Shown here: piece by piece, positions 1 through 64,000 of the stretch | Numbering within the stretch: position 1 is the stretch's first letter | How the letters are laid out: every line of letters starts with the position of its first letter | Virus record (IMG/VR): IMGVR_UViG_3300037088_000797 | Location: 1 to 64,000 of that record | Reading direction: 5' to 3' (one strand) | From: a virus | Taxonomy: Duplodnaviria > Heunggongvirae > Uroviricota > Caudoviricetes | DNA length: 64,000 nt | Translations under genes and position numbers: made by a program | The notes under the pieces: generated by a model | The model's database searches: none | Told to the model about the DNA's origin: nothing | Seen by the model: the letters and a program-made list of their open reading frames with translations, nothing else

Positions 1-82
1 GAGTTTACCTTCGTTATCCCATATCCTTAATGTTTTCTTGGTGACACCAAGAGTCAGAGATACTTGTTGTATGGATAATAAC

Positions 83-298
83 TTATTCATTTGACTGTTC
101 AAGTATCTTTAGCATCAGTTCTTTTGACGAATCCAGAATCTTCTGAAATTCTTCAACGCTGATATCTTCATCGACATCCAATTCGAAAGGTATTGGATAT
201 ACATCGCCATTATCAAGTTCGAACTCGTGTTTATCAACACGGACAACTTTTAATGTTTGGTTCTTCAAATTTTCCATAATTTTGTCAATCTTTTTCAT
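83..298 (-). CDS. hypothetical protein
   Basis: ORF 71 aa on dominant leftward strand; acidic small protein. Confidence 0.4.
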   Translation of the reverse strand: MKKIDKIMENLKNQTLKVVRVDKHEFELDNGDVYPIPFELDVDEDISVEEFQKILDSSKELMLKILEQSNE

Positions 299-390
299 AT
301 AAATAGTATATTTTTTGTAAAAGTACGAAAAATTTTGTTAATTATTATTAATTTTTGTATAATTTTGTGAAATATTATCGTAGCAGTTGA

Positions 391-696
391 TTAACCCTTT
401 GTCTCTTCAAATTCTTTGCGTGCCAAACCAAAATCAAAATATGGTGTCTTTAAAACAACAGTTCCGTGCCAGTTGACATTATTAGCTGTTGCAACCACAT
501 ACCAATATGTTGAATCCGTTACAATTTCTTTTGTTGCCCTGTCAACATATACGATCTGTGGAGTAGATGCAGGTGTAGTGGCTTCATATGAAGGTACTTT
601 CAGAAAATCATCAACTGGCTTTTCAACCTTCTTTTTATTTTCGCAAGCAACCAATACGATAATAAGTATACTAAAAAAAATTACAAAATTTTTCAT
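391..696 (-). CDS. putative lipoprotein
   Basis: N-terminal hydrophobic signal followed by lipobox-like LVAC (MKNFVIFFSILIIVLVAC). Confidence 0.5.
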   Translation of the reverse strand: MKNFVIFFSILIIVLVACENKKKVEKPVDDFLKVPSYEATTPASTPQIVYVDRATKEIVTDSTYWYVVATANNVNWHGTVVLKTPYFDFGLARKEFEETKG

Positions 697-1058
697 TACG
701 CTCCGTTTATTAATTCAAGTAAATGATCATATTCTTTTTTTGTACCAATAAAATTCATTGCAAGTGAATAAGGCAAATCCTTTTCAGTTTCATCACTAAC
801 GTCCCATTCTTCCCAGCCACTGAATACTATTAGTTGTCTGATTCCCTGTTTGCCACGATTAATTTCTATATATTTTTTCAAGAACTTAATCTGTGCTTCA
901 GAATCTTTAATACACCATTCAAAAGGGTCTTCTCTATCATAAGGAAACGTTTCTTTTATGTTCTCAATTTCCTCTTTATAGAGTTTAAGAAATCCGATAG
1001 AAAGAAAGTCTCTTATTTCTTTCTTATCGAGTCCATTGTGAATTTCACTGCTTTTCAT
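696..1058 (-). CDS. hypothetical protein
   Basis: 120 aa ORF, start overlaps upstream gene stop (coupled). Confidence 0.45.
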   Translation of the reverse strand: MKSSEIHNGLDKKEIRDFLSIGFLKLYKEEIENIKETFPYDREDPFEWCIKDSEAQIKFLKKYIEINRGKQGIRQLIVFSGWEEWDVSDETEKDLPYSLAMNFIGTKKEYDHLLELINGA

Positions 1059-1106
1059 ATTATTTGTAGTGTTTGTGTCAGGTTTAACCTGACGTGATTA
1101 CTATGA

Positions 1107-1577
1107 TTAGTCAAAATAATACATTGCTTCATAACCGTCAGCACTGTATGCCCTGCCTTTTGGCTTAACACCATGCTTCATTAAGAAGTTATTCTTAATC
1201 ATTTGAGTATCATCCCTGCCAGAAGACATCATTGCTTCCATCATACCAAATACACCCATACCCAAATCATATTCACCGTTTTCATCCTTTGGTACAGCAA
1301 CACCTGCAGCCTGATGTGTTTTATTTTTATACTTCCAGTTGTTACTGCAAAGCATATAAAGTTCTTGCAAAAATGTTGTAGCTGAAAGGACTTTAATATC
1401 CTTAACCATTTTTATAAAATTTTTGGCAGCATCAACACCAAATTCTTTCTTAATGCCGTTGTGAATACCTTCAAGCATTTCGCCATTAAGATCACCTATT
1501 TTTGCACCCCTGCCTGAATAAAATTCAGGACTGGTAACCATTTTATTAAGATGTAAAATGTTAAATAATTTATCCAT
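1107..1577 (-). CDS. hypothetical protein
   Basis: 156 aa ORF on dominant strand. Confidence 0.45.
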   Translation of the reverse strand: MDKLFNILHLNKMVTSPEFYSGRGAKIGDLNGEMLEGIHNGIKKEFGVDAAKNFIKMVKDIKVLSATTFLQELYMLCSNNWKYKNKTHQAAGVAVPKDENGEYDLGMGVFGMMEAMMSSGRDDTQMIKNNFLMKHGVKPKGRAYSADGYEAMYYFD

Positions 1578-1586
1578 GACTTTTAA

Positions 1587-1757
1587 TTAAAAAAGGTTAT
1601 CAATTTCTTTGATTTCTTTTTTGAGTTCGGCTTTACGCTTCTTCTTAAATTCTTCAAGCTGTTTCTTGCGAGTTGCTTCATCAGCTTTTACCAGATTATA
1701 ACCGCCACCTTCAATAATTTCGGTAGTCCATTCCCAAGGTTTGTGTATTATTTCCAT
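1587..1757 (-). CDS. small hypothetical protein (56 aa, charged/coiled)
   Basis: ATG at 1757, fills gap between annotated ORFs; below 60 aa track cutoff. Confidence 0.3.
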   Translation of the reverse strand: MEIIHKPWEWTTEIIEGGGYNLVKADEATRKKQLEEFKKKRKAELKKEIKEIDNLF

Positions 1758-1759
1758 AA

Positions 1760-1918
1760 TTAATTTTTATTAATATCAAAACTAATATCAAGTATCAATA
1801 ACAAAAGTATCCAAGCAAGTATGCCAGATACAGTACCATGTGACCATGCAATGACAAGCAGAATAAATGCTGCTATTCTCATTGGAGCAATTTTATAAGA
1901 AGTAAATCTCCAGTTCAT
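1760..1918 (-). CDS. small membrane protein (52 aa)
   Basis: ATG at 1918; hydrophobic core IAAFILLVIAW...ILAWILLLLIL; fills gap. Confidence 0.3.
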   Translation of the reverse strand: MNWRFTSYKIAPMRIAAFILLVIAWSHGTVSGILAWILLLLILDISFDINKN

Positions 1919-1920
1919 AA

Positions 1921-2130
1921 TTATCTTAATTTTAATTCTTCGTCAATAACATTAATATCATTTTGAGCACTTTTGATAACTTTCCAATTAGCTTCTCTGG
2001 CAATCCAACCACCTTGCATGTTTATTTTTGCATTAGCACTTGCAATAGCTTTAACTGCTCTTTGCCTGTAAAATAATAGTTCACTAACACTATATTTTTC
2101 TGCTGGTCTTTTTTTAGTTTGTGTTTCCAT
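1921..2130 (-). CDS. hypothetical protein
   Basis: 69 aa ORF. Confidence 0.35.
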   Translation of the reverse strand: METQTKKRPAEKYSVSELLFYRQRAVKAIASANAKINMQGGWIAREANWKVIKSAQNDINVIDEELKLR

Positions 2131-2134
2131 ATTT

Positions 2135-2368
2135 TTAATTTTCAGGTTGATTAAGCGAAGTCCAGTGAGTTACAGCAAAGCCACCTAAGTAACCTTCAAT
2201 AACCCAATGCTCTGATTGATGATAGTAATGTGCAAAGGCAAATCCACAGAAATTACCGTCTCTGTCAATGATTCTTGCAACAACACGGATAGAAACACCA
2301 TGTTTCAGATCATGAGGGTCTTCTTTATTAACTTCTGGTTTTGTAAGTACCATATTCCATTCGATCAT
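2135..2368 (-). CDS. hypothetical protein
   Basis: 77 aa ORF immediately downstream of promoter-like motif at 2399-2429. Confidence 0.45.
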   Translation of the reverse strand: MIEWNMVLTKPEVNKEDPHDLKHGVSIRVVARIIDRDGNFCGFAFAHYYHQSEHWVIEGYLGGFAVTHWTSLNQPEN

Positions 2369-2398
2369 CTTAGTAGATTTTAATTAATACTATTTGGC

Positions 2399-2429
2399 TT
2401 ATACGTAAACAAAATATAAAAGGTTACAA
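2399..2429 (-). promoter_or_regulatory. recurrent promoter-like motif TTGTAACC-N16-CGTATAA (gene-sense)
   Basis: plus strand shows cttatacg...ggttacaa with 16-nt spacer, upstream of gene 2135-2368. Confidence 0.5.
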
Positions 2430-2431
2430 TT

Positions 2432-2749
2432 TTATTTCTTTTCTTCGTAATTAAACCTAAACCAATCATCAAATGAATTGTTATTGGCACGTGCCTGTTC
2501 AAAAGCAGTTTTCAAATCTTCCTTCGTAAAAGTGTCATTCTTTGGCTTTAAGTGCTTCGCTTTTATGTTAACGTAACGTTTAGTTAATGGACGTAGCATC
2601 TTATCCAGTTTCTCGGCAAGACCCACAAATACAGTAGTACCTTCATTATTTACAGCAGAAATTCCTGTAAAAAATTCATCTGGTTCTAAATTGTCATCAA
2701 GTTCAATTAGAATCGGATTTAATTTCTTGATCTCTTCTTTCATTTTCAA
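2432..2749 (-). CDS. hypothetical protein
   Basis: 105 aa ORF. Confidence 0.4.
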   Translation of the reverse strand: MKMKEEIKKLNPILIELDDNLEPDEFFTGISAVNNEGTTVFVGLAEKLDKMLRPLTKRYVNIKAKHLKPKNDTFTKEDLKTAFEQARANNNSFDDWFRFNYEEKK

Positions 2750-3173
2750 GTATTTGATTAAATAATTCTTCTTCTGTCATTGGTATTTCATTGAGATATT
2801 CTTCTTCGGCACATTCTCTCTCCAAATCTTTCCATGATTCATCTTCTCTGCGCTGTTCAGCATCACGTTCTCTCATATCGTCTTCTTGTCTAAGCTGTTC
2901 AATATAACGTTCTTGTTCTTCTTCACGTTCAGCTTCTTCATGTTGTCTGCGCATATAACGTTCATGATCTTCTCTTTCTTGTCTTTCTTCATCTTCACGT
3001 GCTTCTTCACGTTTCTTTTCTTCTCTTGCTTCTTCTTCACGACCATCCCAATAAGCACGATCTTCACCATCATATGCGTATTTATCATGTTCATAGTCAC
3101 TACGATGATTTTTTTCATCGTTATGACCTTGCTTGTTGGCTTCGTCTTCTTCCCAAGAAAAGTAATGTCCCAT
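2703..3173 (-). CDS. highly charged Glu/Arg-rich protein
   Basis: 156 aa, long EEAREE/ERQERED low-complexity tract. Confidence 0.4.
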   Translation of the reverse strand: MGHYFSWEEDEANKQGHNDEKNHRSDYEHDKYAYDGEDRAYWDGREEEAREEKKREEAREDEERQEREDHERYMRRQHEEAEREEEQERYIEQLRQEDDMRERDAEQRREDESWKDLERECAEEEYLNEIPMTEEELFNQILENERRDQEIKSDSN

Positions 3174-3175
3174 GA

Positions 3176-3466
3176 TTATTCTGCTTTTATATAACGATGA
3201 CCATCAACGTAAACATTATGTTCACAATAAAAACCATCTTTATGCTCTGCACGAGTAAAATATTCACTCCACCAGTTTTCAAAGCGTTCTCTTAATTCAG
3301 TGCCGTCTATATTCAATTCATTAAAAACATCACCCAAATCTGTAAAAGAAAATTCATCTGGATTGTTTGTTTTTTTATTTATTTTATAAACAGCAAGTTT
3401 AAGTGAAGCACAATATGCTTTCCATGCCATTTCTTTAGCTGTTGTAGTTGCTGTAATTTTTACCAT
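3176..3466 (-). CDS. hypothetical protein
   Basis: 96 aa ORF. Confidence 0.4.
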   Translation of the reverse strand: MVKITATTTAKEMAWKAYCASLKLAVYKINKKTNNPDEFSFTDLGDVFNELNIDGTELRERFENWWSEYFTRAEHKDGFYCEHNVYVDGHRYIKAE

Positions 3467-3469
3467 AAT

Positions 3470-3709
3470 TTAAATATAATTTACCCAAAAATACCATAAC
3501 CAATAAATATGATCATGAAACCATCCTTCAATTTTAAGTTTATGATCGTTTTGCCAATTGCCAGTATTACACATGTCACAGTTATTATCGTGAACACCAT
3601 GTCTGCTGCAGATAGAATACCAAGTTTCTTTCTTAAGTCCTTTGCCTCTGACAGTTTCAGTACCTTCAAATTTAACGAACGCCATGCGTTTACTTTGTGC
3701 TCGGTTCAT
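3470..3709 (-). CDS. hypothetical Cys/His-rich protein
   Basis: 79 aa; CSRHGVHDNNCDMCNTGNW cluster suggests metal binding; alternative overlapping frame 3481-3669 is hydrophobic. Confidence 0.35.
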   Translation of the reverse strand: MNRAQSKRMAFVKFEGTETVRGKGLKKETWYSICSRHGVHDNNCDMCNTGNWQNDHKLKIEGWFHDHIYWLWYFWVNYI

Positions 3710-3968
3710 ATGTTTCAGTTATTTTCTTTGTGTTTAAGTCAATAAAGATACAACTATCAAATTCCATATCGCCCCCTCCAAATTCATAGTTTATTCTAAT
3801 ATAATTTTCATCAAACACCTGAAAATTTTTATATCCTCTCCAAGTACCTTCTTGTTTTGGATTATCATCACAATATTTATTAAATGCAGTACGTGCAAAC
3901 GTATCTACATTGTTGTAATGCTCTTTATTCGCAATTACTGCCTTTACCGAATCTTTAATTATTGACAT
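3690..3968 (-). CDS. hypothetical protein
   Basis: ORF 3690-4046 in track; internal ATG at 3968 avoids 62-nt overlap with def gene. Confidence 0.4.
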   Translation of the reverse strand: MSIIKDSVKAVIANKEHYNNVDTFARTAFNKYCDDNPKQEGTWRGYKNFQVFDENYIRINYEFGGGDMEFDSCIFIDLNTKKITETYEPSTK

Positions 3969-3984
3969 GTGCCAAAGATATAAA

Positions 3985-4563
3985 TTATAAATATAATAAA
4001 CAACACTGTTTGTATTTTTTTCCTGAACCACAGGGACATTTATCATTTCTCTGTATGTCTAATGATTTTGGTTGTACAAAATCAATTTCTTCAATACGTT
4101 CTTCAACACCATTAAGATGATTGATTTCATGTTGCCAGACTTGTCCTTCAAAGCCATAATGTAATTCATGGTTAATGCTTTGACCGATTTCATCAAAGTA
4201 ACTAACTCTCACTGCACGACTACGTTCAGCAACAATTCTTCTGCCTCTCCATGTAAGACAACCTTCAACCTTGATTTCTTTCATACCAATGTATTCAATG
4301 ATACGTGGGTCAATGATCAATCGCCAATTTGCCTGTGGATTACCATTATTGTTTATTTCTCTTAAGGCAAATACTCTTGCCATGAATCTTTCACCATCAA
4401 GGTTACACTGATTAGCTGCCAGACCTACTGCATCAAATCTTTCGTATGCATAATTTTTGAACTCTTGAAGTTTCTTTATGTTTTGAATAAAAAACAATTC
4501 AATGTCTTCAATCTCTGGGACTTTTGGTGTCTGTTGGTTTGGTATTACTGCAAATTCGCTCAT
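3985..4563 (-). CDS. def: peptide deformylase with C-terminal SEC-C metal-binding motif
   Basis: All three PDF motifs readable: GLAANQ (motif 1), EGCLTWRG (EGCLS motif 2), QHEINHLNG (HExxH motif 3); C-terminus CPCGSGKKYKQCC matches SecA-type SEC-C zinc motif. Confidence 0.8.
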   Translation of the reverse strand: MSEFAVIPNQQTPKVPEIEDIELFFIQNIKKLQEFKNYAYERFDAVGLAANQCNLDGERFMARVFALREINNNGNPQANWRLIIDPRIIEYIGMKEIKVEGCLTWRGRRIVAERSRAVRVSYFDEIGQSINHELHYGFEGQVWQHEINHLNGVEERIEEIDFVQPKSLDIQRNDKCPCGSGKKYKQCCLLYL

Positions 4564-4955
4564 TTCTTCTCAATTTTTATTAATTTAAGTCCTTCAACAA
4601 GACCCATTTCCAGTGCTTTTTCATGTGAATTAACGTGATAAAATCTTGTATATTCTTCCCATCTGGGAGAATTATTTTCGCCTTTGTAATATACAACAAA
4701 ATGACAATTATACAAATTTTGAATGCAATCATACATCGGTTCAACGTGAATTTTATGAATTTCTCTCAGCCACATTTGCAACAATGCCTGATCTGGTGCT
4801 GAAAACTGATCTTTAGTATTCGTGTGATTATAATTATCTACATGATGTAATCCGATATAATCATCGTATATACCCCAAAGATGTTCAGCACCATTATTAA
4901 ATCCTTTGTCTTTAGCTAAGACTGCTGTTTCTTCTCGAATTGGTTCTTCTCTCAT
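4560..4955 (-). CDS. hypothetical protein
   Basis: 131 aa; 4-nt start/stop overlaps with both neighbours (operon member). Confidence 0.45.
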   Translation of the reverse strand: MREEPIREETAVLAKDKGFNNGAEHLWGIYDDYIGLHHVDNYNHTNTKDQFSAPDQALLQMWLREIHKIHVEPMYDCIQNLYNCHFVVYYKGENNSPRWEEYTRFYHVNSHEKALEMGLVEGLKLIKIEKK

Positions 4956-5776
4956 ACTGTTTGTTTTTTACGTTCAATGTGACTATGTTCGTGGCTTCTT
5001 ATACAAGTTGCACAACTTGAAATAAATACGCCATAAAATATCTTATTAAATTCTTTAAATCTTGCAGGAAAACCACCATCAATATATTCATCAACGTCAG
5101 CATAATTCCATATGCCAAAGCCACATTTGAATATGTCACCAACTTCATCAATAAGAAATGAATACTGGTTCTTTGGATTATGACAATAGCAACCCATCAT
5201 AGAGTATAAACCATATGAATACATTGATCTGCCAATAGGTACTACACTAAAATCACTTTCTTCAAGATCAGAAGTCTTGGTAAGTACTTTATTTTTTTTC
5301 AGTAATTTTGATGCTTTTTCAATATTTTCATTGGTGTGCCACTGATCTTTAGATACCATAACATAGCAATTATCATATTTGCTAACGTGTTTTGCAAATT
5401 CAGGCATATCAACTGCCCAATCACCATTTGTGACCATTCTTGCAATCTTCACTGAAGGCACAAGTATATCAAGTATTTCACGCCAGTCTGGATTGCAATA
5501 CATTTCACCACCCATAAGATTGATCTGGTGAACTTCGTTATTAATTAAAAACTGTGCGATTTTCTTTGCTGTTTCGATAGTCATATGAGTTTCTTTTTTG
5601 GGAGAGCATGAATAACAGCAATGTGAACAGGATTGAGTGCATTTTAATGTGATACGTATGGTTGCATGAAGTTTGCGGGGACACTCTTTCCGTACAGCGC
5701 AAGTTTCGCAATTACAAGTACCTACGCCATTTTTGGCTTTGCATTCTTTCTCCAGACAGATATCACAAGGTTTCAT
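4952..5776 (-). CDS. radical SAM enzyme with extra N- and C-terminal Cys clusters
   Basis: CTQSCSHC = CxxxCxxC radical SAM cluster motif, MGGEM (GGE motif); N-terminal CDICLEKECKAKNGVGTCNCETC and C-terminal CYCH...CGFG...SSCATC cysteine clusters (possible auxiliary Fe-S / SPASM-twitch-like). Confidence 0.7.
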   Translation of the reverse strand: MKPCDICLEKECKAKNGVGTCNCETCAVRKECPRKLHATIRITLKCTQSCSHCCYSCSPKKETHMTIETAKKIAQFLINNEVHQINLMGGEMYCNPDWREILDILVPSVKIARMVTNGDWAVDMPEFAKHVSKYDNCYVMVSKDQWHTNENIEKASKLLKKNKVLTKTSDLEESDFSVVPIGRSMYSYGLYSMMGCYCHNPKNQYSFLIDEVGDIFKCGFGIWNYADVDEYIDGGFPARFKEFNKIFYGVFISSCATCIRSHEHSHIERKKQTV

Positions 5777-5970
5777 TATCGTAATTTCATATGATGAATA
5801 AACTCAAAATTCTTGTCGTTAATACACTCATAACAAATGAGTTTCCATTCAGGATGTTCTTTGAAATGTTCTTCAATGGTGTGTTGATCGAACACTCTTT
5901 TGTGTTCTTCTTCACTCCAAGAGTTACTGAATTTTCCTGTTTCGATATTAAGCCAACAATATTTTTTCAT
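5776..5970 (-). CDS. small CxxC protein, first gene of rSAM-def operon
   Basis: 64 aa, ICYEC motif, ATGA overlap with rSAM gene; preceded by promoter-like motif 5997-6026. Confidence 0.4.
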   Translation of the reverse strand: MKKYCWLNIETGKFSNSWSEEEHKRVFDQHTIEEHFKEHPEWKLICYECINDKNFEFIHHMKLR

Positions 5971-5996
5971 AGAGTAATAATTCTACATTATTATCA

Positions 5997-6026
5997 TTAT
6001 ACGATGTTTTTGTGAAAAGGTTACAC
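5997..6026 (-). promoter_or_regulatory. recurrent promoter-like motif (variant GTGTAACC)
   Basis: ttatacg 5997-6003, ggttacac 6019-6026; upstream of rSAM operon. Confidence 0.45.
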
Positions 6027-6416
6027 TTTTTATAGAAAAAAACTAAGTCACTTAGTAATACGTTTATATAGTCAAAGATAAAGTCCAAGGTAAGGGCAAA
6101 GACCTTTCTCTACACAAAGGCAAAGACAAAAACCAAGTCTTGTTTTTTCCTTCCTCCCGAATAATTATCCCAATCACAATAAGTGAAAGGGTAACTTATT
6201 CTGGCAGTCATGGTCTTTTTTACGAAAAGCCATAAAAAACATTTGGTTTCGTAGAGAAAGCGGTTTTTCCTTTAACGGAGTTATGCGTCCCGGGGGACAC
6301 ATGACTAACTGTCATTTAGATCAATATCTAATTTTATATGTAAGAACGTAGTACTAAGCATAAAAAAGGGTAAACTCGGCTCTTGCTCTATCTACCCTTT
6401 ACCTTAGTTCTTTATT

Positions 6417-7352
6417 TTAGTCCTGAGACTCAGGAAGTTTTTTAATGAATGTGTCAACGACACCTTTGAAACGTGCATCAACCAAGATACGCATTCCTGC
6501 AAGTTCTTTGATTGTTGCCTGACGAGTTTTTTCATACTCATTTTTGATACCCTGAACCTGCTCAGATGCTTTTTTATACTCCATTTCATAAGTAAGGCGA
6601 AGGTCAGAGTTTGTTTTTTCATCCAATGTCTGAGCATCAGCATTGACTTTTGCAATACGTGCGTTCTCTTCTGTGGTCAGGTTTTTCACCTTTGCTTTGA
6701 AGTAATTAACACGCTGTTCGTATCCACGATGAAGTTCAGCAAGTGTTTCATGAAGGGTAAGGAGTTCTTCTGGTGTGTGATGCTTGGTAATTGTAACAGG
6801 TACTTTCTTGTCCTTTTCAATTTCAAACCATTCAACAGCAGGGATTTGTGGCAGTTCGTTTCTCAGACCTGCAAGAATTGAATCCTTGTGAATGAATTCA
6901 CCAATATGTGATGCATATGCTTCGGCTTCGAAATATTCGTTATTTTCAGCAGCAGTAAGTTGTGACCAACCAAACTCTTCCTCAACATTTAATAATACAG
7001 GAGATTTGATATAATCAGGGGTCTTTGGAAATTTAACTGCTGATACGTCAGCAACACCCTTTTTTGTAAGTTGAATTCCGTCAGCTTTTGCCTTGATGTT
7101 CTCCATCAAGAATGCCTGACAAGCATGAAGACTTGCTTTTTCTTTAATCAAGTCAACAACATCGGCAGGTAACTTAACACCTATTTCAACAACAAGAGGT
7201 TCTGTTTCACCAGCAACCTTTACAGTTTTGCTGTAGTTGTTTACTGTTAAAAGTTTTCTTGCAATTTCGAGTGCTCTTTGATGGCAAAGATTAGATACTG
7301 ATTGTGCTTGTGAAAGGCTTAAGCCAGTTGCGGAGAGTGAATTTTTTTTCAT
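6417..7352 (-). CDS. hypothetical protein
   Basis: 311 aa ORF; followed (leftward) by weak hairpin AAGGGTA..TACCCTT + T-run at 6366-6400. Confidence 0.5.
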   Translation of the reverse strand: MKKNSLSATGLSLSQAQSVSNLCHQRALEIARKLLTVNNYSKTVKVAGETEPLVVEIGVKLPADVVDLIKEKASLHACQAFLMENIKAKADGIQLTKKGVADVSAVKFPKTPDYIKSPVLLNVEEEFGWSQLTAAENNEYFEAEAYASHIGEFIHKDSILAGLRNELPQIPAVEWFEIEKDKKVPVTITKHHTPEELLTLHETLAELHRGYEQRVNYFKAKVKNLTTEENARIAKVNADAQTLDEKTNSDLRLTYEMEYKKASEQVQGIKNEYEKTRQATIKELAGMRILVDARFKGVVDTFIKKLPESQD

Positions 7353-7453
7353 GATATTTTCAGTTATTAGGTTTTACAATTATTAATTAGACGACAAAGA
7401 TATATCAGTTTTTTGAATTTCCAAATGTTTTTTAAAAATAATTTAAAATATTT

Positions 7454-7660
7454 TTAATCTTCAATTTCTTCGGGTGCATGAAAATCTCCATCGGCATCAC
7501 AATTTACTGGATACCCATGTTTCATAATGCTAAAATGTCTCAGAGTTCTCTGGTATGTATTATAAAAAAATACATAAGTATACTTGCACACGATTCCCAA
7601 TAAAATTGAAAATCCTAACCAGTGCCAAAAACTACTAAAAATAAATTCGAGTACTTTCAT
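7454..7660 (-). CDS. small membrane protein
   Basis: 68 aa with hydrophobic segment SFWHWLGFSILLGIV. Confidence 0.3.
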   Translation of the reverse strand: MKVLEFIFSSFWHWLGFSILLGIVCKYTYVFFYNTYQRTLRHFSIMKHGYPVNCDADGDFHAPEEIED

Positions 7661-7677
7661 AATGTTTTTAATTAAAA

Positions 7678-8022
7678 TTAACGTTTACCTTTTACTTTAA
7701 ATTCCCAATAGGGTTCGAAGTCTGAATCACCATAACAAGGAGATTCATAATGAACATACCATCCTTCTTTACGATAGAAGTGTTCAAAATCCAGTGCATG
7801 ATCATCGTATAATTTATCACGATTAGCACGATCATTTCTTTCACCAGTTATTTTGAAATATCTGTTTAATAAGTCTTCTTTTCTTACAGTTGCTGAACTA
7901 CCATCCCAATTTTTTGCAATCATTTCATTTACTGCTTGAAACATTGCATCTGGAATTGTTTCAACTTTTAACGTTAAAACTTCATTTGGTTTGATTGGTT
8001 TAATGTTTCCCATTTTTAACAA
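7678..8022 (-). CDS. hypothetical protein
   Basis: 114 aa ORF. Confidence 0.45.
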   Translation of the reverse strand: MLKMGNIKPIKPNEVLTLKVETIPDAMFQAVNEMIAKNWDGSSATVRKEDLLNRYFKITGERNDRANRDKLYDDHALDFEHFYRKEGWYVHYESPCYGDSDFEPYWEFKVKGKR

Positions 8023-8180
8023 TATTTATAATACCATTCTTTTGGATGAAAATTCAATAACTCTGGATGTTCTGTCAAAAATTTATCAATAATTGGTTTT
8101 GCTTCTTCATCATTCATATGAAAAGTTGAACAATTGATTGTTTCCATTAGTTCACAAAATTCTTGATCTTCTGCTTCCAT
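8016..8180 (-). CDS. small hypothetical protein (54 aa)
   Basis: ATG at 8180 overlapping stop of upstream gene (TAATG), fills gap. Confidence 0.3.
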   Translation of the reverse strand: MEAEDQEFCELMETINCSTFHMNDEEAKPIIDKFLTEHPELLNFHPKEWYYKYC

Positions 8181-8617
8181 TATAAAAGTATCTCCATTGC
8201 TTCTTTAATTGCTTCACTCAAATCCCAATAATCATCATATGTCATATCCAATTTACCGTTCATTGATATCCTGATATTCTGGTGACGTTTCATCCATTCA
8301 GTTCTTTCATGAGCATATTTTCCATGCGCACAGACATTATTATAATCACTTGGATATTTGGGATGTTTTGGCTGGTATGCTTTTTTATAAACCACAACAA
8401 GCAACTGTACGCCTTCAAGGGTTTTTCTGATTTCGATACGTTCGTCATCACCTTTAATGTGTTTTGCTTTCCATAACTCCATATCTTTCTTGTCCATATT
8501 CGGGACATAAGTACCTGCAATACCAGAATCACTCTGATAAATTGCATTATGCTTTTCGGCACTACGAAATTTCTTTGGTGTTTCGAAAGATAATACGTTA
8601 CTGTTTGCTGGTTTCAT
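8180..8617 (-). CDS. hypothetical protein
   Basis: 145 aa; promoter-like motif 8646-8675 just upstream. Confidence 0.45.
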   Translation of the reverse strand: MKPANSNVLSFETPKKFRSAEKHNAIYQSDSGIAGTYVPNMDKKDMELWKAKHIKGDDERIEIRKTLEGVQLLVVVYKKAYQPKHPKYPSDYNNVCAHGKYAHERTEWMKRHQNIRISMNGKLDMTYDDYWDLSEAIKEAMEILL

Positions 8618-8645
8618 AGTTGTTCATTAAGTTAAACACATGTAA

Positions 8646-8675
8646 TTATACGGATAATAAATGAATTAGTTACAA
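8646..8675 (-). promoter_or_regulatory. recurrent promoter-like motif (variant TTGTAACT)
   Basis: ttatacg 8646-8652, agttacaa 8668-8675. Confidence 0.45.
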
Positions 8676-8678
8676 ATT

Positions 8679-8867
8679 TTACTCAGTATTTTTATTTTTT
8701 TTATCATTTTTTACGACCAGTGAAACAGTCCAAGTGAATAAGAACCCAAAAATTGCGACACATAAGAACCCCCAATAAGTTTCTTCTGGTTTAACAGATA
8801 TTTTCCACGCAGCATATGCATATACAATAAGATACAGGACATATATGATGGTGTTGACAAACTTCAT
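8679..8867 (-). CDS. small membrane protein
   Basis: 62 aa, two hydrophobic segments. Confidence 0.35.
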   Translation of the reverse strand: MKFVNTIIYVLYLIVYAYAAWKISVKPEETYWGFLCVAIFGFLFTWTVSLVVKNDKKNKNTE

Positions 8868-8938
8868 CCATATTAGGTGTTATATATACAATTATTTTAC
8901 ATTCCTCTGTGTTCTAATTATTAGTAAATACTTCACAA

Positions 8939-9415
8939 TCAATTTTTATTCCATGCAAATAAATGCGAAAACAATCCTTCAAAATTATCACCTTTTTCAC
9001 AAAATCTTTTACCAACGGTTTTGGTTTTATCGTCAACGTAATAAGCTATGAATTCTTCTTCCTCTGGTGAACTGAAAATCATTATTATAATATCGTTTTT
9101 ATCTTCAATATCAGACATGTCAATTTCACCCTTCATGATTTGATTAATAACTTCACTTTTAGGGTCAACCTGTGCACCAAATGCTTCAATAATTACGACT
9201 GATGCAAGAATTAATGGATTTTTACAAACATTTTTTATTGTTGCAGCAAGTGCCTGTTTGTTTTTAGGTTTCAAGAGATCACGTGGGATTGGAGTGATAA
9301 GAATTTTTTCGGTTGAAAATGTAATAAAGACTGGTGATAAATGACCGTCTCTTTTATAATTTAAAAGCATACTGTCATGAGTCATTTTTTTAAACCATTG
9401 AATCTTTTCGTTCAT
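8939..9415 (-). CDS. hypothetical protein
   Basis: 158 aa ORF. Confidence 0.45.
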   Translation of the reverse strand: MNEKIQWFKKMTHDSMLLNYKRDGHLSPVFITFSTEKILITPIPRDLLKPKNKQALAATIKNVCKNPLILASVVIIEAFGAQVDPKSEVINQIMKGEIDMSDIEDKNDIIIMIFSSPEEEEFIAYYVDDKTKTVGKRFCEKGDNFEGLFSHLFAWNKN

Positions 9416-9417
9416 AA

Positions 9418-9738
9418 TTAAAGTAATTCATCAGCAATTTTACCTAATTCTGTGCCAAACATTTCGGTAAGTTTTTTCTTATTTCTATTTTCAGCGAGTC
9501 TGAATAATTCAGAATGTGGAAGCACAAGTTCTTCAAGACTAAATCTTGGCGCATCAAGTTTTTTTTCATCGTACATCAGTTGATTTTCTGAAATTTGCAT
9601 ACATGAAAATGGTTTGCCAAGTTCACCAATTTCCAAGTCCTGATGGTTCAGAATTTTTGCTGAATATTGAAGACGTTCTGCATTCAAACGAATCCAGAGC
9701 AATCTTTCATTTTCATTTTTAAAGAAATTCTGTGCCAT
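9418..9738 (-). CDS. hypothetical protein
   Basis: 106 aa ORF. Confidence 0.45.
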   Translation of the reverse strand: MAQNFFKNENERLLWIRLNAERLQYSAKILNHQDLEIGELGKPFSCMQISENQLMYDEKKLDAPRFSLEELVLPHSELFRLAENRNKKKLTEMFGTELGKIADELL

Positions 9739-9739
9739 A

Positions 9740-9907
9740 TTATTGATCTTTAAGTTGCTTATTAATTTCAGTTTTAGCTTTTTGCCTTGCTGATTTTTTA
9801 CTTTTTATTTTATTAATCTCAGCTTCCCACCAATTAATCCATCCTTTTTGGGGATGGAAATCAGGTAGGTTAATTCGAAGTTTGTCTCTTAAGCCGTAGG
9901 CTTTCAT
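9740..9907 (-). CDS. small basic protein (55 aa)
   Basis: ATG 9905-9907 overlaps TGA of upstream gene (ATGA coupling); Lys-rich C-terminus. Confidence 0.35.
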   Translation of the reverse strand: MKAYGLRDKLRINLPDFHPQKGWINWWEAEINKIKSKKSARQKAKTEINKQLKDQ

Positions 9908-10125
9908 TTTGCAAGTTTTTTCATGCCAGCAAACTGAATAGGTTTCAACCCTTCAAATTTAATGGTGTATTCATACAGTTCTGGATGTTTCTTCTGTGCT
10001 TCTACAAGTTCGCTTGCAGCATAGCGTAGTCCTATCCAAATTGGTGAACCAAGAAGGTTCTTCTGAATTTCGTTATCCAATACTGGTGAATAAACTTTTA
10101 CTGATTCCATTGCTACTTTTTCCAT
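9904..10125 (-). CDS. hypothetical protein
   Basis: 73 aa ORF. Confidence 0.4.
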   Translation of the reverse strand: MEKVAMESVKVYSPVLDNEIQKNLLGSPIWIGLRYAASELVEAQKKHPELYEYTIKFEGLKPIQFAGMKKLAK

Positions 10126-10313
10126 ACTTATAATTTAAATTTAGACAAATATAATATACTTTTCTTTAAATACAAACAGATTATAAAAATTATGCGTACC
10201 ACTGAATATATTCTCCATCAATACCCATAACGATCTCACCACATCGGGTTACCATGCCTATTGCGTTCTCGGCTTCGTAATAAATATATCTTCCTACTCT
10301 GTAATACATAGTC

Positions 10314-10610
10314 TTATTCTTTCATCCAAGCTATAAATCTGTCCCATAGCGCATGTATCTTAGCACCTATAACTTCAGTTGGATTTAATACTTCGCTGGA
10401 TTTTACTTCAACCAATTGTCTTTCTCTTTTAAGATCAGCAGCAGTTATGTCTTTATTACCACTGTATCTTATTAGTAAAGTACCAATCAGTAATATGGCT
10501 GCAAAAATTGCAAGTTCTGTGTGTTTTAAAAATATTAATGAAATGAACATAATAAAACATATTAGGTTATTCATTACATACATTGCTGCGAGTTGTTGTT
10601 TCTTTTTCAT
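10314..10610 (-). CDS. membrane protein
   Basis: 98 aa, two TM-like segments; promoter-like motif 10635-10665 upstream. Confidence 0.45.
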   Translation of the reverse strand: MKKKQQLAAMYVMNNLICFIMFISLIFLKHTELAIFAAILLIGTLLIRYSGNKDITAADLKRERQLVEVKSSEVLNPTEVIGAKIHALWDRFIAWMKE

Positions 10611-10634
10611 AATAAAATTTTTAACTTATGTCTC

Positions 10635-10665
10635 TTATACGATGATGAATTAAAAAAGGTTACAA
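10635..10665 (-). promoter_or_regulatory. recurrent promoter-like motif
   Basis: ttatacg 10635-10641, ggttacaa 10658-10665. Confidence 0.5.
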
Positions 10666-10702
10666 AAAAAGGGAGAATTTCTTCTCCCTTCTCCAATTTT
10701 CA

Positions 10703-10882
10703 TTATCCCACTGGATGTCCTGTGGACATCGCCACAATCTGTGTTACCAAGTCAAAGAAACGACTGGTAATTATTGTCAGCATTCCGATAGTAAACATTC
10801 CCATGATTCCTATCGCTATTAAAGCCTCAATTGGTTCAACCAATTTCAACTTCTCCATGAGGATACTCCAGAGTTCTTTCAT
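10703..10882 (-). CDS. small membrane protein (59 aa), possible NfeD-like partner of SPFH protein
   Basis: MKELWSILMEKLKLVEPIEALIAIGIMGMFTIGMLTIITSRFFDL...; starts 3 nt after SPFH gene stop; just below ORF-track cutoff. Confidence 0.35.
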   Translation of the reverse strand: MKELWSILMEKLKLVEPIEALIAIGIMGMFTIGMLTIITSRFFDLVTQIVAMSTGHPVG

Positions 10883-10884
10883 GA

Positions 10885-12051
10885 CTATTTACCTGCTGCT
10901 AACCTGTCATTGATATCCATCAGGAATTTAATGCTGATAGCATCCATTGGATTTCCACCTTTACTATCACCGTTGATAAGTATCTGAGGATATTTAACAC
11001 CTGCCAATGCCTGTGCAACGCCAACTTTGGTTTTGTATTCCCATTCGATCTTTTCCTGTGGAGTAAGACCTGCAGCAACTTTTAAACGAGCAGCTTCAGC
11101 TTGTCCTTGACCGATAAAGATAGCAGCTTTCCTGTTTTCATCTTCCTGTTTTGCATTAAGGGCAGCAACTTCATACAATTTCTGTGCGGTAGTTACTTCC
11201 TGAACTTTTTCAACTTCCTTCTCATATTTAGCTTTGGCTACGTTTGCAAGTCCCTGCTGTTCTGCAGTTAAAGCATCCTGTTTAGCACGAATAGCTTCCT
11301 GTTTTGAAAGTTCGGTCTTCATTGCTTCGTCTTTACGTTTAGCAATCATTTCTTCTACTTTAGTATCAAACTGTGGCACATCAATAACACACTCAAGTAC
11401 TTCACAACCTAATTGCTGAAGTCTGTTTGGTGTTCTCAATGGCTGACCGTCAGCACCGTACACAAGTACTGTTACACGCTGCTCTTCGATATCACCTGTT
11501 GAAGTAGTTTTACTTACTTTATCTGATTTAGTTACATATATACCATTTCTTAACTGATCTTCAACTGCCTGTTGGAAGAGAGCCAAGGTGGTGTATGCAT
11601 CCTGCGCTGAACGTAAGTTAGCGGAAAGTTTAATGGCGTTATTTACAATAGGTACTATACCAGATGCTATGAAATGGTCGAAACCACCTGCATATTCTCT
11701 TTTAAGACTAATAGCACCTTCTTGTGTAGTCGGTAATTTAACCCTGATAAGACCAGAGATTTTGGCTTTCGAACCATCATTAAAAATAACGTCAACAGCA
11801 TCAATGTCAGCACTACCATCACCTTTATGGCTACCAATGCCACAGGTTGTTACGTTTTTGTACTCAGTAATAGTACCGAACCATTGAAAGTAAGTACCAG
11901 CAGTTTGCCTAACAGACATATTACCAGTTATGGCAGCTTGTTTAACTTGAAACCAGCCAGCATCATTAGTTTCTAAAATTCCTCTCATTGCCACTAAAAG
12001 GGCAATAGCGAGAACCACGAACACAATTGCAAAGATTTTTTTGTTTTTCAT
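10885..12051 (-). CDS. SPFH/band-7 (stomatin/prohibitin/HflKC-like) domain membrane protein
   Basis: N-terminal TM helix, band-7-like core, long Ala/Glu/Lys-rich coiled-coil (AEAARLKVAAG, QEAIRAKQDALTAEQQ) typical of SPFH family. Confidence 0.7.
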   Translation of the reverse strand: MKNKKIFAIVFVVLAIALLVAMRGILETNDAGWFQVKQAAITGNMSVRQTAGTYFQWFGTITEYKNVTTCGIGSHKGDGSADIDAVDVIFNDGSKAKISGLIRVKLPTTQEGAISLKREYAGGFDHFIASGIVPIVNNAIKLSANLRSAQDAYTTLALFQQAVEDQLRNGIYVTKSDKVSKTTSTGDIEEQRVTVLVYGADGQPLRTPNRLQQLGCEVLECVIDVPQFDTKVEEMIAKRKDEAMKTELSKQEAIRAKQDALTAEQQGLANVAKAKYEKEVEKVQEVTTAQKLYEVAALNAKQEDENRKAAIFIGQGQAEAARLKVAAGLTPQEKIEWEYKTKVGVAQALAGVKYPQILINGDSKGGNPMDAISIKFLMDINDRLAAGK

Positions 12052-12107
12052 TTGTTAAAAATTAAAGATTAATAAAAATTAGATAATAAAAATTGATTGT
12101 TAAATAA

Positions 12108-12272
12108 TTATACGGTTACGTCTCTTTTTACCCAATAGTAAAAAGGAATGAGAGCAAGTAGTACACTAATTTCAGCTTTCTTAAAAATCGGAATGCCTAA
12201 TAAATGTAGAACCACAGTTACATAATAAATAAAAATTATTACGATAAAAGATTCAATAAAAAAAGTAATCAT
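12108..12272 (-). CDS. small membrane protein (54 aa)
   Basis: hydrophobic ORF filling gap; low confidence. Confidence 0.25.
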   Translation of the reverse strand: MITFFIESFIVIIFIYYVTVVLHLLGIPIFKKAEISVLLALIPFYYWVKRDVTV

Positions 12273-12302
12273 TTTTTTGGGTTTTAAATTATATAAATTG
12301 AA

Positions 12303-13088
12303 TTATTTGCCGTACTGTAGACTTACCTTGTCCCTGCTACCATGATTGTAGATTTTCTCCATCAACTGAACATACTGAGTAACAGAAGCACATTTAACCA
12401 ATGCATTTGGTTGTTTCTCCAATTTCTGAAGCATTACTTCATGTTTGTAAATAGATTTCTTGAACAATGGAATCAGTGTTCTTACGAATGAGCCACTGTT
12501 ATAAAATTTGAAGTATGGCTGATATTCTTTTATTTTTGCAGCATTTTCGTATGCTAATTTTAAATCAGCAACTTTAAACTGCCCATCCTGAAAGTAATGG
12601 ATTCTTTCGCTGTCATTTTTCGGTCCTTTCTGAAGTCTCTTTCTGTTGTTGACACCTGCAATGTTGTTTGACATAATTGCTTCGGCAACACCTACTGAAA
12701 ATTCAGGATAATTTCTCATGAATTCATAAAGCTGTAGGTATGACTTTACACCTAATTCTTTATATGATTCAAGAAACGCTGATTTTCCCCATATTTTATC
12801 AACGGTATTGTAACGTTGACAATCCTTTAGTCGTAATCCGGGGATGATGGTGTAATTAACCTCAAGTCCCAATCTCTTACAGGCTTCAATCCTGTGCTGT
12901 CCGTCAATAACTTCGAAAAATTCATTCAAAGTTATTAATGTGAATAGATACTGTTTCTTAAAAGACTTCATTAATCTTACAACATGGGGTTCGTTGACAG
13001 GTCTGTTACCTGCAATCCTTTTAAACATGTCATAATTTTTGGTTGTAAAAACCGATGTTTCACTTTTTAATGTACTCATTGTTTTCAA
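12303..13088 (-). CDS. ParB-like nuclease domain protein
   Basis: FEVIDGQHRIEACKRLG matches ParB/Srx DGxHR core. Confidence 0.55.
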   Translation of the reverse strand: MKTMSTLKSETSVFTTKNYDMFKRIAGNRPVNEPHVVRLMKSFKKQYLFTLITLNEFFEVIDGQHRIEACKRLGLEVNYTIIPGLRLKDCQRYNTVDKIWGKSAFLESYKELGVKSYLQLYEFMRNYPEFSVGVAEAIMSNNIAGVNNRKRLQKGPKNDSERIHYFQDGQFKVADLKLAYENAAKIKEYQPYFKFYNSGSFVRTLIPLFKKSIYKHEVMLQKLEKQPNALVKCASVTQYVQLMEKIYNHGSRDKVSLQYGK

Positions 13089-13124
13089 AATTTAAAGTTA
13101 ACGTTTATCTATAGTTCAGTTCGA

Positions 13125-13154
13125 TTATACGAAAGAAAATTAAAAATGTTACAA
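13125..13154 (-). promoter_or_regulatory. recurrent promoter-like motif (variant TTGTAACA)
   Basis: ttatacg 13125-13131, tgttacaa 13147-13154. Confidence 0.45.
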
Positions 13155-13160
13155 AAAACA

Positions 13161-13685
13161 TCAATTATTTTCAAAATATTTTGTTTCAAGGTTATTATTA
13201 AGGTATCCAGTGATGTCAATATCAATGTCACAATCATATCCACCTTCAAGATCATAAGACACGTCATATGTTATTTCAACTATTAAGTAATTAACTTTTG
13301 GAAACACACCTTTAGATAATTCATCTTCAGATTGTGGGACAAAGTTAGATAATATTTTGACAAAATCAAGTTTTTTGAATAAATCTTCTATACCTGCATT
13401 ACTTATTTCTTCTTCTAATTGATTATCAAGGGTGTGCAGGTTAAACATGAGATAAGTTGTATTATCATGTTCTCTGAAATTACCTGCAAATTGAAGAAAA
13501 CAATCAGCATTCATTGGCTGATTATGCTGTCCTTTATTAGTATTGACAGTATAGAAAGGAAGATATGCAAACACGTCTCTACGATGTTGCTGTGCTTCTC
13601 TCAGTTTATTAATGTATTCGTCAGACACATTATATAACTCTACTGCCAAAAGGCATTTTTCTTTACTATGACCTGTTCCTAACAT
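13161..13685 (-). CDS. hypothetical protein
   Basis: 174 aa ORF. Confidence 0.45.
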   Translation of the reverse strand: MLGTGHSKEKCLLAVELYNVSDEYINKLREAQQHRRDVFAYLPFYTVNTNKGQHNQPMNADCFLQFAGNFREHDNTTYLMFNLHTLDNQLEEEISNAGIEDLFKKLDFVKILSNFVPQSEDELSKGVFPKVNYLIVEITYDVSYDLEGGYDCDIDIDITGYLNNNLETKYFENN

Positions 13686-13686
13686 A

Positions 13687-14067
13687 TTATTTATCTCCTA
13701 ATATCATTGCACCTTTTTGAACTGTAACCCATGCTTTGACCCAAAGCAAATTAATACCAAGCATGTGCTCATACACCAGATTATTATTCCACTCTTTAGG
13801 TTTGTGGAAATTTCTGCTACCAACTACCTGATAACGTTTATACCAGAAGCCAAGTTCCCATTCACGCCACTCGTACATAGAATCCCATAAAGTGTCCATC
13901 TGTTCTTCAGTCAAATCTTCTGTAAATTCTCCGTTGTCATCCATTTCAGGCAATTTGACTTCTTTTTTCTTCTCAAACCTATGACGAAGAACAAATGTGA
14001 AGTTATACCCGAATAATTTTATATGTCCTATTTTTGCTGCCATGTTAGTAAAATAATTTATATGCAC
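13687..14067 (-). CDS. hypothetical protein
   Basis: 126 aa ORF. Confidence 0.45.
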   Translation of the reverse strand: MHINYFTNMAAKIGHIKLFGYNFTFVLRHRFEKKKEVKLPEMDDNGEFTEDLTEEQMDTLWDSMYEWREWELGFWYKRYQVVGSRNFHKPKEWNNNLVYEHMLGINLLWVKAWVTVQKGAMILGDK

Positions 14068-14464
14068 CCCACATTAATAACAAATGCATGGTGTTATCTG
14101 TTAATGTATAAACAATTGATGTAAAACCACCTTCAAGTAAATCGTAACGATTGATAGGTATTTTATCTACATAATGAACATCATCTTTCTTCACAAAGTC
14201 TTTCATTCCTTTACCTTTAATATAATGCATATACTTCTCAGCCAATGCAAATTTATCAATTGGAAAATGTGAAAGCCACACTATACATATCCACATCAAA
14301 TCAAATTTCCACATAAATAAACATACAGCAAATGTATAAAGTAGACAATGAATTATCGCTGCAAGCCAACCTGTCCAAGTGTTTTTGGATTTGTTTAAAG
14401 CTAAAAACTCGTTTTGAAGTAAATAATCTCCTGTTAAATGCCCTAATAATAATTCAAACCACAT
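14045..14464 (-). CDS. membrane protein
   Basis: 139 aa, multiple hydrophobic segments. Confidence 0.45.
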   Translation of the reverse strand: MWFELLLGHLTGDYLLQNEFLALNKSKNTWTGWLAAIIHCLLYTFAVCLFMWKFDLMWICIVWLSHFPIDKFALAEKYMHYIKGKGMKDFVKKDDVHYVDKIPINRYDLLEGGFTSIVYTLTDNTMHLLLMWGAYKLFY

Positions 14465-14474
14465 ATTAAATATT

Positions 14475-15206
14475 TTAATTGTTAATATTTTTTTTCCAGT
14501 TAAAATATGACTTTACACCACCGCAATGTAATTTGCTCATACCTTTCATTTTTAAATTATGTTCATCACAAAAATTTGTAAGATTAGTTATATTTTTATA
14601 TAAAATACCATCTGGACTAATAAATGAATATGAATGAGAATAATCTTTCACCCATCCCTTATAGTAATAAATTTTATTATTCAATAATAAACTAATTGAT
14701 ACATTATCTAATTTGTTTTCTCTACAAAATTGTCTAATATTGGTAAAAGTAACATGTTTATTTTCTGGTGTTATTAATTCATATGTTTTATTTGCTTTTT
14801 CTCCCCATGTCTTAGACATTTGTTCTCTAACTGCAAGCGGTATTGTTTTACCTAAATGACTTTTGGACATTTGATTTATTGTTTTGGTAGTAAATTGACG
14901 ACCACTACAATTACCTGCAATCCAACACATATTATAATTTAAATTTGTGGGATAATTAGCTTTTCTATTATCTAAGTATTTTTGTTCTTCAATTAATATT
15001 TGATTATCATCAACATTTTTTAAAATACGAAATTCAAATTCATTTTTTCCATATTTATTATATGCTCTTTGAAGATATAAACTATGATGAATATTAGCTT
15101 TTAAATCCGTTTTATGTCTTATCCAACGAGATTTACCATTACCAACAGCACTCCCAATATATGTTGCATTATTAATTTTATTAACTATTGAATAAATAAC
15201 TCCCAT
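14475..15206 (-). CDS. GIY-YIG homing endonuclease
   Basis: N-terminus GVIYSIVNKINNATYIGSA = GIY...YIG motif. Confidence 0.7.
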   Translation of the reverse strand: MGVIYSIVNKINNATYIGSAVGNGKSRWIRHKTDLKANIHHSLYLQRAYNKYGKNEFEFRILKNVDDNQILIEEQKYLDNRKANYPTNLNYNMCWIAGNCSGRQFTTKTINQMSKSHLGKTIPLAVREQMSKTWGEKANKTYELITPENKHVTFTNIRQFCRENKLDNVSISLLLNNKIYYYKGWVKDYSHSYSFISPDGILYKNITNLTNFCDEHNLKMKGMSKLHCGGVKSYFNWKKNINN

Positions 15207-15241
15207 GCGATATCAATTTGTTATAAATACTCGCCAATACA

Positions 15242-15622
15242 TCATTTGCACATTTCTTTAAGTTCTTCCCATGTAGGCTTCGTGCCTTCTGGTACAAAAA
15301 ATTCAATACCTTCTTGTGGGTCTCTAACACGACCATAGTATAATATATGTTTCTTTTCTTGTTCGTTATAAACTAAGTACGCACTGTCATATGGTGCACC
15401 ATCCATTACAAAATGATCAACGGTAGATGAATGAGTAAAATATTCTTCTTTACCAGATAACTCCGTGATTTGAAATTTACGCAAATCCCACCAGTCCTTT
15501 ACAAAATTTCCAGTGTTGAAGAATTTCTTTTGTTCTGGTTTACCATAATGTATTTCAACAGATTTGTAACCAAGATTTTCCTTGTCACTGCCTTCATCGT
15601 AATTAATGGTTGTAAATGCCAT
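15242..15622 (-). CDS. hypothetical protein
   Basis: 126 aa; promoter-like motif 15640-15670 upstream. Confidence 0.45.
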   Translation of the reverse strand: MAFTTINYDEGSDKENLGYKSVEIHYGKPEQKKFFNTGNFVKDWWDLRKFQITELSGKEEYFTHSSTVDHFVMDGAPYDSAYLVYNEQEKKHILYYGRVRDPQEGIEFFVPEGTKPTWEELKEMCK

Positions 15623-15639
15623 AGGTTTATTTTTGTTCG

Positions 15640-15670
15640 TTATACGATATCCTTAATTAAAAGGTTACAA
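15640..15670 (-). promoter_or_regulatory. recurrent promoter-like motif
   Basis: ttatacg 15640-15646, ggttacaa 15663-15670. Confidence 0.5.
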
Positions 15671-15676
15671 AAATTA

Positions 15677-16204
15677 CTAACTATTTTTATGAAATTCAAT
15701 TGCACCATCAAGATTTGCCATAAGTATATCATGATCAACCCCAGAAAACTGATCAATATGATTCAATTTTATAACCACACCCTTCTTGGTGCTCTTTATA
15801 ATTGATCTTACATTATTGTAGTCATCATAGTCAGTCTGGTATACACCCATTTCAATTGTCATAAGATTTTCAGGCACACCAATTTCAAGAGTATGATTAC
15901 CTTTCTTTTTCTTTCTTGGTACTAAAACAGTGTACTTTGGATTAACAACGTCTTTATCCACGTCATAAGTAAAAGTATGATCAAATACAAAACGCACTTT
16001 ATTTATAGGTATCTCATTACGTGTAAATAAGTCTTTAGCATTTTTGATTTGTTTCTTTTCTACTTCAGTTAATTCTTCACCATTAATAATAACGGTATCG
16101 AAGTTCGGTGGTGTCTGAACTTCAACAATCTTGAAGAATGGAAATTTATGAATTAATTGTAACATATTTCTTAAGTAAGTAGTCCAGCAAACCAATAATA
16201 GCAA
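15677..16204 (-). CDS. hypothetical protein
   Basis: 175 aa ORF. Confidence 0.45.
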   Translation of the reverse strand: MLLLVCWTTYLRNMLQLIHKFPFFKIVEVQTPPNFDTVIINGEELTEVEKKQIKNAKDLFTRNEIPINKVRFVFDHTFTYDVDKDVVNPKYTVLVPRKKKKGNHTLEIGVPENLMTIEMGVYQTDYDDYNNVRSIIKSTKKGVVIKLNHIDQFSGVDHDILMANLDGAIEFHKNS

Positions 16205-16719
16205 TCCTGACTTTTATCACCAGTGTTGTTATCACAAAAATAAAATGCCATATATAAATTCAGCACTTCTGCAAAGATCAATGCATCAATCAGTTTCTCA
16301 GCACGTCTTTTAGCTGCACCCCAATCACCATCCCTGTCACCTTTTGACCAAGCATTATATGCGTCATCATGATGTTCAATGATTTCTAACACGTCTTTAT
16401 CTGTGATAAAATCTTCCGCAAATCTGCGTGCAATTGTGCCATGATGATTTTCGCCATGCTTTGGCTTTGTTCTGTCAACCTTATGTTTAAAGGTATCATG
16501 CAGTATTGCAATTTGACGTAGTTTTTCTCTTTCTTCGTCAGTTTCTGCATGTTTATCAACGTTCGCCAATACTTCTTTAATGTGATAAATAACCTGACCT
16601 TCGGGATGCCCCCTACGAGCTTTGCCGTAAAGAGCACCCTCTTCGAAGTCAGGACATCCAGCGATATTTCTCTCAACCTGATTTTCAGGTTTGATTATAT
16701 CTTCTATTAGTTTATTCAT
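16171..16719 (-). CDS. HD-domain phosphohydrolase (candidate RNA 3'-end healing phosphoesterase)
   Basis: RGHPEG...ILHDTFKH...HHD metal-binding His/Asp pattern of HD superfamily; 4-nt overlap with upstream Pnk-like kinase gene. Confidence 0.6.
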   Translation of the reverse strand: MNKLIEDIIKPENQVERNIAGCPDFEEGALYGKARRGHPEGQVIYHIKEVLANVDKHAETDEEREKLRQIAILHDTFKHKVDRTKPKHGENHHGTIARRFAEDFITDKDVLEIIEHHDDAYNAWSKGDRDGDWGAAKRRAEKLIDALIFAEVLNLYMAFYFCDNNTGDKSQDCYYWFAGLLT

Positions 16720-17105
16720 AATTGTATATTAAATTTTTTTCTCATGTTTTCTATTGTTTCGTCAGTAACGCCATGAGAGTTAACGCCACCGTGACGGTTT
16801 TCAACGATTACACTGAAAACTTTATATCCGTATACTTCAGCCAATTCATAGTAACGCTTCATGTCTCGTGTGTGCACAGATGTGTTTGCCACCACGATTT
16901 TATCAGCACCAACTTTCATATATCTCTCACACTTACGCTCACACCAGTTATGTGCTGCATAAAGTTTCCATGCTGCCCAATCATATACTCCGTCAACCAT
17001 CATATAATCATCAGCACAGCATATAGCTTTAGTGTTAAGCAGTTCTGCAAATGAGTTTTTACCTGCTCCCGGTAACCCCCTAACTATTATAAGCACATTT
17101 TTCAT
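16716..17105 (-). CDS. polynucleotide kinase-like P-loop kinase
   Basis: Walker A GLPGAGKN; CCADDY and IVVANT..RDMKRYYELAEVYGYKV resemble T4 Pnk kinase-domain motifs (RDDY, ISDTNL, FAKEYGWKV). Confidence 0.6.
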   Translation of the reverse strand: MKNVLIIVRGLPGAGKNSFAELLNTKAICCADDYMMVDGVYDWAAWKLYAAHNWCERKCERYMKVGADKIVVANTSVHTRDMKRYYELAEVYGYKVFSVIVENRHGGVNSHGVTDETIENMRKKFNIQL

Positions 17106-17112
17106 AATACAA

Positions 17113-17142
17113 TTATACGAATATTTTTCGAATTGGTTACAA
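17113..17142 (-). promoter_or_regulatory. recurrent promoter-like motif
   Basis: ttatacg 17113-17119, ggttacaa 17135-17142; upstream of Pnk-like kinase/HD pair. Confidence 0.5.
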
Positions 17143-17144
17143 AA

Positions 17145-17981
17145 TTAATTTAATTTTACAATATTTTTTGCAATTAATTCATTTAATTGATATTGTGGAA
17201 CAATTCCAAAATCTAACACTTTAAATTTAAGTTCATTTTCTTTACAATATTCAATAACGGATGCAAATTTCAATAAATTTAGTGGCGTATTATGTAATTT
17301 TTTTGGTTTGACTTCTATCAAGTATTTGTTATCAACAATAAAATCTGGTGAATAAGTTCTTTCATTACCAGTATAACTTAAATATTTAATTCTTATTTTT
17401 TCTGCCGATATAATTTTTAATTTAAAACGTTCACAGATCAATATAAATTTTAATTCGTGTAGGCTTCTGAAAAAGAAACTATTATACCATCCGCTAATAC
17501 CATTACCCGATTTTTGGGGTGGTTCTTTTCCATACATGGGATTATTTTTACCTTTACTTTTTGATGACCATTTTTTTCTACGATTACTATCTCGTTTATT
17601 TGCCTCTTCAATTCCATATTTTTCAACCCAAATATCAAACACTGTTTTTCCGTACATTGAATTATTTTCACCTGATGAAATTATTCTCATTTTATCTCTG
17701 AATTCAGGTGTTTTGTATGAATCAGAATTATTTAAATGTGATTGAGATATCAAATTTTTACTTTCTATGCTATGTACATGATTTTGAAATCCATTCTTTC
17801 TTTCACCAGATTTTACTTCCGCATTTATAATGTCAATAGTACTACCATAGTTTTTATATCTTATTTTACTGGAACATGACCTGCATGGTCTTTTATTATG
17901 ATCACATTGATTTCTACTATATTTTGTTTTATGTGTTATTATTTCATTACATTCAGGACATTTTCTTGTGTATTCTTCCAT
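17145..17981 (-). CDS. zinc-finger protein, possible endonuclease
   Basis: CPECNE...CRSC zinc ribbon at N-terminus; C-terminal ERTYSPDFIVDNKYLIEVKPKK resembles PD-(D/E)xK-type motif. Confidence 0.35.
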   Translation of the reverse strand: MEEYTRKCPECNEIITHKTKYSRNQCDHNKRPCRSCSSKIRYKNYGSTIDIINAEVKSGERKNGFQNHVHSIESKNLISQSHLNNSDSYKTPEFRDKMRIISSGENNSMYGKTVFDIWVEKYGIEEANKRDSNRRKKWSSKSKGKNNPMYGKEPPQKSGNGISGWYNSFFFRSLHELKFILICERFKLKIISAEKIRIKYLSYTGNERTYSPDFIVDNKYLIEVKPKKLHNTPLNLLKFASVIEYCKENELKFKVLDFGIVPQYQLNELIAKNIVKLN

Positions 17982-18035
17982 AGCATTACTTTTTAATAAA
18001 TACTATGGAAGAACCAAGAAGACCTCTGACAATAA

Positions 18036-18218
18036 TTAATTATTGTTTGATCTTTTACTTTCAGTAACTTCAACTTCTTTTCCGAGTTTAATATCGGTTG
18101 TTTCAATTACATTTGATGTAACTTTAATGTCAACCGTTTCGTTGGCATCATTTCGTTGCTCTGATTTTTGAATGGCAACTTCTTCTTTTTGATCATTTAA
18201 TTTTAATGAATCTGACAT
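18036..18218 (-). CDS. hypothetical protein
   Basis: 60 aa ORF. Confidence 0.3.
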   Translation of the reverse strand: MSDSLKLNDQKEEVAIQKSEQRNDANETVDIKVTSNVIETTDIKLGKEVEVTESKRSNNN

Positions 18219-18222
18219 GGTT

Positions 18223-18717
18223 TTAATTTAAAAATATAATTATTATTATTAAAATTGCTTTCAATGTGAGAAATGATTTGAAAGCACATTTCAATGAGTT
18301 TAAATCACTGTTTCTTTTGTTATTAATATTATGATTGTTAGTGATACATTTTTCAAGTCCATCTAATTCTGCATTCATTAATCCTTCTAACGTATCTTTC
18401 GAATTACAGTATCCTCTATAGGCTTTAATATCCACAATGATTTTATAACTACCATCATAAATATAAACTTTAAAGAATAAATATGTGATATAAATAATCC
18501 CAAGAAACTCATATATAAAAAAAAGAAGATAAGATGGTAACGTTATATATTTGTAGTAAACATCAATTGATTTACAAAATAATAAAATCATACCTGTAAC
18601 AAGAGCAATCCACATATATGAAAAATTATGAAGTTTAGATTCTAATTGAATAACTTCTTTTTCTTGTTCGCTTATCATGTTTCTGGCAATTTCTACAGTA
18701 TGTTTCAATTTTTCCAT
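18223..18717 (-). CDS. membrane protein
   Basis: 164 aa, several TM-like segments; promoter-like motif 18759-18788 upstream. Confidence 0.45.
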   Translation of the reverse strand: MEKLKHTVEIARNMISEQEKEVIQLESKLHNFSYMWIALVTGMILLFCKSIDVYYKYITLPSYLLFFIYEFLGIIYITYLFFKVYIYDGSYKIIVDIKAYRGYCNSKDTLEGLMNAELDGLEKCITNNHNINNKRNSDLNSLKCAFKSFLTLKAILIIIIIFLN

Positions 18718-18758
18718 TTTAAAATATTTTTATGATTAATACTTTCTTCATCATGCAA

Positions 18759-18788
18759 TTATACGAAATTAAATTGGATTAGTTACAA
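18759..18788 (-). promoter_or_regulatory. recurrent promoter-like motif (variant)
   Basis: ttatacg 18759-18765, agttacaa 18781-18788. Confidence 0.45.
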
Positions 18789-19005
18789 TTTCAACTAAAT
18801 AAAATTTGTCTGTCAATATTTTTTCTAAGGAAAAAATTATGCCAGTTGTACTTTCCCACCATATTACCGTGTCCAGTAATTCTTTAGTGGCTTCATTACC
18901 TTCCTTATCTCTTATGTCGAAATTTGCTTTCAACGGTTCGAGCAGAGTTGGATAATCTTTTAAATCCAATTCCTGTTTGATAATAAAATCAATTACTCTC
19001 TTCAT
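18769..19005 (-). CDS. hypothetical protein
   Basis: 78 aa ORF. Confidence 0.4.
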   Translation of the reverse strand: MKRVIDFIIKQELDLKDYPTLLEPLKANFDIRDKEGNEATKELLDTVIWWESTTGIIFSLEKILTDKFYLVEIVTNPI

Positions 19006-19528
19006 CTGTTTTATTTTTTAAATTTTCACGTACTTCCATTAATGCTTTACCTAAAAGGTTCATACCTCTCCAGTTCTTTTCATTAAGAACCCTGTCATCG
19101 TCATGGTATAAGCCAATACCCCAGATTTCATCATAAGGACTGGCTTCAACAATGATCTTATCTTCGGTAGAAAGCAAAACATCTTTAAGTATTCGCTTCT
19201 GACCAAACTTAGCCATATTAACATCAACCATAACTTTATAACCAACCTGTAACCACTGATCAACATCGAAATTTTTAACCAGTCGTCCTAATTTTTTACA
19301 TTGATTCGGAGCAGGAGTTTTCATTATTTTTTCTGCAATATCCATGTCGCCAAAGAAGATTGCTTTTTCCCACATGAATGCCTGTTCAGAATTAAAAAAC
19401 GTAAGGTTCTTATACCTGAATTTACATTCATACCAATTGGAGAATTCACTTCCCCAAAAAAATACATATTTATCTGTTATTCTTTCCATTTTCTTCTTTT
19501 TTATGTATATATCTTGAATGTGCTTCAC
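18989..19528 (-). CDS. NADAR (YbiA-like, DUF1768) domain protein
   Basis: YVFFWGSEFSNW...FNSEQAFMWEKAIFFGD...KKLGRLVKNFDVDQW...EASPYDEIWGIGL matches NADAR family pattern (FY..FSNF, SEQ..M.KA..F.D, LGR.V..FD...W, EASP.D..WGIG); alternative start ATG 19489. Confidence 0.8.
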   Translation of the reverse strand: MKHIQDIYIKKKKMERITDKYVFFWGSEFSNWYECKFRYKNLTFFNSEQAFMWEKAIFFGDMDIAEKIMKTPAPNQCKKLGRLVKNFDVDQWLQVGYKVMVDVNMAKFGQKRILKDVLLSTEDKIIVEASPYDEIWGIGLYHDDDRVLNEKNWRGMNLLGKALMEVRENLKNKTDEESN

Positions 19529-19691
19529 CTAATAGCATTAAGCCAAACACAATCATAATCACAAATATTGCCCACAAATGATGTGGAAATTTACTATTTC
19601 CAATTGTATATGAAACAATTAAAAATAGAAAACACCATGCTTCTGCTTTTGCAAAAAATTTCCAATTAACTGTTTTTAAAAACTCTTTCAT
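19470..19691 (-). CDS. small membrane protein
   Basis: 73 aa, two hydrophobic helices. Confidence 0.35.
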   Translation of the reverse strand: MKEFLKTVNWKFFAKAEAWCFLFLIVSYTIGNSKFPHHLWAIFVIMIVFGLMLLGEAHSRYIHKKEENGKNNR

Positions 19692-19701
19692 ATGTTTTTA
19701 T

Positions 19702-19974
19702 TTAAAATCCTACAATTTTTTTATAATATGTCCAATAATAAAGAAGATTAATGACTCGCATTTTTTCAGGAGTCATAGTATTAATATCTCTTAAAAGTGC
19801 TTCGAAATATTCTTTTGGAGTACTTACAGTCTTATCATTATAATATGCAAGAATCCAGTTCAGAGTTTCTATTTCAACTGTTTTGGTAGCCAGATAACCT
19901 TCTGGAAATAAATAAGTGTTTGAATTTATATTATTTAAATATTTTTCAATTTTTTGTTTTTCAAATCTTTTCAT
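19702..19974 (-). CDS. hypothetical protein
   Basis: 90 aa ORF. Confidence 0.4.
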   Translation of the reverse strand: MKRFEKQKIEKYLNNINSNTYLFPEGYLATKTVEIETLNWILAYYNDKTVSTPKEYFEALLRDINTMTPEKMRVINLLYYWTYYKKIVGF

Positions 19975-20104
19975 AATTTTTTGTTTTTAATTTAATAATT
20001 ACACCACACATTGGGATAAGAAATAAATAAATCCAACGTTTCTTTTTATCATAAAATACACCAATCCAAAAATCAAACCACGCAAAAATAAACTGTATCT
20101 TCAT
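19961..20104 (-). CDS. small membrane protein (47 aa)
   Basis: ATG at 20104 directly downstream of promoter-like motif 20109-20138; hydrophobic. Confidence 0.3.
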   Translation of the reverse strand: MKIQFIFAWFDFWIGVFYDKKKRWIYLFLIPMCGVIIKLKTKNYEKI

Positions 20105-20108
20105 ATTA

Positions 20109-20138
20109 TTATACGAACATTTCTTAAATAAGTTACAA
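20109..20138 (-). promoter_or_regulatory. recurrent promoter-like motif (variant)
   Basis: ttatacg 20109-20115, agttacaa 20131-20138. Confidence 0.45.
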
Positions 20139-20378
20139 ATATATGAAAGTTTATTTAAAATAGCTTACTTTTTAAGAAATATTTAGTATTTATGTACATA
20201 ATATGTATACGATATGAAAAAAAAGAAAATTTACTACACATTCAGAATTCATTCTGAACAATTGGAATATCTTAGAAATAAAGCTAAAACTGAATTCACT
20301 ACTGTTACACAATGTTTACTCGATTTAGTGTGCAAAGATATGAAAGAAAATAATCAAAAACAAAGCAAATAATATTTT

Positions 20379-21089
20379 ATGAATAAAATTTGTGGAATAT
20401 ATAAAATAACATCACCAACTAATAAAATTTATATCGGACAGTCTAATAATATTAATAAAAGACTTGAAACATATAGAAATATTCGATGCATTACTCAAAT
20501 TCGATTGTATCGTTCGATTATTAAACATGGTTGGGATAAACATACTTTTGAAATAATTCATGAATGTGACGAGTCTGAATTAAATGATTTAGAAAAACAT
20601 TATATAAAACATTACAATTGTTTCGATACTCCTAATGGTTTAAATCTAACAAGTGGTGGAGATTCACCAATTGTTTCTGAAGAAACAAAATTAAAAATTG
20701 GTTTAGCAAGTAGAGGAAGAATACCATATAATAAAAATAAATCATTGTCTGAAAAAACTAAAGAAAAATTAAGTTTATCACATATGGGATTGATACCACA
20801 TAATAAAGGTAAGAAAACTTCTGTTGAAATAAAGCAAACACAAAGTAAAGCTCATGTTGGAAATAAAAGTAAAACGGGAAGTTATGAAATATATAATCAG
20901 GACAATAAATTAGTTTATAAGTTTACTGGTAAATTCATGGATAAAGTAAAAGAATATGGATTGCCTACTTATTCGTTCTTAAGATCATATCAAAAAAATA
21001 TAAAAATAAATAGAATTAATTTTAAAGATTGGTATGCAATAAAATTATTAAAAGTCGATCTTACTTGTGAGAACAGTTGCGGTCATTGA
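20379..21089 (+). CDS. GIY-YIG homing endonuclease with NUMOD-like repeats
   Basis: GIYKITSPTNKIYIGQS GIY-YIG motif; repeated TKLKIGLASRG / TKEKLSLSHMG motifs; opposite strand to flanking genes, 3' end overlaps 3' end of helicase gene by 42 nt. Confidence 0.8.
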   Translation: MNKICGIYKITSPTNKIYIGQSNNINKRLETYRNIRCITQIRLYRSIIKHGWDKHTFEIIHECDESELNDLEKHYIKHYNCFDTPNGLNLTSGGDSPIVSEETKLKIGLASRGRIPYNKNKSLSEKTKEKLSLSHMGLIPHNKGKKTSVEIKQTQSKAHVGNKSKTGSYEIYNQDNKLVYKFTGKFMDKVKEYGLPTYSFLRSYQKNIKINRINFKDWYAIKLLKVDLTCENSCGH

Positions 21090-22472
21090 GGGTCTTGTTA
21101 AAGCCACATACTTGATCTGGTTACGTTCTTTTAATATCCAGTTATCATTAATGTCAGTTTCAATAACAAATACATGTGTATATGTTGAACCCTGTGATTT
21201 GTGCCCTGTGATTGCATAACCATAGTCAAAATCTTTAGAAATAATATCTGGTCTTGCTCTGTATAAGCCATTTCTATATTTCTCAATACTTACCATAATC
21301 ATGGTGTTACGTCTGAAGTCATAATATTTTCCCCAGAGTTTCTTATTTGTTTTTGCCATGTCACGATACATGTCATGCATTTCTGCAAAATTATGTAAAT
21401 TCTCATGATCTCTATGATCAAGAATAAAAATATCCTGAAGTTTATGTTTACCGTGTGCAAGGTCTTCTTTTATTTGAATCATATAACCTTTCATGTGATA
21501 TGCGTTCTCAGTCAGATCAGATTTGTTCATTACAAGGTAGTCTGCAGAATTTTCAATAATATTGTAGTTCTGTTTTTCATTCATAATACTACGATATCCC
21601 ATGAGTAAATCACCAATCTCAATTATATTTACATTTTTACCGAATAATGATTCTCTGATAACCATATTTGATGCCATGACAGTATCATTACGCCAGCAAA
21701 TAACTTTTGCAAAGTCAGTATCATTACGAAATTCATCTGATCTAAATTTATCAAGTAACGCTGTACGAAATTCACGCTTATTAATAGTGAAAACAACACC
21801 TTCACCCAGAGAATTCATATCAGTCTTTCTAAGAAAACCACCATCAAGCCTATTTAGATTATTTCTAAGAGCATCATATATGAAAGCAAGAGGATTGGTA
21901 TCATTCTGTCTTTCCATCTTTGTAAGCTGATGAAATTGCTCTCCAGCATGTGTAAACACTGCACTTTCTTTCTCACCAACAGGCGGTATTTGTGCAGGGT
22001 CACCCATATATAATACTTTGGTTTTACTATCTGTAGTTTTCTCATTGATCATATTGAAAAGTTCAAGATTGATCATGGATGCTTCATCAACAATAACAAA
22101 ATTATAGTCATTAATTCTCGGTATGGCTATTGGATTAAACTTCGGGTCGTTTGGATTGAATTCATCAAGATTGATGTCGGGTCTGAGTCCAAGTAATCCA
22201 TGTAAAGTTTGACCATCTTTACCAGTCATATTCATTACTACTTTTTTTGCTTTATGAGTAGGTGCACTTACTACAACGCCACGATGATAATGATCAAGTA
22301 TCTTTTTAATCATTGTTGACTTGCCAGTACCTGCGTATCCTGCAAGAGTAAAGAAGGTCTGACCATTCTTAAGCCAATCCTTAATTTTTACTAATCCGTT
22401 AAACTGTTCACCGTTGAACGTGATTATCTTGCCGTTAGACAATTGTAGTTTGTTTTCGTCAATCATTACCAA
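21048..22472 (-). CDS. Dda/RecD-like SF1B DNA helicase
   Basis: Walker A GYAGTGKST, Walker B FVIVDEASMI, motif V-like ITGHKSQGSTYTHVFV. Confidence 0.75.
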   Translation of the reverse strand: MVMIDENKLQLSNGKIITFNGEQFNGLVKIKDWLKNGQTFFTLAGYAGTGKSTMIKKILDHYHRGVVVSAPTHKAKKVVMNMTGKDGQTLHGLLGLRPDINLDEFNPNDPKFNPIAIPRINDYNFVIVDEASMINLELFNMINEKTTDSKTKVLYMGDPAQIPPVGEKESAVFTHAGEQFHQLTKMERQNDTNPLAFIYDALRNNLNRLDGGFLRKTDMNSLGEGVVFTINKREFRTALLDKFRSDEFRNDTDFAKVICWRNDTVMASNMVIRESLFGKNVNIIEIGDLLMGYRSIMNEKQNYNIIENSADYLVMNKSDLTENAYHMKGYMIQIKEDLAHGKHKLQDIFILDHRDHENLHNFAEMHDMYRDMAKTNKKLWGKYYDFRRNTMIMVSIEKYRNGLYRARPDIISKDFDYGYAITGHKSQGSTYTHVFVIETDINDNWILKERNQIKYVALTRPSMTATVLTSKIDF

Positions 22473-22654
22473 ATTCTTTCTATATAAACATTATATCCAA
22501 TAAAATATGTATTAACCATATGCTTTTCTTCCATTTCTTTTAATGCTTCATGGTAGTTTTCAATATGTTCGAGATCATAATATCGAATAGTATCTTTATT
22601 TTTATCTTTAAAGACTTTTTTTATTTTTTTTATTTCTTCTTTATAAGATGTCAT
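22466..22654 (-). CDS. hypothetical protein
   Basis: 62 aa ORF. Confidence 0.35.
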   Translation of the reverse strand: MTSYKEEIKKIKKVFKDKNKDTIRYYDLEHIENYHEALKEMEEKHMVNTYFIGYNVYIERIW

Positions 22655-22911
22655 TATTTTCTAAGTGATTTCAATATTTTTATAAAATCATATAGCTTAT
22701 TAATGTCTCTGAATTTACCAAGTTCAGTATAGTCATATAATTCTACATACCATTTATTTTTTACACAGTCATCATTAGTATTACTAATAAGACATAAATC
22801 TTTTATGTCATAAGTATAATAATAAAATGGTGCATTATCACCACTATCTTCTTGGGATACCTCTTGTCTTTTAAAGCCAAGAAATATCAATTTTTTTTCT
22901 GTTATATTCAT
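22654..22911 (-). CDS. hypothetical protein
   Basis: 85 aa ORF. Confidence 0.4.
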   Translation of the reverse strand: MNITEKKLIFLGFKRQEVSQEDSGDNAPFYYYTYDIKDLCLISNTNDDCVKNKWYVELYDYTELGKFRDINKLYDFIKILKSLRK

Positions 22912-23507
22912 TTTATAATTCTACTAAAATTTTTATTAAAAAATTTAATTGCGTCCTTTATTGTATCATCATGATGAAATGCCCAACTATATTCATTACA
23001 AGTAGAATAAAAGTCGATCATTTTCATCCATTTTACCAGTGCAGTTTCTTTACTTGTAAAGCCTTCCGCATGTAGTGGAAACTTACTCATTTTGTCAAGA
23101 AAATCATATGTTGAAAGATATATTAATGAAACATTTTGACGCTTACTGTTTGGGTCGTCAGTAATCTGAATTGGCTGTTTATTATTATCGAACATAAGCT
23201 GTTTTTCAATGTCTGGAAGATAAACAGAAGTTTCTTCATATACTTCTCTTACCATTGCTTCGTGAGTGGTTTCATCCCAATCAAGATAACCACAAGGTAC
23301 ACCCCATTTACCACCTTCATCAAGCATTCTTTGTGATCTTTTGGCAATAAGAACCTTCAGTCCGTCAACAGTATCAGCCAATACAATACCAACAACAGCA
23401 ACTGATCTACTAATCCAGAAGTCCTGATCGATCTTAATTCCACGACCATCATTGTAGTTGTATCTCAGATGATAGTTAGGTCTGTTTTTAAATTGTGGTA
23501 CGTTCAT
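22908..23507 (-). CDS. Nudix hydrolase
   Basis: Nudix box GKWGVPCGYLDWDETTHEAMVREVYEETS (Gx5Ex7REVxEExG). Confidence 0.75.
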   Translation of the reverse strand: MNVPQFKNRPNYHLRYNYNDGRGIKIDQDFWISRSVAVVGIVLADTVDGLKVLIAKRSQRMLDEGGKWGVPCGYLDWDETTHEAMVREVYEETSVYLPDIEKQLMFDNNKQPIQITDDPNSKRQNVSLIYLSTYDFLDKMSKFPLHAEGFTSKETALVKWMKMIDFYSTCNEYSWAFHHDDTIKDAIKFFNKNFSRIIK

Positions 23508-24027
23508 TTTGTAATTTTATTAATTTCTCTTTTAAATTCCATATTCTCATTGTGCCAAGTCTTGCAACACTTAATTGTTCTGCAAGAGTTAATTTTCGTG
23601 CTCCTTTGACTCTTACTGCCTGACGTTTAGTACATACACTTACAATTTCTCTGCCATCATCATGTAACCATTTTTCACACACTAAAATTCCAGCGTTTTT
23701 CGGTATTATATCTTTACAAGACTCATATAAATTTTTCGGTATTGCAAAGTATAATTCCTTTATTCTGTTCTTTTTGTCCTTATGATCATGTCCCTTCTTA
23801 AAGTCAGCCAATAAATCCGATTTGCTTCTTTTTATTTCAACTTCAAATGCATATCCATTTCTTTGTATTAAAAATAAATCACATTCATGTATCCAGTCAA
23901 AACCATATGACAATTTTGGTACAATAATGTGTAATCTAATCTTGAAATACTTGGCTATTGCCAACTCCATTTCACTTGTTGTCAGAGGTTTTAGTTTCTT
24001 CGGTGTTCTCGTTTTTGATAAGGGCAT
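23488..24027 (-). CDS. hypothetical protein, possible PD-(D/E)xK nuclease fold
   Basis: HECDL...YAFEVEIKRSK resembles D..ExK signature; weak. Confidence 0.35.
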   Translation of the reverse strand: MPLSKTRTPKKLKPLTTSEMELAIAKYFKIRLHIIVPKLSYGFDWIHECDLFLIQRNGYAFEVEIKRSKSDLLADFKKGHDHKDKKNRIKELYFAIPKNLYESCKDIIPKNAGILVCEKWLHDDGREIVSVCTKRQAVRVKGARKLTLAEQLSVARLGTMRIWNLKEKLIKLQNERTTI

Positions 24028-24268
24028 TTTTCATCTGCATTGACATTAAAGTTATTTTTACTTCGTCCTTGATTCTTTTGAGTTTTTTCTTTCTCTCAAA
24101 ATCCATAGTGTAACGAAATTGTGTTTCATTACCATAGTCTTCGATTTCGTTCTTTAAGTCAATCTCGACTAAAAAACCTTTCTTTTTTAATTGTTTTTCA
24201 AGCCACAACACCATCGTTGATTTACCGACTGCTGTTGCTCCAGTGACAATAATTTTTATTTCTTTCAT
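23972..24268 (-). CDS. small P-loop NTPase/kinase
   Basis: Walker A GATAVGKST. Confidence 0.45.
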   Translation of the reverse strand: MKEIKIIVTGATAVGKSTMVLWLEKQLKKKGFLVEIDLKNEIEDYGNETQFRYTMDFERKKKLKRIKDEVKITLMSMQMKNALIKNENTEETKTSDNK

Positions 24269-24332
24269 GGTACAAAGATATGAATTAATATGTAAATAAC
24301 TATAAGTAAAAATAATATAGTGAAAAATTTTT

Positions 24333-25013
24333 TCAAAGTAGTTTCAATAACGTTTTAGGCACATTAGGGTCGTCCCAAATAGACTTAAAATATTTGTTCA
24401 GCGTATCGAAATTCAGTACCTCAATATCATCATCCATAAGACCATATCGATTTTCTTCAGCATACTTAAGAATAGTTTCGACATAACATCCTTCAAAAAC
24501 TTTAATATAGCTAACTGCCCATTTGTATTCTACAGGGTCTTTTATAACACGTGCAACATATTTTACACCGTCTCTTGGGGGTTGATTTGAACTTAAAAAG
24601 TCTTTATTGTATTTTTTCCATTCATTTCCACATGAATTACAATGATTCACTCCAAAGGTATCAATTTTCATTGAACCATGTACGCTGCCTGAACCATAAA
24701 ATAAACCACTACTAAAACTACCATCGACACTACCACCACCTTGAACTTGTCTGATTTTATTAACAATTTCACCTTTTTTCGCACTACAATTAGGACAGGT
24801 ATTGTTGTGTCTTTCTTCCCATTCATTTTCTCTTTTATAATGAGCATCTGCAATTTCTTTTGCACGTTGTATAACAAGTGCTTCATCTGCAGCAAGTAGT
24901 GTTATCTGTTCTGGAGAAAGTTTCTTAGGAAGTACACTTTTTCCGATTGAACCAAAAAAGCTGAGAATGTCACTAAGAAACTCAAAAAAACTATTTTCTT
25001 CTTCTTTTTTCAT
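24333..25013 (-). CDS. zinc-ribbon protein
   Basis: CPNCSAKKG...CNSCGNEW four-Cys ribbon flanking Gly/Ser-rich linker. Confidence 0.45.
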   Translation of the reverse strand: MKKEEENSFFEFLSDILSFFGSIGKSVLPKKLSPEQITLLAADEALVIQRAKEIADAHYKRENEWEERHNNTCPNCSAKKGEIVNKIRQVQGGGSVDGSFSSGLFYGSGSVHGSMKIDTFGVNHCNSCGNEWKKYNKDFLSSNQPPRDGVKYVARVIKDPVEYKWAVSYIKVFEGCYVETILKYAEENRYGLMDDDIEVLNFDTLNKYFKSIWDDPNVPKTLLKLL

Positions 25014-25564
25014 CTTGCTAATCTTTTATCTTTTAATAAATCACGTAAAAATACGTTCTTAACTCCACCAATAAGTCTTACCCATTCTTTATAATAATCA
25101 GAATAAATTTCCATTAATTCTTCTTGTGGTTTTATTTTGATTTGAACATAATTTGACCCTTCAGAACCCTGCTTTTTAATCACATAATCCGCAAAATCTG
25201 GATAATCTTCTTTATTGAAAACTCTTTCGTCAGCAATAAAGCAAAGTGCAGTAAGTGCATCATTCAGATCAATTTCTTCAAAATATGAAAACGGTATATC
25301 ATTTTCAAGTAGTGCATCACCAATCTGATTAAGTGTACCAATAGCAACACCGTTAAAATCACGTCTGCTGTTGGTTGTACCACCATCAAGAATAATGGTA
25401 GTTTCATGGTTATCCACGAATTCCCATGTTTCTGGACGTTCTGCAAAATATTTTCTGGCATATCTCCAGCCAGCATGTCCTGCCTGAATACCCATCTGCA
25501 TTTGACTGATATTATAAGGCACAAAATAATATGCTCTGAGTGCTAAAACTTTTTCTTCTTCCAT
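25010..25564 (-). CDS. peptidyl-tRNA hydrolase, PTH2 family (putative)
   Basis: NISQMQMGIQAGHAG (cf. PTH2 GKxAAQxxHA) and DGGTTNSRRDFNGVAIG (cf. PTH2 DAGHTQ..PGTLTAVAIG). Confidence 0.55.
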   Translation of the reverse strand: MEEEKVLALRAYYFVPYNISQMQMGIQAGHAGWRYARKYFAERPETWEFVDNHETTIILDGGTTNSRRDFNGVAIGTLNQIGDALLENDIPFSYFEEIDLNDALTALCFIADERVFNKEDYPDFADYVIKKQGSEGSNYVQIKIKPQEELMEIYSDYYKEWVRLIGGVKNVFLRDLLKDKRLAR

Positions 25565-25569
25565 TATTA

Positions 25570-25758
25570 TTAAATTAAATTTCTATCAAATACTAAGTCA
25601 TTATGCATCCATTCAAGGCTACAATATGGTTTTTTTACAAGATCATTGCGCCATAAAACAAGATGTATTACACCAAAAAGCCACGTTTTTTTTGTCTTAA
25701 GAATTATGCCCTTAAAGGCACATCCGGGACAGAATTCATACCAAATTTTCTTTTTCAT
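25570..25758 (-). CDS. hypothetical protein
   Basis: 62 aa ORF. Confidence 0.3.
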   Translation of the reverse strand: MKKKIWYEFCPGCAFKGIILKTKKTWLFGVIHLVLWRNDLVKKPYCSLEWMHNDLVFDRNLI

Positions 25759-25794
25759 ATCTATTTTTAATTAAAAGGTGAATCAAATGGACTT

Positions 25795-26043
25795 TCAAAC
25801 GCTCCTTTGTGTGGGGGTTTTGGCGGATGTGGTGGGTGTGGAGGATGTTCTGGATGTGACATCATACAGAGACTGATCTGGTTGTCCAGTGCTATCCTTA
25901 TTATCACTGGCTTCACGTATTTCTTTTTTTGCCATTTCTCGTTTATGTTCTTTTTCATGTTTCAATATAAAAACTACAAATCCTATACAACCAAATATAA
26001 TTGTTATGAGAAGTACTAATAATAAATCATTAAGAGTGTCCAC
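25795..26043 (-). CDS. small membrane protein
   Basis: N-terminal TM helix; overlaps alternative-frame ORF 25767-25958 encoding His-Pro repeats; which frame is real is unresolved. Confidence 0.35.
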   Translation of the reverse strand: MDTLNDLLLVLLITIIFGCIGFVVFILKHEKEHKREMAKKEIREASDNKDSTGQPDQSLYDVTSRTSSTPTTSAKTPTQRSV

Positions 26044-26047
26044 ATTA

Positions 26048-26281
26048 TCATACTTTTTTTCTTATTCTTGGATATATGCATAATTCGTTTTGCACTTCTT
26101 CTTCACTAACAGGTTTAAAATACCAATCAATATTGGCAATACCCCACTGAAGATCATCTTTATGAAATTCAATTGCTTCAATAGTAACACTATTTTTATA
26201 TTTACCATATATAGTCGATATATCTTCTTTTGGTAAATCATCAATTGTTTTAACTTCAATTTTTTCAAATAATGGATTCAT
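26048..26281 (-). CDS. hypothetical protein
   Basis: 77 aa; promoter-like motif 26287-26317 abuts start codon. Confidence 0.4.
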   Translation of the reverse strand: MNPLFEKIEVKTIDDLPKEDISTIYGKYKNSVTIEAIEFHKDDLQWGIANIDWYFKPVSEEEVQNELCIYPRIRKKV

Positions 26282-26286
26282 ATCGA

Positions 26287-26317
26287 TTATACGTATTAAA
26301 GTAAATAAAAGTTACAA
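26287..26317 (-). promoter_or_regulatory. recurrent promoter-like motif (variant)
   Basis: ttatacg 26287-26293, agttacaa 26310-26317; only 5 nt from ATG of gene 26048-26281. Confidence 0.45.
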
Positions 26318-28258
26318 TTATTGACTTAAAAATTTTATTATCTTATCTTCATATGAATATGATAATTTATCGTTAATCTCGGTTTGTTTTAAATTCAAAC
26401 CATTTGTATTGCAAATTTCAAGAAAATGTTGAATTGTAATTCCATTGTTATCAACAGCATATTTAGTCAATGCTTTATATGTACCCATGTTTTTATTTAA
26501 AAGGTCTTTGGCTCTGGTTTTTTCTTCTTTTAATATTCCTTCAATAATTTCATCGGTTTTCTCTGTGCTATAATTAAGTTCTTGTGCCTGTGGTGCTTCT
26601 TTCTTAATTACTCTTGAAACAATGCCATCCATGCCATAATTTCTAACATATCTACCTGCAGCATCTGTCGCATTTGATATATCGGCATGTGCACCAACTG
26701 ATTTATAATCTTCACTAAAAACAAGTTCTTCTGCAACTAAACCACCTAAATAAATTGCGATACGATTTCTAAGAAACATTTTGTTTTCAATTGAACTATG
26801 ATTAATAACAAAACCTTCAGATAAACCAGAACTGTTTAAATTAATCTGTCTTGGCGGAGTTTTATATAAAATAGCATATAATAATGCATGACCCAATTCA
26901 TGAACAGTTACCAGTATTTTCTCGTCTTTTGTTTTTCCGCTACGGATATTATCTATGTCAAGCACAACATCTTTTTCGTATCTTTTTCCGTCAATATATG
27001 TGACTAATTGATTATCAATAATATCAAGAGACATTTTATCTAAGTCATTTACTAAACATAAATATAAAAAGAATGGTAAATTGCTGCCAAGCAGATTATA
27101 AACCGTTGAAATTGCTGGTCTTACGCCCTGTGTTGGAAACACACCGTTCCTATAAATTGCATCATAGATATTATCAAATAAAGTGATCTTAATATTATGT
27201 TCACTTTCAACCCTGTTAAGAATTAAAGCACAGTTTCTTTTAATAATTTCGTAATAACTTTTCTTATCCAAACAGGGATAAATAACATGGTTATTTCCAA
27301 ATCTTGCTATTTGTTCTGGCTTGAATTGTTTAGCCAAAGCATTTTTAATATGAATAATGTTGATTCTTTTGCTGAGTTCATGATATATATCGGCATCCCT
27401 TTCACTGTCTTCAACTTCATCAGCCATTGTAAATGCTTCATCAAGGTTGCCTGATATGAAGATAAGAAGTTTTTCATATGACTTGCCTTCATTGACATTG
27501 CCCAGCTTAAGACTGCTCTCCATGATCTCCATACGCTGTTCAAGACTCATTTTCATAATTTCTTCACCAGAAATATCCAAATTAAGCATTTTTTTGAATC
27601 TATTTGCAGTCCAATAAGATGTTTTATATTTATAATGTTTAATTTTCTTTTCTTCGTTAGTTATTTGTACCTTTTTACCTTTTTTTACTATTTTTGGTGG
27701 TTTATCTTCAATTTCATCATCAGGGTCATTTTCTCTTCTATCTGAATAATACATTTCTTCAAACAATAAGTCCAATATTTCTGTCCTACGTTGGGAATTA
27801 TTTTGAAATCTACCATCAGAAAGAAGCATCCAAATATCATTAAAATATTTATTTTCAACCATTGCACCGTTTTCATCTATGGTGCGATAACGTTGAATTT
27901 CGTCCAGAAGAAGTATGGCGGGTTCTTTCGAATCAATGCCAGAACTTTCCAGAAAATTTTCAATGTTTTTAGAATAATCGTTCTTCATGTCCATCTGGAT
28001 TTCAATGAACTTATCGGTAAACTTCAGCAGTTTAACCAAATTACGAACAAGATCGGTTTTACCAACACCTGTGATGCCCCAGAGAGAAACAATAAGAGGT
28101 CTAAACTGAAGTTCTGGAGTAAGATACCACAACGAAATGCTGTCAATTATTTTGTCAATTACTTCATCAATTCCAATAAATTTTTCTTTCAATGCTATTT
28201 TAACTTCTTCAAGTACTTCTCTTTTTGACTTAATGCGTTCAAGAAATTCGTTATTCAT
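26318..28258 (-). CDS. soluble FtsH-like AAA+ ATPase / M41 zinc metalloprotease
   Basis: Walker A GITGVGKTD, Walker B AILLLDEIQ; C-terminal TVHELGHALL (HExxH) plus IAIYLGGLVAEELVF and SVGAHADISNATDAAGRYVRNYGM closely parallel FtsH HEAGHA / LYGGRLAEE / STGASNDIKVAT blocks; no TM segments. Confidence 0.75.
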   Translation of the reverse strand: MNNEFLERIKSKREVLEEVKIALKEKFIGIDEVIDKIIDSISLWYLTPELQFRPLIVSLWGITGVGKTDLVRNLVKLLKFTDKFIEIQMDMKNDYSKNIENFLESSGIDSKEPAILLLDEIQRYRTIDENGAMVENKYFNDIWMLLSDGRFQNNSQRRTEILDLLFEEMYYSDRRENDPDDEIEDKPPKIVKKGKKVQITNEEKKIKHYKYKTSYWTANRFKKMLNLDISGEEIMKMSLEQRMEIMESSLKLGNVNEGKSYEKLLIFISGNLDEAFTMADEVEDSERDADIYHELSKRINIIHIKNALAKQFKPEQIARFGNNHVIYPCLDKKSYYEIIKRNCALILNRVESEHNIKITLFDNIYDAIYRNGVFPTQGVRPAISTVYNLLGSNLPFFLYLCLVNDLDKMSLDIIDNQLVTYIDGKRYEKDVVLDIDNIRSGKTKDEKILVTVHELGHALLYAILYKTPPRQINLNSSGLSEGFVINHSSIENKMFLRNRIAIYLGGLVAEELVFSEDYKSVGAHADISNATDAAGRYVRNYGMDGIVSRVIKKEAPQAQELNYSTEKTDEIIEGILKEEKTRAKDLLNKNMGTYKALTKYAVDNNGITIQHFLEICNTNGLNLKQTEINDKLSYSYEDKIIKFLSQ

Positions 28259-28289
28259 AATTTATCGTGTTTCATTTGTTTAGACAAAG

Positions 28290-29051
28290 TTACTTATATT
28301 TTTCAATTAAACAATTATATTTATTATATTTTCTATTTAAATAGATTGTAGATTTATTATACAAATATTTTAAACATTTAAATGCTGATTTACCATAATA
28401 AAATATTGCACAAATATTTTGATTATATGTTATATCTGGCATGTCTTTACTTCTTAATTTTATTTTAACTGTTTCAAAAAAATATTTTCGTATAAATTCA
28501 ACAGTCTTTTCAGTGCCTAAGAAACTAATAGTATCTGTTGTTGTATATGTAATACATCCATCGCCATCAAAATAACCACGAATGAAATCTTTAAGATATT
28601 TTTTTGGTATTTTATTACTAATTCCACAAGTTAATGATTTTTTGTTATATATTTTAAAGTTATTTTGCAAGTCTTTAATTATTTGTGGTGAAGATATAGT
28701 AATACTATAATATTCTTCTCTTTCAAATACAGTACCTTCATATTCAATTGTTTTTTTAAACTTATTTAAATGATCAACATCTTGTTTTTGTAATTTAATT
28801 TCCAATGCAAATCTTTTATTTGTTCTAATATATCCATCAGCTAATATAAAACCTGCCCAATAACAATTTTCTTTATTAAATTTTGAAAAATAAAAATTAT
28901 TTACTTTTATTCTTGATGTCCTTTTCCTAAGTTCAACATTTTCGCTTTTTAAATATTTTTGAATTGTTGTTCTATGTAAATTATATTTACGTGCCAACTC
29001 TTGTGTACCCAAATAATTGTTAACATAATCATTAATTATTAAATTTTTCAT
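28290..29051 (-). CDS. LAGLIDADG homing endonuclease
   Basis: Two LAGLIDADG-type motifs WAGFILADGYI and IRGYFDGDGCI; N-terminal HTH-like segment. Confidence 0.8.
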   Translation of the reverse strand: MKNLIINDYVNNYLGTQELARKYNLHRTTIQKYLKSENVELRKRTSRIKVNNFYFSKFNKENCYWAGFILADGYIRTNKRFALEIKLQKQDVDHLNKFKKTIEYEGTVFEREEYYSITISSPQIIKDLQNNFKIYNKKSLTCGISNKIPKKYLKDFIRGYFDGDGCITYTTTDTISFLGTEKTVEFIRKYFFETVKIKLRSKDMPDITYNQNICAIFYYGKSAFKCLKYLYNKSTIYLNRKYNKYNCLIEKYK

Positions 29052-29119
29052 AAAAAATGCTTTTTAAATAAATACTAAAAATTTTTTAAAAAGCATCTTG
29101 TTGTCCATAATATTAATAA

Positions 29120-29950
29120 TTAAGGCATATCTGGAATTAAATTATAAAGAAATTCCATGTCTTGTGTAAAAATTGGACATTCAACACTTTTCCAAACCGT
29201 TCTAAAATAATTTGTTGGTTCTTTAACATACGATTTAAAAACATCTGTCTTCATTTCAACAGTTTCTTTTATGATAAGTCTTCCTCTTTTTTGTTTTGCG
29301 GGATAGTCGTTCCAATTAATACCCCTTTGAAATATCATTTCTTGTTTTTGATCACTATTTTTGCCATCTACTTCTTTTTGACTGTAAAGATTACGTGCAA
29401 CACTTGAAATAGAATTTCTTGTAGCATCTTTTTGTCTCCAAACTATCATATTTCCAACTTCTGTTTTAGATGGTATTGTGAATACACGAGCATCAAAAGT
29501 TGCAAGTTTCATATTAAGAATGTCTTTCTCATATGGTTTAATTGAAATAAAACCATCTGAATCAATGCTGGTGGAATTTTTTATAATTCTTAATAATCTC
29601 AATCTGTTGAATTCGGCAGTAGCCAAACCAGCAGCAACACTAACGATCTTCTGGATATTACCATCAAACCATGCATCAGTACCAATTGCATCAAAATCAG
29701 TCATAAGAATAGAAATTTCATCAGACTGCACAAATGCAAATTTAGTACCTTGTATGTTCTTACAAAGATAAGAAGCAGTTGCATCCATATCATCAATAAG
29801 ACCCTGATCAAAAGGTTGTATTAAACCTCTGGTATAAGTGTGAAATGCCTTACCATCAACACGGATTATTGTATATGTCCTACGTGGAAGCAGAAACCTT
29901 GTTCTATCCTCATAATAGGATTTCATGCGATCTCCAAGTTCATCTTTCAT
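29120..29950 (-). CDS. Thg1-like protein (tRNA-His guanylyltransferase family, 3'-5' nucleotidyltransferase)
   Basis: MKSYYEDRTRFLLPRRTYTIIRVDGKAFHTYTR and FAFVQSDEISILM match Thg1 N-terminal catalytic blocks (RxDGxxFH, QSDE). Confidence 0.8.
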   Translation of the reverse strand: MKDELGDRMKSYYEDRTRFLLPRRTYTIIRVDGKAFHTYTRGLIQPFDQGLIDDMDATASYLCKNIQGTKFAFVQSDEISILMTDFDAIGTDAWFDGNIQKIVSVAAGLATAEFNRLRLLRIIKNSTSIDSDGFISIKPYEKDILNMKLATFDARVFTIPSKTEVGNMIVWRQKDATRNSISSVARNLYSQKEVDGKNSDQKQEMIFQRGINWNDYPAKQKRGRLIIKETVEMKTDVFKSYVKEPTNYFRTVWKSVECPIFTQDMEFLYNLIPDMP

Positions 29951-29951
29951 A

Positions 29952-30320
29952 TTATTCTCCTTTAAATTTATTTGTTGTTATTAATTTTAAAATTCTATCT
30001 TTTTCATCCCATGATTCAATTTCAAGTGTATCAAACATTTCAAATATCGGATAATTTAAAATTTCTTGTTGTTTGTACCTGTCTTTGATAGTTTTACCAT
30101 CGACATAAACAACATTAGCTTGAAATATTCTTTTACGAAGCGAATCATCTGCAACTGGTGTAGTAATGCGTTCGGACACTTCAACCAAACTAAAGTCGAA
30201 TTTTTCTGGTGAGTTAAGTAAATATGTTACGGCTGACCGTGCCATATCTTGACTCTCAGCTTTAATTACTACTTTTATAATCGTTTTACCGTCATTAAAT
30301 TCAAATTTGTACTCTTTCAT
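29952..30320 (-). CDS. hypothetical protein
   Basis: 122 aa ORF. Confidence 0.45.
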   Translation of the reverse strand: MKEYKFEFNDGKTIIKVVIKAESQDMARSAVTYLLNSPEKFDFSLVEVSERITTPVADDSLRKRIFQANVVYVDGKTIKDRYKQQEILNYPIFEMFDTLEIESWDEKDRILKLITTNKFKGE

Positions 30321-30321
30321 T

Positions 30322-30612
30322 TTACAAAAATTTAGTGTAATCCTCTAATCCTAACTCTGCTCCATCACCAAAAATGTAGCCAACCACAAAAAATATTACT
30401 TTACCGTCTTTACCACGAGTTAATGACATCAAACAGTCAGGTGAATCAGAGTAATCTCTTGGCGCATAAAACACACCCATATGATTTGGTATGTTTTCAT
30501 ATGCCTTTATCCAAGGAATTGCTAACAGTTCTTCTTTCGTGTTAACTTCGTGCTCAGTCATTTGATCTTCATAACCTGAGAAGAAATTTGGAAATCTTCT
30601 TTTTACTTTCAT
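30322..30612 (-). CDS. hypothetical protein
   Basis: 96 aa ORF. Confidence 0.45.
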   Translation of the reverse strand: MKVKRRFPNFFSGYEDQMTEHEVNTKEELLAIPWIKAYENIPNHMGVFYAPRDYSDSPDCLMSLTRGKDGKVIFFVVGYIFGDGAELGLEDYTKFL

Positions 30613-30751
30613 TTCTTTTTCTGTTTACCAATTATTCTATCACCTTTTAAATAACGTTTATATGCTTCAGGCACTTTTTTTGGTGACTGATAACTCTTTG
30701 CAAAGTTAGCAAACTCAATCATATCTTTACGTGAATATCGTCCCATATTTA

Positions 30752-30949
30752 TTATATTTTACATGGACACCAATCAGGTATTGCTACCTTATCAAAAGTT
30801 TCAACATATCCAGCAATCTTTTTACCATGTGCTTTGTTGCAAAACCAATTAAATGCCATTTCAAAACTATCTGCAGTATACATTCGTTCCTCTCTGAAAA
30901 AAGGACACTCACTACAATTTTTAATGCTGATTTTAATTTCCGTTGCCAT
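30752..30949 (-). CDS. small Cys-rich protein
   Basis: 65 aa; CSECPF...WFCNKAH...WCPC. Confidence 0.4.
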   Translation of the reverse strand: MATEIKISIKNCSECPFFREERMYTADSFEMAFNWFCNKAHGKKIAGYVETFDKVAIPDWCPCKI

Positions 30950-31096
30950 TTTCTTCCAGTTTTATATCCAAATATTTCTTTTCCATGTCTCTCATAAGAC
31001 TGGCATCTTGAAATTCACCGATATTAACTAAGGTGTACTTTAATTCTATCACCAATTTCAAGATTTTATCTTTATCTTCTGCTGTTATTATTCTCA

Positions 31097-31960
31097 TTAT
31101 TTCAACGTACTGTTAAGTTTCTGTTTGAATAATTGAACTGTTTTATTACCAATAGCTTTACTTGCTTCACGTGATTCAATTATCTCACCTTTACCTTCCC
31201 TGTATACATCTTCAATCATTGCTTTAATGATTGTAGGTACACCTTCCATGCTGATATCAACAGGTAGTTTCTGAAGTACGTGTTCCAGACGAAGATTGGT
31301 AACCCATTCTTCAGCAATTGCTTTAGCTTCTTCAAGAACTTTAACCTGCTCTGGAGTTACCTCACGTTTAGATTTAGTTTCCATTTGTTCATCTGGTTTA
31401 TACTTACATATAACTCTCTCACCATTATTAGTTTTCATTTCAATCAATGGGCGGAGAACAATACCTTCACGTTTTTGTGGCTCTACAATACCATTACGAA
31501 CAGCTTGAACTGAATTACTGTCTCTTTCTGCAGTAAGCGTTTCCAAGTCTGTGGTAATCTTATTGTAAGATACAAACTCCAGACTAAATTGTTTGCAAAC
31601 ATCTTCTGCATTTGGTACATTAAGCCAAACATCACCAACGTAAACGTCAAAGCCAATAAATTTAAGAACTTTGCCATATCTAAATGATTGACCCTGTTGT
31701 TTACCACCATATGCTTCGCCATAAATGGTTACATCAACATCTGGAAAAATTTCAGCAAATTTGGCTTTAAGAAAGTCTTTGTTGAATAATGCAGCAAATG
31801 CTACATTACTTTCGCCACCACTACTGTAACGAACGTCTTTGCTTTCAAATTTCCAACCAATATGTGTTGATGTGCCATGAATTTTTTCCATAGCATAACA
31901 TTCTTTAAATAAAAGAATTGTCTGTGACTTATATAGGTTCTCTATATGTAGGTATCCCAT
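31097..31960 (-). CDS. RNA ligase, Rnl2 family
   Basis: Motif I EKIHGTS (T4 Rnl2 EKIHGTN, lysine nucleophile), YGEAYGGKQQG (cf. FGEFAGPGIQKN), EGIVLRP (cf. EGYVLKP), ICKYK (motif V). Confidence 0.8.
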   Translation of the reverse strand: MGYLHIENLYKSQTILLFKECYAMEKIHGTSTHIGWKFESKDVRYSSGGESNVAFAALFNKDFLKAKFAEIFPDVDVTIYGEAYGGKQQGQSFRYGKVLKFIGFDVYVGDVWLNVPNAEDVCKQFSLEFVSYNKITTDLETLTAERDSNSVQAVRNGIVEPQKREGIVLRPLIEMKTNNGERVICKYKPDEQMETKSKREVTPEQVKVLEEAKAIAEEWVTNLRLEHVLQKLPVDISMEGVPTIIKAMIEDVYREGKGEIIESREASKAIGNKTVQLFKQKLNSTLK

Positions 31961-31973
31961 TGTAAATAATTTA

Positions 31974-32486
31974 TTAGTAAGTATTTATATAATTTTTAAT
32001 ATCATCGATGTTAAGTTTATTTTTTTCAATGAATCCAATAAGTATGTTGCAACTTGAACATAATAATGCTCTGTTTTTATTTGTTTCATGTGAATGATCA
32101 ACTGCCAACATTTTTTTATTTTCTTCTTCAGTTCTATGACAAATAGCACAACCATTACCTTGATTATTTAATATTACGTTATATTCTTCAAGCGTAATAC
32201 CGTATTTCCTTTTTAATGTGCTGTTTCTATATTTTAATTTATCTCTCATATATTGATCTTTTTTCGCATTTTTTCCTTTTTCAGTATCATAATATATTTC
32301 CAACATTTCACGATTACATTCTTTACAATGAGAACCTATTTTGCCTCTTGTTTTCATTGTAGAAAATTCATCAAGGTCTTTTACTTTTTTACATCGTGGA
32401 CAATATTTTTTATGTTGCTTTAATAATTCTTTTGCTTTAAGTGATGATATTTTTAATTTCATTGTAATTTTAACATTAATAAACAA
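31974..32486 (-). CDS. endonuclease VII-like HNH endonuclease with N-terminal zinc finger
   Basis: CAICHRTEEENKKMLAVDHSHETNKNRALLCSSCN matches T4 endoVII / HNH motif; CPRCKK...HCKECN zinc finger. Confidence 0.7.
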   Translation of the reverse strand: MFINVKITMKLKISSLKAKELLKQHKKYCPRCKKVKDLDEFSTMKTRGKIGSHCKECNREMLEIYYDTEKGKNAKKDQYMRDKLKYRNSTLKRKYGITLEEYNVILNNQGNGCAICHRTEEENKKMLAVDHSHETNKNRALLCSSCNILIGFIEKNKLNIDDIKNYINTY

Positions 32487-32663
32487 TCTGATCTGTGAAT
32501 ACCATCATAACAACCACAGTATTCGCATTTTTTTCCTAATGCTTCTTTCGCATTTGCAATTGCTACCCCTAATGCAACAAATGCATCTTCGCTGATAGTA
32601 ACTGTTTTCTTTTTTTTCTTCTCCATAACTTTTAATTAAAAACGTTTTTAATGTACTGATAGA

Positions 32664-32687
32664 AGGTCCGCACATGAGTGCGGACCT
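32664..32687. terminator. GC-rich hairpin AGGTCCGCAC-ATGA-GTGCGGACCT (no adjacent U-tract)
   Basis: Perfect 10-bp stem, 4-nt loop; core GGTCCGCAC shared with hairpin at 56858-56882. Confidence 0.5.
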
Positions 32688-32812
32688 CAACCAGACAGGT
32701 TTAGTTGCCAACTTTCCTTTGTGACGGAGCTTCCTTTATCTCGATGAACGGGGGTTCATCAGGTAGGCATGTTATCCGTCCTTTCAACACGCAGCCATCG
32801 TGTTAGTAATCG

Positions 32813-32917
32813 AGCGCAGTTCGGGATTCGAACCCAAAAGATGTTGTAATTACTGGTGCACCTTCTACATCTACCGTACCTTCCGATACGTGCCTTAACC
32901 AATTAGACTACCCACGC
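32813..32917 (-). tRNA. tRNA-like gene (about 105 nt, atypical; isotype undetermined)
   Basis: On minus strand: acceptor GCGTGGG/ACTGCGC (2 GU + 1 mismatch), U8-A9, D-arm GTCT-AATTGGTTA-AGGC, canonical T-arm TTGGG-TTCGAAT-CCCGA, discriminator T; anticodon region irregular (CGTA stem with 8-nt loop UCGGAAGG) and a 36-nt extra region with AGATGT/ACATCT stem. Confidence 0.4.
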
Positions 32918-33204
32918 ATAAAAGAAATCTTTCTGTCCGTCCCAAGCAACGAAATGGCTTTTCAGTCCGCTATGGGTCTGTGTGGCTGTCATAATGCGCA
33001 TCGTTGAGAGGCGTGCCAACCTACTGCTATCCTTCGATAAACTACACTCTACTTGAAATTGAGTGAACTTTCGTTATAAGTGAATCGTCTGTTTGCATAG
33101 ACTGGACTTTTTAGAGACTTCCAGAATTATTAACGCAGAACCTTATAGTTTACCTACAGGCAGAAAGACTATGTTTTCAAAGAACTATTTGCAAAGTTAC
33201 TATT

Positions 33205-33618
33205 TTAAAGTAGATTCGCAATGTATTTTATACTTTTTTCTGCATTCTCCATTTCTTTTTTTATAAATGGTAAAATTTTTGCTTTACTATTTTCATCAAA
33301 TACTCTGTCACCAGTCTCTGTGAAATATATCTTTAAGAGCGATACAAGATTAAGCGGTGGAGTAAGTTTATTACGAATATCTGCACCAACTGTATTTGTT
33401 TCATACAATTCAAACTCAATTAGTTCAAGATCGTCCAGAGTAATTTGATCTGGAAGCGGAGTGCAACCTTTATAATATTCTTTCAAACCTTCCATCGTTG
33501 CTGTCAATGGCTGTGGTTTAGGAAGTTCACCAGTATACATTATCATTACTTTATCAAGAGTATCAATAGTAACGAATTCTTTTGGTTCTACCTTTTTTCT
33601 AAGTGCTTTAAATTTCAT
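33205..33618 (-). CDS. hypothetical protein
   Basis: 137 aa ORF. Confidence 0.45.
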   Translation of the reverse strand: MKFKALRKKVEPKEFVTIDTLDKVMIMYTGELPKPQPLTATMEGLKEYYKGCTPLPDQITLDDLELIEFELYETNTVGADIRNKLTPPLNLVSLLKIYFTETGDRVFDENSKAKILPFIKKEMENAEKSIKYIANLL

Positions 33619-33624
33619 GATTAT

Positions 33625-33819
33625 TTATTTATATAGTTCAACATATTCTTTTATTTCATTCAGTCCCTCATAAGGATATGCGCTATCAGGGACTATTAAT
33701 GTTGGTACATTAACATCGTTACAAGCCAGTATTGTAACAAAATCAATTTTGGCTTCTTTTAGAAGTTTTTCGGCTTTATCGCCATCTTCATGGTGTGACT
33801 TAAAAAAAATGATTTTCAT
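33625..33819 (-). CDS. hypothetical protein
   Basis: 64 aa ORF. Confidence 0.35.
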   Translation of the reverse strand: MKIIFFKSHHEDGDKAEKLLKEAKIDFVTILACNDVNVPTLIVPDSAYPYEGLNEIKEYVELYK

Positions 33820-34133
33820 AATAATTCTTTTGTTACAATTTCAACAAGTTTTTTCATAAATATTCTATCGAATATCATACCTGACTGATAGTCGCCATAA
33901 TTATCTTCGGTGATAACCAAATCAGGAGTGCTTTTAGGTATTGCAACTTCTCTGGTCATTGGCTCACTACCATCTTTCACAGTATCCATGTCAAAGCCAC
34001 CAAAACCATCACATTCTGCATAACGAACTTTGTGTTTGAATGTTACTTTTTTCACGATATGATCTTTTAATAAAACTTTGTTTACCAGATCAACATCAAT
34101 GAATGTTTCTAATTTCATGTATTGTTGTTTCAT
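33816..34133 (-). CDS. hypothetical protein
   Basis: 105 aa ORF. Confidence 0.45.
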   Translation of the reverse strand: MKQQYMKLETFIDVDLVNKVLLKDHIVKKVTFKHKVRYAECDGFGGFDMDTVKDGSEPMTREVAIPKSTPDLVITEDNYGDYQSGMIFDRIFMKKLVEIVTKELL

Positions 34134-34336
34134 ATTGCTATTTGTTTTTTCATTGGTAATGTGTTCTTGTACGAGTAAACATCATGCATTGTTCTTTGCA
34201 GATTAGATAGTGCTTCTTCTTTTGTTTCTCCCTCTGAAATTACATTGGGAAACTCCTTAAAAAATATGGTGAAGCCACCTTTGGGGTCTTCTACATATAT
34301 TGGAGTTACTGGTATTGTAAGCATGCATACACTCAT
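34130..34336 (-). CDS. HicB-like (UPF0150) small protein
   Basis: EGETKEEALSNLQ resembles HicB antitoxin-family G.T.EEAL.N motif. Confidence 0.4.
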   Translation of the reverse strand: MSVCMLTIPVTPIYVEDPKGGFTIFFKEFPNVISEGETKEEALSNLQRTMHDVYSYKNTLPMKKQIAI

Positions 34337-34638
34337 TTTATTTCCTCCTTTTTAACTCTAAATGAATGTTCTTCATTGTGAGCATTTGTTTTAATTTCGT
34401 CCCTTAATTTTTTACCTATGCGTTCTGCAGCAATTCTTGCATTTACACACCAACGCAGGTCTTCTTTGGTATAAGGATGACCATCAAGTGTTGCAATACC
34501 CTCCCAAACATTTCTGCCTTTTGGTGGTATGCCTTCAACTTGCTTTAATTCAATCAGCAAGCTCAAATCTTTCGGCTCTCTATCGAGAGTATAAGATAAT
34601 TTATAACTGCCTTTAAGTTCCATGTTTTTTAAAATCAA
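34333..34638 (-). CDS. hypothetical protein
   Basis: 101 aa ORF. Confidence 0.45.
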   Translation of the reverse strand: MILKNMELKGSYKLSYTLDREPKDLSLLIELKQVEGIPPKGRNVWEGIATLDGHPYTKEDLRWCVNARIAAERIGKKLRDEIKTNAHNEEHSFRVKKEEIK

Positions 34639-34798
34639 GTGTTATTGTAATAAATTCATTACCGTCATCAAATTTACCTGCTTTGCTGACAAACATCATA
34701 GTACCATCTGCTTTAATCAGATCAATGATTTGTTGCTTATTTGTTGCAACAGTACCTTTTTTATAGGTTTCCTGATAAACAATTTTTTTCTTTTCCAT
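34613..34798 (-). CDS. hypothetical protein
   Basis: 61 aa ORF. Confidence 0.35.
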   Translation of the reverse strand: MEKKKIVYQETYKKGTVATNKQQIIDLIKADGTMMFVSKAGKFDDGNEFITITLDFKKHGT

Positions 34799-34809
34799 AA
34801 GTATTAATT

Positions 34810-36015
34810 TTATAAGTCTACTCTGAAACGTAATGCCACAGGAAAACGTGGTTTCTTGTTCTTTTTCGTATAACCCTGATATTGAACAGTGACGATCTTT
34901 CCAACAACTTTTGATTTATCATCAGCATATAATTTAAGATCGTCCATTTTACCTTTGAGTTTTACATCAAATGTCACACCTTCAGGTAATTGTTGATCTT
35001 CTTTGGTTCTTTCACAAACAAATATTGCTTTACCTGCCATAATTCCTTTATTTCCAACTTTTATATCAACAATACGAAATTCATCATCGTCAAACACTTT
35101 CACTTTTTGTAAATCGTATGAACGTTTATTTACGTATTTTCCATCGAAATTTCTGACAATAGCACCTTCATATCCCATTTCCATAAAGTCTTCATACGCT
35201 TGCATCAGTTCTTCTTTGTTGTTAACAATTCTTGATTCAACTATATGAACTGGAGTACCTTCAAATTCTAATCTCAGGCTTTCCAGTATTTCATAACGTT
35301 CAAAATTAGTTAAGTTATTGTCTGGAATATCATATACGTGATATTGAATATTCTCATATCCTTCTTTGGGTTCGTCTTGTGTTATTAATGAAGTCAAGTC
35401 TTCGAAGTTTTCCTTGTAGGCATGATTATAAAGTTCACCATCCAATCTTTCCAGATGACATCTATTAAGTGTAGTTGATATATGTGGTGCACTATTAATT
35501 CTCTTTCTGGTTCGTGACCACAATGATACGTTATATATTATTTTGGATAACGGCATTGGTATACCTTCCTCACTGTATTTGCCAACAACTTCAAGATTAT
35601 CTTTTTGTGATGTACATCTGTGACCATCCAGTTTAGGTTGTGCTATTGCAGGAAATTTAATTTTATGTCCCTGTTCCCAATATTTATGTGCAAGTATTGG
35701 AAATACACCGCCTTCAATAACATCATCAGTTATACCTGCTTGTGCATCTTCAATGGTTTGTGCATAACCCTTTTTAAGCTGTTTTTCCCATCTGCTTTTG
35801 GCTTGTGCTTCTGCTTGTTCAAGCGCAGTTGTGGCATTTGTTTTACCTGTGTTTTTACCTTCAGGTACTTGTTCTCGGCTTTCTTGAATTTTGCCGTCAA
35901 CCTGTCCATAGTAGTTTATAATGGTCGCAACACCATTGAGTTCTTCTACACTGACTTGCCATTCTTGAATAGCACCAGTACTGGTTTTCTTGTAAAGTTT
36001 TTGAAATTCTTTCAT
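34810..36015 (-). CDS. ATP-dependent DNA ligase
   Basis: Motif I PKLDGHR (KxDG), motif IV EGAIVR, motif V DLQKVK. Confidence 0.8.
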   Translation of the reverse strand: MKEFQKLYKKTSTGAIQEWQVSVEELNGVATIINYYGQVDGKIQESREQVPEGKNTGKTNATTALEQAEAQAKSRWEKQLKKGYAQTIEDAQAGITDDVIEGGVFPILAHKYWEQGHKIKFPAIAQPKLDGHRCTSQKDNLEVVGKYSEEGIPMPLSKIIYNVSLWSRTRKRINSAPHISTTLNRCHLERLDGELYNHAYKENFEDLTSLITQDEPKEGYENIQYHVYDIPDNNLTNFERYEILESLRLEFEGTPVHIVESRIVNNKEELMQAYEDFMEMGYEGAIVRNFDGKYVNKRSYDLQKVKVFDDDEFRIVDIKVGNKGIMAGKAIFVCERTKEDQQLPEGVTFDVKLKGKMDDLKLYADDKSKVVGKIVTVQYQGYTKKNKKPRFPVALRFRVDL

Positions 36016-36016
36016 A

Positions 36017-36247
36017 TTACCATTTATTTCTTTTTTTACCTGTCATCAATTCTGTGATTACATCTGAAAGATATTCAGAAGCTGTCATAAAAAGTACCCA
36101 AAGACAAACAAGTGGAAAAATAACTATTGCTACCCCTCTCCATTCATCAGTATCAGTAAGATCGTTGTCATCAAAAAGAATTATTACTGTTCTACCTATT
36201 ATAAAGTAAACAATAACGCCCAAGATAATTAAAATTGCTAATGTCAT
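36017..36247 (-). CDS. small membrane protein
   Basis: 76 aa, two TM-like segments. Confidence 0.4.
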   Translation of the reverse strand: MTLAILIILGVIVYFIIGRTVIILFDDNDLTDTDEWRGVAIVIFPLVCLWVLFMTASEYLSDVITELMTGKKRNKW

Positions 36248-36258
36248 ATTATTTTTAT

Positions 36259-37053
36259 TTAAGGTTTATAATTTTTTACCATTTCTCTTTGCAAATATTG
36301 ATAAAACCATTTGCTTAACATGTTCGGAAGTTTTGCATAGTCAGCAAAACCATATAATCCACAACTGAAAAAGTCATGTACTTCAACAACGAATGTATGA
36401 TAATCGTTCACTCCAACGTCCAGAGTATATGCTACTGGTGCAGTACCTGATTTTTCATAAGCACTTACCATATTGCTGATTGATTGAATCTGGGGAAATT
36501 TAATAAATTCACCACTATAATGCTTTAATCCAACTATTTTACCTTCAAAAACAAAGGTGCGCCATTCACTATCAATGGTGATGTATTCAGAAATTTGATA
36601 ATGTCCTGCAGGTATATTCCACACGTGATTTTCATCCAGTCTAAGAACTTCAGCAAAACCTTTAATTTTCTCATTACTTTTCACAAACCATTTGCCTCTA
36701 CGATCTTCCAAGTCCATATGATTACCGTTTATTATTGGTCTTTGAGAATATCGCACGTCAAATAAGCATTCAGGTACATTTATTGGCTTTGGTGTTAAAC
36801 CGTAAAAGTGACTCAAAAATTCTGTTACAAATTCAACACTACCAACTGGCACATAGTTTTTGTGACATGGCTTAAATTGTATGGGATAAATATCATTAGG
36901 TTCAGTTACTTCAATATAATCAAGAAACTTTACTTTGATTTTATCTTTATCATCGTTACATGCCAGCCAGTTCTTAAATCTTACTGACTCAAGCAAGGCG
37001 AAAGTGAAATCATGCCTGATTTCTCCGTTGATTTTTTGAATAAGAAATTTCAT
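36259..37053 (-). CDS. hypothetical protein
   Basis: 264 aa ORF. Confidence 0.45.
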   Translation of the reverse strand: MKFLIQKINGEIRHDFTFALLESVRFKNWLACNDDKDKIKVKFLDYIEVTEPNDIYPIQFKPCHKNYVPVGSVEFVTEFLSHFYGLTPKPINVPECLFDVRYSQRPIINGNHMDLEDRRGKWFVKSNEKIKGFAEVLRLDENHVWNIPAGHYQISEYITIDSEWRTFVFEGKIVGLKHYSGEFIKFPQIQSISNMVSAYEKSGTAPVAYTLDVGVNDYHTFVVEVHDFFSCGLYGFADYAKLPNMLSKWFYQYLQREMVKNYKP

Positions 37054-37247
37054 TAGTAGCGATTATTTACCTGTTTTAAAATATCTCCTTCATAAATTTC
37101 CCAGAGTTCAATATTACCTTTAATGTAATTCTTAACATCTGGATTCTCAGTTTCTGCTAAATCAGCATACAATGATTTAAGCACATCACTGCAGCTTATG
37201 AAAACCTGTCCGTTGTTTACTTTTGAAGCAATTCTCATTCGTGCCAT
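37053..37247 (-). CDS. hypothetical protein
   Basis: 64 aa ORF. Confidence 0.35.
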   Translation of the reverse strand: MARMRIASKVNNGQVFISCSDVLKSLYADLAETENPDVKNYIKGNIELWEIYEGDILKQVNNRY

Positions 37248-37249
37248 AA

Positions 37250-37840
37250 TTAAAAAGTTTTATGTGTAAAAAAAATTTTTATATTCTCTACTATTGTGGG
37301 TGTTAAGCCACAGTACTTGTCACATTGAAAGAAATTGAATTGTTGTTTTAATAACATATCCGAATCATCGTCTATTATTGCATATTGATGAAAATCAAAA
37401 TAATGCACACCAAACCACTTCATACAATTATCTTTAAGCCATTTACTTATTTCAGTACCTCTTTCATATCCTGTATATGGTGTTTTATCGATAATTGTAA
37501 AGGTTGCACCGCAATAATTAAATATCTTTTGCAAGTCTTCTACCGACCAACTACTTCTCAATGAAGCACTAATAACGATTGCTGAATTGGTTTCCTTGCA
37601 AAGCCAATTCAATAAACCGATACGCATTTCGCAGGTTTCGCTTTTATAATACTCCAGATCGGTGAGTTGCTTTTGTTTGAGTTGCTTACGAAGATACTTT
37701 TTAACTATCTTATATAAAGGTATACCATCATAACGTTCAAGTACTGCAAACTTCTCGGTATAGAAAAGCTGGCAATTCAGAACGCCATCATGATCAAGAA
37801 AAATAACATGATCGAATTTATTTACTTCTGGTTCAACCAT
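37250..37840 (-). CDS. HAD-like hydrolase (putative phosphatase)
   Basis: HVIFLDHDGVLNC resembles HAD motif I (hhhhDxDx[TV]); similar to gene 40241-40726. Confidence 0.4.
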   Translation of the reverse strand: MVEPEVNKFDHVIFLDHDGVLNCQLFYTEKFAVLERYDGIPLYKIVKKYLRKQLKQKQLTDLEYYKSETCEMRIGLLNWLCKETNSAIVISASLRSSWSVEDLQKIFNYCGATFTIIDKTPYTGYERGTEISKWLKDNCMKWFGVHYFDFHQYAIIDDDSDMLLKQQFNFFQCDKYCGLTPTIVENIKIFFTHKTF

Positions 37841-38079
37841 TCTTTTGCTAATCTGTTATCACGTTCTTCAAATGTTTCGACAGTTACTTCACCACCTGTA
37901 TGACTTTGAATGAGTATATCTAAATCATTTCTAAAAGATTCAAGTTCATCGGTATTATTAAAATAAAATGTACCTTCAAGATTGTAGGTCACTGGACTTT
38001 CGCCCTCTACAATTATGTGAAAACCATTAATTTTCATGATTTTTAAAAGATTGGTTAATAATTTTTTTGTAATTTTCAT
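37822..38079 (-). CDS. hypothetical protein
   Basis: 85 aa; promoter-like motif 38085-38115 immediately upstream. Confidence 0.4.
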   Translation of the reverse strand: MKITKKLLTNLLKIMKINGFHIIVEGESPVTYNLEGTFYFNNTDELESFRNDLDILIQSHTGGEVTVETFEERDNRLAKEWLNQK

Positions 38080-38084
38080 GTCCT

Positions 38085-38115
38085 TTATACGTATGAGTTT
38101 TAAAAAAGGTTACAA
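38085..38115 (-). promoter_or_regulatory. recurrent promoter-like motif
   Basis: ttatacg 38085-38091, ggttacaa 38108-38115; 6 nt from ATG of gene 37822-38079. Confidence 0.5.
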
Positions 38116-38162
38116 ATATTCTTGCAAATATAACTATTTTATTTTAATTACAACTTTTTTTT

Positions 38163-38200
38163 AAAAAAATTTGTTGTTTTAATAAATTGTATTACTTTTG
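38163..38200 (+). promoter_or_regulatory. Bacteroidota-type promoter candidate (-33 TTTG / -7 TAnnTTTG)
   Basis: tttg (about 38170) then about 19-nt spacer then tacttttg at 38193-38200, 18 nt upstream of ATG 38219. Confidence 0.4.
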
Positions 38201-38218
38201 TTGTTTAAAACAAACGCA

Positions 38219-38434
38219 ATGGAAGAAATCAGAAATCATATTGAAGAGAATTTGGTTCATGCCCAAAGAGAATACGATGACATGTTCTATCATTGGGATA
38301 AAGCACAGCAAGCATTTAAAAGTATTGAAGCAGAACTTAAATCATTAACGGTGTCTTTAGAAAAAGCACGTATAAATATGGAATATTATCAAAAATTGTT
38401 AAAAGAATTAAACGAACACGAAAAAATCCAATGA
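38219..38434 (+). CDS. hypothetical coiled-coil protein
   Basis: Track ORF 38198-38434 begins at TTG; first ATG at 38219 (MEEIRNH...). Confidence 0.4.
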   Translation: MEEIRNHIEENLVHAQREYDDMFYHWDKAQQAFKSIEAELKSLTVSLEKARINMEYYQKLLKELNEHEKIQ

Positions 38435-39006
38435 GAGGCGATTTTACAAAAATTAGAGAGTATGCTGAAAAGTGTCACGATGACGCTAACTGCAAATACG
38501 CTGGTGGAAGCTATATGATTCACGTTGATAAAGTCGTATATGTTATTGAAACATATCAGGATATATTTCTTCGTCCAATTGATGCAGAAATTACCAAAGC
38601 TGCTGCATATGGTCATGATCTAATTGAAGATGCAAAACAAACAGTTAGTGAGATAAAAGAAATAATGGGTATTGATGCAGCCAGAGTTGTTCTTAGAGTA
38701 ACCGATGTACCTGCAGAAAATCGGCTAATGAAGCATTTGCTTACAATGGGTAAAACTGTTGAAGACTATCGTGCTATCATTCTTAAAATGGCTGATATTT
38801 GGTCAAATGCAACTTTCAGCAAAATTTCTCGTAGCTCAATGTATGATAAATATGTTGAAGAATATAAGTATCGTAAACCAATATTTCAATTGGGATTAAA
38901 ATGGTATATTGAGTTTCTTGATCAGGAAATACTTAAACAATTATGGGCAGAACTTGATTATGCTCATGGTGTAAAAGGAACTTATTTGAATTTAAAATTA
39001 GAATAA
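38431..39006 (+). CDS. SpoT/RelA-type HD domain protein (small alarmone hydrolase candidate)
   Basis: AAAYGHDLIEDAKQT matches RelA/SpoT hydrolase AALLHDVIEDT block; LRVTDV and RAIILKMADIWSNA resemble downstream KLADRLHN region. Confidence 0.65.
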   Translation: MRGDFTKIREYAEKCHDDANCKYAGGSYMIHVDKVVYVIETYQDIFLRPIDAEITKAAAYGHDLIEDAKQTVSEIKEIMGIDAARVVLRVTDVPAENRLMKHLLTMGKTVEDYRAIILKMADIWSNATFSKISRSSMYDKYVEEYKYRKPIFQLGLKWYIEFLDQEILKQLWAELDYAHGVKGTYLNLKLE

Positions 39007-39272
39007 TGAAAAAAGTTTACAAAGAAAACGCAGAGGCATTAACCTTATGTGACGAAGTGCAACGTTTAACCCGTAGAAGGGATAAACTCAGTGCTGAAAT
39101 TCACAACAAAAGAGAAAAAATGAAATTAGTCTGTACGCATGCTGAAACAAAAGTTGAAAACACTTATGTTGAAGGTGGTTATTTGGATAAAAGCCAATAC
39201 ATAAAAACTACAATTTGTGTTGTGTGTGGAAAAGAACTCGATAAAAAAATAACTTACGGTGGATTTAATTAA
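39006..39272 (+). CDS. small zinc-ribbon protein
   Basis: CDE...CTHAE...CVVCGKE. Confidence 0.4.
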   Translation: MKKVYKENAEALTLCDEVQRLTRRRDKLSAEIHNKREKMKLVCTHAETKVENTYVEGGYLDKSQYIKTTICVVCGKELDKKITYGGFN

Positions 39273-39290
39273 AAACTAAATTTAAATAAA

Positions 39291-39842
39291 ATGAGTGTAA
39301 ATAAATTAAGTCATCTTATGATTGACCTTGAAACAATGGGTAAAGGAAGCAATTCTGCAATTGTATCAATTGGTGCGGTTGAATTTGAATTACAGTCAGG
39401 CGAAACTGGCGAAGAATTCTATACAAGAGTGGATTTACAATCTTGTCTTGACCTTGGACTTAAAGTTAATGCCAGTACAATTTTCTGGTGGTTAATGCAA
39501 AGTGAAAAAGCACGAAAAGAAATTTGTAAAGAAGGTAAACCTTTAAGAGAAGCATTGTTTGATTTAAGTGTTTTTATTAAATTACTTAAAACAGATGTCC
39601 AGACTTGGGGAAATGGTGCAAGATTTGATCTTGGCATTCTTGAAGACGCTTACGATGCTTGTGGTAGTCATATTACTCCTTGGGGTTTCAGGTTTGAAAG
39701 AGACGTAAGAACGCTTGTTTCTTTTGCTCCTGCGATTAAAGATCATTATCCCTTTACAGGGGTAGAACATAATCCAATTGATGATTGCAAATACCAAATC
39801 GGTTATTGTAGCGCAATTTGGAATAAATTAAACACAAAATAA
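39291..39842 (+). CDS. DEDDh 3'-5' exonuclease (DnaQ-like fold)
   Basis: Exo I MIDLETMG, Exo II WGNGARFDLGIL, Exo III HNPIDDCKYQ. Confidence 0.7.
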   Translation: MSVNKLSHLMIDLETMGKGSNSAIVSIGAVEFELQSGETGEEFYTRVDLQSCLDLGLKVNASTIFWWLMQSEKARKEICKEGKPLREALFDLSVFIKLLKTDVQTWGNGARFDLGILEDAYDACGSHITPWGFRFERDVRTLVSFAPAIKDHYPFTGVEHNPIDDCKYQIGYCSAIWNKLNTK

Positions 39843-39845
39843 ACT

Positions 39846-40193
39846 ATGGAAAATTTAACTTCACACACCTTTAAAGAAAAGGTATATGACTTCAACGGTA
39901 CTAATAGAAAACTTCTTGGCACTAAGCCAATTGTAATTGATTTTTATGCTGATTGGTGCAATCCTTGTAAAATGGTTGCCCCTATTCTCGAAGAAATTAG
40001 CACAGAATATCCTAATGTTGAATTTTATAAAATTGACACAGATGCAGAAAGTGAATTAGCTGCAGTGTTTGGAATCAGAAGCATACCTTCTATATTATTC
40101 ATACCAATTGAAGGCATACCCCAAATGATGATGGGAGCACAGCCAAAATCCAGATTTACAAGTATATTGAAAAATGTTTTTGGAATTGAATAA
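39846..40193 (+). CDS. thioredoxin
   Basis: FYADWCNPCKM active-site (WCxPC) in thioredoxin-like arrangement. Confidence 0.75.
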   Translation: MENLTSHTFKEKVYDFNGTNRKLLGTKPIVIDFYADWCNPCKMVAPILEEISTEYPNVEFYKIDTDAESELAAVFGIRSIPSILFIPIEGIPQMMMGAQPKSRFTSILKNVFGIE

Positions 40194-40197
40194 GATT

Positions 40198-40228
40198 TTG
40201 TAACCTTTTAAATAAGGATTACGTATAA
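40198..40228 (+). promoter_or_regulatory. recurrent promoter-like motif (plus orientation)
   Basis: ttgtaacc 40198-40205, cgtataa 40222-40228 (cgtataata); 13 nt before ATG 40241. Confidence 0.5.
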
Positions 40229-40240
40229 TACGCATTTATA

Positions 40241-40726
40241 ATGAAAAATGAAAAACGATATATTTTTTTAGACCTTGATAGCGTTATGATAACAGAAAGG
40301 GAACATCATTCAGAAAATTTACACCCAAAATACATGGTTGACCCGTTTGACCCTATGTGTGTCGAAGTGTTAAACGAGATTACTGAAATTATGCACCCTC
40401 TTATTATACTCACCAGTGATAGAAGATTACGATTTAAACTCAGTGAAATAAATGAAGTTTTTAAATATAATGGTGTTATTTCACCAGTTAAAGATTATAC
40501 TCCTGATTTTTGGGGTACACAATTTACAAAACTTCAAGATGCTGATATGTGTCGTGGATTCGAAATTCTTAGGTATGTTCACCAATATCAAATTGAAAAT
40601 TATGCCGTAGTTGATGATATGAATCTCATGGGTTGGGTTTCAGATCATTTTGTTTGGTGTACAAATTCAACTGACGGACTTAACCAAACTGGACTTAAAG
40701 AAAAAATATTGAAAATTTTAATGTAA
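40241..40726 (+). CDS. HAD-like hydrolase (putative)
   Basis: YIFLDLDSVMIT N-terminal DxDx[TV]-like motif; promoter-like motif 40198-40228 upstream. Confidence 0.4.
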   Translation: MKNEKRYIFLDLDSVMITEREHHSENLHPKYMVDPFDPMCVEVLNEITEIMHPLIILTSDRRLRFKLSEINEVFKYNGVISPVKDYTPDFWGTQFTKLQDADMCRGFEILRYVHQYQIENYAVVDDMNLMGWVSDHFVWCTNSTDGLNQTGLKEKILKILM

Positions 40727-40730
40727 AACA

Positions 40731-42170
40731 ATGTATAATATTATTTTTATGAAAAACGAAAAATTGGAATTATTACTGAACAAGGTTGTTGAGTACAATA
40801 ACCCTGCAGCTTATGATGGCAAAGGCTGTAACTTTAAAGGTTTCCTTTATAAAAACAGTCAGGGATACTACATTAAGGTAGTTGAACATATTAGCGGTAC
40901 TGATATTGCCGTTAATGACAAAATTTACCTTAAAACTGGTGATGATGCATTCATCATCCACGCTGAAAAACCCAAACTCATGAGGGTTGATAAAAATTCA
41001 TGGCATTATAATTTGGTGAAATATGTGCTCGGTGAAAAAGCACCAACACCACAGAATATGCAAAACGGTTGTCCATATTTCTGGTTACTGATTTTTTCAT
41101 TGTTTGCATGTTCATTTCTTGCAATCTGGCAATTTTTGAAATATGTAGTCTTACTGTTTCCAAAGGCATTTATTTGGTGTCTTGAAAAATCAGTTGACAA
41201 TTGGCTTGCAACTATTGATGACATAACAGCATATGAAATGTCAGAAAATCAATATAGTGGTAAGAAAAATGTACAAAAACTTCCACTTACTGCAAAAGTA
41301 TTTTTTGATGCAACAGATGAAAGTTTTTTCAATTATTTTCTTGTTAAGAAATATGGTGAAAGTGCAAGATTTGATAAAGTAAAAAAAGACGAAATTTACA
41401 ACAATTGGGCAAAGTGGCGTAAAGAAGTAAATGAAGCACGTGCAAAACGTGATTCAGAAAGATATGCAAAAGAAGCAGAAGAAAACAAACGTGAATTGAT
41501 TCGTGCTGAAAAAAGAGCAGCTAAAAAAGCTATCTGGGATGCACGTATGCAACCTTTCTATGATTCAAGTAATAAATTCTTTGCAGCACTTCGTGAAGCG
41601 TTCACATTCAGGGGTGACACTAAATCACTTATCAAGAGAACCAAACAAATCGTAGGTGCTCTCATTACCCTTGTATTGCTTGTAGCAGCATTTTTCTTTG
41701 TAGAATGTTTTGCATGGGCATTAATGATCGCAATAGATGCATGTATTAAGTTCTGGTATGTATTTGTAATTATCATTGGTATATGTGCAGTAGCAGGTCT
41801 TTTATACTTCATAGGTGTATTCATTGGTGGTTGGCTTCAAACTCTTGTCAATAAATATAAGGGTGGTAAAAAAGTATGGTATGTTGAACCATTCATTTAT
41901 CTACTTTGGTATCCTGTAAAATATGTAGGACTTGCCATTGGTTATGCTGTATTTTATGTAATTGGCTATCCTCTTAAATTCGTCTTCTATGACTTTCTCT
42001 GGAAAATAGTTCTTGTAAATGTCGGTACATGGATATGGAATGGTTTGTGCTCAATTGGTCGTGGATTGGCTACAAGTACAGGTGTGTTCGGTGAATACGT
42101 TAGTGCTGACTACACAGGTTTGTGCCCCGGTATCGAATGGACTGGCTTTGACGAAGAAGAAACGAAGTAA
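40731..42170 (+). CDS. large membrane protein
   Basis: 479 aa with multiple TM helices and charged coiled-coil segment. Confidence 0.5.
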   Translation: MYNIIFMKNEKLELLLNKVVEYNNPAAYDGKGCNFKGFLYKNSQGYYIKVVEHISGTDIAVNDKIYLKTGDDAFIIHAEKPKLMRVDKNSWHYNLVKYVLGEKAPTPQNMQNGCPYFWLLIFSLFACSFLAIWQFLKYVVLLFPKAFIWCLEKSVDNWLATIDDITAYEMSENQYSGKKNVQKLPLTAKVFFDATDESFFNYFLVKKYGESARFDKVKKDEIYNNWAKWRKEVNEARAKRDSERYAKEAEENKRELIRAEKRAAKKAIWDARMQPFYDSSNKFFAALREAFTFRGDTKSLIKRTKQIVGALITLVLLVAAFFFVECFAWALMIAIDACIKFWYVFVIIIGICAVAGLLYFIGVFIGGWLQTLVNKYKGGKKVWYVEPFIYLLWYPVKYVGLAIGYAVFYVIGYPLKFVFYDFLWKIVLVNVGTWIWNGLCSIGRGLATSTGVFGEYVSADYTGLCPGIEWTGFDEEETK

Positions 42171-42203
42171 TTTGTATTGTTTAACCTTTAAAAACTCAAA
42201 ATT

Positions 42204-42818
42204 ATGTTAACATTTATTTTATCATTTATTGCAACAGTAATAATTTCACTGTGTTTTTTCAAGAGTAAATTCTGGGAAAATAGATACCTTGTTTTATTAA
42301 TCGGTACAGGTGTGGCACTCATTGCCACCCTTGTACTGAATTATTCTGTTCGTGGTAAACTTGCCACAAAAACTGAGATTGCATGGAAAACGCCAGTTAA
42401 ATTCTTTTATGTCAATGATTCGGTGCTTAATGTATCGGATAGTATTGCAATCTTTAAAAACGGTAAATATGATTTCAATAAGGCATCTGGCAGTGAATTC
42501 ATTAAACGTGACACCACAAAAAGTCAGAGAAAACTCAGCATTGTCTTTTTTGGCAGAAATCCAAAAACTCCATTAGTTGGTTATATCAATTTAAAGGGTA
42601 ACACTAATTATAACGCTTTAGAAGACATTTATATTGCACCAAGCGAATCTGACACAGTAGCTTATATGGCAAGAAAAAAACTTCTTTATGACGTTAAACC
42701 AAGCAATTGGATAACTGGCTTTACTTTTCCAAGAAAAATGGCATACACTTGTATGTACATTTCGCCAAAAGAATATGCTAAATTACCCAAAGTATTAATC
42801 AAAAAACTCCCATTCTAA
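42204..42818 (+). CDS. membrane protein
   Basis: 204 aa, two N-terminal TM helices. Confidence 0.45.
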   Translation: MLTFILSFIATVIISLCFFKSKFWENRYLVLLIGTGVALIATLVLNYSVRGKLATKTEIAWKTPVKFFYVNDSVLNVSDSIAIFKNGKYDFNKASGSEFIKRDTTKSQRKLSIVFFGRNPKTPLVGYINLKGNTNYNALEDIYIAPSESDTVAYMARKKLLYDVKPSNWITGFTFPRKMAYTCMYISPKEYAKLPKVLIKKLPF

Positions 42819-43063
42819 TGAAAACCACATTATTACAAATCTTTTTAAAGAAAGAAAAAATTCACTGGAAACGTATCGGGCAGATGTTCGGTAAATACAG
42901 TAATTGGATTGGTAAACTAACCTTTGGTGTTATTGTCGCAGCTTTATTAATCGTAGTGCATTACGCAATGACATTCATGCACTTGTTTTATGAATTCGGA
43001 CTATTTATTTTCGCTCGTGACATGTTCAGAGCAAACTTACAGAAACTTGCATTAAAAGTATAA
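42818..43063 (+). CDS. small membrane protein
   Basis: 81 aa, TM helices. Confidence 0.4.
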   Translation: MKTTLLQIFLKKEKIHWKRIGQMFGKYSNWIGKLTFGVIVAALLIVVHYAMTFMHLFYEFGLFIFARDMFRANLQKLALKV

Positions 43064-43066
43064 ATT

Positions 43067-43195
43067 ATGACACTAAAAGAATTTCTTGATTATGTAGGAC
43101 AGGATAGTAACCATTTTTGGGGTTTCATACTTGTGTTATTAATCGTTGGCGGTACTCTTAGAGAAACCGCAAAATATATATTCAGAAGAAAATGA
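43067..43195 (+). CDS. small membrane protein (42 aa)
   Basis: ATG 43067, TGA overlaps ATG of next gene; hydrophobic FWGFILVLLIVGG. Confidence 0.3.
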   Translation: MTLKEFLDYVGQDSNHFWGFILVLLIVGGTLRETAKYIFRRK

Positions 43196-43710
43196 GTTTA
43201 TTTGTAACAGACGTAGAGTCAGACGGACAAATTATTGGCAGACACAGTATGGTATGTTTTGGTGTGGTTAAACTCACACCAGAACTTGACACCACTTTTT
43301 ATGGTAAAATTAAACCAATATCTGATATTTATGACCCAGATGCACTTGCTGTAAGTGGGTTCAGTAGGGAAGAACACCTTAAATTTGATCATCCAGAAGA
43401 TGTTATGTTAGCTTTTGCTGTTTGGTTAAAAGAAAATTCAGTCGGCAGACCCATATTAATTTCTGATAATAATGGCTATGATGCCAGTTGGATTAATTAT
43501 TATTTTCGTGTATATCATGGTGAAAATCCTTTTGGTTGGTCTTCAAGACGAATTGGTGACCTGTATTGTGGGATGATGAAAGATACGTGGGCAGGTTGGA
43601 AAAAACTTAGGGTAACACGTCATACTCACAATCCTGTCGATGACGCTATGGGTAATGCAGAAGCACTACTTAAAATGAAAGCTATGGGACTTAAAATTGA
43701 TACTAAATAA
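43192..43710 (+). CDS. DEDDh 3'-5' exonuclease (second copy, distinct sequence)
   Basis: Exo I FVTDVESDG, Exo II ISDNNGYDASWI, Exo III HNPVDDAMGNAEAL. Confidence 0.7.
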   Translation: MSLFVTDVESDGQIIGRHSMVCFGVVKLTPELDTTFYGKIKPISDIYDPDALAVSGFSREEHLKFDHPEDVMLAFAVWLKENSVGRPILISDNNGYDASWINYYFRVYHGENPFGWSSRRIGDLYCGMMKDTWAGWKKLRVTRHTHNPVDDAMGNAEALLKMKAMGLKIDTK

Positions 43711-43712
43711 TT

Positions 43713-43934
43713 ATGGCAAGATACGTAAAAGACACACCCAGACTAACCGTTAAATTTATTAACGCAGATACTGAAGCAACAATACTTGAATTAAAAGACA
43801 GAACATGGATGAATATTGGAGAATTACTTAATGATCATTCAGTTGATGCTGTTGTTAAAAGCGAAATAAAAGATAAAGAACTACCTGAAAACATAATGGT
43901 GCTCGTGGTAGCTGAATACACATTGCAGAAATAA
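43713..43934 (+). CDS. hypothetical protein
   Basis: 73 aa ORF. Confidence 0.4.
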   Translation: MARYVKDTPRLTVKFINADTEATILELKDRTWMNIGELLNDHSVDAVVKSEIKDKELPENIMVLVVAEYTLQK

Positions 43935-43944
43935 GTTTGTTTTT

Positions 43945-43975
43945 TTGTAACCTTTTTAATGTTACTTTCGTATAA
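43945..43975 (+). promoter_or_regulatory. recurrent promoter-like motif (plus orientation)
   Basis: ttgtaacc 43945-43952, cgtataa 43969-43975; upstream of gene 44002. Confidence 0.5.
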
Positions 43976-44001
43976 TAGACAGTAACAATAAATTTACTAT
44001 T

Positions 44002-44700
44002 ATGAAAAAATCAATTTTTATTATCGCAATTTTGCTTGTCGCAAACACAGCATTTGCGCAGTTAAGCGGTCTTCTTGACTACATTCAAAAAAGACCCGCA
44101 TATGAATTTAATGAACTTCCCTTTGCAGGTAAATTCGGTACAGATAAACTTCATAGTTATATTTATACCTTAACTCCAGAGAAGTTTCAGCAAATGATCG
44201 ATGAAACAACTTGGATGAAAGATTATTTAAGTACGAAAACATACTCATTTTTCAAAGAGGGTAAATTCTACATGCTTTCATATGATACTTGCAGTACTTG
44301 TGGTAAAAATCCAAGAGTTGATAAGCCAATTAAAAGAGACTTATATTTATTCTGTTTGGACAATGGTAAATGGACTAAAGTTTCGGATGCATTACAAACC
44401 GATTATTTCAGCATGGATTTAGATGCTTGGAAGCCAAATACAATTGAACATGTGATTTGGTCGTCTTATTGCTATTTTCCTTGGAGAACAGCAGGTGACT
44501 TACCTGCAGATAAGGGACAATTCGGTTATGGTGTGACAGATGGTAGCGTAACTGTATCAGCTAATGGGGACGTTACAATTGTACTTGTAAATTATAAAAC
44601 GTATGATGATGATTACAGCAAATTTGGTATTAAACGATCATTTGAAAATAAAACAGTTGATCTTAAATTTAATGGTGAGTTTTATACACTTAAAAAATAA
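44002..44700 (+). CDS. secreted protein
   Basis: Signal peptide MKKSIFIIAILLVANTAFAQ (Bacteroidota-like). Confidence 0.5.
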   Translation: MKKSIFIIAILLVANTAFAQLSGLLDYIQKRPAYEFNELPFAGKFGTDKLHSYIYTLTPEKFQQMIDETTWMKDYLSTKTYSFFKEGKFYMLSYDTCSTCGKNPRVDKPIKRDLYLFCLDNGKWTKVSDALQTDYFSMDLDAWKPNTIEHVIWSSYCYFPWRTAGDLPADKGQFGYGVTDGSVTVSANGDVTIVLVNYKTYDDDYSKFGIKRSFENKTVDLKFNGEFYTLKK

Positions 44701-45128
44701 TGCAAAAAGTAGCGACATACATACAGACAATAGGATGTGAAATGTTCAAAAAGTTCATTTCACTTCCTTTTTCAATTAACTTACTTTATTCGTTAACCAA
44801 TGAAGAAGGTATTAATGTAATCTTTGACGGTTGGCATGGTAAGGATATGGGTACTTGGTGTAAATTTTATAATGAAGAAAAATTTATTCTTGAATTTTAT
44901 GCAGAATATTATTTCATCAAATATGGAAATAGAGAAAACCAAAAACTGCCACTACCAAAAACCATTAATAATTTTATTAATGATATGGATAGATTTGAAG
45001 TGCCTCTTTACTGGAATCAATGGATGGAAGATAATTTCGAACCAAAAGATTATTTGCACGTTGATGATATTCCAAAGTACTTCACTAACCTTCTGATTAA
45101 AATGAAGAAGGAAGAGGATTTGAACTAA
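44700..45128 (+). CDS. hypothetical protein
   Basis: 142 aa ORF, ATGA coupled. Confidence 0.45.
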   Translation: MQKVATYIQTIGCEMFKKFISLPFSINLLYSLTNEEGINVIFDGWHGKDMGTWCKFYNEEKFILEFYAEYYFIKYGNRENQKLPLPKTINNFINDMDRFEVPLYWNQWMEDNFEPKDYLHVDDIPKYFTNLLIKMKKEEDLN

Positions 45129-45160
45129 ACGCTTGCTTTTTAAAAAAAAATCACTTACAT

Positions 45161-45928
45161 TTGACGTTTCTACCTATGCTTATAGATAAAAAATATTGGG
45201 GTATTTGGGATAACACGACATTTAAAACGGTATGTTATCATAAGAACTTTGACTTGATTAATGATGACGAAAGCCTCATTACCGAGTACAGAGGTACAAT
45301 ATCTCTTATAAGATTGGCAGAATATAAACCACCTGTTCTTATGGGTGAGTTTGAACTTTCTGAATGGAATGTAGGATTAGGTATTAAGTTTGAAGCAGAT
45401 TTGGTTAAACTCATAAAAAAGCATAAAGCAGAAATTATTTACAGTGAATTACTGAGTGTAATAAAAAATAACGAAATTGACATTACCAAGTATAAGAAGA
45501 TCGTGTTTGTCGCAAATCTTATTGTGCGTCCAGACTTTAGAAAATTTGGATTAACTGAAGAGTTCATTGAATTGCTTTTTAGAGAACATTATAATGAAGG
45601 CGATGCAATTATTGCATTAGTAAAACCATTACAGGAGAATCCAATTGATAAAGATCATTACTTTAATCAGGAAATTGTTGAAGTAAAACTTTCGCTTCAA
45701 AATAATAATGAAATTGAATTTATACCTGCAGTTGACTATTACAAGTTGAATGAGTTGCTTGAAAAGAAAGACACTGAAACAAACGAATATAAACTTTTTT
45801 CAGTTGCAGCCAGATGTGGTTTCAATAGAATAGGTGAATCTTATTTATTCAATTTCTCACCTGAAAGAACAATGCAAAGAATGATCGAAAAAAGAGAATA
45901 CGTTAAAAAAGTAAATAATCTTATTTAA
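45161..45928 (+). CDS. hypothetical protein
   Basis: 255 aa; track start is TTG; first ATG at 45176. Confidence 0.45.
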   Translation: MTFLPMLIDKKYWGIWDNTTFKTVCYHKNFDLINDDESLITEYRGTISLIRLAEYKPPVLMGEFELSEWNVGLGIKFEADLVKLIKKHKAEIIYSELLSVIKNNEIDITKYKKIVFVANLIVRPDFRKFGLTEEFIELLFREHYNEGDAIIALVKPLQENPIDKDHYFNQEIVEVKLSLQNNNEIEFIPAVDYYKLNELLEKKDTETNEYKLFSVAARCGFNRIGESYLFNFSPERTMQRMIEKREYVKKVNNLI

Positions 45929-45939
45929 AACCATCAATT

Positions 45940-46188
45940 ATGTCAAAGAAAAAAAAGAAAAAATTCGGAAAACTGGATGAAGGCTACTATACTGAAGCTA
46001 TTGACAGAGCATACATTGTAGCCAATATGATGGAAGATGTTTTAATTGATCATCCTGTTTTTAAAAAGCATAAAGATTTACGCAAAAGGGTTAAAAAGGC
46101 ACAAGAACTTGTTTTGGAAGCATATCAAATCATTGGTGGACTAACAGTCGAACTGTTTCCAGCGAGCAATCTGCCTGAAAATAAGTAA
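45940..46188 (+). CDS. hypothetical protein
   Basis: 82 aa ORF. Confidence 0.4.
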   Translation: MSKKKKKKFGKLDEGYYTEAIDRAYIVANMMEDVLIDHPVFKKHKDLRKRVKKAQELVLEAYQIIGGLTVELFPASNLPENK

Positions 46189-46330
46189 CTTGTAGTTTAT
46201 GAGTTATTGAAGTATTTATACTGAATAAAGAATGAATAATAATATAGAAATATCAACTTGTATTTTACGAAAAATCCCTTCTTGGAAGGTTGATATTGTT
46301 CAAAATTTGGTTGTACTAACTCACATACTA

Positions 46331-46365
46331 CCCAGAAAAACACAAATTTCTGGGCATTTTCATTT
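46331..46365 (+). terminator. putative intrinsic terminator
   Basis: CCCAGAAA-aacacaa-TTTCTGGG stem-loop followed by CATTTTCATTT. Confidence 0.45.
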
Positions 46366-46443
46366 AAAAACCTTAATAATTACAGAAAATCAGGCTTCTA
46401 ACACACTGATTCTCTGATTAATAACTTTACTAAAATTAAATTT

Positions 46444-47088
46444 ATGAAAAAAATTATGTTATTGTTGATAATTCTTGTTTCTACATTTTTCATTAATGGA
46501 AGCTATACTTCTGCAGATAATGCAGGAATGAATAATCCTCTTATTGAAAAATTTAAGAGACAATATTATCTTGAAAACATGGTTAAGGAAATTGAGGCTG
46601 AATCTGAACTAAAAATTCCTAACTATGTTGATATGAAATACATTGAGTATATGTATGATTTGGGTAAAAAACTTGAAATACCCACAAGATTAACATTTAG
46701 ACTTGTATTTAAAGAATCAAGTTTCATTGATACTGTTAAATCTTGTGAAGGTGCTGAAGGTTTTATGCAATTAATGCCAGAGACAGAAGAATTATATGCA
46801 AATGCACTTCGAGTAGATACACTTCACCTTGATGTTAATCAAGAAAATATCTATATTGGTCTTAATATGTTAAAAGACCTGTATAATTATTGGAATAATG
46901 ATAAGGGTAAACCAGAATCTTATGCTTGGAAACTCAGCCTTGCCAGTTATAATGCAGGTATTGGTAAAGTACTTAAATATAATGGCATTCCACCATATAA
47001 AGAAACTCTGAAATATATTGAATTTATATTGAGAGAACATTCACTTAATACAATTAATAACGACATAAATTACTTAGCAATAAAATAG
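46444..47088 (+). CDS. lytic transglycosylase (SLT domain) with signal peptide
   Basis: ESSFIDTVKSCEGAEGFMQLMPET matches SLT catalytic E-S...G.MQ block; N-terminal signal. Confidence 0.7.
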   Translation: MKKIMLLLIILVSTFFINGSYTSADNAGMNNPLIEKFKRQYYLENMVKEIEAESELKIPNYVDMKYIEYMYDLGKKLEIPTRLTFRLVFKESSFIDTVKSCEGAEGFMQLMPETEELYANALRVDTLHLDVNQENIYIGLNMLKDLYNYWNNDKGKPESYAWKLSLASYNAGIGKVLKYNGIPPYKETLKYIEFILREHSLNTINNDINYLAIK

Positions 47089-47089
47089 T

Positions 47090-47395
47090 ATGAAAACACA
47101 AATACAGTCAATTCATGAAGAAACTTATTCTGATGGTAGCAAAACATTAGGTGTTCTTTTAAATTATAATGAAGATCAGACATTCAAAGAAAGTTTCACA
47201 TTTATTTTTAACACCGAAAAGAAAATGTATATCTTCTTTAGCACTATCATAGACATGATCGATTATCTCATGTATGGTGAAATGCAAGGCAAAACCAAGG
47301 TGAAAAGAGCATATATGGAAGAAGCTGAATTTGATCAATATTATGATGCTGATAACATCAATGCTAAGTTCACAGAAATATTAAAATGGGTCTAA
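47090..47395 (+). CDS. hypothetical protein
   Basis: 101 aa ORF. Confidence 0.4.
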   Translation: MKTQIQSIHEETYSDGSKTLGVLLNYNEDQTFKESFTFIFNTEKKMYIFFSTIIDMIDYLMYGEMQGKTKVKRAYMEEAEFDQYYDADNINAKFTEILKWV

Positions 47396-47628
47396 TTTCA
47401 CGCATTTCGGTATTTATAGGTATGAATACCGAAATGCATTTTAGAACAAAACTTTACTGGAATAACTTATCTAAGGATGATAGACTGGAATTATTGCAAA
47501 AATACAACTTTTGGGGTGGTTTTAGCGATTATCTGTATGATTATATACCAGAAGACCTTAAAGAAGTAATATCGCTTAAAATCGATTTAAAGGATGAAAT
47601 TGACGAGAAATCTACAATGATCTCTTAA
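47386..47628 (+). CDS. hypothetical protein
   Basis: 80 aa ORF; 3' end overlaps convergent patatin gene. Confidence 0.35.
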   Translation: MGLISRISVFIGMNTEMHFRTKLYWNNLSKDDRLELLQKYNFWGGFSDYLYDYIPEDLKEVISLKIDLKDEIDEKSTMIS

Positions 47629-48553
47629 TTGGTAAAAAAACCTCTACTCTGTTTTTGTCAAAGGCAGTATTATAACCTTCTTCCCACCATGCAAGCATTT
47701 CTTCTTGATTAAATACCATTGAACTTCTGCTTAACCTTCTTGGTAACCAATATATGGTAACTTTTGCACCTTGTTTGTTAAGTCTTTTTATTCTTTCATA
47801 AAAATATTCATGTTCAATATCGTAACGTGTTGCCGAAATATTCGTAATAACATTTTCAATAATATTATTGATTTTATTTCCTTCAGATTTTTCATCTATA
47901 CGTGCTCGATGCAACACTATATCGATCTCTTTGAAACCTTTCATCATTAATTGATCTATGCCAATTAAATCTGATATTCCACCATTACTCCATTGACCAA
48001 CATGAAAACTACCAGTGTTATTATTCCAACCCATATTCACTAAAGAAGTAAAAAATGGAAAATTGGCACTACACCACATCCAGTCTTTAAACTCTTCAAG
48101 TTCAATATCTGCAGAACTAAAATAATGAATTCTTGAAGGTACTTGTGAGTAATTCTGTGCACCCACGAGAATTTCTTTATTTAAAATTCTTAATTCATCA
48201 AAAATTTCTTGGGGAAAAAATTTATCGATTGTATTTCTTAAGACATTAGATGTACGTACAGATTTTTGATTTAATAATAAACTTGTTATTACGGCAAATT
48301 TATTTATTTTACCTTTTTTATTTAAAGGCATTGGCTTGTACCAACATTTGTCAAACACATCCTCATTCTTTATTGAGGTATATCTTGTTTTAAGTATTTC
48401 CCATTCTTTTACTGCCGTAAACGGTCCTAAAAGATTTCCTGTTGATACTCCAACAATAGTATCATAATCCTCATTAATTCTTGCAAGTGTACCACCACCA
48501 AACGCTCCCCAGCTACCACCCCCTGAAATTAATAATGCACGTTTAGAACTCAT
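47612..48553 (-). CDS. patatin-like phospholipase
   Basis: Glycine-rich oxyanion motif ISGGGSWGAFGGG and nucleophile elbow GVSTG (GxSxG). Confidence 0.7.
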   Translation of the reverse strand: MSSKRALLISGGGSWGAFGGGTLARINEDYDTIVGVSTGNLLGPFTAVKEWEILKTRYTSIKNEDVFDKCWYKPMPLNKKGKINKFAVITSLLLNQKSVRTSNVLRNTIDKFFPQEIFDELRILNKEILVGAQNYSQVPSRIHYFSSADIELEEFKDWMWCSANFPFFTSLVNMGWNNNTGSFHVGQWSNGGISDLIGIDQLMMKGFKEIDIVLHRARIDEKSEGNKINNIIENVITNISATRYDIEHEYFYERIKRLNKQGAKVTIYWLPRRLSRSSMVFNQEEMLAWWEEGYNTAFDKNRVEVFLPIKRSL

Positions 48554-48575
48554 ATTATGTCGTTTTAAATAAATA

Positions 48576-48611
48576 CAAAAAAAAATAAAGTAAGCTACTA
48601 TGACTTACTTT
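48576..48611 (-). terminator. putative intrinsic terminator (minus strand)
   Basis: AAAGTAAG-9nt-CTTACTTT stem; A-run upstream on plus strand gives U-tract on minus transcript. Confidence 0.45.
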
Positions 48612-48639
48612 ATTTCAGATAATAATATGAAAACAAAAA

Positions 48640-49491
48640 TTACACTTGTCTCATTTCATTCATGAGTTGAATTACAAGATTTGTTTGAGTTGCTGACTGC
48701 AATGACACAAAATCCAATGCCTTTTTGGGGTCAGTTTCTACTGTTGCCCAATATTCTTTAGATAGATCAGCATGTGTTTCAAGACTAACACTCTTTTTAA
48801 GTCCAAGAAAATCTGCAATTAACATTAATGGACTGTATTCAAAACCATTGAATTTCCATACATTAACGGTGTCAATTATACCAGACTCCCAAGGTTTAAT
48901 GTTCAATGCTCTTTTTAAAAGATAAGGAAGAGATTTAATCGTTTGATATTTGCCCCTGTTTACAATGAACCTTTTAATTAAAAGAGGTATGTCATAAGAA
49001 ATAATATTATGACCGCACAATATTGAAAACACTTGTGGAGTTGATTGTGAATCATCACTTGAAATTTCAGTAAGTAATGCCATGAATTGTTCGATCACCA
49101 TAGCTTCATCATCGCTTACTATTTTTTTTAAATGTCTCTTCACTTCTCCATTCTCAGTGTATAGAGTTGCATATGATATTGCAACGATTCTGACAAACTC
49201 AGGATGCATAACTGCATTTTCTTCATAAATTTTCTGTCCATATACTGCAGTTTCATCAGTCATAGTCCCTGCAACAGCATGTATAACATCCAAGTCAAAA
49301 GCATGTTTGACTTTAGAAAGATATTTCCAACGTTCATACATTTGTGGATTGTTAACTTTAAGAAGATCGAGAGTAGGATAGATTAAAACTGCCTTAATAT
49401 TAAAAAACAGCATCCCGAATACTCTTTGTTTATGAAATACGTCATCAAATAGTGCCATAAATAAATTTTTTAATTGATTAATTGTACGCAA
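48640..49491 (-). CDS. hypothetical protein, possible DEDD-type exonuclease
   Basis: GHNIISYDIPLL (Exo II-like) and HADLSKEYWATVETD (Exo III-like); Exo I not convincingly identified. Confidence 0.35.
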   Translation of the reverse strand: MRTINQLKNLFMALFDDVFHKQRVFGMLFFNIKAVLIYPTLDLLKVNNPQMYERWKYLSKVKHAFDLDVIHAVAGTMTDETAVYGQKIYEENAVMHPEFVRIVAISYATLYTENGEVKRHLKKIVSDDEAMVIEQFMALLTEISSDDSQSTPQVFSILCGHNIISYDIPLLIKRFIVNRGKYQTIKSLPYLLKRALNIKPWESGIIDTVNVWKFNGFEYSPLMLIADFLGLKKSVSLETHADLSKEYWATVETDPKKALDFVSLQSATQTNLVIQLMNEMRQV

Positions 49492-49522
49492 ATATATAGT
49501 AAAAAAACCTAACTTACAAGGA

Positions 49523-49873
49523 TTATAAATTAAATATAAAATGAAAAATTTTACTAATAAAGGATTGTTTTTCTATTTTAAGTTCATTGTAGATGTCCTG
49601 TACGTCATTATAAGTATAACCAATTAATTCTTCTTTGGTATACTTCTCGTCACAATGTCTTAATATATAGGGAATTAATTTTTGGCTTTTAAGTGCCTGA
49701 TTTCTTTTTTTTCTTTCGATTTCTTTGACGAGATTATCGGCAACTTCCTGAATTTCACGAGCAGTTAAATTCTTTTTTCTTCTGGTGTCATCTTCCAAAT
49801 ATTCAGAAAATGCTTTATAGTCTTTGTCATCATCATCCGAATCGATTGATAATATACTCTTATCGATTGCCAT
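49523..49873 (-). CDS. hypothetical protein
   Basis: 116 aa ORF. Confidence 0.4.
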   Translation of the reverse strand: MAIDKSILSIDSDDDDKDYKAFSEYLEDDTRRKKNLTAREIQEVADNLVKEIERKKRNQALKSQKLIPYILRHCDEKYTKEELIGYTYNDVQDIYNELKIEKQSFISKIFHFIFNL

Positions 49874-49878
49874 AAATA

Positions 49879-50415
49879 TTAATTGAGTTCAGTTGGGGGA
49901 ATTGAAGTTGTTTCAGTTGTACCGCTTGTGGTGACAGTTGTTGCAGCTTTTTCAGCTTCCATTTCAGCTTTGGTTCTTCTATGTCTTTTCTTTTCTTCAC
50001 TTTCAGGACGTAAGTTTTTTTCAAAATCTGCATTACGATCATTAAAAGAATCTGCTCTCATTTTGTCAAGTTCTACGTAGTATGCTTTAACCTCTTTTTC
50101 AAGATTTTCTTTCATTGCAGACATCTTGTCGGTGAATTCTTTTTCTTTTTCTGCAATTTTCTTATTGGTTTCCATTATAATGCCAACAAATGAAATAAGA
50201 TCATCAATAACAATATCTGGATTCTTGGGACTGATTTTGATTATTTTTCCGCCCTCTACTTCATTGAGTACTTCACATTTTATTTCTTTATTTTCGTTGA
50301 AAACCCATCCTTTTGGTATACCAATTTGCATTTCATACCATCCTTCCATAGCGTTACGTGTAATGGAGATTAAATATCCAGTAATAGGTTCTAAGAGTGC
50401 TTCAATTGTCTTCAT
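49879..50415 (-). CDS. hypothetical protein
   Basis: 178 aa ORF. Confidence 0.45.
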   Translation of the reverse strand: MKTIEALLEPITGYLISITRNAMEGWYEMQIGIPKGWVFNENKEIKCEVLNEVEGGKIIKISPKNPDIVIDDLISFVGIIMETNKKIAEKEKEFTDKMSAMKENLEKEVKAYYVELDKMRADSFNDRNADFEKNLRPESEEKKRHRRTKAEMEAEKAATTVTTSGTTETTSIPPTELN

Positions 50416-50419
50416 TATT

Positions 50420-50620
50420 TTAATTAATTATATATGATAAAAAAGTTGCTAATGATAACCAAAGCATGATTTTTTCTGCTATTGATAATTCAAAAGTAAC
50501 TGTAGTTTGTTTCAAAGCAAATCTTCCATACATTTTTATAAATAAACCACCAAAGATATATATTATAAAGATGATGGAAGAAATGAATAACCACTGATAT
50601 ATTTCAGCTATTATTGTCAT
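50420..50620 (-). CDS. small membrane protein (holin-like)
   Basis: 66 aa, two TM helices. Confidence 0.35.
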   Translation of the reverse strand: MTIIAEIYQWLFISSIIFIIYIFGGLFIKMYGRFALKQTTVTFELSIAEKIMLWLSLATFLSYIIN

Positions 50621-50623
50621 TTG

Positions 50624-50905
50624 TTATTCGCCAAAGGTTTGTCCCGGATGTACAACTGCTGGTTGTGCTGCTGCTGCAGGTGCTACTGCTGGTGCTGCAA
50701 CTACTGCAGGTGCATCAGGAAAATATTGATTAGCTAACCCAAGCTGTCCGTTCAAAACTGCAATTCTTTCAAGTTTGAATGCCATATTGATGATTTTTTC
50801 TTCATAATTCATGTTTGGGTCTGCTGCAAGACGACCTAACTCAAGTTCTGCATAATATTTTTCAGTGCCTAACTTATTCATAAGGTCTTGTTTAACGTTT
50901 GCCAT
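50624..50905 (-). CDS. hypothetical protein with Ala/Pro-rich C-terminus
   Basis: Track ORF 50624-50974; likely ATG at 50905 (MANVKQ...). Confidence 0.4.
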   Translation of the reverse strand: MANVKQDLMNKLGTEKYYAELELGRLAADPNMNYEEKIINMAFKLERIAVLNGQLGLANQYFPDAPAVVAAPAVAPAAAAQPAVVHPGQTFGE

Positions 50906-50980
50906 AATTTTTTTTAATTTAAATAATATTATTTTTGTGCTCGTAAAAATAGCGAATATAAATACAACATGCAAGAGTTT

Positions 50981-51418
50981 TTAAACAATCTCTAATATAT
51001 TTTTTTCCAGATTGATAGACTTATCGAACACATTATAAATTTCAACAAGAAGATTTAGTACATTTTTGTTTTTCTGTTTATCAATTTCGAAAATACCTTT
51101 CCAGAATCTTTCATAGTATTCAATTGAAGTATTTTGATTCATGTTATTTTTGTCGATCTTGTAGAACTGGTGGTAATAGTAATCGTAAAAATATTTTCTT
51201 AAATCATTGTTTTTTCTAAAGTCAAGTCCTTCTAATAAAAATTCATCACATACCTTATAAAAACACCATGTGTAATGATTATATATGTCTTCATCCTTAC
51301 TCAAAGTTTCTTTATCAAGATAATAATTATAGATATAATATAAGAGATTCAATGCGAAATCTCTATATATTTCCACCCTATTGTTAATTATCTGAAATCT
51401 TTGAGTAACATTAGCCAT
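50981..51418 (-). CDS. hypothetical protein
   Basis: 145 aa ORF. Confidence 0.4.
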   Translation of the reverse strand: MANVTQRFQIINNRVEIYRDFALNLLYYIYNYYLDKETLSKDEDIYNHYTWCFYKVCDEFLLEGLDFRKNNDLRKYFYDYYYHQFYKIDKNNMNQNTSIEYYERFWKGIFEIDKQKNKNVLNLLVEIYNVFDKSINLEKNILEIV

Positions 51419-52105
51419 TTAAAATGAGTTATAAAAATCTTTCTTCATTATGTTTAAATCAATATCTCCTGTATAGCCACCTGTTTGTCCTTTTTCGGTA
51501 AATTGCCAAATTTTCCAGTCACTCCATCCACTTGGTATTAGCGGTAAACTAACTTCAGGATTATTGAGATATGCTGCCATCCATAAAGGATATGTACCAA
51601 ATGCTGGTGTTATATTTGTATCGACAAAACTTTTATATGAATAAAATATTGCTTTAATATTCTTTGCTTTTAACCCATTAAAAAAAGCAGTTACAAATCT
51701 TGTCATATGATCTACTTTTTCAGCATCTTTCCATATAAGTTCTGTTGAATATGATTCTATGTCAAGAACAAGCGGTAAATTAGCTGTGGGTAGAAAACCA
51801 ATATGACTTAAAACATTTCCAAGTTCTTCATTAGCATCTGCTTCAGGGTCATCTACGTTACCGGGGCGTGCAAAGTGATAATAACCTACTTTCACAGCAT
51901 TTTTCTGTGCTGATAATACTCTTGCTTTTAAATTATAGAGATTATCTTCATGTCCTGTTGTGCCTTCCGTTATTTTTACGAAAGCAAAATCAATTCCTGC
52001 TGCTTTTGCAGCACTCCAATTGATGTCTACCTGATATTTTGAACAGTCAAGACCTAAAACGCAATTTAAGGCTTGTAATCTTTGTTTTGAAATATTTGTT
52101 ACCAT
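51419..52105 (-). CDS. GH25 muramidase (endolysin candidate)
   Basis: GLDCSKYQ..INWSAAKAAGIDFAFVKITEG and GDIDLNIM match glycoside hydrolase family 25 blocks. Confidence 0.75.
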   Translation of the reverse strand: MVTNISKQRLQALNCVLGLDCSKYQVDINWSAAKAAGIDFAFVKITEGTTGHEDNLYNLKARVLSAQKNAVKVGYYHFARPGNVDDPEADANEELGNVLSHIGFLPTANLPLVLDIESYSTELIWKDAEKVDHMTRFVTAFFNGLKAKNIKAIFYSYKSFVDTNITPAFGTYPLWMAAYLNNPEVSLPLIPSGWSDWKIWQFTEKGQTGGYTGDIDLNIMKKDFYNSF

Positions 52106-52198
52106 AGCATTCTCTTTTACCCATAAATACTTACAAATAATTATGGGGTACTAATTAAATTAATACCCCACAAATGTAATAAATTTTTTTTAAATTAG

Positions 52199-52567
52199 CT
52201 AATAATATTTTGCTTCTAAAGCATCATATTCATTACTATTTACACCAAGTTCTTTTCTAATCTTTCGAATTCTCAAATTATTAAAAATTACTGCGCTGAA
52301 AAGATACAATACAAGTGCAGCTAATATAATTGAATATGGTATTATAAATATTCCCACAATGTGTATCGATAAATTTAATATTGTTGCAATCATCCCAAGT
52401 AAAAACAATCCACCAAGAATACCAACAACTGTGTTTTTAACGCCAAAGTCTTTTCTTTCTGTTGATTTTGAAAAATACTTATATGCAAATTTAATCCAAT
52501 TACTTGGCATGTGATTATCATATGCTATATCAAACTGTTCTTTGGTTATTGTTTTCCAATCACTCAT
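52199..52567 (-). CDS. membrane protein (holin candidate)
   Basis: 122 aa with two TM helices, immediately upstream of GH25 lysozyme gene. Confidence 0.4.
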   Translation of the reverse strand: MSDWKTITKEQFDIAYDNHMPSNWIKFAYKYFSKSTERKDFGVKNTVVGILGGLFLLGMIATILNLSIHIVGIFIIPYSIILAALVLYLFSAVIFNNLRIRKIRKELGVNSNEYDALEAKYY

Positions 52568-55500
52568 TATAGTTTTATACCTTTAGTGTCAATATAATTT
52601 TTTGTGTTATAGCCAGTTAAATGTTTCATTTTTTCAAACTGTTCATTTATTGGACTCTTTTTGCCTTTCTGTTCATTTTCATTCAATTTCTGAACAGGAT
52701 TCTTCAGTGCAAATACTTTCTTGCCGTCAGTAAAGAATTTATTTTCATTCATTGCTTTAACTGCGCTTTCATTAACACTAACCCTTTGTGTATATGTATT
52801 TCCAAGACCTTCAAGGCTTACTTCATATAATGCTGGTGTTGCTTCTTTTATTTCAACAACTTCATTTAAATTGAAATCGATGATAGCTCTTTTACCAAGA
52901 GCATTGAAGAATTTACCAGTTATCATACCTTCTTTAAGACCTTCTCTTTCGTTCCAACCAGATTTTTCTTTATCAAATTCTGCTCTTACGGCTTTTGTGT
53001 CTTGAATAGGTGCAGCAACTTTATTATACATAGGTGCTTTACCTTTGAAAGCAAGTTGTTTCTGTCTCATTTCATAAATGTCGTCACCCATATCGGCTTT
53101 CATGCGTTTTTCGAATGCTTCATTTGGTTTATTATCATAATCCAAGCTATGCTGACCATTACGATACATATTAACCTCTTCTTGTTCTGCAGTGGTTAAA
53201 TTACGTTTTGGTATTTCGTCACCTTTAAAGTTAGCTGAATCACCAACATTTTTAAGTGCTTCACCGCTTTTTGCATCAGTTGCCTTAATTTCTTCATTTT
53301 CAAGGTCTGCACCTAATTTCTGTGGGTCTTCAGGAACATCAGTTTGCTGATCTTTCCACTCTAATTCTTTTTCAACATTAATAATTTCTTTTGTATCGCT
53401 GTTACTGAAGTCTTTCTTAAAATTAGCTTTGTTTTCATCACCAAGACGATCTTTCAAGATCAATGATGATGGTTTTTTATCTTCACTCATTTTCATTAAT
53501 TTTTTATGGTGAACTGCATATGCATTCAGTTCGTTATCTAATTCTTCTAATAATTTAATGTCTGATTCATTCATTGGACTACCACCACCAGTACTCTGCA
53601 TACCTGTTGGTACATTTCCATTAGGACTAATTGGAGTAGTAGGTGTCATTTTGTTTGACATTGATGTTGGACTATCCGCAATTATTGTGCTGTCAGTTTC
53701 ATCAACCTTTTCAGGTAATCCTTTATGTTTCGTAGATGCAAAATCTTCAACATCTTTAGGTTTCATCGTTTTTGCAATATCTTTTGAAGCACCCTTAAGT
53801 TTGCTCATTGGTATTTCTCCTTTTTGAGCAGCATGTGCTATACCCATCGCTTGCTGTTGTGCAATTGATGTTGATTTTTCTTGTATTTGTTTACTTTCTT
53901 CCATAGTTTGTAAATTTGCTTTATCTGGGTCGCCAGTTTGTAATGTATTCATTTCTACTTCTGCATCTGCATCGTCCCAATTTTTTATTGTATCACTTGT
54001 AAATGCACTGGTTTTATTAACCATATCATCATTGGCAGCTTTTCTACCTGTCATATCAATTTTATCCCATGTGCCAACTGGAGTTTTTGGTAGTTTTGAT
54101 GCGATACCATCAGCTTGCATTTCAGGTATTTTATTATCCTGATGTGGGATAAGTGTATGTGGTTCTGTCATATCCTGATGAAAAATTTCAACATCAGCAT
54201 CTGGACTGTGTTGAAGGTCTTGACCAAGAAATAACATTGTGTTATCTTCAATTTCTTTTATTTTATTTGTACGTTCTGAACTTTGTGGCATTTCACTAAC
54301 ACCTAATCCTTTATTACTTTCTGAATGTGTTTGTTTATAATTTTGTCCAAGTTGACGATTAAAATTTTCAGCATCTTCATTCAACATATCAACATATTTT
54401 TCAAAACCATCTGGTTCAATAAGATAATTACTTTCTTGAATAATTGTACCACCCTTTATTTGTGGTTTTGTTTTTACTGGTGCTTTGCCTTTAGCATTCA
54501 TAAGGTCACCTGAACCCCATGCTGAAGGTGTATAGTAAGGACCTGAACCGCTTTCGCCATTGCCTGATGCACCTGCACCACCAACAGTACCGCTACCGCC
54601 ACCAGTGCCAGTCATTTCATTTAACATATTACCATTATCATCAATTAAATTCATATTACCATGATCTGAAACGAACCAAGTATTAGGAAACCAATTATTT
54701 GCTTGTTTCCATGCTTTTACTGCAGCGAGTGCATCGTCCATTTCTTGAAATTCTTTTACAAATTTACCATTACAACTTACAGAATATTTAAAACCGTTTG
54801 ATTCAATATAACAATCGTCATCTTGAGGTTCGTCTGCAGCTTCTGCATCAACATTTGCTTCAGGCTTGCCTTTCATCATTGTAAATTCGGCAATAGGTTT
54901 TCTTTGAACTGCACCAAGTGCTGGAGCAAATGCGCCTGAACTTGCTGAACCAGTTTCTTCATTAACACCGTTAATCACTTCAAGATTATAACCAAGACTC
55001 TCAAGTTCTGCTTTTAATGGAGCATATTCTTCTGGAGTAGCAGGTCTGCTTTCTTTAGCATATGCTGGATGGGCAGATGAATGCTGTCCTACATGAGAAT
55101 AAGCTGTCCTGAAATCTCCATGATGTACTTCATCTGGAAAATAAGCAAATAAATCAGGATTTTCAGGGTCTTTTTCATTAACTAAAAACTCTACTCTTGT
55201 AATTGGTTCTTCGTTCTCTGCAACCACTGGTTTTAAGCCAGATGGGGCGAGTGTCTGTGGTTTAATATCGGTTTTATGCTGCATGGTTTCTTCTCCCGCT
55301 TTTTTTAATTGATTAATACCGCTTGCGTCCCTACGTTTCTTTTCTTTGGGAATTGCTTGCTTGTATTTCTGTAAATACTTCGGACTATTAAGAACGTAGT
55401 CATTAAATAACATATTTTGAATAGTTTCATTATAATGATAACCATATTTTTCTTCACCGTTCTCAGCCATTTCATCATATTTTGCAGACAATTTAGGGTC

Positions 55501-55737
55501 TGAAAATACAAGTGCTTCCATCTTAGCCAAGCTAAAAATCTTTTTCTTTAATGACTGTTCTGCTTCGCTCAATAAACCATCAGTTTCGTTTAATTTAATA
55601 CCCATTTGATTATTAATTTTCTTGGTATTCCTTTGAAAATTAGCACCAAACTCAGTAGGTTTACTTAATGTCGGTTTAAAATTAGTTTCTTCGTTCATTA
55701 TTTTATATCGCTTTTCCAGAAATCTTTCTTCTGCCAT
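52567..55737 (-). CDS. large acidic low-complexity protein
   Basis: 1056 aa, Gly/Ser-rich tract TGTGGGSGTVGGAGASGNGESGSG, no recognisable catalytic motif. Confidence 0.5.
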   Translation of the reverse strand: MAEERFLEKRYKIMNEETNFKPTLSKPTEFGANFQRNTKKINNQMGIKLNETDGLLSEAEQSLKKKIFSLAKMEALVFSDPKLSAKYDEMAENGEEKYGYHYNETIQNMLFNDYVLNSPKYLQKYKQAIPKEKKRRDASGINQLKKAGEETMQHKTDIKPQTLAPSGLKPVVAENEEPITRVEFLVNEKDPENPDLFAYFPDEVHHGDFRTAYSHVGQHSSAHPAYAKESRPATPEEYAPLKAELESLGYNLEVINGVNEETGSASSGAFAPALGAVQRKPIAEFTMMKGKPEANVDAEAADEPQDDDCYIESNGFKYSVSCNGKFVKEFQEMDDALAAVKAWKQANNWFPNTWFVSDHGNMNLIDDNGNMLNEMTGTGGGSGTVGGAGASGNGESGSGPYYTPSAWGSGDLMNAKGKAPVKTKPQIKGGTIIQESNYLIEPDGFEKYVDMLNEDAENFNRQLGQNYKQTHSESNKGLGVSEMPQSSERTNKIKEIEDNTMLFLGQDLQHSPDADVEIFHQDMTEPHTLIPHQDNKIPEMQADGIASKLPKTPVGTWDKIDMTGRKAANDDMVNKTSAFTSDTIKNWDDADAEVEMNTLQTGDPDKANLQTMEESKQIQEKSTSIAQQQAMGIAHAAQKGEIPMSKLKGASKDIAKTMKPKDVEDFASTKHKGLPEKVDETDSTIIADSPTSMSNKMTPTTPISPNGNVPTGMQSTGGGSPMNESDIKLLEELDNELNAYAVHHKKLMKMSEDKKPSSLILKDRLGDENKANFKKDFSNSDTKEIINVEKELEWKDQQTDVPEDPQKLGADLENEEIKATDAKSGEALKNVGDSANFKGDEIPKRNLTTAEQEEVNMYRNGQHSLDYDNKPNEAFEKRMKADMGDDIYEMRQKQLAFKGKAPMYNKVAAPIQDTKAVRAEFDKEKSGWNEREGLKEGMITGKFFNALGKRAIIDFNLNEVVEIKEATPALYEVSLEGLGNTYTQRVSVNESAVKAMNENKFFTDGKKVFALKNPVQKLNENEQKGKKSPINEQFEKMKHLTGYNTKNYIDTKGIKL

Positions 55738-55904
55738 AACACTCTGACAACTGCCTCCATTGCATTTTTAATAGTACCGATCATTTCGTCTCTGGTTTTA
55801 CTATTATTGCTATGAAGTATTCTTTTAATTTCTTTATCAAGATTGTCATTAACGAATTTCCTTATTTCATCATTAACAACCTTTTCTACATCAGTTTTCT
55901 CCAT
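55698..55904 (-). CDS. hypothetical protein
   Basis: 68 aa ORF. Confidence 0.35.
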   Translation of the reverse strand: MEKTDVEKVVNDEIRKFVNDNLDKEIKRILHSNNSKTRDEMIGTIKNAMEAVVRVLWQKKDFWKSDIK

Positions 55905-55940
55905 GTTATTTTATCTGTTGTTTATAAATACTTAGCTGGC

Positions 55941-55980
55941 GCAAAAAGAAAGAACGCATACCATATTTAATATGCGTTCT
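55941..55980 (-). terminator. intrinsic terminator (minus strand)
   Basis: Perfect 10-bp stem AGAACGCATA/TATGCGTTCT with 10-nt loop; GCAAAAAGAA on plus gives U-rich tract on minus transcript. Confidence 0.6.
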
Positions 55981-56015
55981 CGTTGATATAAACTGTCCCC
56001 CTCTTACGGAGTATA

Positions 56016-56819
56016 TTATTTCGCCAGATAATGATAAAGAACAGCACCGCCTACGCCACCAGCACCAAACCAAACTAACTTACCACCACTTTTAGTGAAA
56101 AAATTTCCAACTTTCTGCCAGAATGTTGGCTTAACTGTTGGTAATGTTATCTCAGGTATGATATAGCTATCAATATTAATAGTTTTAAAGTAATCATTGC
56201 TGTTTGTTACACTAAATGCAACAGGATAACCAGCTTTTTTATCGTTTTTCCAATGAAATTCAATAAATTGTGTGTTTGGTAATCCTAAACTTTTAATCAT
56301 TAATGTAGGTTTAATATTAAGTATTGCTGGAACTGCACCAAATACCTTAAAATCATACGTCAGAATAATATCCTTTTTAGCGTTTCTTAATGAATCGCTG
56401 AATGATAATGTTTTATTTAGAGTATCAACACCTGTATGACCATGATGCAGAAGCGAATCAATTGTTATTTGAGATTGAATTAATGCTGCAGCAATTGTAG
56501 TGTTCTTGTTACTAAGACCCTCAATCCTTGACAATAATTCTTTTTGTGAAGCAGTTAACTGACCATTCAACTTATCAAGATTTTTTAAAGTTTCTTGTAA
56601 CGTAAGTTTTTCTGTAACCCATTCACCTTTTTTATTTTGATAAACGGTTGCAGAATCCAATAGGGCATTTTGTAATTTTTTTGCTATTTCAAGTTCATTT
56701 TTAAGATTATTAACCTTGTTTTGATAAAGATAGAATCCTCCAGCAACTCCAAATAATAACAATATAATAACCACTATTGTTGTTATATTAAACTTTATCT
56801 GTAATGTAGTTCCACTCAT
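56016..56819 (-). CDS. membrane-anchored coiled-coil protein
   Basis: 267 aa; N-terminal TM helix. Confidence 0.45.
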   Translation of the reverse strand: MSGTTLQIKFNITTIVVIILLLFGVAGGFYLYQNKVNNLKNELEIAKKLQNALLDSATVYQNKKGEWVTEKLTLQETLKNLDKLNGQLTASQKELLSRIEGLSNKNTTIAAALIQSQITIDSLLHHGHTGVDTLNKTLSFSDSLRNAKKDIILTYDFKVFGAVPAILNIKPTLMIKSLGLPNTQFIEFHWKNDKKAGYPVAFSVTNSNDYFKTINIDSYIIPEITLPTVKPTFWQKVGNFFTKSGGKLVWFGAGGVGGAVLYHYLAK

Positions 56820-56857
56820 AATTATAAATATTTATAATAAATACTCAGGAAATGAAA

Positions 56858-56882
56858 AGGTCCGCACGTGTGGGCGGACCTT
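56858..56882 (-). terminator. intrinsic terminator with GGTCCGCAC core
   Basis: AAGGTCCGC-ACGTGTGG-GCGGACCTT; minus-strand transcript continues with UUUUCAUUUCC. Confidence 0.55.
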
Positions 56883-56906
56883 AACCATAGGCTTACCATC
56901 CATTAT

Positions 56907-57449
56907 TTATTGTCCTGCATGTTTTTGTATTACACTATCAATCCAATACTCATAAAAACTATCGTAATATGATTCAACTCTTTTAATTATTTCATCGTTT
57001 TTTGGGTCATCTTCATTATAACCTTCAAGGTAATTAAATTCAACACCACTGGTGTTTTCGTCAGGAGTCACCTTATATACAAATTGTATTAAACCGTTGA
57101 TTGTACCGCCCCAGAACACATATTTATCAGTTACTTCGAGTTCAATAAAATCTACGTTAATATCATAACCAGTAGGAAATGAATCTTTAAATTTCTGTTC
57201 TTCGCTTGCTTGATCTTGTGCAGTTTTTTTATTCACAGGTTTTTCCTGATCAACTTCTGGCTCTTCAACTTCTGGCTGAACATCTTCGTTTAATTTACGT
57301 GTAATTTTTAACATTTCACGCACTGATAATTCTTTTTTTGGTGTGGGTTTAACGTTAACGTTTTCATTCACAGCATATACTTCACCACGCATTCTGCGAA
57401 GTAAAGTCCTCATTTGGTTCGGACTGGTTTTATTATTCATATTTTCCAT
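56907..57449 (-). CDS. hypothetical protein
   Basis: 180 aa ORF. Confidence 0.45.
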   Translation of the reverse strand: MENMNNKTSPNQMRTLLRRMRGEVYAVNENVNVKPTPKKELSVREMLKITRKLNEDVQPEVEEPEVDQEKPVNKKTAQDQASEEQKFKDSFPTGYDINVDFIELEVTDKYVFWGGTINGLIQFVYKVTPDENTSGVEFNYLEGYNEDDPKNDEIIKRVESYYDSFYEYWIDSVIQKHAGQ

Positions 57450-57465
57450 TTTCTATAAATACTAT

Positions 57466-58128
57466 TTATTCTGCAGAATCTTTAGGTTCACTTGGTTCAC
57501 TGCGTTTATCATCATCAAGCATTTCATGCCTGTCATTAACCAATTTCAATAATAGGTCTTGAAGCCATTGCCATGCTTTTCTCTTATCTTCGTCAGTTAT
57601 TTTTGCTTTCTTTTCCTCTTCTTTTGACATATCGTGATCTTGATATGCAAACCAATCATATTTACCATGACTATCGCCTTCAATTTGTTTTGTTAATTTA
57701 TTACCAGCTTCGACAGGTGGAATTAACACATAACATTTTGATAATCCGCCATATTCATCTTCTAAGTCCCAAACAAACTCAGGATTTTTCTGGTATTTAA
57801 CATCCAATAAACCATATTGAGTGGTAAATTCTATTCTGAAATATAGTACGGGATATTCCCAATCACCACCAGCTTCCATTAATTCAACATTAAATTCGTT
57901 TTTAATTGGTTGATTTTTACGAAGATTCTTTTTTACATAAAAGGTTTTCTTTTGATCTGTACTATCATCATTTTCAAGATCAAAATTAATTCTTTGAAAT
58001 TCTTGTGCTTGTTTGTTTTTCTTATCCCAAGCAGTATTAGCCAATGAATGATAATCAAAAATTTCCTGCTTTTTATCCTTACGGATTGCAGAGATTTCTT
58101 CATTAATTATTTGAATTAATTTATTCAT
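57466..58128 (-). CDS. hypothetical protein
   Basis: 220 aa ORF. Confidence 0.45.
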   Translation of the reverse strand: MNKLIQIINEEISAIRKDKKQEIFDYHSLANTAWDKKNKQAQEFQRINFDLENDDSTDQKKTFYVKKNLRKNQPIKNEFNVELMEAGGDWEYPVLYFRIEFTTQYGLLDVKYQKNPEFVWDLEDEYGGLSKCYVLIPPVEAGNKLTKQIEGDSHGKYDWFAYQDHDMSKEEEKKAKITDEDKRKAWQWLQDLLLKLVNDRHEMLDDDKRSEPSEPKDSAE

Positions 58129-58142
58129 TATAGATAAATACT

Positions 58143-58772
58143 CTATGTTAATTCATTATGTAATGCTTCATTAAATTTTGGTATGTCGAATAAAGGATTG
58201 ATATCAATTGTGTCTTCAATATAATTACTTCTAAATGCAATACCTTTATATCTGACAACAGTTGCATTAAAGTTACGAAAATCAATACATGAAGTTGGAA
58301 TGCCATGTTCTTCACATAACTTTAAACAAAGAGAATAAACACTTTCTATTTGTACGTCTGGGAAATTTTCCCAATACAAGTAATTAAGCCAGATTTTTTC
58401 AATAACATCTTTTTCTTCACAAACTTCGTTTAGCCAATTAATAAACTTACCATCAGGTGTTTTAAATAAAGCACCCATGTTTTCAATTACAATTGAAATT
58501 AGTTTTTTATCCGCCTCTTTAATTTCAAGAAAATCACTATGAAATTTACTGTCAAAATGTTGAAATATCATGCCGTCTCTGGCTACAGTAAAGGTATTCC
58601 ACCTTTTTGTTTTGCCATAGTCCTTATGTTGCAATCTGGTGATGTGATAACCATCTTTTCTTAGTGATGTTGCCAGTAGAATTTGTGTTTTTACACTTTG
58701 AGATTTATGATGGTTAATATCTTTGACTTTATATGTTTCATTGTCTATCTTTAGCATTTCTATGAGCTTCAA
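58143..58772 (-). CDS. N-acetylmuramoyl-L-alanine amidase (Amidase_2/PGRP-like) endolysin candidate
   Basis: GYHITR..ARDGMIFQ (cf. T7 lysozyme GYHFIIKRDGTV), SIVIENMG, CIDF. Confidence 0.55.
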   Translation of the reverse strand: MKLIEMLKIDNETYKVKDINHHKSQSVKTQILLATSLRKDGYHITRLQHKDYGKTKRWNTFTVARDGMIFQHFDSKFHSDFLEIKEADKKLISIVIENMGALFKTPDGKFINWLNEVCEEKDVIEKIWLNYLYWENFPDVQIESVYSLCLKLCEEHGIPTSCIDFRNFNATVVRYKGIAFRSNYIEDTIDINPLFDIPKFNEALHNELT

Positions 58773-59220
58773 AATTCATATATATTATTTCTACACCGCC
58801 TTCAGTTAGTTTCTCCAATGCCAAACGAAATCCAGCACCAAATTGAACGTTATTAAAGTCAGGTTCTTTATCACAAAATATTCTTTTAATTCCTGCATTT
58901 ACTATCATGCCAGCACATTTCGCACATGGAAACCAATTCACATACATGTCTGCACCATCTGTTGCATGACCGTATTTAGCTGCCTTTATAATAGCATTTT
59001 CTTCTGCGTGTAATACCCAATCATATTTCAAGGGTCTTTCATGTCTTTCTTCTTTTTCGTCATCACATCCACAAGGGAAACCATTAACGCCTGTAGAAAT
59101 AGGGTCTTTACCTCTTACAATAACTGCGCCTACAACAGTGCTTCTATCTTTACTCCAACCCGCTACGTGATCAGCAAGTTCCATCATTTTTAAATGCCAC
59201 TTGTTTATTTTAGTTTCCAT
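58738..59220 (-). CDS. dCMP deaminase
   Basis: Zinc-binding motifs HAEENAI and PCAKCA. Confidence 0.85.
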   Translation of the reverse strand: METKINKWHLKMMELADHVAGWSKDRSTVVGAVIVRGKDPISTGVNGFPCGCDDEKEERHERPLKYDWVLHAEENAIIKAAKYGHATDGADMYVNWFPCAKCAGMIVNAGIKRIFCDKEPDFNNVQFGAGFRLALEKLTEGGVEIIYMNFEAHRNAKDRQ

Positions 59221-59417
59221 AATCTGTGTTTACTTAATTTTATTGCTTCATTAATTAATTTTTCTAAATCTTCCCTGTCGTCATCGTTTGCGAATATTTC
59301 ATCAGCATCCATTTTACTTAACTTATCTACAATTGTAAGAGATTTTTTAAGTATTTCTGCCGTTTCTCTCTCGTCACCAATCTGTTTATTCATTTTACTA
59401 ATATCTGTTTGTGCCAT
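59205..59417 (-). CDS. hypothetical protein
   Basis: 70 aa ORF. Confidence 0.35.
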   Translation of the reverse strand: MAQTDISKMNKQIGDERETAEILKKSLTIVDKLSKMDADEIFANDDDREDLEKLINEAIKLSKHRLWKLK

Positions 59418-59419
59418 AA

Positions 59420-60571
59420 TTATTTCATATTTTCTAATATGCGTAATGTATCATCAAATTTCTCTATAATCGCTAATGCATCCTGATATGTGGCTGCAAT
59501 AAATCTTCGTTTACCAACTGTATTAAATATACCAACTTTATCCATATCTTTTAAAAATTCATCAACAAATTTATTTGAATTTTGTAGTGTTGCTTTTTCA
59601 GATACAAGTTGCTTTAACTCCATGCCACTAATTACTTTATCACCAACATTTATTTTACCTTCATTATAAATAAACATAATGAGTGCACGATATCTATCTT
59701 TTCTTTCATAAATCTTATTGAATTTCTGATGATTAATTAGAAATAAATTGTATTCATACCATTCTCTAAAATAAACACCACTAATAATTATAAGTTCTGA
59801 AAATATTGCAATAATAATAAATAAAACAATATTTTTACTATCTTCAGTTGCATTATTTGTGATTGTTGAATTAAGATTGGACTTCAATTCTGTAACTCTT
59901 TGTTTTAATTGATCATCAATTTTATTTATTTCACTTTGATTGCTATTAATTATACTGGTGTTTTTATCGATACTTGACTGATAGTCCCTACGTATTGACA
60001 TCCAACCAATAGGTGTTTGTGACAAAGTATTACGTAGTTCATTACTTGCATTTCTTAATGACTGATTATCCTGTTCATATGTGACTTTCTTTCTTTCATA
60101 TTGAACAGCCAGACTGTCTTTTTGTGTATCTACTTGCGTCACAGCAATTGTATTCTGAGTAACACTTGTAGTGGCAAGGTTTTTTGACCCAACCAGTGAG
60201 AGATAGAAACTTAATAACACTATGGCTACTGAGACTGTAAACCAGCCAGCGATTGCACCGTTTACCTTTTTATTATTTTTAACATAATCGCTGGAAAAAT
60301 TTCTGAATAAATATCTCTTAATAATTTCAAAAATTGTTAAAAATACAAGAGTAAAAATGAATGCAAGTGCTGTACCCCAAAAGCCAGTAACTAAATTAAT
60401 AGTAATTGCTTTTAAAAGTGCTGGGTAAAGTAAAAAGTATGAAAAAAATATAGAGCCGATGTTTCCCACGAATGAGAATCCAAATAACCATTTATCCAAG
60501 GCTTTGTTGCTTCCTTCAAAGTCTTTGACATTAATCTTTTTTCGTAATTTATCGTAATCTTTTAATTCCAT
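59420..60571 (-). CDS. membrane protein
   Basis: 383 aa, several TM helices flanking Ser/Thr/Asn/Gln-rich coiled region. Confidence 0.5.
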   Translation of the reverse strand: MELKDYDKLRKKINVKDFEGSNKALDKWLFGFSFVGNIGSIFFSYFLLYPALLKAITINLVTGFWGTALAFIFTLVFLTIFEIIKRYLFRNFSSDYVKNNKKVNGAIAGWFTVSVAIVLLSFYLSLVGSKNLATTSVTQNTIAVTQVDTQKDSLAVQYERKKVTYEQDNQSLRNASNELRNTLSQTPIGWMSIRRDYQSSIDKNTSIINSNQSEINKIDDQLKQRVTELKSNLNSTITNNATEDSKNIVLFIIIAIFSELIIISGVYFREWYEYNLFLINHQKFNKIYERKDRYRALIMFIYNEGKINVGDKVISGMELKQLVSEKATLQNSNKFVDEFLKDMDKVGIFNTVGKRRFIAATYQDALAIIEKFDDTLRILENMK

Positions 60572-60598
60572 ATTATCGTTTACCCATAAATAGTTTAA

Positions 60599-63500
60599 TT
60601 ATTCAATTGTTAATGATGATATACCGTTTTCATCCAACTGCACATTAATGAGATAATCAGGGTTAATTTCTTCTTTAGGTTCGATTACCAAAACCTTTCT
60701 CATACCTGCCTTTATCATTTGAAGTATTTCAATAAATTCTTCAACGCTATCATTAAGCAACTTACCCATTATTTCATCAAGCAAGAATATTGATGGTTTT
60801 GCTTTAACGTTAATTTGATTTAATGCATATTTCATAACAATACTGGAGAATGTTCTTTCTTTACCGCTTGCACTAATACAATCAATGATTGCTGTTGGTC
60901 TATTATTATAAGCCAGTTTAGGACGTAAATCTTCCTGATCAAGCCATACTTTAAATGAAGCAACTGATAATATATCCTGAAGGGTTGTGTTGATCTTAGG
61001 TAAAATATAGTTTGCAAGCATTTGTCTTGGTATGCCATCCCTGTGAACACATTTTTTGTAAAGTTCTCTTATTTTGTCTTGATATTCCTGCGTTTTGAAT
61101 TCAACAATTAGTATTTGATTACCTTTGATCTTTATTTGTTTTTCACCAACACTTGACTTTTTAATTAAAAGTGTTTCTTTTTCATCTGATTCTTCGTCTT
61201 CAAGTTCAGTTAATTTTAATTTAGCTGCAGCAATACCTTTCTCGATCTTCTGGTTCTCTATGATTTGTTTCAGACTATTCTCATGGTTATCAATCTTTTG
61301 TTGAAGTAGTGTTATGTGAAGTTCTTCGTTCTGAATTTTTGTTGGTATCTGATCTAATTCTGTCTGAAGTTCTTTGCGTTTTTCAACATCATTTTTTTCA
61401 TTGGTAAGCGTACCAATTTCTTTTAAAACACTTTCCATTTCAAGAGAAGCAACTCTAATTTCTTCATTAATTTTTGCAATTGCTTTATCTTCATCAATAA
61501 TGTTAAGTTCATGTACCACTTTATCTAAATGTTCTTTTGCATTAATTTTATCAGCAATTGGAAACATTTGATCTTCTTTCAATTTAACTGTTTTGAGAAT
61601 ATGATCTATGTGTTCTTGTTTATTAATTGCCTGTCCGCATTGACTACAAATCTTGCTGTTCTTTAGATCAACGATTTCTTTTTTTAATTTAGCACCCTCT
61701 TCTTTGAGTCTGAAAATATCACCATTAATTATTTCAATTGCATGATCTTCATTTGTTTTTGTTTGCTCATGTGTTTTGATAAGCATTTTTTGTTGATATT
61801 CATTTGTTTTATGAATATCTTTCTTTTCAATAAGCGTTTTTAGTTTCTCAGCGTCATATGTTTCCTTTAATGGGACAATACTTTGCTCTATAACCGCTTT
61901 TCGTGCGTTGTGCTTGTCGATCTCCTTATTATGTGCAGCAATAGTCTCTTTAGTGGTATCTACGTCCAGATTGTAAATCTCAGGGTCTATCGTGTATAAT
62001 TTCTTATTTAAATCTTCTACGTATTTTCTTCCTTTGGTTATTTTCTCACGAATCTCTGGAAGTCTAATGTTTTCAATTGTTGAAACAATTGATTCAAGAA
62101 TTATAATTTCTTCACCTAACGTCACATTCTGTAACGTAGTTGTTTCAACATTACAATTTACTCTTGGTTTTTCATTAACTTTCTTTTCGTATGTTTTATA
62201 TCCAGTCAGTTTCTTATCAAAAATGTCCAGTCCGCTATCAAACAAAAGTGAATCAATGAATATAGCCATATCGTTAGATAATATTCTGTTAAGCGTATCA
62301 GATGTCGTCATAACGATACGCATAAAATTATCATAACTACCTATGATGCTTTCTATCTTTTTCTGTGTAAGTTTTCTGCGATCTTCATCAAGTTTTTCTA
62401 ATGAAGTATTTTCATTCATTTCTTCATCAGGGTTTGTAAGAGTATAATAACTCAATGTAGTTGGAGCACCATTAATTTCTCCGCCTTTGGTTTTTGTAAT
62501 TTCTGTTCTCTTTTTGATGCCGAAAAATTCACCGTTGGCTTCGATCACAAGATATCCTTCACAGAAAATTGCTCTGTTTCTGTTATTTACAAAACGTTGA
62601 TCGCCATATTTCATACGTGTCTCAGTCTCTAAAGTTTTGCCAAAAAGAATATAGGAAATAAGTTTCATAATGGTTGTTTTTCCAGCAGTATTTTCTCCTG
62701 TGATTTGAAATAAACCATCCATGTTACGCCAATCAATTTCTAATTCTTCATATGACATAAAATTCTTACCACCAAACTTAACTACATTCCATTCAATACT
62801 TTGATCTTCACTTGTATCAATTAATGCAAGTATTTCTTCGTCTAATGCAATAATATCTTCAATAAGTTGTGAGTCAGTACCTATTTTTGATAAATATTCT
62901 CTGAATATTTCATGTTGAACGTTCTGATCTGTTATATTTTGTAATGTAATGTTTTCATTAATGTCAATTTTTTCGCTTTCAATGAATTCGTTTTTGTGAG
63001 AAACAATTACACCAATAAATTTACTTTTAACATATTCAGCCAATTTTCTTTCGGCTTCTTTAACTCTTGTTTGTGGCAATGTACCCCAGATGAATCTAAC
63101 TTTCATGTTCTTAGTTGGATTCGGGATTTCAAAGTCAAGATCATTAAAATCAGTATATTGATTTATACGAACATTTTTAAATGAAAATTCGCTTTCAATA
63201 GGTATCTCTTGAACTGATTTATTTGGAATATCCCAAAGTAAATAGCCGTGGAAATTATCATCGCCTTCAGTTACGTCCTGTGCAATAAGTGAGCCACAAT
63301 ATGCTTTAGTATGAGCTTTATCAAGATATTGAAATTTATGTATATCACCAAAGAACGAATACTGACCTTTAAAATCAGTTAATTTATAATATGATTTACT
63401 TTTCATTTCAAAATTCGTAGTTGACTTGCAACCATTCACAGGGTCATGAAAAAGATCAATGAATGTGAACTCAGGTGAACCAGCAGGGTCAAGTTTTTTA

Positions 63501-63925
63501 CCGTCCTTCGTTTTCCAAGGATTGTTTTTGGGGTCGCCATGATGCCAGACCACCCACATTATGTTTTCATCAGCAAAAAAGCCAGTCTTATCGTAATATA
63601 TTACTTTTGGATTGTCGAGAGTCTTTACAATTGCCTTTACAGAGTCAACTCTCTTAAGACTTTTCTTTCTACAATCATGGTTACCTCTGGTAATGCGAAC
63701 TGGCGCAATTTTACTCAGATCATTGAGTAATTCATGAGCCATAATCAATTGCTCGCCTTGCAGATCGAGATAATCATGAACTAAGTCACCGACAATTACA
63801 ATTCTATCGGGTTTTATTTGCTGTAATGATTTAATTAAATTATTGAATACAAATTGATATTCTTCATTGCGGGTAGGTGTCTTACGGATGTGAATATCTG
63901 CGACATGTGCTATTGTTTTAATCAT
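60599..63925 (-). CDS. fused SbcD-SbcC (Mre11-Rad50-like) nuclease-ATPase
   Basis: N-terminal calcineurin-like phosphoesterase motifs VADIHI, GDLVHD, GNHD; central Walker A GENTAGKTT; zinc-hook CSQCGQ in long coiled-coil; C-terminal Walker B/D-loop IFLLDE. Confidence 0.75.
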   Translation of the reverse strand: MIKTIAHVADIHIRKTPTRNEEYQFVFNNLIKSLQQIKPDRIVIVGDLVHDYLDLQGEQLIMAHELLNDLSKIAPVRITRGNHDCRKKSLKRVDSVKAIVKTLDNPKVIYYDKTGFFADENIMWVVWHHGDPKNNPWKTKDGKKLDPAGSPEFTFIDLFHDPVNGCKSTTNFEMKSKSYYKLTDFKGQYSFFGDIHKFQYLDKAHTKAYCGSLIAQDVTEGDDNFHGYLLWDIPNKSVQEIPIESEFSFKNVRINQYTDFNDLDFEIPNPTKNMKVRFIWGTLPQTRVKEAERKLAEYVKSKFIGVIVSHKNEFIESEKIDINENITLQNITDQNVQHEIFREYLSKIGTDSQLIEDIIALDEEILALIDTSEDQSIEWNVVKFGGKNFMSYEELEIDWRNMDGLFQITGENTAGKTTIMKLISYILFGKTLETETRMKYGDQRFVNNRNRAIFCEGYLVIEANGEFFGIKKRTEITKTKGGEINGAPTTLSYYTLTNPDEEMNENTSLEKLDEDRRKLTQKKIESIIGSYDNFMRIVMTTSDTLNRILSNDMAIFIDSLLFDSGLDIFDKKLTGYKTYEKKVNEKPRVNCNVETTTLQNVTLGEEIIILESIVSTIENIRLPEIREKITKGRKYVEDLNKKLYTIDPEIYNLDVDTTKETIAAHNKEIDKHNARKAVIEQSIVPLKETYDAEKLKTLIEKKDIHKTNEYQQKMLIKTHEQTKTNEDHAIEIINGDIFRLKEEGAKLKKEIVDLKNSKICSQCGQAINKQEHIDHILKTVKLKEDQMFPIADKINAKEHLDKVVHELNIIDEDKAIAKINEEIRVASLEMESVLKEIGTLTNEKNDVEKRKELQTELDQIPTKIQNEELHITLLQQKIDNHENSLKQIIENQKIEKGIAAAKLKLTELEDEESDEKETLLIKKSSVGEKQIKIKGNQILIVEFKTQEYQDKIRELYKKCVHRDGIPRQMLANYILPKINTTLQDILSVASFKVWLDQEDLRPKLAYNNRPTAIIDCISASGKERTFSSIVMKYALNQINVKAKPSIFLLDEIMGKLLNDSVEEFIEILQMIKAGMRKVLVIEPKEEINPDYLINVQLDENGISSLTIE

Positions 63926-64000
63926 TAATAAAAATTTTTACAAATATATCCAAATACACCCTGAAATGCAAGTGTTTTTAAAAATTGTCAGAATGTCAGT

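Follow-up and report, generated by a model that had tools for sequence, protein, structure and literature searches.

Does the tRNA-like element on the minus strand of this phage sequence encode a tRNA of unusual geometry, or an RNA that has left decoding altogether? The element occupies 105 nt of the window, by which we mean the whole 64,000-nt stretch of DNA that was analysed. A sequence-only reading of the locus had considered a suppressor or frameshift tRNA, an intron-bearing tRNA and a tRNA-like decoy, and had proposed ARAGORN and Rfam searches as well as a covariance comparison with homologues. From position 32917 to 32813, the minus strand folds into a cloverleaf in which an acceptor stem, U8, a D arm and a perfect T arm can be recognised. 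The gene, which we call type A, comprises the following parts.

32813..32917, minus strand: type A tRNA-like RNA gene, 105 nt from G1 to the discriminator U73
32917..32911, minus strand: 5' strand of the acceptor stem, GCGTGGG, which pairs with ACTGCGC at 32820..32814
32910..32909, minus strand: T8 and A9, preceding the D arm
32908..32892, minus strand: D arm, GTCT/AGGC with the DNA loop AATTGGTTA
32892..32908, minus strand: the D arm written as RNA, GUCU-AAUUGGUUA-AGGC, with U8 A9 before it and A26 after it
32890..32875, minus strand: hairpin at the anticodon position, CGTATC-GGAA-GGTACG, in the MFE fold
32872..32839, minus strand: oversized variable arm of 34 nt, with a 6-bp stem (AGAUGU/ACAUCU) and a 22-nt loop
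32862..32855, minus strand: self-complementary loop motif GGUGCACC (as DNA, GGTGCACC), a proposed kissing or dimerisation site
32837..32821, minus strand: T arm, TTGGG-TTCGAAT-CCCGA, including GGGTTCGAATCCC at 32835..32823
32813, minus strand: discriminator T (U73)

The T arm, U8A9 and the D arm are present as first read, and the acceptor stem of the window copy contains the two GU pairs and the single mismatch that had been noticed, namely U4.G69, G5.U68 and G7.A66. CCA is not encoded; C-G-A directly follows the discriminator U73. A hairpin does exist in the anticodon region, but the two forms previously given for it (4 bp with an 8-nt loop, 5 bp with a 6-nt loop) are sub-optimal compared with the best fold of 32890..32875, which has 6 bp (CGUAUC/GGUACG) and a GNRA tetraloop, GGAA, at 32884..32881. 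The insertion beyond it forms its own 6-bp stem (AGATGT/ACATCT) and carries GGTGCACC and a second palindrome, GTAATTAC, in the loop of the arm, as had been described; its length is 34 nt and not 36 nt.

The covariance comparison bore this fold out. Twenty-nine distinct type A members were collected, every one from huge-phage or metagenome contigs. Because these 29 homologues show compensatory changes in all five helices, it is they that make the case for more than chance, and not the folding energy of the element, which is uninformative (z = -0.68). Pairing holds in 89.7% of the cells of the type A alignment, and double changes occur in 19 of the 27 pairs. The covariation score is 0.570 (n = 29) against 0.240 in shuffles, none of 500 shuffles reaching 0.570, and partner-slid controls scored at most 0.097. 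The 7-bp acceptor stem, the D arm and the T arm, together with the tertiary nucleotides U8, A14, G18G19 and UUCRANY, make up the body of a tRNA. All four pairs of the D stem show double changes (the 10-25 pair, for example, is G-C in 16 members and A-U in 13), and A14 and G18 G19 are conserved in the D loop. In the T arm, 98.6% of cells are paired, with double changes in three pairs and a conserved UUCRANY loop, and the variable arm is found in 29 of 29 members with compensatory changes in all five modelled stem pairs. The family can be defined by a GCG..CGC-U73 end, a D/T elbow, a long variable arm bearing (G)GUGCAC(C) and, in the place of an anticodon arm, a capped hairpin, a definition that the window copy fits.

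With default settings, ARAGORN reported zero tRNAs and zero tmRNAs in the 64-kb window, and the window copy, aligned over positions 1-71 of the 71 in the Rfam tRNA model RF00005, scored 23.3 bits, below the gathering score of 29. Eight homologues do pass this score (29.8-44.9 bits), as do two nearby tRNA-like elements that belong to other types (L008, and L091 1120-1246). The type A covariance model R1 gives the window copy 111.5 bits, a score to be read knowing that this copy is among the seven sequences that built the model; 22 other distinct members, which were found independently, reach 51-105 bits. A blastn search of 50,697 phage records with the 1-kb island as query returned no match, and the deposited phage that is closest by its ligase protein, LR745208.1 (485 kb, 57% identity), has no type A element near the ligase gene. 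A 47-aa ORF that overlaps the element (32902..32759) was rejected, since no reading frame is conserved through the element across the 29 homologues. We conclude that the element is a genuine gene for a tRNA-shaped RNA, conserved within a group of huge phages.

What the family lacks is an anticodon loop. The arm at the anticodon position has covarying stems of 3-7 bp, closed by loops of 4-8 nt that are conserved neither in length nor in sequence (GGAA, GGGA, GAAA, GGGAA and others; 8 are GNRA and 11 GGGAA). A 7-nt loop occurs in 0 of 29 members, so no arm with U33, an anticodon and a purine at position 37 is present. Default ARAGORN found none of the 29; in a relaxed, intron-aware mode it called 26 of them, but with 12 different identities and contradictory anticodons, and the introns that it was forced to place (7-32 nt, at positions 32-40) yield no consistent model. 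The 34-nt insertion sits between the anticodon-position arm and the T arm, which is the position of the variable arm and not of the anticodon loop. When the variable arm was removed in silico, the cloverleaf kept a 6-nt loop with a 2-base 'anticodon'.

These results bear directly on the possibility of a decoding tRNA of unusual geometry, be it a suppressor or frameshift tRNA or one that carries an intron. Such a tRNA would account for the tRNA-like cloverleaf body, it has company in the suppressor tRNAs (tta, tca, cta) found at the same locus in related phages, and relaxed ARAGORN can be forced into an intron model. However, a suppressor or frameshift tRNA is contradicted by the complete lack of 7-nt loops, the spread of lengths from 4 to 8 nt and the unconserved loop sequence. 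An intron-bearing tRNA fails as well: the supposed intron occupies the variable position and is an arm that is conserved and covaries, its removal leaves a 6-nt loop and restores no anticodon arm, and the forced models disagree in identity (12 in all) and in intron length (7-32 nt). Both suggestions of the sequence-only reading have to be given up, and we regard a decoding function as scarcely credible. Class II tRNAs (Leu, Ser, Tyr, Sec) were likewise ruled out by the invariant U73, by the 34-nt arm with its 22-nt loop and by the missing anticodon loop. Class II tRNAs have A73 (Leu and Tyr) or G73 (Ser and Sec), and their variable arms measure about 13-21 nt, those of class I tRNAs 4-5 nt. 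By sequence and structure, the element is a tRNA mimic in a non-coding RNA operon and not a decoding tRNA. The general idea of a tRNA-like, non-decoding RNA is thereby supported, and to act as a decoy may be one function of such an RNA.

At the acceptor end, the first three pairs and the discriminator are invariant or nearly so (G1-C72 and G3-C70 in 29/29, C2-G71 in 28/29 with one U.G, U73 invariant), while pairs 4-7 vary with compensation across the family. This end is under sequence-specific constraint. G1-C72, C2-G71, G3-C70 and U73 correspond to the acceptor identity set of bacterial tRNA-Gly, and these elements are included in the bacterial glycine identity set given in Table 1 of PMC9976931. 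C35 and C36, on which bacterial GlyRS relies as well (PMC9976931), are both absent from type A, so that charging by GlyRS, if any, would be inefficient. A pattern scan with the T arm and the acceptor 3' strand otherwise retrieves ordinary phage tRNA-Gly and tRNA-Cys genes. The likeness to tRNA-Gly (class I, RF00005) comprises the 7-bp acceptor stem with its three identity pairs and U73, U8, the 4-bp D stem, the D loop with A14 and G18G19, A26, the 5-bp T stem and UUCRANY, whereas type A has neither a 7-nt anticodon loop nor C35/C36 and possesses a 34-nt variable arm. Type A most likely descends from a tRNA-Gly gene.

GUGCAC is found in the variable-arm loop of 29/29 members, an apparent invariance that is inflated because part of the family was collected with a GTGCAC-containing pattern, leaving only seven unbiased members. 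All seven of these, which were found via the ligase gene with GTGCAC not a search term, carry the palindrome, and a scan that did not require it returned no long member without it. The loop 8-mer reads GGUGCACC in 24/29, AGUGCACU in 2/29, GGUGCACU in 1/29 and GGUGCACA in 2/29. Of the variants, AGUGCACU is a double change that preserves the palindrome through compensatory A..U flanks, and GGUGCACU has a G.U flank. The self-duplex of GGUGCACC has a predicted energy of -17.5 kcal/mol, and type A probably forms a homodimer through a loop-loop duplex of this motif. In HIV-1 subtype A/F, the loop AAGUGCACA of the dimerisation initiation site forms a kissing-loop homodimer. Both hairpin loops present a GUGCAC palindrome with purine flanks, whereas their contexts are unrelated and the type A loop is much larger (15-22 nt), which makes the comparison an analogy of mechanism alone.

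A decaying tRNA pseudogene would fit the G.A mismatch and the sub-threshold Rfam score of the window copy, and an element that acts as DNA, for instance an attachment site or a palindrome to which a protein binds, would fit GGTGCACC, which is palindromic as DNA too. Yet compensatory changes in five helices over 29 sequences would not be expected if the element were a pseudogene or acted as DNA. In type B elements, the apex has another self-complementary sequence, which in locus L007 is kept solely via G.U and so favours an RNA-level over a DNA-level reading; self-complementarity through G.U only in L083 points to RNA in the same way. Given also the fixed orientation of the gene within a promoter-to-terminator unit, we assign a pseudogene or DNA-level element a very small chance of being correct.

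As far as sequence motifs tell, that unit is a promoter-to-terminator non-coding island, in which tRNA-like modules flank two further candidate RNAs, termed U and D.

33192..33199, minus strand: Bacteroides-type -7 box, TAACTTTG (TAnnTTTG), upstream of the island
32926..33170, minus strand: 'U' RNA candidate of ~245 nt, with the closing helix AGUCUUUCUG / CAGAAAGAUU
32664..32812, minus strand: 'D' RNA candidate, starting at the base after the discriminator

GC content is 0.42-0.47 within the island and 0.25-0.36 in its flanks. U ends 8 nt before G1 of the tRNA-like gene in the window; nhmmer finds it conserved in at least 10 loci, and its consensus fold shows closing and internal helices. D has nhmmer matches in 35 loci. 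It includes a hairpin, ACACG-AUGGCUG-CGUGU (32803..32787), as well as a helix that covaries, and its last element is the GC hairpin at 32687..32664 to which the first reading had drawn attention. The helix that closes U and parts of D show no sequence variation, so these regions neither support nor contradict those folds. Neither candidate matched an Rfam family at gathering or permissive settings, the only hit being a sub-threshold abiF-like hairpin at 33013..32995, within U. The abiF motif is absent from the main-text discussion of PMC5737381. A short peptide frame in the 3' part of D was rejected, as a 2-nt indel between two D subtypes shifts it.

In other loci, a canonical terminator that includes a U tract closes D; the terminal hairpin of the window has no U tract, and scans for sigma-70 promoter and terminator consensus sequences gave nothing over background, with no terminator in the window. 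The TAnnTTTG box was spotted by inspection and then counted, and it lies 17-26 nt upstream of G1 in the 8 loci that have type A as first element. The TAnnTTTG consensus is found in papers on Bacteroides promoters (e.g. PMC4747536).

The arrangement of the modules follows a recurrent grammar. Nearly half of the type A copies (14/29) lie just downstream of the 3' strand of the U closing helix, with a short linker rich in U and A in between. An intact T arm and acceptor 3' strand precede D in 20 of 24 distinct loci; in L039, the T loop before D is a variant, GTCGAAT, that the test pattern missed, and the remaining 3 of 24 keep only a T-loop or acceptor-strand remnant upstream, so that an intact tRNA-like module is not strictly needed there. 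The module orders seen include U-A-D, A-U-C-D, U-A-C-D, A-D and B-D.

Such a layout would suit pure punctuation, in which the tRNA-like module merely recruits RNase P and RNase Z and so frees U and D. Precedents include mitochondrial tRNA punctuation, MALAT1 mascRNA and the tRNA-miRNA units of MHV68; in the MHV68 TMER vtRNAs and in mascRNA, cuts by RNase P and RNase Z set the ends of the adjacent non-coding RNA. Like type A, these are tRNA-like modules without a decoding function, whereas they are eukaryotic nuclear RNAs and lack the giant variable arm, the palindromic loop and the aminoacylation identity set. A tRNA-like module stands at every U/D boundary, types A, B and C are interchangeable at the same boundary, and ordinary tRNAs occupy this slot in more distant relatives. 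For processing, however, an acceptor/T minihelix alone suffices. Punctuation leaves unexplained the invariant G1-C72, C2-G71, G3-C70 and U73, the D/T elbow, the covarying 34-nt arm and the GGUGCACC loop, and type A also occurs first, before U, with nothing upstream to release. We therefore consider punctuation as the whole function unlikely.

U, the tRNA-like module or modules and D might also stay joined as domains of one large RNA that assembles as GOLLD and ROOL do. The tRNA-like part would then be a linker or assembly module, and its palindromic and GNRA loops would contact other molecules. In GOLLD, the 3' region is universally conserved and the 5' region less so, and the linker sometimes holds tRNAs; both GOLLD and ROOL oligomerise by kissing loops and A-minor contacts of the GNRA type (PMC12286853). 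These are phage RNAs near tRNA islands, and the present island shares with them that it is phage-encoded and adjoins tRNA genes. Its universal D, optional U and intervening tRNA-like modules recall the GOLLD layout, and types A and B both bear self-complementary loops. However, the GOLLD and ROOL models gave no match over 32400-33400 (gathering, and E up to 10) nor in 11 homologous loci (E up to 1); there is no homology in sequence or structure, and the parts described here are much smaller and modular. The modules are moreover shuffled and separable (A-U-C-D, U-A-D, A-D without U), and U is closed by its own helix. The sole candidate pairing between U and D, of the D hairpin loop UGGCUG with CAGCCA in U, was rejected: loop and target show no covariation across loci, and the U segment pairs and covaries within U. 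A joined assembly of this kind is improbable.

The RNA-repair genes next to the element, already recognised from the sequence, were confirmed by Pfam as RNA_ligase, Thg1 and HAD_SAK_2, and the island lies upstream of the RNA ligase/Thg1-like repair cluster in all related loci. The ligase belongs to the ATP-dependent RNA_ligase family and is not RtcB. An R2K ATP-grasp protein is encoded in the neighbourhood as well. On the upstream side of the island, a conserved 137-aa ORF (33618..33205) has 176 homologues, all unnamed save one with an evidently spurious label. It matched no PHROG or Pfam family, and its confident AlphaFold model (pLDDT 87.5) matched no PDB fold at E <= 0.001 and gave no functional clue.

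This neighbourhood raises the prospect of a cis-regulatory sensor, in which the tRNA-like module and D would make up a leader, its terminator controlling read-through into the ligase and Thg1 genes, the cue being the state of tRNAs or of tRNA-targeting enzymes. In L002, L007, L009 and L010, the D terminator lies 37-60 nt upstream of the ligase start, and no TAnnTTTG box lies between the two in L002, L007 and L009, the three loci read; elsewhere just small ORFs intervene, often of the homing-endonuclease type. Yet 1-3 genes separate the D terminator from the ligase in most loci, the window included, no alternative antiterminator pairing was found, and the tRNA-like modules vary in number and type. 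We hold regulation of this sort to be highly doubtful.

The reading that we favour, with a probability of roughly 55%, is that type A is a gene for a non-decoding tRNA mimic that derives from tRNA-Gly, is processed, dimerises and engages a protein that reads acceptor ends. Starting from the observed structure, its conservation, the absent anticodon and the grammar of the operon, we infer processing, CCA addition, dimerisation and the protein partner. From its tRNA ancestor, the RNA would have kept the acceptor/T minihelix, the D-loop/T-loop elbow and the glycine acceptor identity set; a short capped hairpin would have replaced the anticodon loop, and the variable region would have grown into a 34-nt arm that displays GGUGCACC. 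Transcription from a Bacteroidota-type promoter would yield a polycistronic non-coding operon of U, the tRNA-like module or modules, D and a terminator. Host RNase P would cut at G1, and RNase Z or an equivalent after U73, releasing a stable, tRNA-shaped RNA of ~105 nt; the same cuts would fix where U ends and where D begins. Once free, the tRNA-shaped RNA is likely to serve as a substrate for CCA addition and would probably homodimerise via a kissing duplex of GGUGCACC loops. Because the island keeps a fixed position upstream of the ligase/Thg1-like/HAD-SAK genes and the acceptor end is constrained, the most likely role would lie in phage-host tRNA conflict, where the RNA would engage a protein reading tRNA acceptor ends as a decoy, sponge or scaffold.

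A more specific proposal, which we rate as rather unlikely, is that a dimeric, CCA-tailed and maybe glycylated tRNA-Gly mimic acts outside decoding as an RNA counter-defence or as a scaffold for repair enzymes. The phage would deploy type A alongside the U and D RNAs and further cargo-bearing tRNA chassis, among them the Leu-like type C, to titrate host toxins or sensors of acceptor ends, for example TacT-type acetyltransferases, which read U73 and G71. Toxins of the nucleotidyltransferase or pyrophosphokinase kind, whose site of action is the 3' end, could be further targets. Alternatively, type A might serve as a scaffold for the neighbouring ligase, Thg1-like and HAD-SAK repair enzymes.

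Non-decoding tRNA mimics are already known, namely Y RNAs, tmRNA, mascRNA and viral tRNA-like structures. In Salmonella, the rsr-yrlBA-rtcBA RNA-repair operon places YrlA beside an RNA ligase gene. YrlA is a non-decoding RNA with a tRNA-like D/T/acceptor module that also occurs in phages, can be cleaved by RNase P and accepts CCA; the stem that binds Ro60 is built from its 5' and 3' ends, whereas its acceptor-like stem is a closed stem-loop (PMC4201824). Jumbo phages with Ro/TROVE and a tRNA-like partner have been described (PMC7824862). Type A resembles the YrlA Y RNAs in being non-decoding, in its tRNA-like module and in having an RNA ligase gene in the vicinity, whereas its ends form an open acceptor stem and its neighbouring ligase is of the RNA_ligase family and not RtcB. 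The Rfam Y RNA model did not match the element, and no TROVE domain was found among the 20 neighbouring ORFs scanned.

The tRNA-like domain of tmRNA has no anticodon and is charged via acceptor-stem identity alone. Type A is likewise an acceptor/T-arm mimic without an anticodon. Unlike tmRNA, it has a full D arm, no tag reading frame and no G3.U70. The sequence-only reading had named a T arm that belongs to a different RNA class, such as tmRNA, as an outcome that would speak against a tRNA-like gene; ARAGORN was negative for tmRNA on both the window and the element, and no Rfam tmRNA match was obtained.

A catalogue of 10,006 viral structured-RNA candidates mentions tRNA-like ones (PMC10690425). 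In the literature, we found no description of a phage family with a full glycine-type tRNA body, a capped hairpin and a palindrome-tipped giant arm, nor of an operon in which several tRNA chassis flank two structured RNAs at an RNA-repair cluster. For annotation, ARAGORN misses type A genes and Rfam scores them at or below threshold, so that such genes of huge phages are missed or mislabelled as odd tRNAs. Were the counter-defence or scaffold proposal true, type A would give phages an equivalent of the Ro/Y-RNA module that is built on another architecture, and RNA mimics of tRNA would join the known anti-defence repertoire. If the inferred steps of the favoured reading hold, the family would represent a naturally occurring tRNA scaffold with which small RNAs could be produced and stabilised in hosts that are probably Bacteroidota, would allow RNA-RNA dimerisation to be tested within a tRNA fold, and would provide a new handle on the phage-host conflict over tRNA.

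The type A element, a 105-nt tRNA-like RNA gene on the minus strand, has the following parts in the window copy.

Window type A, 32917..32813, minus strand
Acceptor stem, 7 bp: GCGUGGG/ACUGCGC, with U4.G69, G5.U68 and a G7.A66 mismatch
U8 A9: between acceptor stem and D stem
D stem, 4 bp: loop AAUUGGUUA, then A26
Anticodon-position hairpin: best fold 6 bp, CGUAUC/GGUACG, with a GGAA tetraloop
Extra arm, 34 nt: AGAUGU/ACAUCU stem, 22-nt loop containing GGUGCACC and GUAAUUAC
T arm: UUGGG-UUCGAAU-CCCGA
Discriminator U: CCA not encoded

The sequence-only reading had described a perfect T arm, U8 A9 with a D arm, and an acceptor stem with two G.U pairs and one mismatch, all of which are present. 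Its anticodon-region hairpin exists, but the optimal fold is the 6-bp GGAA form and not 4 bp with 8 nt or 5 bp with 6 nt; its inserted arm with a 6-bp stem (AGATGT/ACATCT) also stands, at 34 and not 36 nt. This arm occupies the class II variable-arm site, with G44 U45 ahead and one base behind. ARAGORN reported zero tRNAs and zero tmRNAs over the 64-kb window, and no Rfam family reached its gathering score over 32400-33400. The Rfam tRNA model nevertheless aligned end to end with type A (23.3 bits versus a threshold of 29), and no family model put the T arm in another RNA class. As is usual for tRNAs, the folding energy was no better than that of shuffled sequence (z = -0.68). With tools split and folding energy like that of shuffles, the window sequence alone cannot decide whether the element is real.

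Homologues were sought with the RNA ligase gene, 0.9 kb downstream, as anchor. This yielded 41 related IMG/VR loci on contigs reaching 363 kb, many of which conserve a 580-nt non-coding region in full (nhmmer); seven, six distinct in sequence, carry the tRNA-like part. A covariance model built from those loci (R1) and DNA-pattern scans of viral, metagenome and genome collections extended the family to 29 distinct sequences, every one on a phage or metagenome contig. The sole 'bacterial' record, in a Paceibacterota MAG, turns out to be the same 362,763-bp phage contig, which had been binned there.

Standard pairs fill 89.7% of cells in the 29-sequence alignment versus 71.6% in shuffles, and in 19 of 27 pairs both partners change. 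Covariation scores 0.570, compared with 0.240 for shuffles (0/500 reach 0.570) and at most 0.097 with partners slid by 1-3 columns. Every helix covaries, with compensatory pairs in the acceptor, D, anticodon-position, variable and T arms, so that the proposed comparison with homologous phages came out in favour of the element. Eight homologues pass the Rfam tRNA gathering score (29.8-44.9 bits), as do two neighbouring tRNA-like elements of other types, and no conserved reading frame runs across the family. Type A is a genuine gene for a structured RNA, folded as a tRNA. The rival reading as a pseudogene or DNA site could appeal to the sub-threshold window copy, and has the family-wide covariation against it.

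Can such a gene decode? The anticodon-position arm measures 13 to 23 nt across the family, and its loop is most often 5 nt (13 members) or 4 nt (10), less often 6 nt (4) or 8 nt (1), but never 7 nt. The loops include GGAA, GGGA, GAGA, GAAA, GGGAA, CACAA, AUUU and AUUUGAUG, with no conserved U33, anticodon or purine 37. ARAGORN called 0/29 members by default and 26/29 under relaxed, intron-aware settings, as Phe, Stop, Leu, Thr, Cys, Ser, Gln, Pyl, Ile, Gly and Ala. The 'introns' it proposed lie at positions 32-40 and differ among members (7-32 nt); these calls are forced fits sharing nothing. The window copy minus its extra arm does give a default cloverleaf, but its loop has 6 nt and its 'anticodon' two bases. 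We thus reject type A as a decoding or intron-bearing tRNA, both of which the sequence-only reading had entertained. A suppressor or frameshift tRNA fails on the missing 7-nt loop and the unconserved loop sequences. The supposed intron is a conserved, covarying arm at the variable-arm site, for which the ARAGORN models are mutually inconsistent.

The acceptor end is nearly invariant: G1-C72, G3-C70 and U73 occur in 29/29 members and C2-G71 in 28/29 (one U.G), while pairs 4-7 vary freely with compensation. The bacterial glycine identity set comprises G1-C72, C2-G71, G3-C70 and U73 plus C35 and C36 (Table 1, PMC9976931). Type A has exactly the acceptor part of this set and lacks C35 and C36. The elbow is also kept (U8, A14, G18G19, T loop UUCRANY). 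A pattern scan with the T-arm/acceptor 3' side found type A members and otherwise only ordinary phage tRNA-Gly(tcc) and tRNA-Cys(gca) genes; in the window copy A15 and U48 form an ordinary Levitt pair, unlike the G15:G48 pair of tRNA-Cys. The simplest reading, judged from sequence, is that type A may descend from a tRNA-Gly gene. The TacT toxin reads U73 plus G71, a combination specific to tRNA-Gly (PMC9976931). A protein would read the conserved acceptor end, making type A a decoy, sponge or scaffold; GlyRS, an acceptor-end-targeting host toxin and a phage repair enzyme are candidates, each unlikely when taken singly.

Type A lies in a non-coding island (GC 0.42-0.47 versus 0.25-0.36 in the surroundings), with no ORF on the gene strand within 33200..32664, and is flanked by two further structured RNA candidates, U and D.

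Other island features in the window
33199..33192, minus strand: TAACTTTG, match to the Bacteroides-type -7 box TAnnTTTG, upstream of U
33170..32926, minus strand: U RNA candidate, ~245 nt; closing helix AGUCUUUCUG/CAGAAAGAUU, internal helices covary
32812..32664, minus strand: D RNA candidate, ~150 nt, with hairpin ACACG-RUGGCUR-CGUGU, a covarying helix and a terminal hairpin

The closing helix of U is invariant (10-13 bp). A hairpin within U (33013..32995, minus strand) has the loop CCUCUCAACGAU, equal to positions 8-26 of the Rfam abiF motif (22.4 bits, gathering score 37), and most U homologues retain GCCUCUYNRCRAUGC. D contains invariant AUAACGUGCC, AAGGAAG, AGGAAAG and AAACCU, and its terminal hairpin is a classic terminator with a U tract in most loci. 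The first D hairpin (5-6 bp stem, 7-nt loop N-U-GGC-U-N) resembles an anticodon stem-loop; the GGC in its loop doubles as a glycine codon and is complementary to tRNA-Gly(GCC). The TAnnTTTG consensus, taken from papers using it, recurs 17-26 nt upstream of G1 in the eight loci where type A comes first (L006, L009, L068, L077, L082, L083, L097, L099). The gene is embedded in a promoter-to-terminator unit. The box suggests a possible Bacteroidota host, and weak similarity of the ligase to Prevotella Lak phages and crAss-like phages points in the same direction.

The islands also hold other tRNA-like elements, and the orders seen are U-A-D (window), A-U-C-D, U-A-C-D, A-D and B-D.

Further tRNA-like elements in related loci
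Type B: L010 5498-5605; L007 5719-5836; L039 4233-4349
Type C: L003 5154-5285; L013 1398-1548; L005 4392-4549; L002 5724-5868
Other chassis: L008 5463-5592; L062 about 9530-9700

Type B shares the GCG..CGC-U73 acceptor end of type A and has a near-palindromic apex. In type C the D arm is leucine-like and the discriminator is A73; bacterial leucine identity lists A73, tertiary elements and a large variable region, with no anticodon determinants (Table 1, PMC9976931). Where a tRNA has its anticodon and variable region, these chassis families all carry long inserts, which differ from family to family.

The tRNA-like modules mark the boundaries of the two other RNAs. In 20/24 distinct loci the tRNA-like element ahead of D is intact, and D starts at the base directly after its discriminator. 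L039 has a variant T loop that the test pattern missed, and L001, L006 and L045 keep a mere remnant beside a shared AT-rich upstream sequence: a T-loop/acceptor remnant in L006 (TTCGAATCCTTATCTTGCGCT) and L045, further degraded in L001. In L006 this sequence is a ~0.85-kb insert (4060-4925) between a type C element and the remnant just ahead of D, with a reverse-strand ORF of repeated Cys-rich motifs; it resembles a homing-endonuclease gene inserted into a tRNA-like gene. On the other side, 14/29 type A copies lie directly downstream of the 3' strand of the U closing helix, separated from it by a short linker rich in U and A, which measures 8 nt in the window. We favour a model in which RNase P and RNase Z (or an equivalent) would cut out the module, thereby maturing U and D (probability about 0.6). 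Under the rival of pure punctuation, type A would be a mere processing signal; the boundaries fit this as well, but it leaves the conserved acceptor end and palindromic arm unexplained. After excision, CCA addition would be an even bet: C74 is nearly invariant across tRNA-like types, and the bases after the discriminator are C-[G/A]-A, one base off CCA, in nearly all of them, before U or D alike (window 32812..32810).

The variable-arm loop contains GUGCAC in 29/29 type A members, although most were gathered via a pattern containing GTGCAC, so that the fair sample for the motif is smaller. It is present in 7/7 ligase-anchored members, and a scan without this requirement found no long member missing it. 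The 8-nt motif is the self-complementary GGUGCACC in 24 of the 29 and AGUGCACU in 2, where both sides changed and the palindrome was kept; the rest have GGUGCACU (1, with G.U) or GGUGCACA (2). Since the palindrome is unable to pair inside its own loop, it pairs between molecules or is a symmetric site that is read. The type B apex, CUGACAUGCAUGACAG, differs in sequence and is self-complementary, in L007 solely through G.U pairs, which favours RNA-RNA pairing over a DNA site. The predicted self-duplex of the type A loop has -17.5 kcal/mol, and GUGCAC with flanking purines is the kissing-loop dimerisation site in some HIV-1 subtypes. Type A would dimerise through GGUGCACC, with the odds standing about level. 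Elsewhere in the window, GGTGCACC occurs only at 15393-15400, within ORF 15622..15242, giving 2 copies per 64 kb versus 0.2 expected by chance.

The island unit is syntenic with RNA-repair genes, as the sequence-only reading had noted for the surroundings of type A: Pfam/PHROG matches include RNA_ligase, Thg1-like and HAD_SAK_2. In the window, a dense cluster of RNA/DNA repair and mobile-endonuclease genes surrounds it (37840..26318, minus strand).

Neighbouring genes, all minus strand (Pfam/PHROG assignments except 33618..33205)
37840..37250: HAD_SAK_2
37053..36259: R2K ATP-grasp protein
36015..34810: DNA ligase, ATP-dependent
33618..33205: conserved 137-aa protein gene, always ahead of the island; 176 homologues, all in this phage group
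32486..31974: Endonuclease_7 (Endonuclease VII-like)
31960..31097: RNA_ligase
29950..29120: Thg1-like
29051..28290: LAGLIDADG endonuclease
28258..26318: AAA/M41 protease (AAA plus peptidase M41, FtsH-like)

The 137-aa protein has no Pfam or PHROG match; AlphaFold models it confidently, as a beta-sheet plus long C-terminal helices, and the model matches no fold in the PDB. Across related loci the island always lies between this ~135-codon gene and the RNA ligase gene. Some loci have it directly upstream of the ligase, as a cis-regulatory leader of the ligase operon would be; elsewhere small, often endonuclease-like genes intervene, and D mostly ends in a terminator. More distant relatives have ordinary tRNAs in the island slot (Ile, His and suppressors tta, tca, cta).

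Suppressor-type tRNAs with tRNA-Ile or tRNA-His
L023/L024/L040 5628-5703; L025 8490-8564; L029 4796-4866

These suppressor tRNAs lie at or near the locus, mostly immediately upstream of the RNA ligase (the L025 cta is downstream), and hint that part of the phage group may recode stop codons.

Type A shares the fold and likely ancestry of tRNA but fails its defining anticodon-loop feature, and for this reason we do not file it as a tRNA. By analogy, YrlA, a bacterial Y RNA, is probably its nearest functional counterpart. The Salmonella rsr-yrlBA-rtcBA operon places the YrlA gene next to one for an RNA ligase. [quoted passage not shown] Ro/TROVE, whose cellular counterpart works with a tRNA-like partner RNA, is carried by some jumbo phages (PMC7824862); no TROVE gene was found among the 20 neighbouring ORFs scanned. 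Membership of the YrlA/Y RNA class is rejected, as type A has an open acceptor stem, no Ro-binding stem and no Rfam match. In processing, type A is comparable to mascRNA and the MHV68 vtRNAs. GOLLD and ROOL, like type A, are phage RNAs near tRNAs with a potential for kissing loops, and their linker at times holds tRNAs (PMC12286853). This likeness would suit a further rival, type A as a domain of one large self-assembling RNA; Rfam searches of 32400-33400 and 11 homologous loci found no homology of the island to GOLLD or ROOL.

No description of the family was found in Rfam 15 or the searched literature, although the family may be among the 10,006 viral RNA candidates of one catalogue. The type A gene specifies a tRNA-shaped RNA that lacks an anticodon and has an acceptor end of glycine type and a palindromic arm. 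Its function is only what we infer, whereas its structure and context are firm and would surprise specialists in tRNA or phages: a non-decoding tRNA mimic, of a known kind, with an unusual operon of cargo-bearing tRNA chassis.

Follow-up and report, generated by a model that had tools for sequence, protein, structure and literature searches.

Positions 38219-47628 of the 64,000-nucleotide stretch of phage DNA that we analysed (the window; IMG/VR record IMGVR_UViG_3300037088_000797, positions 1 to 64,000) hold an unbroken series of plus-strand ORFs, with minus-strand genes on either side (Table 1). A count over the whole window gave 95 non-overlapping ORFs of 70 aa or more; 21 of them lay on the plus strand, and 18 of these 21 fell inside the block. 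The GC skew changes there from about -0.16 to between +0.11 and +0.17, and this change is confined to exactly the same interval. The block is the window's only real rightward arm; the sole other sizeable plus-strand ORF (20379-21089) resembles a GIY-YIG homing endonuclease. An initial annotation of this DNA had described an opposite-strand block of about 9.4 kb, and both the ORF series and the skew flip show it to be real, as is the convergent overlap at 47612-47628, in which m19 and the patatin-like phospholipase gene share 17 bp. The left border moves slightly, as the first gene begins at ATG 38219, which is conserved as a start in relative L002, and not at TTG 38198; the start of m14 was likewise corrected to ATG 45176. 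GC content is the same in the block as in its flanks, and the magnitude of the skew is typical for the genome. We found no inverted or direct repeats bordering the block except the promoter copies, and Pfam domain searches identified no recombinase among the arm genes. All of the domains proposed initially held up, namely a SpoT-type HD protein, two DEDDh exonucleases, thioredoxin, a HAD hydrolase, a secreted protein and an SLT lytic transglycosylase, while hydropathy found three membrane proteins where three to four had been suggested.

Table 1. Genes and promoter-like sites of the rightward arm and its borders, with occurrence among 26 related loci.
Feature	Position	Strand	Description	Occurrence
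Phage-type promoter	38085-38115	-	TTGTAACCTTTT...CGTATAA; predicted to drive leftward o85, HAD_SAK_2, R2K, ligase	
Host-type promoter-like site	38170-38200	+	TTTG-N19-TACTTTTG; head of arm	
m01	38219-38434	+	Small coiled-coil protein; variable	3/26
m02	38431-39006	+	Single-domain SpoT/Mesh1-type HD hydrolase, small alarmone hydrolase-like	17/26
m03	39006-39272	+	88 aa, paired Cys motifs; variable	1/26
m04 (Exo1)	39291-39842	+	Rv2179c-like DEDDh 3'-5' exonuclease	17/26
m05	39846-40193	+	Thioredoxin (Trx), WCNPC motif, Pfam E 1e-23	12/26
Internal phage-type promoter	40198-40229	+	TTGTAACCTTTT-N12-CGTATAAT; upstream of HAD gene	
m06	40241-40726	+	HAD_SAK_2 phosphatase-type, DLD motif, E 5e-19	20/26
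m07, m08, m09	40731-43063	+	Membrane trio: 479, 204, 81 aa	
m10 (Exo2)	43192-43710	+	Cap18-family DEDDh exonuclease; D7, E9, D97, H146, D151	21/26
m11	43713-43934	+	73 aa; universal	26/26
Internal phage-type promoter	43945-43976	+	Upstream of variable secreted-protein slot	
m12	44002-44700	+	Secreted protein, N-terminal signal peptide ending AFA-Q	
m13	44700-45128	+	142 aa	25/26
m14	45176-45928	+	250 aa, GNAT-fold (acetyltransferase-like); universal	26/26
m15, m16 (doubtful)	45940-46417	+	82 aa; 61 aa	11/26; 5/26
m17	46444-47088	+	Secreted SLT lytic transglycosylase, E 1e-16	14/26
m18, m19	47090-47628	+	101 aa; 80 aa	26/26; 9/26
Patatin-like phospholipase	47612-48553	-	Convergent neighbour	12/26

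Promoters, lineage and host

The motif TTGTAACCTTTT had nine matches at no more than one mismatch, compared with 1.5 expected, and none of 100 shuffles reached nine. A bipartite form, TTGTAACC(T)TTT-N10-11-CGTATAA, is found at nine sites when the further variant TTGTAACCAATT at 17142 is counted, and each of these sites is located upstream of a start codon and in the orientation of that gene. Among them are 40198 and 43945 on the plus strand and 38115 on the minus strand, and this shuffle-tested motif scan confirms the earlier suggestion that the arm uses the same phage promoter motif as the other arms. The bipartite promoter is specific to this lineage and departs from both the sigma-70 and the Bacteroidota consensus. 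Divergent promoters had also been proposed at 38085-38200, and both exist: o85 has its ATG 5 nt beyond the leftward motif, but the rightward site has no phage motif and instead fits the Bacteroidota-type TTTG-N19-TAnnTTTG. This host-type site is kept at the head of the arm in L002 and L010, whereas L003, L004, L006 and L007 have a variant of the phage-type motif instead. L002 has the phage motif at the same slot as the 40198 promoter, and the 43945 promoter is kept at its slot in 8 of 11 patatin-anchored loci. From these motifs we infer three transcription units and their timing: the host-type promoter would serve m01 to Trx, the promoter at 40198 would serve the HAD gene to m11, and that at 43945 would serve the secreted-protein slot to m19.

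The relatives include IMG/VR contigs of 200-365 kb, and the window contains T4-like replication and repair genes (a Dda-like helicase, fused SbcCD, ligase, Endo VII and homing endonucleases); we therefore regard this as a jumbo phage lineage. The Bacteroidota-type promoter consensus occurs at 13 sites, an enrichment over the 3.0 +/- 1.4 seen in shuffles, and Exo2 shares 62-68% identity with chromosomal genes of Chryseobacterium, Flavobacterium and Kordia and 69% with a copy in a 735-kb phage predicted to infect Bacteroidetes (PMC7162821). For these reasons we most likely have to look for the hosts among the Bacteroidota, probably in Flavobacteriia or bacteria closely related to them.

Conserved core and variable slots

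Relatives were retrieved either through the patatin gene beside the arm (11 loci) or through m14 within it (26 distinct loci), on contigs of up to 365 kb. Because both of these genes belong to the arm or adjoin it, lineages without it were not retrievable, and statistics for the left flank are restricted by a 10-kb flank. In all 26 loci and in the 11 patatin loci, the arm genes are 100% co-oriented and the right-flank genes (r283 to r1056) lie on the opposite strand, and the position and orientation of the arm are identical in every relative examined, down to 38% m14 identity. Three genes (m11, m14 and m18) are present in every m14-anchored locus and m13 is missing from only one, while the HD protein, Exo1, Trx, HAD and Exo2 behave as shell genes present in 46-81% of relatives. 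The membrane trio is gained and lost as a cassette (10-11 of 26 relatives). Variable slots in the relatives also carry GIY-YIG homing endonucleases, TnpB and GmrSD_N proteins, and selfish DNA of the first two kinds makes up much of what varies. The leftward arms equally carry genes of repair or counter-defence type (NADAR, Thg1, RNA ligase, R2K, HAD_SAK and NUDIX). The initial annotation had viewed the block as an accessory island that might vary among related phages. The enzymes that it flagged are indeed shell genes, and for two of them, the HD protein and Exo2, the nearest characterised relatives belong to immune signalling, but the arm as a whole is conserved and syntenic, with a core in 25-26 of 26 relatives, flank-like GC and no repeats, which speaks largely against that view.

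The m14 family is confined to this phage group, and m13 gave a confident AF2 model, yet no structural relative of it was found. By hydropathy, neither m13, m14 nor m18 has a signal peptide or a TM segment. The m12 slot is hypervariable, holding unrelated proteins of 175-356 aa in the relatives. The m17 protein has ES, GFMQL and SYNAG motifs and, by hydropathy, an N-terminal signal peptide; in L003, L006 and L009 an M23 peptidase replaces the SLT at this slot. The doubtful m16 is absent from the gene calls of the ENA record, and terminator-like hairpins occur within it at 46277-46354.

Enzymes and membrane proteins of the 5' half

The HD protein m02 scores 30.1 bits against Pfam HD_4 (cut-off 27.2), and H31, H62, D63, E66, D67, D122 and N126 are invariant in six orthologues. 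It has the RSH-specific ED diad and not a generic HD site, and it keeps an intact predicted small-alarmone-hydrolase (SAH) active site. Its closest characterised relatives are small alarmone hydrolases, and phage enzymes of this kind neutralise all tested toxSAS toxins (PMC7229694). Like PbcSpo of PVP-SE1 and PaSpo of SSU5, both from Salmonella phages, and like Mesh1, m02 is a single HD_4 domain of about 190 aa; the metal ligands, ED diad and Asn of these proteins are intact in it, and like the two phage enzymes it is phage-encoded and stand-alone. However, its identity to HD proteins of the phage collection is no higher than 24-30%, it carries no assignment to a named SAH subfamily, and its motif at D122 reads ADIWSN in place of the long-RSH ADRLHN. 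The enzyme would hydrolyse (p)ppGpp/(p)ppApp or tRNA 3'-pyrophosphate, thereby blunting the stringent response and toxSAS-type defence.

Exo1 is a full-length member of PF16473 (E 5e-54) and shares 45-48% identity with the exonucleases found in P22-like, epsilon34, mEp and Vibrio phages. Its relation to T4 DexA (8KEL) is distant (E 4e-6), with 183 aa against 227 aa. Roles of DexA that include a temperature switch have been described (PMC12153337), but nothing points to such a switch for Exo1 or to a modified-base genome here. The HAD protein m06 is a paralogue of the leftward gene at 37250-37840, and a DexA-like Exo1 together with this putative phosphatase would process oligonucleotides and nucleotides. 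Hydropathy predicts about four TM segments in m07, two in m08 and one in m09.

No other protein of the arm is as well conserved as Exo2, which has a mean identity of 67%. It is weak in Pfam DEDDh (19 bits) but reaches 98 bits on the PADLOC CBASS exonuclease model (E 1e-28, 166 of 184 positions), and it matches Cap18 of E. coli upec-117 (PDB 7T2S) at E 4e-19. With Cap18 and the CBASS exonucleases, including those of V. cholerae and S. marcescens, it shares the DEDDh residues, the NPFG motif and the DP(E/D)ALAV segment, and it is about 34% identical to Klebsiella and Pseudomonas proteins adjoining complete type II CBASS operons. However, it lacks the 7-residue insert that CBASS Cap18 has before the His motif, and it groups apart from the CBASS proteins (only about 32% identical), in a clade shared with stand-alone Flavobacteriia genes (about 58% identity) and huge phages of Bacteroidota. 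These Flavobacteriia genes are its nearest cellular homologues and sit in conserved non-defence contexts beside genes for a tRNA synthetase, a flavodoxin-like reductase, PAP2 and a histidine kinase. We did not find homologues of CD-NTase, Cap2, Cap3 or SAVED in the window or in any relative. Exo2 has also spread into other huge phages independently of the rest of the arm.

Phage nucleases that remove an immune nucleotide signal include Acb1 (anti-CBASS) and Apyc1 (anti-Pycsar). Exo2 may have in common with them the concept of a phage-encoded phosphodiesterase directed against such a signal, but its fold is DEDDh and not 2H/MBL, and, if Cap18-like, it would break down the linear 2'-5' intermediate and not the cyclic product. 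Cap18 has been reported to cleave 2'-5' linked cGAMP intermediates with 2'-5' specificity and to lack detectable activity towards ordinary DNA and RNA (bioRxiv 10.1101/2025.03.04.641389); that preprint does not mention a phage homologue, and our literature search found none. By analogy, Exo2 would degrade short oligonucleotides or dinucleotides, possibly 2'-5' linked. It is the best lead in the arm, and judging from sequence a role of the arm enzymes in counter-defence is plausible.

Possible roles of the arm

Taken together, these results lead us to believe that the block is probably a conserved rightward transcription arm of an uncultivated jumbo phage lineage, with a fixed architecture, and not an inserted, inverted or mobile island. 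Its core would consist of m11, m13, the GNAT-fold m14, m18 and a slot for a secreted cell-wall hydrolase (SLT or M23). The 5' half would form the shell, in which enzymes and the membrane cassette come and go together with homing endonucleases, TnpB and GmrSD_N proteins, and the shell enzymes may be small hydrolases of nucleotides or short nucleic acids that most likely condition the infected cell.

It is possible that these enzymes serve only the nucleotide economy of a large lytic phage, as scavenging or metabolic enzymes without any immune target. DexA-like and Orn-like exonucleases would then turn fragments of host nucleic acid into mononucleotides, thioredoxin would be a reductant for ribonucleotide reduction, the HAD protein a nucleotidase, and the HD protein a general phosphohydrolase or a means of relieving stringent control on host metabolism. 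The non-defence contexts of Exo2's cellular homologues, its strong conservation, a dCMP deaminase and a NUDIX gene elsewhere in the window, and the absence of the CBASS partner genes from the window and the relatives are consistent with this reading. The 2'-5' selectivity of characterised Cap18 (bioRxiv 10.1101/2025.03.04.641389), the preference of Exo2 for the CBASS model over generic DEDDh models and the ED diad of the HD protein weigh against it.

Somewhat doubtful, though compatible with the other readings, is a cell-envelope module, in which the 3' unit, perhaps together with the membrane cassette, would act on the host envelope in lysis, in remodelling of the wall during infection or in superinfection exclusion. 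One slot always encodes a secreted peptidoglycan hydrolase of interchangeable type, a conserved phage promoter is followed immediately by the gene for a hypervariable secreted protein, three membrane proteins are found in the arm, and a patatin-like phospholipase and a GH25 muramidase are encoded next door. However, the universal m13, m14 and m18 are neither secreted nor membrane-bound by prediction, no holin or spanin was identifiable, and both the patatin (12/26) and GH25 (9/26) genes are variable.

We consider it unlikely that the block is a variable accessory island devoted to counter-defence through the degradation of immune signalling nucleotides. The shell status of the flagged enzymes, the Cap18-family sequence and independent mobility of Exo2, the intact SAH-type site of the HD protein, with the precedent of toxSAS neutralisation (PMC7229694), and the GmrSD_N-domain proteins in one slot would all fit such an island. 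Yet the arm has a fixed place and a universal core in all relatives, its GC is that of the flanks and it lacks bordering repeats, homing endonucleases and TnpB fill much of the variable slots, and the leftward arms hold similar genes; Exo2 itself is better conserved than any other arm protein and has its nearest homologues in a housekeeping context, not in CBASS.

Only the strand switch itself and the mobile genes in some relatives' slots might suggest that the block was recently inverted or came in as a mobile element, be it an invertible segment, a transposon or a foreign cassette. Such an origin is very improbable and effectively refuted by the uniform orientation down to 38% m14 identity, the absence of flanking repeats other than promoters, the lack of a recombinase in the arm and the genome-typical GC and skew magnitude.

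T4-like and other large phages have plastic ("hyperplastic") regions of early or auxiliary genes. A conserved rightward arm of the kind we favour resembles these in its small, mostly uncharacterised genes with promoters of their own and interspersed homing endonucleases, in its mix of nucleotide metabolism and host takeover, and in its conserved anchors and variable slots. It differs from them in that it forms a separate arm on the opposite strand, whose borders are sharply conserved, and in having a universal four-gene core and a lineage-specific promoter.

An opposite-strand gene arm and its hydrolases

Between positions 38219 and 47628 of the window, 18-19 ORFs (m01-m19) follow one another on the plus strand without a break, with minus-strand genes on both sides, and the GC skew changes from about -0.16 outside to between +0.11 and +0.17 over exactly this interval before returning. 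The initial annotation had described a block running opposite to its surroundings, and both features bear this out. Counting non-overlapping ORFs of 70 aa or more, the 64-kb window has 95, of which 21 are on the plus strand, and 18 of these 21 lie inside the block; the sole other sizeable one (20379-21089) is similar to the GIY-YIG endonuclease I-TevI, and we therefore regard it as a selfish insertion and not as a second arm. We corrected the start of the first gene to the ATG at 38219, which is the start kept in the closest relative, and that of m14 to the ATG at 45176. The convergent overlap with a gene for a patatin-like phospholipase, which had been noted as the right border, is there and spans 17 bp (47612-47628). 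All of the earlier domain assignments were reproduced by profile matches (see the table below), and membrane and secreted proteins are encoded as claimed: by hydropathy, m07, m08, and m09 are membrane proteins, while m12 and the SLT enzyme carry signal peptides.

The interpretation that we favor, with moderate confidence, is that Bacteroidota jumbo phages have in this block a conserved transcription arm, set on the opposite strand, which conditions the host by hydrolyzing alarmones and short nucleic acids. The arm combines a universal core, a slot for a secreted cell-wall hydrolase, and a plastic 5' half that gains and loses small hydrolases of nucleotides and oligonucleotides, a membrane cassette, and selfish elements.

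Features of the rightward arm and their occurrence among 26 further loci anchored on m14
Feature	Position	Strand	Database	Loci with the gene (of 26)
m01				3
HD_4 protein, HD (m02)	38431-39006	+	Pfam	17
m03				1
Rv2179c-like DEDDh exonuclease, Exo1 (m04)	39291-39842	+	Pfam	17
Thioredoxin, Trx (m05)	39846-40193	+	Pfam	12
HAD_SAK_2 protein, HAD (m06)	40241-40726	+	Pfam	20
Membrane trio (m07-m09)				10-11
Second DEDDh exonuclease, Exo2 (m10)	43192-43710	+		21
m11				26
Secreted protein (m12)				7
m13				25
m14				26
SLT protein (m17)	46444-47088	+	Pfam	14
m18				26

The HD protein matches PF13328 at 30.1 bits (cut-off 27.2) over residues 10-122 of 191 and lacks a synthetase domain. Its NCBIfam match to the SpoT/RelA model TIGR00691, the one addition from that database, is weak and confined to the N-terminal hydrolase part of the model, and its best PDB matches are the hydrolase domains of Rel/SpoT proteins and the Drosophila and human Mesh1. 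Residues H31, H62, D63, E66, D67, D122, and N126 are invariant across six orthologues (48-91% identity) and align with the HDxxED and AD..N motifs of Mesh1; going by the roles assigned in Mesh1 and RelSeq, we take them to be the metal ligands and the ED diad of RSH hydrolases. In size (191 aa) and single-domain build it resembles the small alarmone hydrolases, and its domain and catalytic residues are those of a putative member of this class, with only 24-30% identity to any HD protein of the phage collection. Phages PVP-SE1 and SSU5 have stand-alone small alarmone hydrolases that neutralize all toxSAS toxins tested and that have been proposed to act in counter-defence (PMC7229694).

Exo1 aligns with PF16473 over profile positions 2-177 of 177 (E 5e-54), with the motifs DLE, FD, and HNPIDD in the alignment, and is thus a predicted 3'-5' exonuclease of the Rv2179c-like/DexA type. 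It is 45-48% identical to exonucleases of P22-like, mEp, and Vibrio phages and matches T4 DexA distantly.

The second exonuclease and the Cap18 family

Exo2 is the best-conserved protein of the arm. It matches PDB 7T2S (E 4e-19), which is the Cap18 of E. coli upec-117 (PMC11981726), and the PADLOC model PDLC00753 for CBASS exonucleases nearly end to end (98 bits, E 1e-28); the generic DEDDh model reached 19 bits, the only Pfam match was Rv2179c-like at 19 bits, and RNase_T gave none. Aligned with CBASS-linked proteins, it shows no variation at D7, E9, D97, H146, and D151, the DEDDh residues of VcExo being D9, E11, D101, H157, and D162 (bioRxiv 10.1101/2025.03.04.641389), and Exo2 keeps an NPFG motif and a DP(E/D)ALAV segment. 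Substrate contacts have been reported for VcExo at D49, E51, V55, N97, and F120 (bioRxiv 10.1101/2025.03.04.641389). When mapped indirectly, by their offset from the catalytic residues, these positions hold D, D, V, N, and the invariant Phe of NPFG in Exo2, followed by W116, and E. coli Cap18 itself deviates at two of them. By sequence, Exo2 is a member of the Cap18 family, but it does not share the association with CBASS: tblastn recovered no homologs of CD-NTase, Cap2, Cap3 (both with Klebsiella queries), or SAVED proteins in the window or in 58 phage loci.

The cellular homologs fall into different contexts. Those on proteobacterial plasmids (34-37% identity) all lie in or beside CBASS-type contexts, some within complete type II CBASS operons and the Enterobacter copy adjoining an IS-disrupted remnant, while the Agrobacterium and Bradyrhizobium homologs belong to operons of four genes, possibly type III CBASS. 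The nearest cellular homologs are single-copy chromosomal genes, which have a fixed, non-defence context in Chryseobacterium and Flavobacterium; neighbors of the flavobacterial genes encode a tRNA synthetase, a flavodoxin-like reductase, an AraC-type regulator, PAP2, and a histidine kinase. The phage Exo2 proteins cluster by themselves in a distance tree, sharing about 58% identity with the flavobacterial group and about 32% with the CBASS group. Metagenomes hold more than 7,900 protein clusters of Exo2, the best 120 of which are all at least 72% identical, and the protein also occurs in huge phages of 735 kb and 462 kb. In the two huge phages LR756501 and LR756500, Exo2 is the only gene of the arm or its flanks within 20 kb to either side, and so they could not be used for arm synteny.

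A stand-alone gene of the Cap18 family outside CBASS operons was seen in many Flavobacteriia (Chryseobacterium, Flavobacterium, Kordia, Fluviicola, and others, among loci L020-L097), the Chryseobacterium copy lying downstream of a class I (Trp/Tyr) tRNA synthetase gene. A GNAT gene near the Exo2 homolog in Chryseobacterium and Flavobacterium was considered as a parallel to Exo2 and m14 in the arm and was rejected, as the two GNATs are barely homologous to each other (32% over 59 aa) and unrelated to m14, and none stands beside the gene in Kordia, Fluviicola, or other genera.

Two explanations of the arm's enzymes have to be weighed beside host conditioning. One is that they serve the nucleotide economy only, a substantial alternative that we consider less likely than host conditioning; next to the non-defence setting of the flavobacterial genes stands the report that CBASS exonucleases leave ordinary DNA and RNA uncut and are selective for 2'-5' linkages (bioRxiv 10.1101/2025.03.04.641389). 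They are reported to destroy the linear intermediate pppA[2'-5']pG and thereby to place a threshold on cGAMP synthesis (bioRxiv 10.1101/2025.03.04.641389). Because Cap18 is reported to be 2'-5'-specific and to suppress cGAS-type signaling, the phage copies are candidates for a new anti-CBASS mode. The other explanation is one that we put forward only tentatively and hold to be doubtful: Bacteroidota jumbo phages might use Exo2 as a factor against CBASS, or against 2'-5'-oligonucleotides, paired in the arm with a small alarmone hydrolase that disarms toxSAS. Exo2 would then spare the cyclic signal and destroy the diffusible linear 2'-5' intermediate of cGAMP synthesis, so that the host's threshold-setting regulator would be turned into a phage weapon, and the alarmone hydrolase would disarm abortive infection of the toxSAS type. 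Exo2 is carried by 81% of this phage clade. Phage homologs of Cap18 are not mentioned in the Cap18 preprint (bioRxiv 10.1101/2025.03.04.641389), and a literature search found none. That the HD protein and Exo2 act against alarmone-based and 2'-5'-nucleotide-based immunity is a genuine but unproven possibility. Outside CBASS operons, a Cap18-family exonuclease is in any case common both in the giant phages of Bacteroidota and on the chromosomes of Flavobacteriia, and strongly conserved there, and the chromosomal copies raise the question of what role the stand-alone enzyme has.

Fixed architecture and variable cargo

Among 50,697 phage records, no match was obtained either for the block by megablast or for its 1056-aa neighbor by tblastn; with no cultured relative available for comparison, synteny was judged on IMG/VR loci. 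In the 11 loci anchored on the patatin gene, the whole arm lies at the same place, convergent with patatin and divergent from the leftward o85/HAD_SAK_2/R2K genes, and the order of the backbone genes is identical. A second sample consisted of 26 further distinct loci anchored on m14, down to 38% identity. Every arm gene found in these loci shares the strand of m14, and r283 to r1056, the genes of the right flank, occur in all of them on the other strand; patatin is present in only 12. The universal genes m11, m14, and m18, together with the near-universal m13, mark this phage lineage.

The product of m14 has the fold of the GNAT acetyltransferase superfamily and no match in Pfam, PHROG, or NCBIfam; its invariant R122-K123-x-G-x-T segment resembles the acetyl-CoA-binding motif A (Q/RxxGxG/A). 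The fold of m13 is confidently predicted, and no structural relative of it was found. The PDB holds no sequence relative of the HAD protein, and PADLOC returned no match for HD, HAD, m14, m13, or m07.

The initial annotation took the block for an accessory island and named conserved synteny in the relatives as a finding that would speak against this. The arm is not variable, but part of its cargo is: the arm and its core are syntenic in the relatives, which tells against that reading, while the enzymes differ from one relative to the next. The arm proteins are no more divergent than the flank proteins, and the arm has the GC content of its flanks. Its borders have no flanking repeats (a repeat search recovers promoter copies only), and neither a recombinase domain (Pfam) nor an RNA family (Rfam) was found in it, nor are genes with a repair or counter-defence flavor concentrated there, as the leftward arms of the window also hold a ligase, an R2K ATP-grasp protein, a second HAD_SAK_2 protein, NADAR, and Thg1 and further encode RNA ligase, NUDIX, and dCMP deaminase proteins, among others. 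An accessory island is a weak and improbable explanation. An inversion would account for the strand switch, but with the orientation fixed in all relatives and no recombinase or border repeats it is very improbable indeed. The conserved arm instead corresponds to an ordinary architecture of large phages, a divergent arm of auxiliary genes with plastic slots, which corrects the label of island; within this known class, the Cap18-like enzyme is the one element that could represent new biology.

The variable slots of the relatives hold a range of other genes. Locus L003 has a GIY-YIG/NUMOD3 homing endonuclease, L009 and L010 have proteins with a GmrSD_N domain, and DUF7487 is also among the contents. 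Exo2 is missing from L008 (15166-17105), and likewise from L011, where a 377-aa TnpB with a Cas12f1-like TNB domain, a YopX protein, and small ORFs are found instead. The SLT protein has the features of a family-1 lytic transglycosylase (PF01464, E 1e-16; motifs KESS, GFMQLMP, and SYNAG; an N-terminal signal sequence), whose hallmarks we take to be a catalytic Glu-Ser, the G-x-MQ and AYNxG motifs, and export. Its position holds an M23 peptidase in L003 (11421-12161), L006 (11472-12359), and L009 (3168-4052), a case of non-orthologous replacement between secreted peptidoglycan hydrolases. The swap in three relatives implies that the slot demands a secreted peptidoglycan hydrolase and not one particular type.

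Upstream of the SLT gene, m16 (46232-46417, 61 aa) is missing from the gene calls of the ENA record, and two hairpins that look like terminators (46277-46289 and 46331-46354) lie within it. By tblastn it is found at 49-75% identity in patatin-anchored relatives and in five of the 26 m14-anchored loci, and the stretch between m15 and the SLT gene may thus be either a small gene or a conserved element, a terminator or an RNA.

Promoters, lineage, and host

The motif TTGTAACCTTTT has nine matches at no more than one mismatch against 1.5 expected, a count reached in none of 100 shuffles. In context it is bipartite, TTGTAACC(T)TTT-N10-11-CGTATAA, and the full form occurs at nine sites (counting a variant at 17142), each 5-45 nt upstream of a start codon in the same direction. 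The copies of this phage promoter motif that had been placed inside the block are present at 40198 (+) and 43945 (+), and there is a further one at 38115 (-). The motif recurs at equivalent slots of the relatives, most consistently before the m12 slot (8 of the 11 patatin-anchored loci). The head of the arm (38170-38200) is unlike the other arm promoters and fits the Bacteroidota consensus TTTG-N19-TAnnTTTG, a pattern with 13 occurrences in the window against 3.0 ± 1.4 in mononucleotide shuffles. The divergent promoters described at the left border thus exist, but the rightward one is of host type and not a copy of the phage motif. This head promoter is kept in L002 and L010, while L003, L004, L006, and L007 have a variant of the phage-type motif instead. 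For an abundant group of uncultivated jumbo phages, a lineage-specific motif and a Bacteroidota-type promoter are aids to annotation and host assignment.

Within 38077-38115, the ATG of the leftward gene o85 (38079, minus strand) lies only 5 nt downstream of the CGTATAAAGGAC end of its phage promoter, a gap that would imply a leaderless or near-leaderless mRNA. The divergent intergenic region also contains a TGCAAATATA box (38126-38135), conserved in L002, L004, and L007, which reads on the minus strand as TATATTTGCA. This is a -7 element of Bacteroidota that precedes the leftward phage promoter, and so a host-type and a phage-type promoter may stand in tandem before the leftward arm.

The window genome belongs to an uncultivated jumbo-phage lineage. 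The window overlaps an ENA metagenome scaffold, its proteins also occur on a 178.5-kb contig, and the contigs of the IMG/VR relatives are 200-365 kb long. Among helicases, the best matches are to crAss-like phages (about 30-35% identity), and the window carries a T4-like set made up of a Dda-type helicase, a fused SbcCD, an ATP-dependent ligase, an RNA ligase, Endo VII, and homing endonucleases. From the promoter type and the Exo2 identities we infer that the host is a member of the Bacteroidota, probably one of the Flavobacteriia or closely related to them. The identity of Exo2 is 62-68% with chromosomal genes of Chryseobacterium, Flavobacterium, and Kordia and 69% with the copy in the 735-kb phage, whose predicted host is in the Bacteroidetes (PMC7162821).

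The closest relative (L002/L018; IMGVR_UViG_3300029288_000055 = JBAZIW010000001.1, 362,763 bp) is titled "MAG: Candidatus Paceibacterota bacterium" in GenBank and is apparently a phage genome that was wrongly binned as a CPR bacterium. The Exo2 copies on a 39-kb contig of a Ferruginibacter MAG (L095) and on a 9.4-kb contig of a Chitinophagaceae MAG (L051) fall inside the phage clade and not among the chromosomal flavobacterial genes; both are probably phage contigs within MAG bins, which may hint at Chitinophagaceae hosts. PADLOC matches for E1-E2, E2, pVip, dCTPase, PDC-M16A, PDC-M42C, and PDC-S68 were obtained at the level of the window and not per ORF. Besides NADAR, Thg1, RNA ligase, NUDIX, and dCMP deaminase, Pfam matches in the leftward arms (1-37000 and 48600-64000) include peptide deformylase, Endo VII, SEC-C, two GIY-YIG/NUMOD3 endonucleases, and one LAGLIDADG endonuclease. 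The minus strand of the window also encodes an FtsH-like AAA+/M41 protease of 646 aa (26318-28258) and, at 60599-63925, a single fusion protein of 1108 aa that joins an SbcD-type phosphoesterase to an SbcC-type AAA_23 ATPase.

Follow-up and report, generated by a model that had tools for sequence, protein, structure and literature searches.

Standalone phage enzymes that counter alarmone-producing toxins are already described. In 2020, Jimmy et al. reported that the standalone small alarmone hydrolases (SAHs) of Salmonella phages PVP-SE1 (PbcSpo) and SSU5 (PaSpo) neutralised five of five toxSAS toxins, and proposed that incoming phages bypass alarmone-based abortive infection by means of SAHs (PMC7229694). 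PaSpo is routinely co-expressed for detoxifying PhRel2 and CapRel. [quoted passage not shown] An 'HD-alarmone PDEase' of group 2/3 jumbo phages was catalogued by Iyer, Anantharaman, Krishnan, Burroughs and Aravind (2021), who proposed that these enzymes degrade alarmones of the stringent response and of related immune systems (PMC7824862).

Some determinants of substrate choice in these hydrolases are known. In Thermus thermophilus Rel (TtRel), R43 and R44 of the HD1 motif are stacked on the guanine of ppGpp (PMC10083569). The R44Q form of Bacillus subtilis Rel serves as a hydrolase-defective control (PMC9765508). Aph1, which has Asp at the HD1 arginine site, does not cleave ppGpp (PMC10083569).

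The DNA analysed here (the window, the whole stretch of 64 kb) encodes a protein of this kind:

38431 to 39006, plus strand: standalone RelA/SpoT-type HD hydrolase (SAH) ORF of 191 aa, ATG to TAA.

A preliminary description, made from the letters alone, had placed a SpoT/RelA-type HD domain protein at these positions, and profile searches agree. The ORF matches Pfam HD_4 (PF13328) at E=4.7e-7 (30.1 bits against a gathering cutoff of 27.2), above the 16.4 bits scored by the generic HD Pfam model. NCBIfam TIGR00691 (spoT_relA) matches the N-terminal region, residues 11-126 (E=8.3e-7), and PHROG 990, 'metal-dependent phosphohydrolase', matches at E=8.7e-16. The top PDB sequence matches are Acinetobacter baumannii SpoT, Drosophila Mesh1, and Rel enzymes. 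A profile built from 38 family sequences improves these matches (Drosophila Mesh1, 1.6e-7; A. baumannii SpoT, 2.1e-7). The resemblance to RelA/SpoT thus is well beyond chance. Characterised SAHs share no more than 12-25% of residues with the protein.

The predicted model folds the whole 191 aa into one helical domain of ten helices: a single hydrolase domain, without synthetase or regulatory domains. This fold is nearer to SAH, Mesh1, and Rel than to other HD families. Among viral proteins, Foldseek ranks a phosphohydrolase of the Tenacibaculum jumbo phage PTm1 as the closest in structure (E=2.4e-6).

The ORF is a real, conserved gene. A word-indexed search of 5.8 billion proteins (E<=1e-3) returned 210 homologs, the best 120 of which span 100-52% identity. 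Nearly all of these 120 are 163-210 aa long (two are 258 and 261 aa), and many of their contigs measure 170-366 kb. When 1.84 billion cluster representatives were searched exhaustively with a profile, 15 clusters passed E<=1e-30, 1013 passed E<=1e-10, and 4187 passed E<=1e-3: a small, tight family inside a large group of small HD proteins. Family members are found on 36 IMG/VR viral contigs (49-91% identity), many of them 200-365 kb, and the family is known from metagenomes only. (A 91%-identical protein, P0003, carries the NCBI label 'Candidatus Paceibacterota'.) By relaxed tblastn, 134 phage records contain a weak homolog (24-35% identity); most of these phages are 110-735 kb in size, and the homologs' annotations include 'metal-dependent phosphohydrolase', 'SpoT-like (p)ppGpp synthase/hydrolase', and 'GTP pyrophosphokinase'.

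Residue conservation was counted in an alignment of 38 family members and in a wider alignment (n=42) that reaches relatives at 25-37% identity. Six blocks stand out:

38488 to 38499, plus strand: N20-C21-K22-Y23, the family version of the RSH HD1 motif; N20, C21, and Y23 in 38/38.
38512 to 38523, plus strand: Y28-M-I-H31, conserved Tyr and first metal-ligand His (HD2 motif); invariant in the family and the wider alignment.
38614 to 38631, plus strand: H62-D63-L-I-E66-D67, HD metal ligands and ED catalytic dyad (HD3); 38/38.
38701 to 38724, plus strand: T91-D92-V-P-A-E-N97-R98, the 'VTD...NR' block (HD4 region); conserved.
38785 to 38808, plus strand: K119-M-A-D122-I-W-S-N126, last metal-ligand Asp and ribose-contacting Asn (HD5/6); K119, D122, and N126 invariant.
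38839 to 38886, plus strand: M137-Y-D-K140-Y141-V-E-E144-Y145-K-Y147-R148-K-P-I-F152, family-specific C-terminal block; conserved.

These blocks were compared with Mesh1, SpoT, Rel, and the two phage enzymes. PaSpo is SSU5_099 (YP_006906731.1, 213 aa); of the 103.3-kb SSU5 genome, the first 100 kb were searched, and it is the only family-profile match there. PVP-SE1 gp220 (YP_004894027.1, 169 aa) is the only such match in the whole PVP-SE1 genome; picked by elimination, it is, we infer, the SAH tested by Jimmy et al.

The preliminary description had seen the hallmark HD..ED motif of (p)ppGpp hydrolases in AAAYGHDLIEDAKQT (residues 57-71, nt 38599-38643), and the HDLIED within this block does align with the HDxxED of Mesh1, SpoT, Rel, PaSpo, and gp220. 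It also had stated that downstream blocks align; K119-M-A-D122-x-x-x-N126 indeed fits the RSH K.AD..N motif, aligning with K(L)AD..(H/D)N of Mesh1, SpoT, PaSpo, and gp220. (The counterpart of N126 is N150 in TtRel and N114 in Aph1; PMC10083569.) Upstream, Y28-M-I-H31 aligns with P-Y-x-x-H of Mesh1, PaSpo, and gp220, and the T91-R98 block aligns with VTDD of Mesh1 and LTN...GNR of PaSpo. The distance from the first His to HD is 31 residues, versus 22-24 in PaSpo and gp220.

The metal tetrad H31, H62, D63, and D122 is complete in 38/38 family members and in 42/42 of the wider set. Also invariant in all 38 members are Y28, E66-D67, T91-D92, R98, K119, and N126. Most of these persist at 25-37% identity, and R98 is invariant as far as relatives at 25%. 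Nothing in these sequences suggests a pseudo-enzyme. The C-terminal block lies on a long helix (residues 137-162 of the predicted model) and takes the family form M137-Y-x-K140-Y141-V-x-E144-Y145-x-Y147-R148-(K/R)-P-I-F, of which Y141 and E144 persist in the wider group too. K140-Y141 possibly is the counterpart of K133-Y134, the pyrophosphate contact of Aph1.

The HD1 motif is where the family departs from its relatives. The guanine-stacking arginine (R44 of Rel; R43/R44 of TtRel; R24 of Mesh1) is absent in all 38 members, which have invariant N20-C21 instead, preceded at position 19 by A, S, or T. The register comes from alignments to Mesh1 and SSU5 PaSpo, together with anchoring on Y..H; so anchored, the position reads GQK-R-KY in PaSpo, NQK-D-KG in PVP-SE1 gp220, and DAN-C-KY in the HD family. 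The arginine is mostly missing also from the wider group of small phage-type HD proteins (about 1000 clusters). Since it is absent as well from the validated PVP-SE1 SAH and from Aph1, this arginine marks guanine specificity, not SAH membership. Its loss in Rel abolishes ppGpp hydrolysis, so ppGpp activity of the HD protein is not to be assumed. The PVP-SE1 SAH neutralises toxSAS that produce (pp)pApp as well as those that modify tRNA, and arginine loss therefore is compatible with counter-toxSAS activity. Given the mutagenesis of Aph1, the loss may represent a shift from guanosine to adenosine substrates. With invariant N20-C21 in place of the guanine-stacking arginine, adenosine-type substrates, be it (p)ppApp or pyrophosphorylated ends of tRNA, may be somewhat likelier than ppGpp.

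The surroundings of the gene were compared across 42 related loci:

29120 to 29950, minus strand: Thg1-like tRNA-His guanylyltransferase / 3'-5' polymerase (PHROG 4717, E=1e-77; Pfam Thg1, E=7.4e-25).
31097 to 31960, minus strand: ATP-dependent RNA ligase (Pfam PF09414, E=1.6e-12; PHROG 548).
36259 to 37053, minus strand: R2K-clade ATP-grasp ligase (Pfam R2K_2, E=9e-21; R2K_3, E=2.7e-16); 39/42 loci.
37250 to 37840, minus strand: HAD_SAK_2 phosphatase-like protein, divergent upstream copy (Pfam PF18143, E=1.6e-16); 32/42 loci.
38198 to 38434, plus strand: coiled-coil-like ORF of 78 aa, with sub-threshold coiled-coil matches only; 10/42 loci.
39006 to 39272, plus strand: ORF of 88 aa containing four Cys; 1 nt of its start is shared with the HD stop; 6/42 loci.
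39291 to 39842, plus strand: Rv2179c-like 3'-5' exoribonuclease, DEDDh (Pfam PF16473, E=4.8e-54; PHROG 255, exonuclease); 29/42 loci.
39846 to 40193, plus strand: thioredoxin (PHROG 22; Pfam PF00085 on an identical contig); 27/42 loci.
40241 to 40726, plus strand: HAD_SAK_2 phosphatase-like protein, downstream copy (Pfam PF18143, E=5e-19); 38/42 loci.

A divergent junction lies at about 38080-38198. The rightward operon begins there with the 78-aa ORF, which at its stop shares 4 nt (ATGA) with the start of the HD gene. The HD gene comes second in this closely spaced operon and is probably transcribed from the junction (about 38.1 kb). The 88-aa Cys-rich ORF that follows is present in the closest relatives only and had no match in family searches.

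Several of the neighbours are associated with RNA. HAD_SAK_2 is the HAD domain of 'Swiss Army Knife' RNA repair proteins. The RNA ligase and Thg1-like genes lie about 7 kb and 9 kb upstream of the HD gene. The order HD, exoribonuclease, HAD_SAK_2 is kept at 37% identity (protein P0131). On an unrelated contig, a 32%-identical homolog is preceded by RtcB, two genes away, and by HAD_SAK_1 at about 5.5 kb; about 6 kb separate PVP-SE1 gp220 from RNA ligase 2 and a Tk.4 phosphatase; and three tRNA genes precede the homolog in a Rhizobium phage. Homologs in PTm1, pVp-1, SSU5, and the P0140 contig have unrelated neighbours. This synteny hints that the relevant substrate could be an RNA 3' end. Because it is found mostly in one phage lineage, and because large phages cluster auxiliary genes, the association with RNA repair is a hint rather than evidence; it may be inherited rather than functional.

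No RelA_SpoT synthetase domain was found within 10 kb on either side of the gene (in the window and in loci L001, L003, L005, and L006) or among the other scanned ORFs of the window. With no alarmone synthetase nearby, the HD gene is, like the SAH genes of SSU5 and PVP-SE1, an orphan rather than a type IV antitoxin of the ATfaRel type. No PADLOC model matches the protein at E<=0.01.

The window is 30-34% G+C and contains no tRNA genes. It also encodes a Dda-like helicase, an ATP-dependent DNA ligase, an SbcC-like nuclease, several homing endonucleases, a NUDIX hydrolase, and lysis-type enzymes (GH25, SLT, and amidase). The helicase has 2192 matches in phage records, the best (about 30% identity) in crAss-like phages and a 484-kb metagenomic phage; at the DNA level, the window matches none of 50,697 deposited phage genomes. 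The carrier of the HD gene appears to be an uncultured, low-G+C jumbo phage. Since the ORFs scanned in the 64-kb window revealed no capsid or terminase genes, this phage origin is strongly suggested, not proven.

These observations make it fairly probable that the HD protein is a Mn2+-dependent, SAH-type 3'-pyrophosphohydrolase that counters host defence by acting on toxSAS products. For its metal, chemistry, substrates, timing, and biological role we infer the following scheme. Residues H31, H62, D63, and D122 would hold the metal (Mn2+ by homology); E66-D67 would activate a water molecule that splits the 3'-pyrophosphate off a ribonucleotide, with N126 and Y28 positioning ribose and base. 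Host toxSAS would fire on infection, and the HD protein would remove their products: (p)ppApp, or pyrophosphate on the 3'-terminal adenosine of tRNA-CCA, or both. The preliminary description's candidate SAH thus was right in kind, yet the class already had been published, with phage SAHs validated in 2020.

Two narrower readings differ over (p)ppGpp. One holds that the protein chiefly hydrolyses (p)ppGpp, so that the stringent response is held off during infection while rRNA, translation, and the supply of nucleotides are sustained. Membership in the domain family of SpoT, Rel, and Mesh1 favours it, as do the (p)ppGpp hydrolase activities of PaSAH, XccSAH, MESH1, and ATfaRel (PMC10083569, PMC9765508) and the proposal of such a role for phage SAHs, for example in Adele (PMC12846349) and by Iyer et al. 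Nevertheless, it is rather unlikely: nothing corresponds to TtRel R43/R44, positions 19-21 being A/S/T-N-C throughout the family, whereas Rel with Gln at R44 is hydrolase-defective and Aph1 with Asp there spares ppGpp. (A promiscuous enzyme could do both, so this role is compatible with action against toxSAS products.) The opposite reading, in which the family is specific for adenosine 3'-pyrophosphates and does not hydrolyse ppGpp, is a similarly tentative proposal. Here the substrate would be tRNA 3'-CCA pyrophosphorylated by toxSAS; Asn-Cys and the C-terminal KY..EY.YR helix would form a binding site for the RNA end; and de-pyrophosphorylation would be the first step of a tRNA-repair module completed by the adjacent Rv2179c-like exoribonuclease, the HAD_SAK_2 phosphatases, the RNA ligase, and Thg1.

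There are three further explanations. The protein might be an RNA-end healing enzyme that strips a 3'-phosphate, 2',3'-cyclic phosphate, or 3'-pyrophosphate, so that the neighbouring ligase, exoribonuclease, and Thg1 could restore cleaved or modified tRNA. The conserved exoribonuclease and two HAD_SAK_2 genes, the triad retained at 37% identity, the nearby ligase and Thg1, the RtcB and HAD_SAK_1 genes beside the 32% homolog, and the repair genes near gp220 all speak for this, as does the remark of Kurata et al. that the action of SAHs is like that of an RNA 3'-phosphatase, comparable to T4 Pnk. Such a role overlaps with the counter-toxSAS reading if the lesion is a 3'-pyrophosphate; as a separate explanation it is improbable. 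Still less probable is a non-alarmone substrate: NADPH (as for metazoan MESH1), PAPS, another 3'-phosphorylated nucleotide, or a host immune-signal nucleotide, which would make the protein an auxiliary metabolic or anti-signalling enzyme. Bacterial SAHs are weak on NADPH, PADLOC and the gene context reveal no defence signal, and positive evidence for any such substrate is lacking. Finally, the RSH resemblance might be superficial and the protein a generic HD phosphohydrolase (a dNTPase or nucleotidase such as YpgQ, YfbR, or DatZ) that remodels nucleotide pools. The customary phage annotation, 'metal-dependent phosphohydrolase', and a region of nucleotide and DNA metabolism (NUDIX, DNA ligase, and helicase genes) would fit; this explanation has hardly any likelihood.

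The phage SAH concept itself is not new: toxSAS neutralisation dates from 2020 and the jumbo-phage catalogue from 2021. The present ORF is a divergent, metagenome-only member, distinguished by an Arg-to-Cys change in HD1 and a remodelled C-terminus. Particular to the family are the invariant Asn-Cys at HD1 and the conserved block with an exoribonuclease and two HAD_SAK_2 genes, near RNA ligase and Thg1. Both features may point to adenosine-type substrates instead of ppGpp. Apart from the HD1 change, both the gene and its setting are as expected. If the counter-toxSAS reading is true, a large, uncultured jumbo-phage lineage joins the phages whose hydrolases erase toxSAS products, which would support alarmone- and tRNA-pyrophosphorylation-based immunity as a widespread selective pressure on phages. 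Moreover, the family and the wider arginine-less group provide natural variants that may help in dissecting guanosine, adenosine, and RNA-end specificity in RSH hydrolases.

Comparison with known systems places the family nearer PaSpo than PbcSpo. Like the HD family, PaSpo is a standalone phage RSH hydrolase with Y..H, HDxxED, NR, and K.AD..N motifs and no adjacent synthetase; hhalign pairs the two with a probability of 94.8% (E=4.9e-8, 25% identity over 102 core columns). PaSpo nevertheless keeps the canonical GQxR(K) arginine, R22, where the family has C21; its His-to-HD spacing is 24 rather than 31; the C-terminal halves do not align; and its HD_4 score is 68 bits versus 30 for the ORF. The match to gp220 is weak (probability 41.6%, E=2.7e-4), and at 169 aa gp220 is shorter than the 191-aa HD protein. 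However, gp220 likewise is without the HD1 arginine, having Asp-Lys at the Rel R44-K45 position, the same pair as the (p)ppApp-specific Aph1, and it comes from a large phage with RNA ligase genes. Its HD_4 score of 20.8 bits falls under the Pfam cutoff, so the HD ORF is at least as RSH-like as one validated phage SAH.

The SAHs of solved structure are cellular, not viral: Pseudomonas aeruginosa SAH (6z3n/6yvc), human and fly MESH1 (5vxa, 3nqw), Corynebacterium glutamicum RelH (7qoc), and L. levettii SAH (7qoe). They are 14-21% identical to the HD protein. Mesh1 has R-R-K where the family has N-C-x, and the C-terminal KY..EY.YRKPIF block belongs to the HD family only. Structural similarity to Aph1 (B. 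caccae, 7smg) is lower than to these SAHs; Aph1 has eight helices and is a tetramer (PMC10083569), whereas the HD protein model has ten helices. In sequence register, three residues of the Aph1 signature (D24, R96, D116, R119, K133, and Y134; PMC10083569) are not reproduced: D24 corresponds to C21, and D116 and R119 to the variable positions 128 (N126+2) and 131 (N126+5). Among jumbo-phage relatives, the PTm1 protein is about 24% identical to the HD protein and itself falls short of Pfam HD_4. The catalogue of Iyer et al. covers cultured jumbo phages, whereas the HD family comes from metagenomes. At 25% identity to PaSpo, the family probably constitutes an SAH subfamily of its own.

In the window, paralogous HAD_SAK_2 genes (named for "Swiss Army Knife RNA repair" proteins) lie on either side of the gene for the small HD protein. 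Family matches placed further RNA-end-processing functions nearby, namely a Thg1-like polymerase and an RNA ligase. Together with an exoribonuclease and the two HAD_SAK_2 genes, these resemble a phage toolkit for tRNA/RNA repair. The features of the window, by position and strand, are as follows.

Features of the window discussed here
14475-15206 (-), 17145-17981 (-) and 20379-21089 (+): homing-endonuclease genes (GIY-YIG/NUMOD3, HNH-type)
29120-31960 (-): Thg1-like 3'-5' polymerase and ATP-dependent RNA ligase
36259-37053 (-): R2K-clade ATP-grasp ligase (R2K_2/R2K_3)
37250-37840 (-): HAD_SAK_2 phosphatase-like protein, one of two paralogs
39291-39842 (+): Rv2179c-like 3'-5' exoribonuclease
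40241-40726 (+): HAD_SAK_2 phosphatase-like protein, second paralog
40731-42170 (+): 479-residue membrane protein, multi-pass, containing a long, charged coiled stretch; its sole match, a partial one, is to PHROG 944, "membrane protein"
47612-48553 (-): patatin-like phospholipase, conserved in some relatives
52567-55737 (-): 1056-residue protein whose sole match is a DUF3008 segment
60599-63925 (-): 1108-residue SbcC/metallophosphoesterase-like protein

The most constant linked gene of the region encodes the R2K ligase, present in 39 of the 42 related loci. Such ligases occur sporadically in jumbo phages, where they are predicted to modify host proteins (Iyer et al. 2021, PMC7824862). The membrane protein gene is kept 3' of the HD block in 25 of these loci, and a thioredoxin gene (window 39846-40193, +), which lies two to three genes 3' of the HD gene, is found in 27. 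The residue that replaces the HD1 arginine, C21 (window 38491-38493), is an invariant cysteine adjoining the predicted active site. With the nearby thioredoxin, this makes redox control of the putative hydrolase conceivable.

Terminator-like hairpins are over-represented between 37700 and 40800 (six observed versus 1.1 expected from shuffled sequences), and several fall within coding sequence, around 39358-39930. Sigma-70-like promoters in the same interval do not exceed the chance level. In relatives, a LAGLIDADG gene sits between the thioredoxin and HAD_SAK_2 genes (12192-13178 in locus L003); the window lacks it. This difference shows mobile-intron or intein-type turnover in the HD block.

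The HD protein belongs to a large group of small proteins, about 170-200 residues long, which comprises 1013 clusters at E<=1e-10. Aligned members share five motifs: H..N..Y.G.PY..H; HDxxED; GKNR.ER; K.CDR.AN; and M..KY..EY. At the HD1 position most carry asparagine instead of arginine. All members inspected are on phage-like contigs; to our knowledge, none has been biochemically characterised. One homolog with 30% identity (P0140) is encoded on short phage-like contigs (L054:2184-3231; L055:1703-2750), where its gene overlaps an ADP-ribosylglycohydrolase gene upstream and a full-length translation initiation factor IF3 gene downstream. A virus-encoded IF3 is unusual.

Two homologs carry cellular labels: P0003 (91% identity), "Candidatus Paceibacterota bacterium"; and P0068, "Nitrosopumilales archaeon". 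The NCBI contig encoding P0003 is 362,763 bp long, as is the IMG/VR viral contig IMGVR_UViG_3300029288_000055. Both public labels look wrong, the contigs probably being those of jumbo phages mis-binned into metagenome-assembled genomes.

Among known systems, the small alarmone hydrolase gp220 of Salmonella phage PVP-SE1 (L049:36782-37291), presumably the protein of that phage already validated by experiment, scores 20.8 bits against Pfam HD_4, under the cutoff. At the position of Rel R44-K45 it carries Asp-Lys, the identical pair that gives Aph1 its (p)ppApp specificity (PMC10083569). Instead of hydrolysing ppGpp, gp220 may be specific for adenosine, in the manner of the Aph enzymes.
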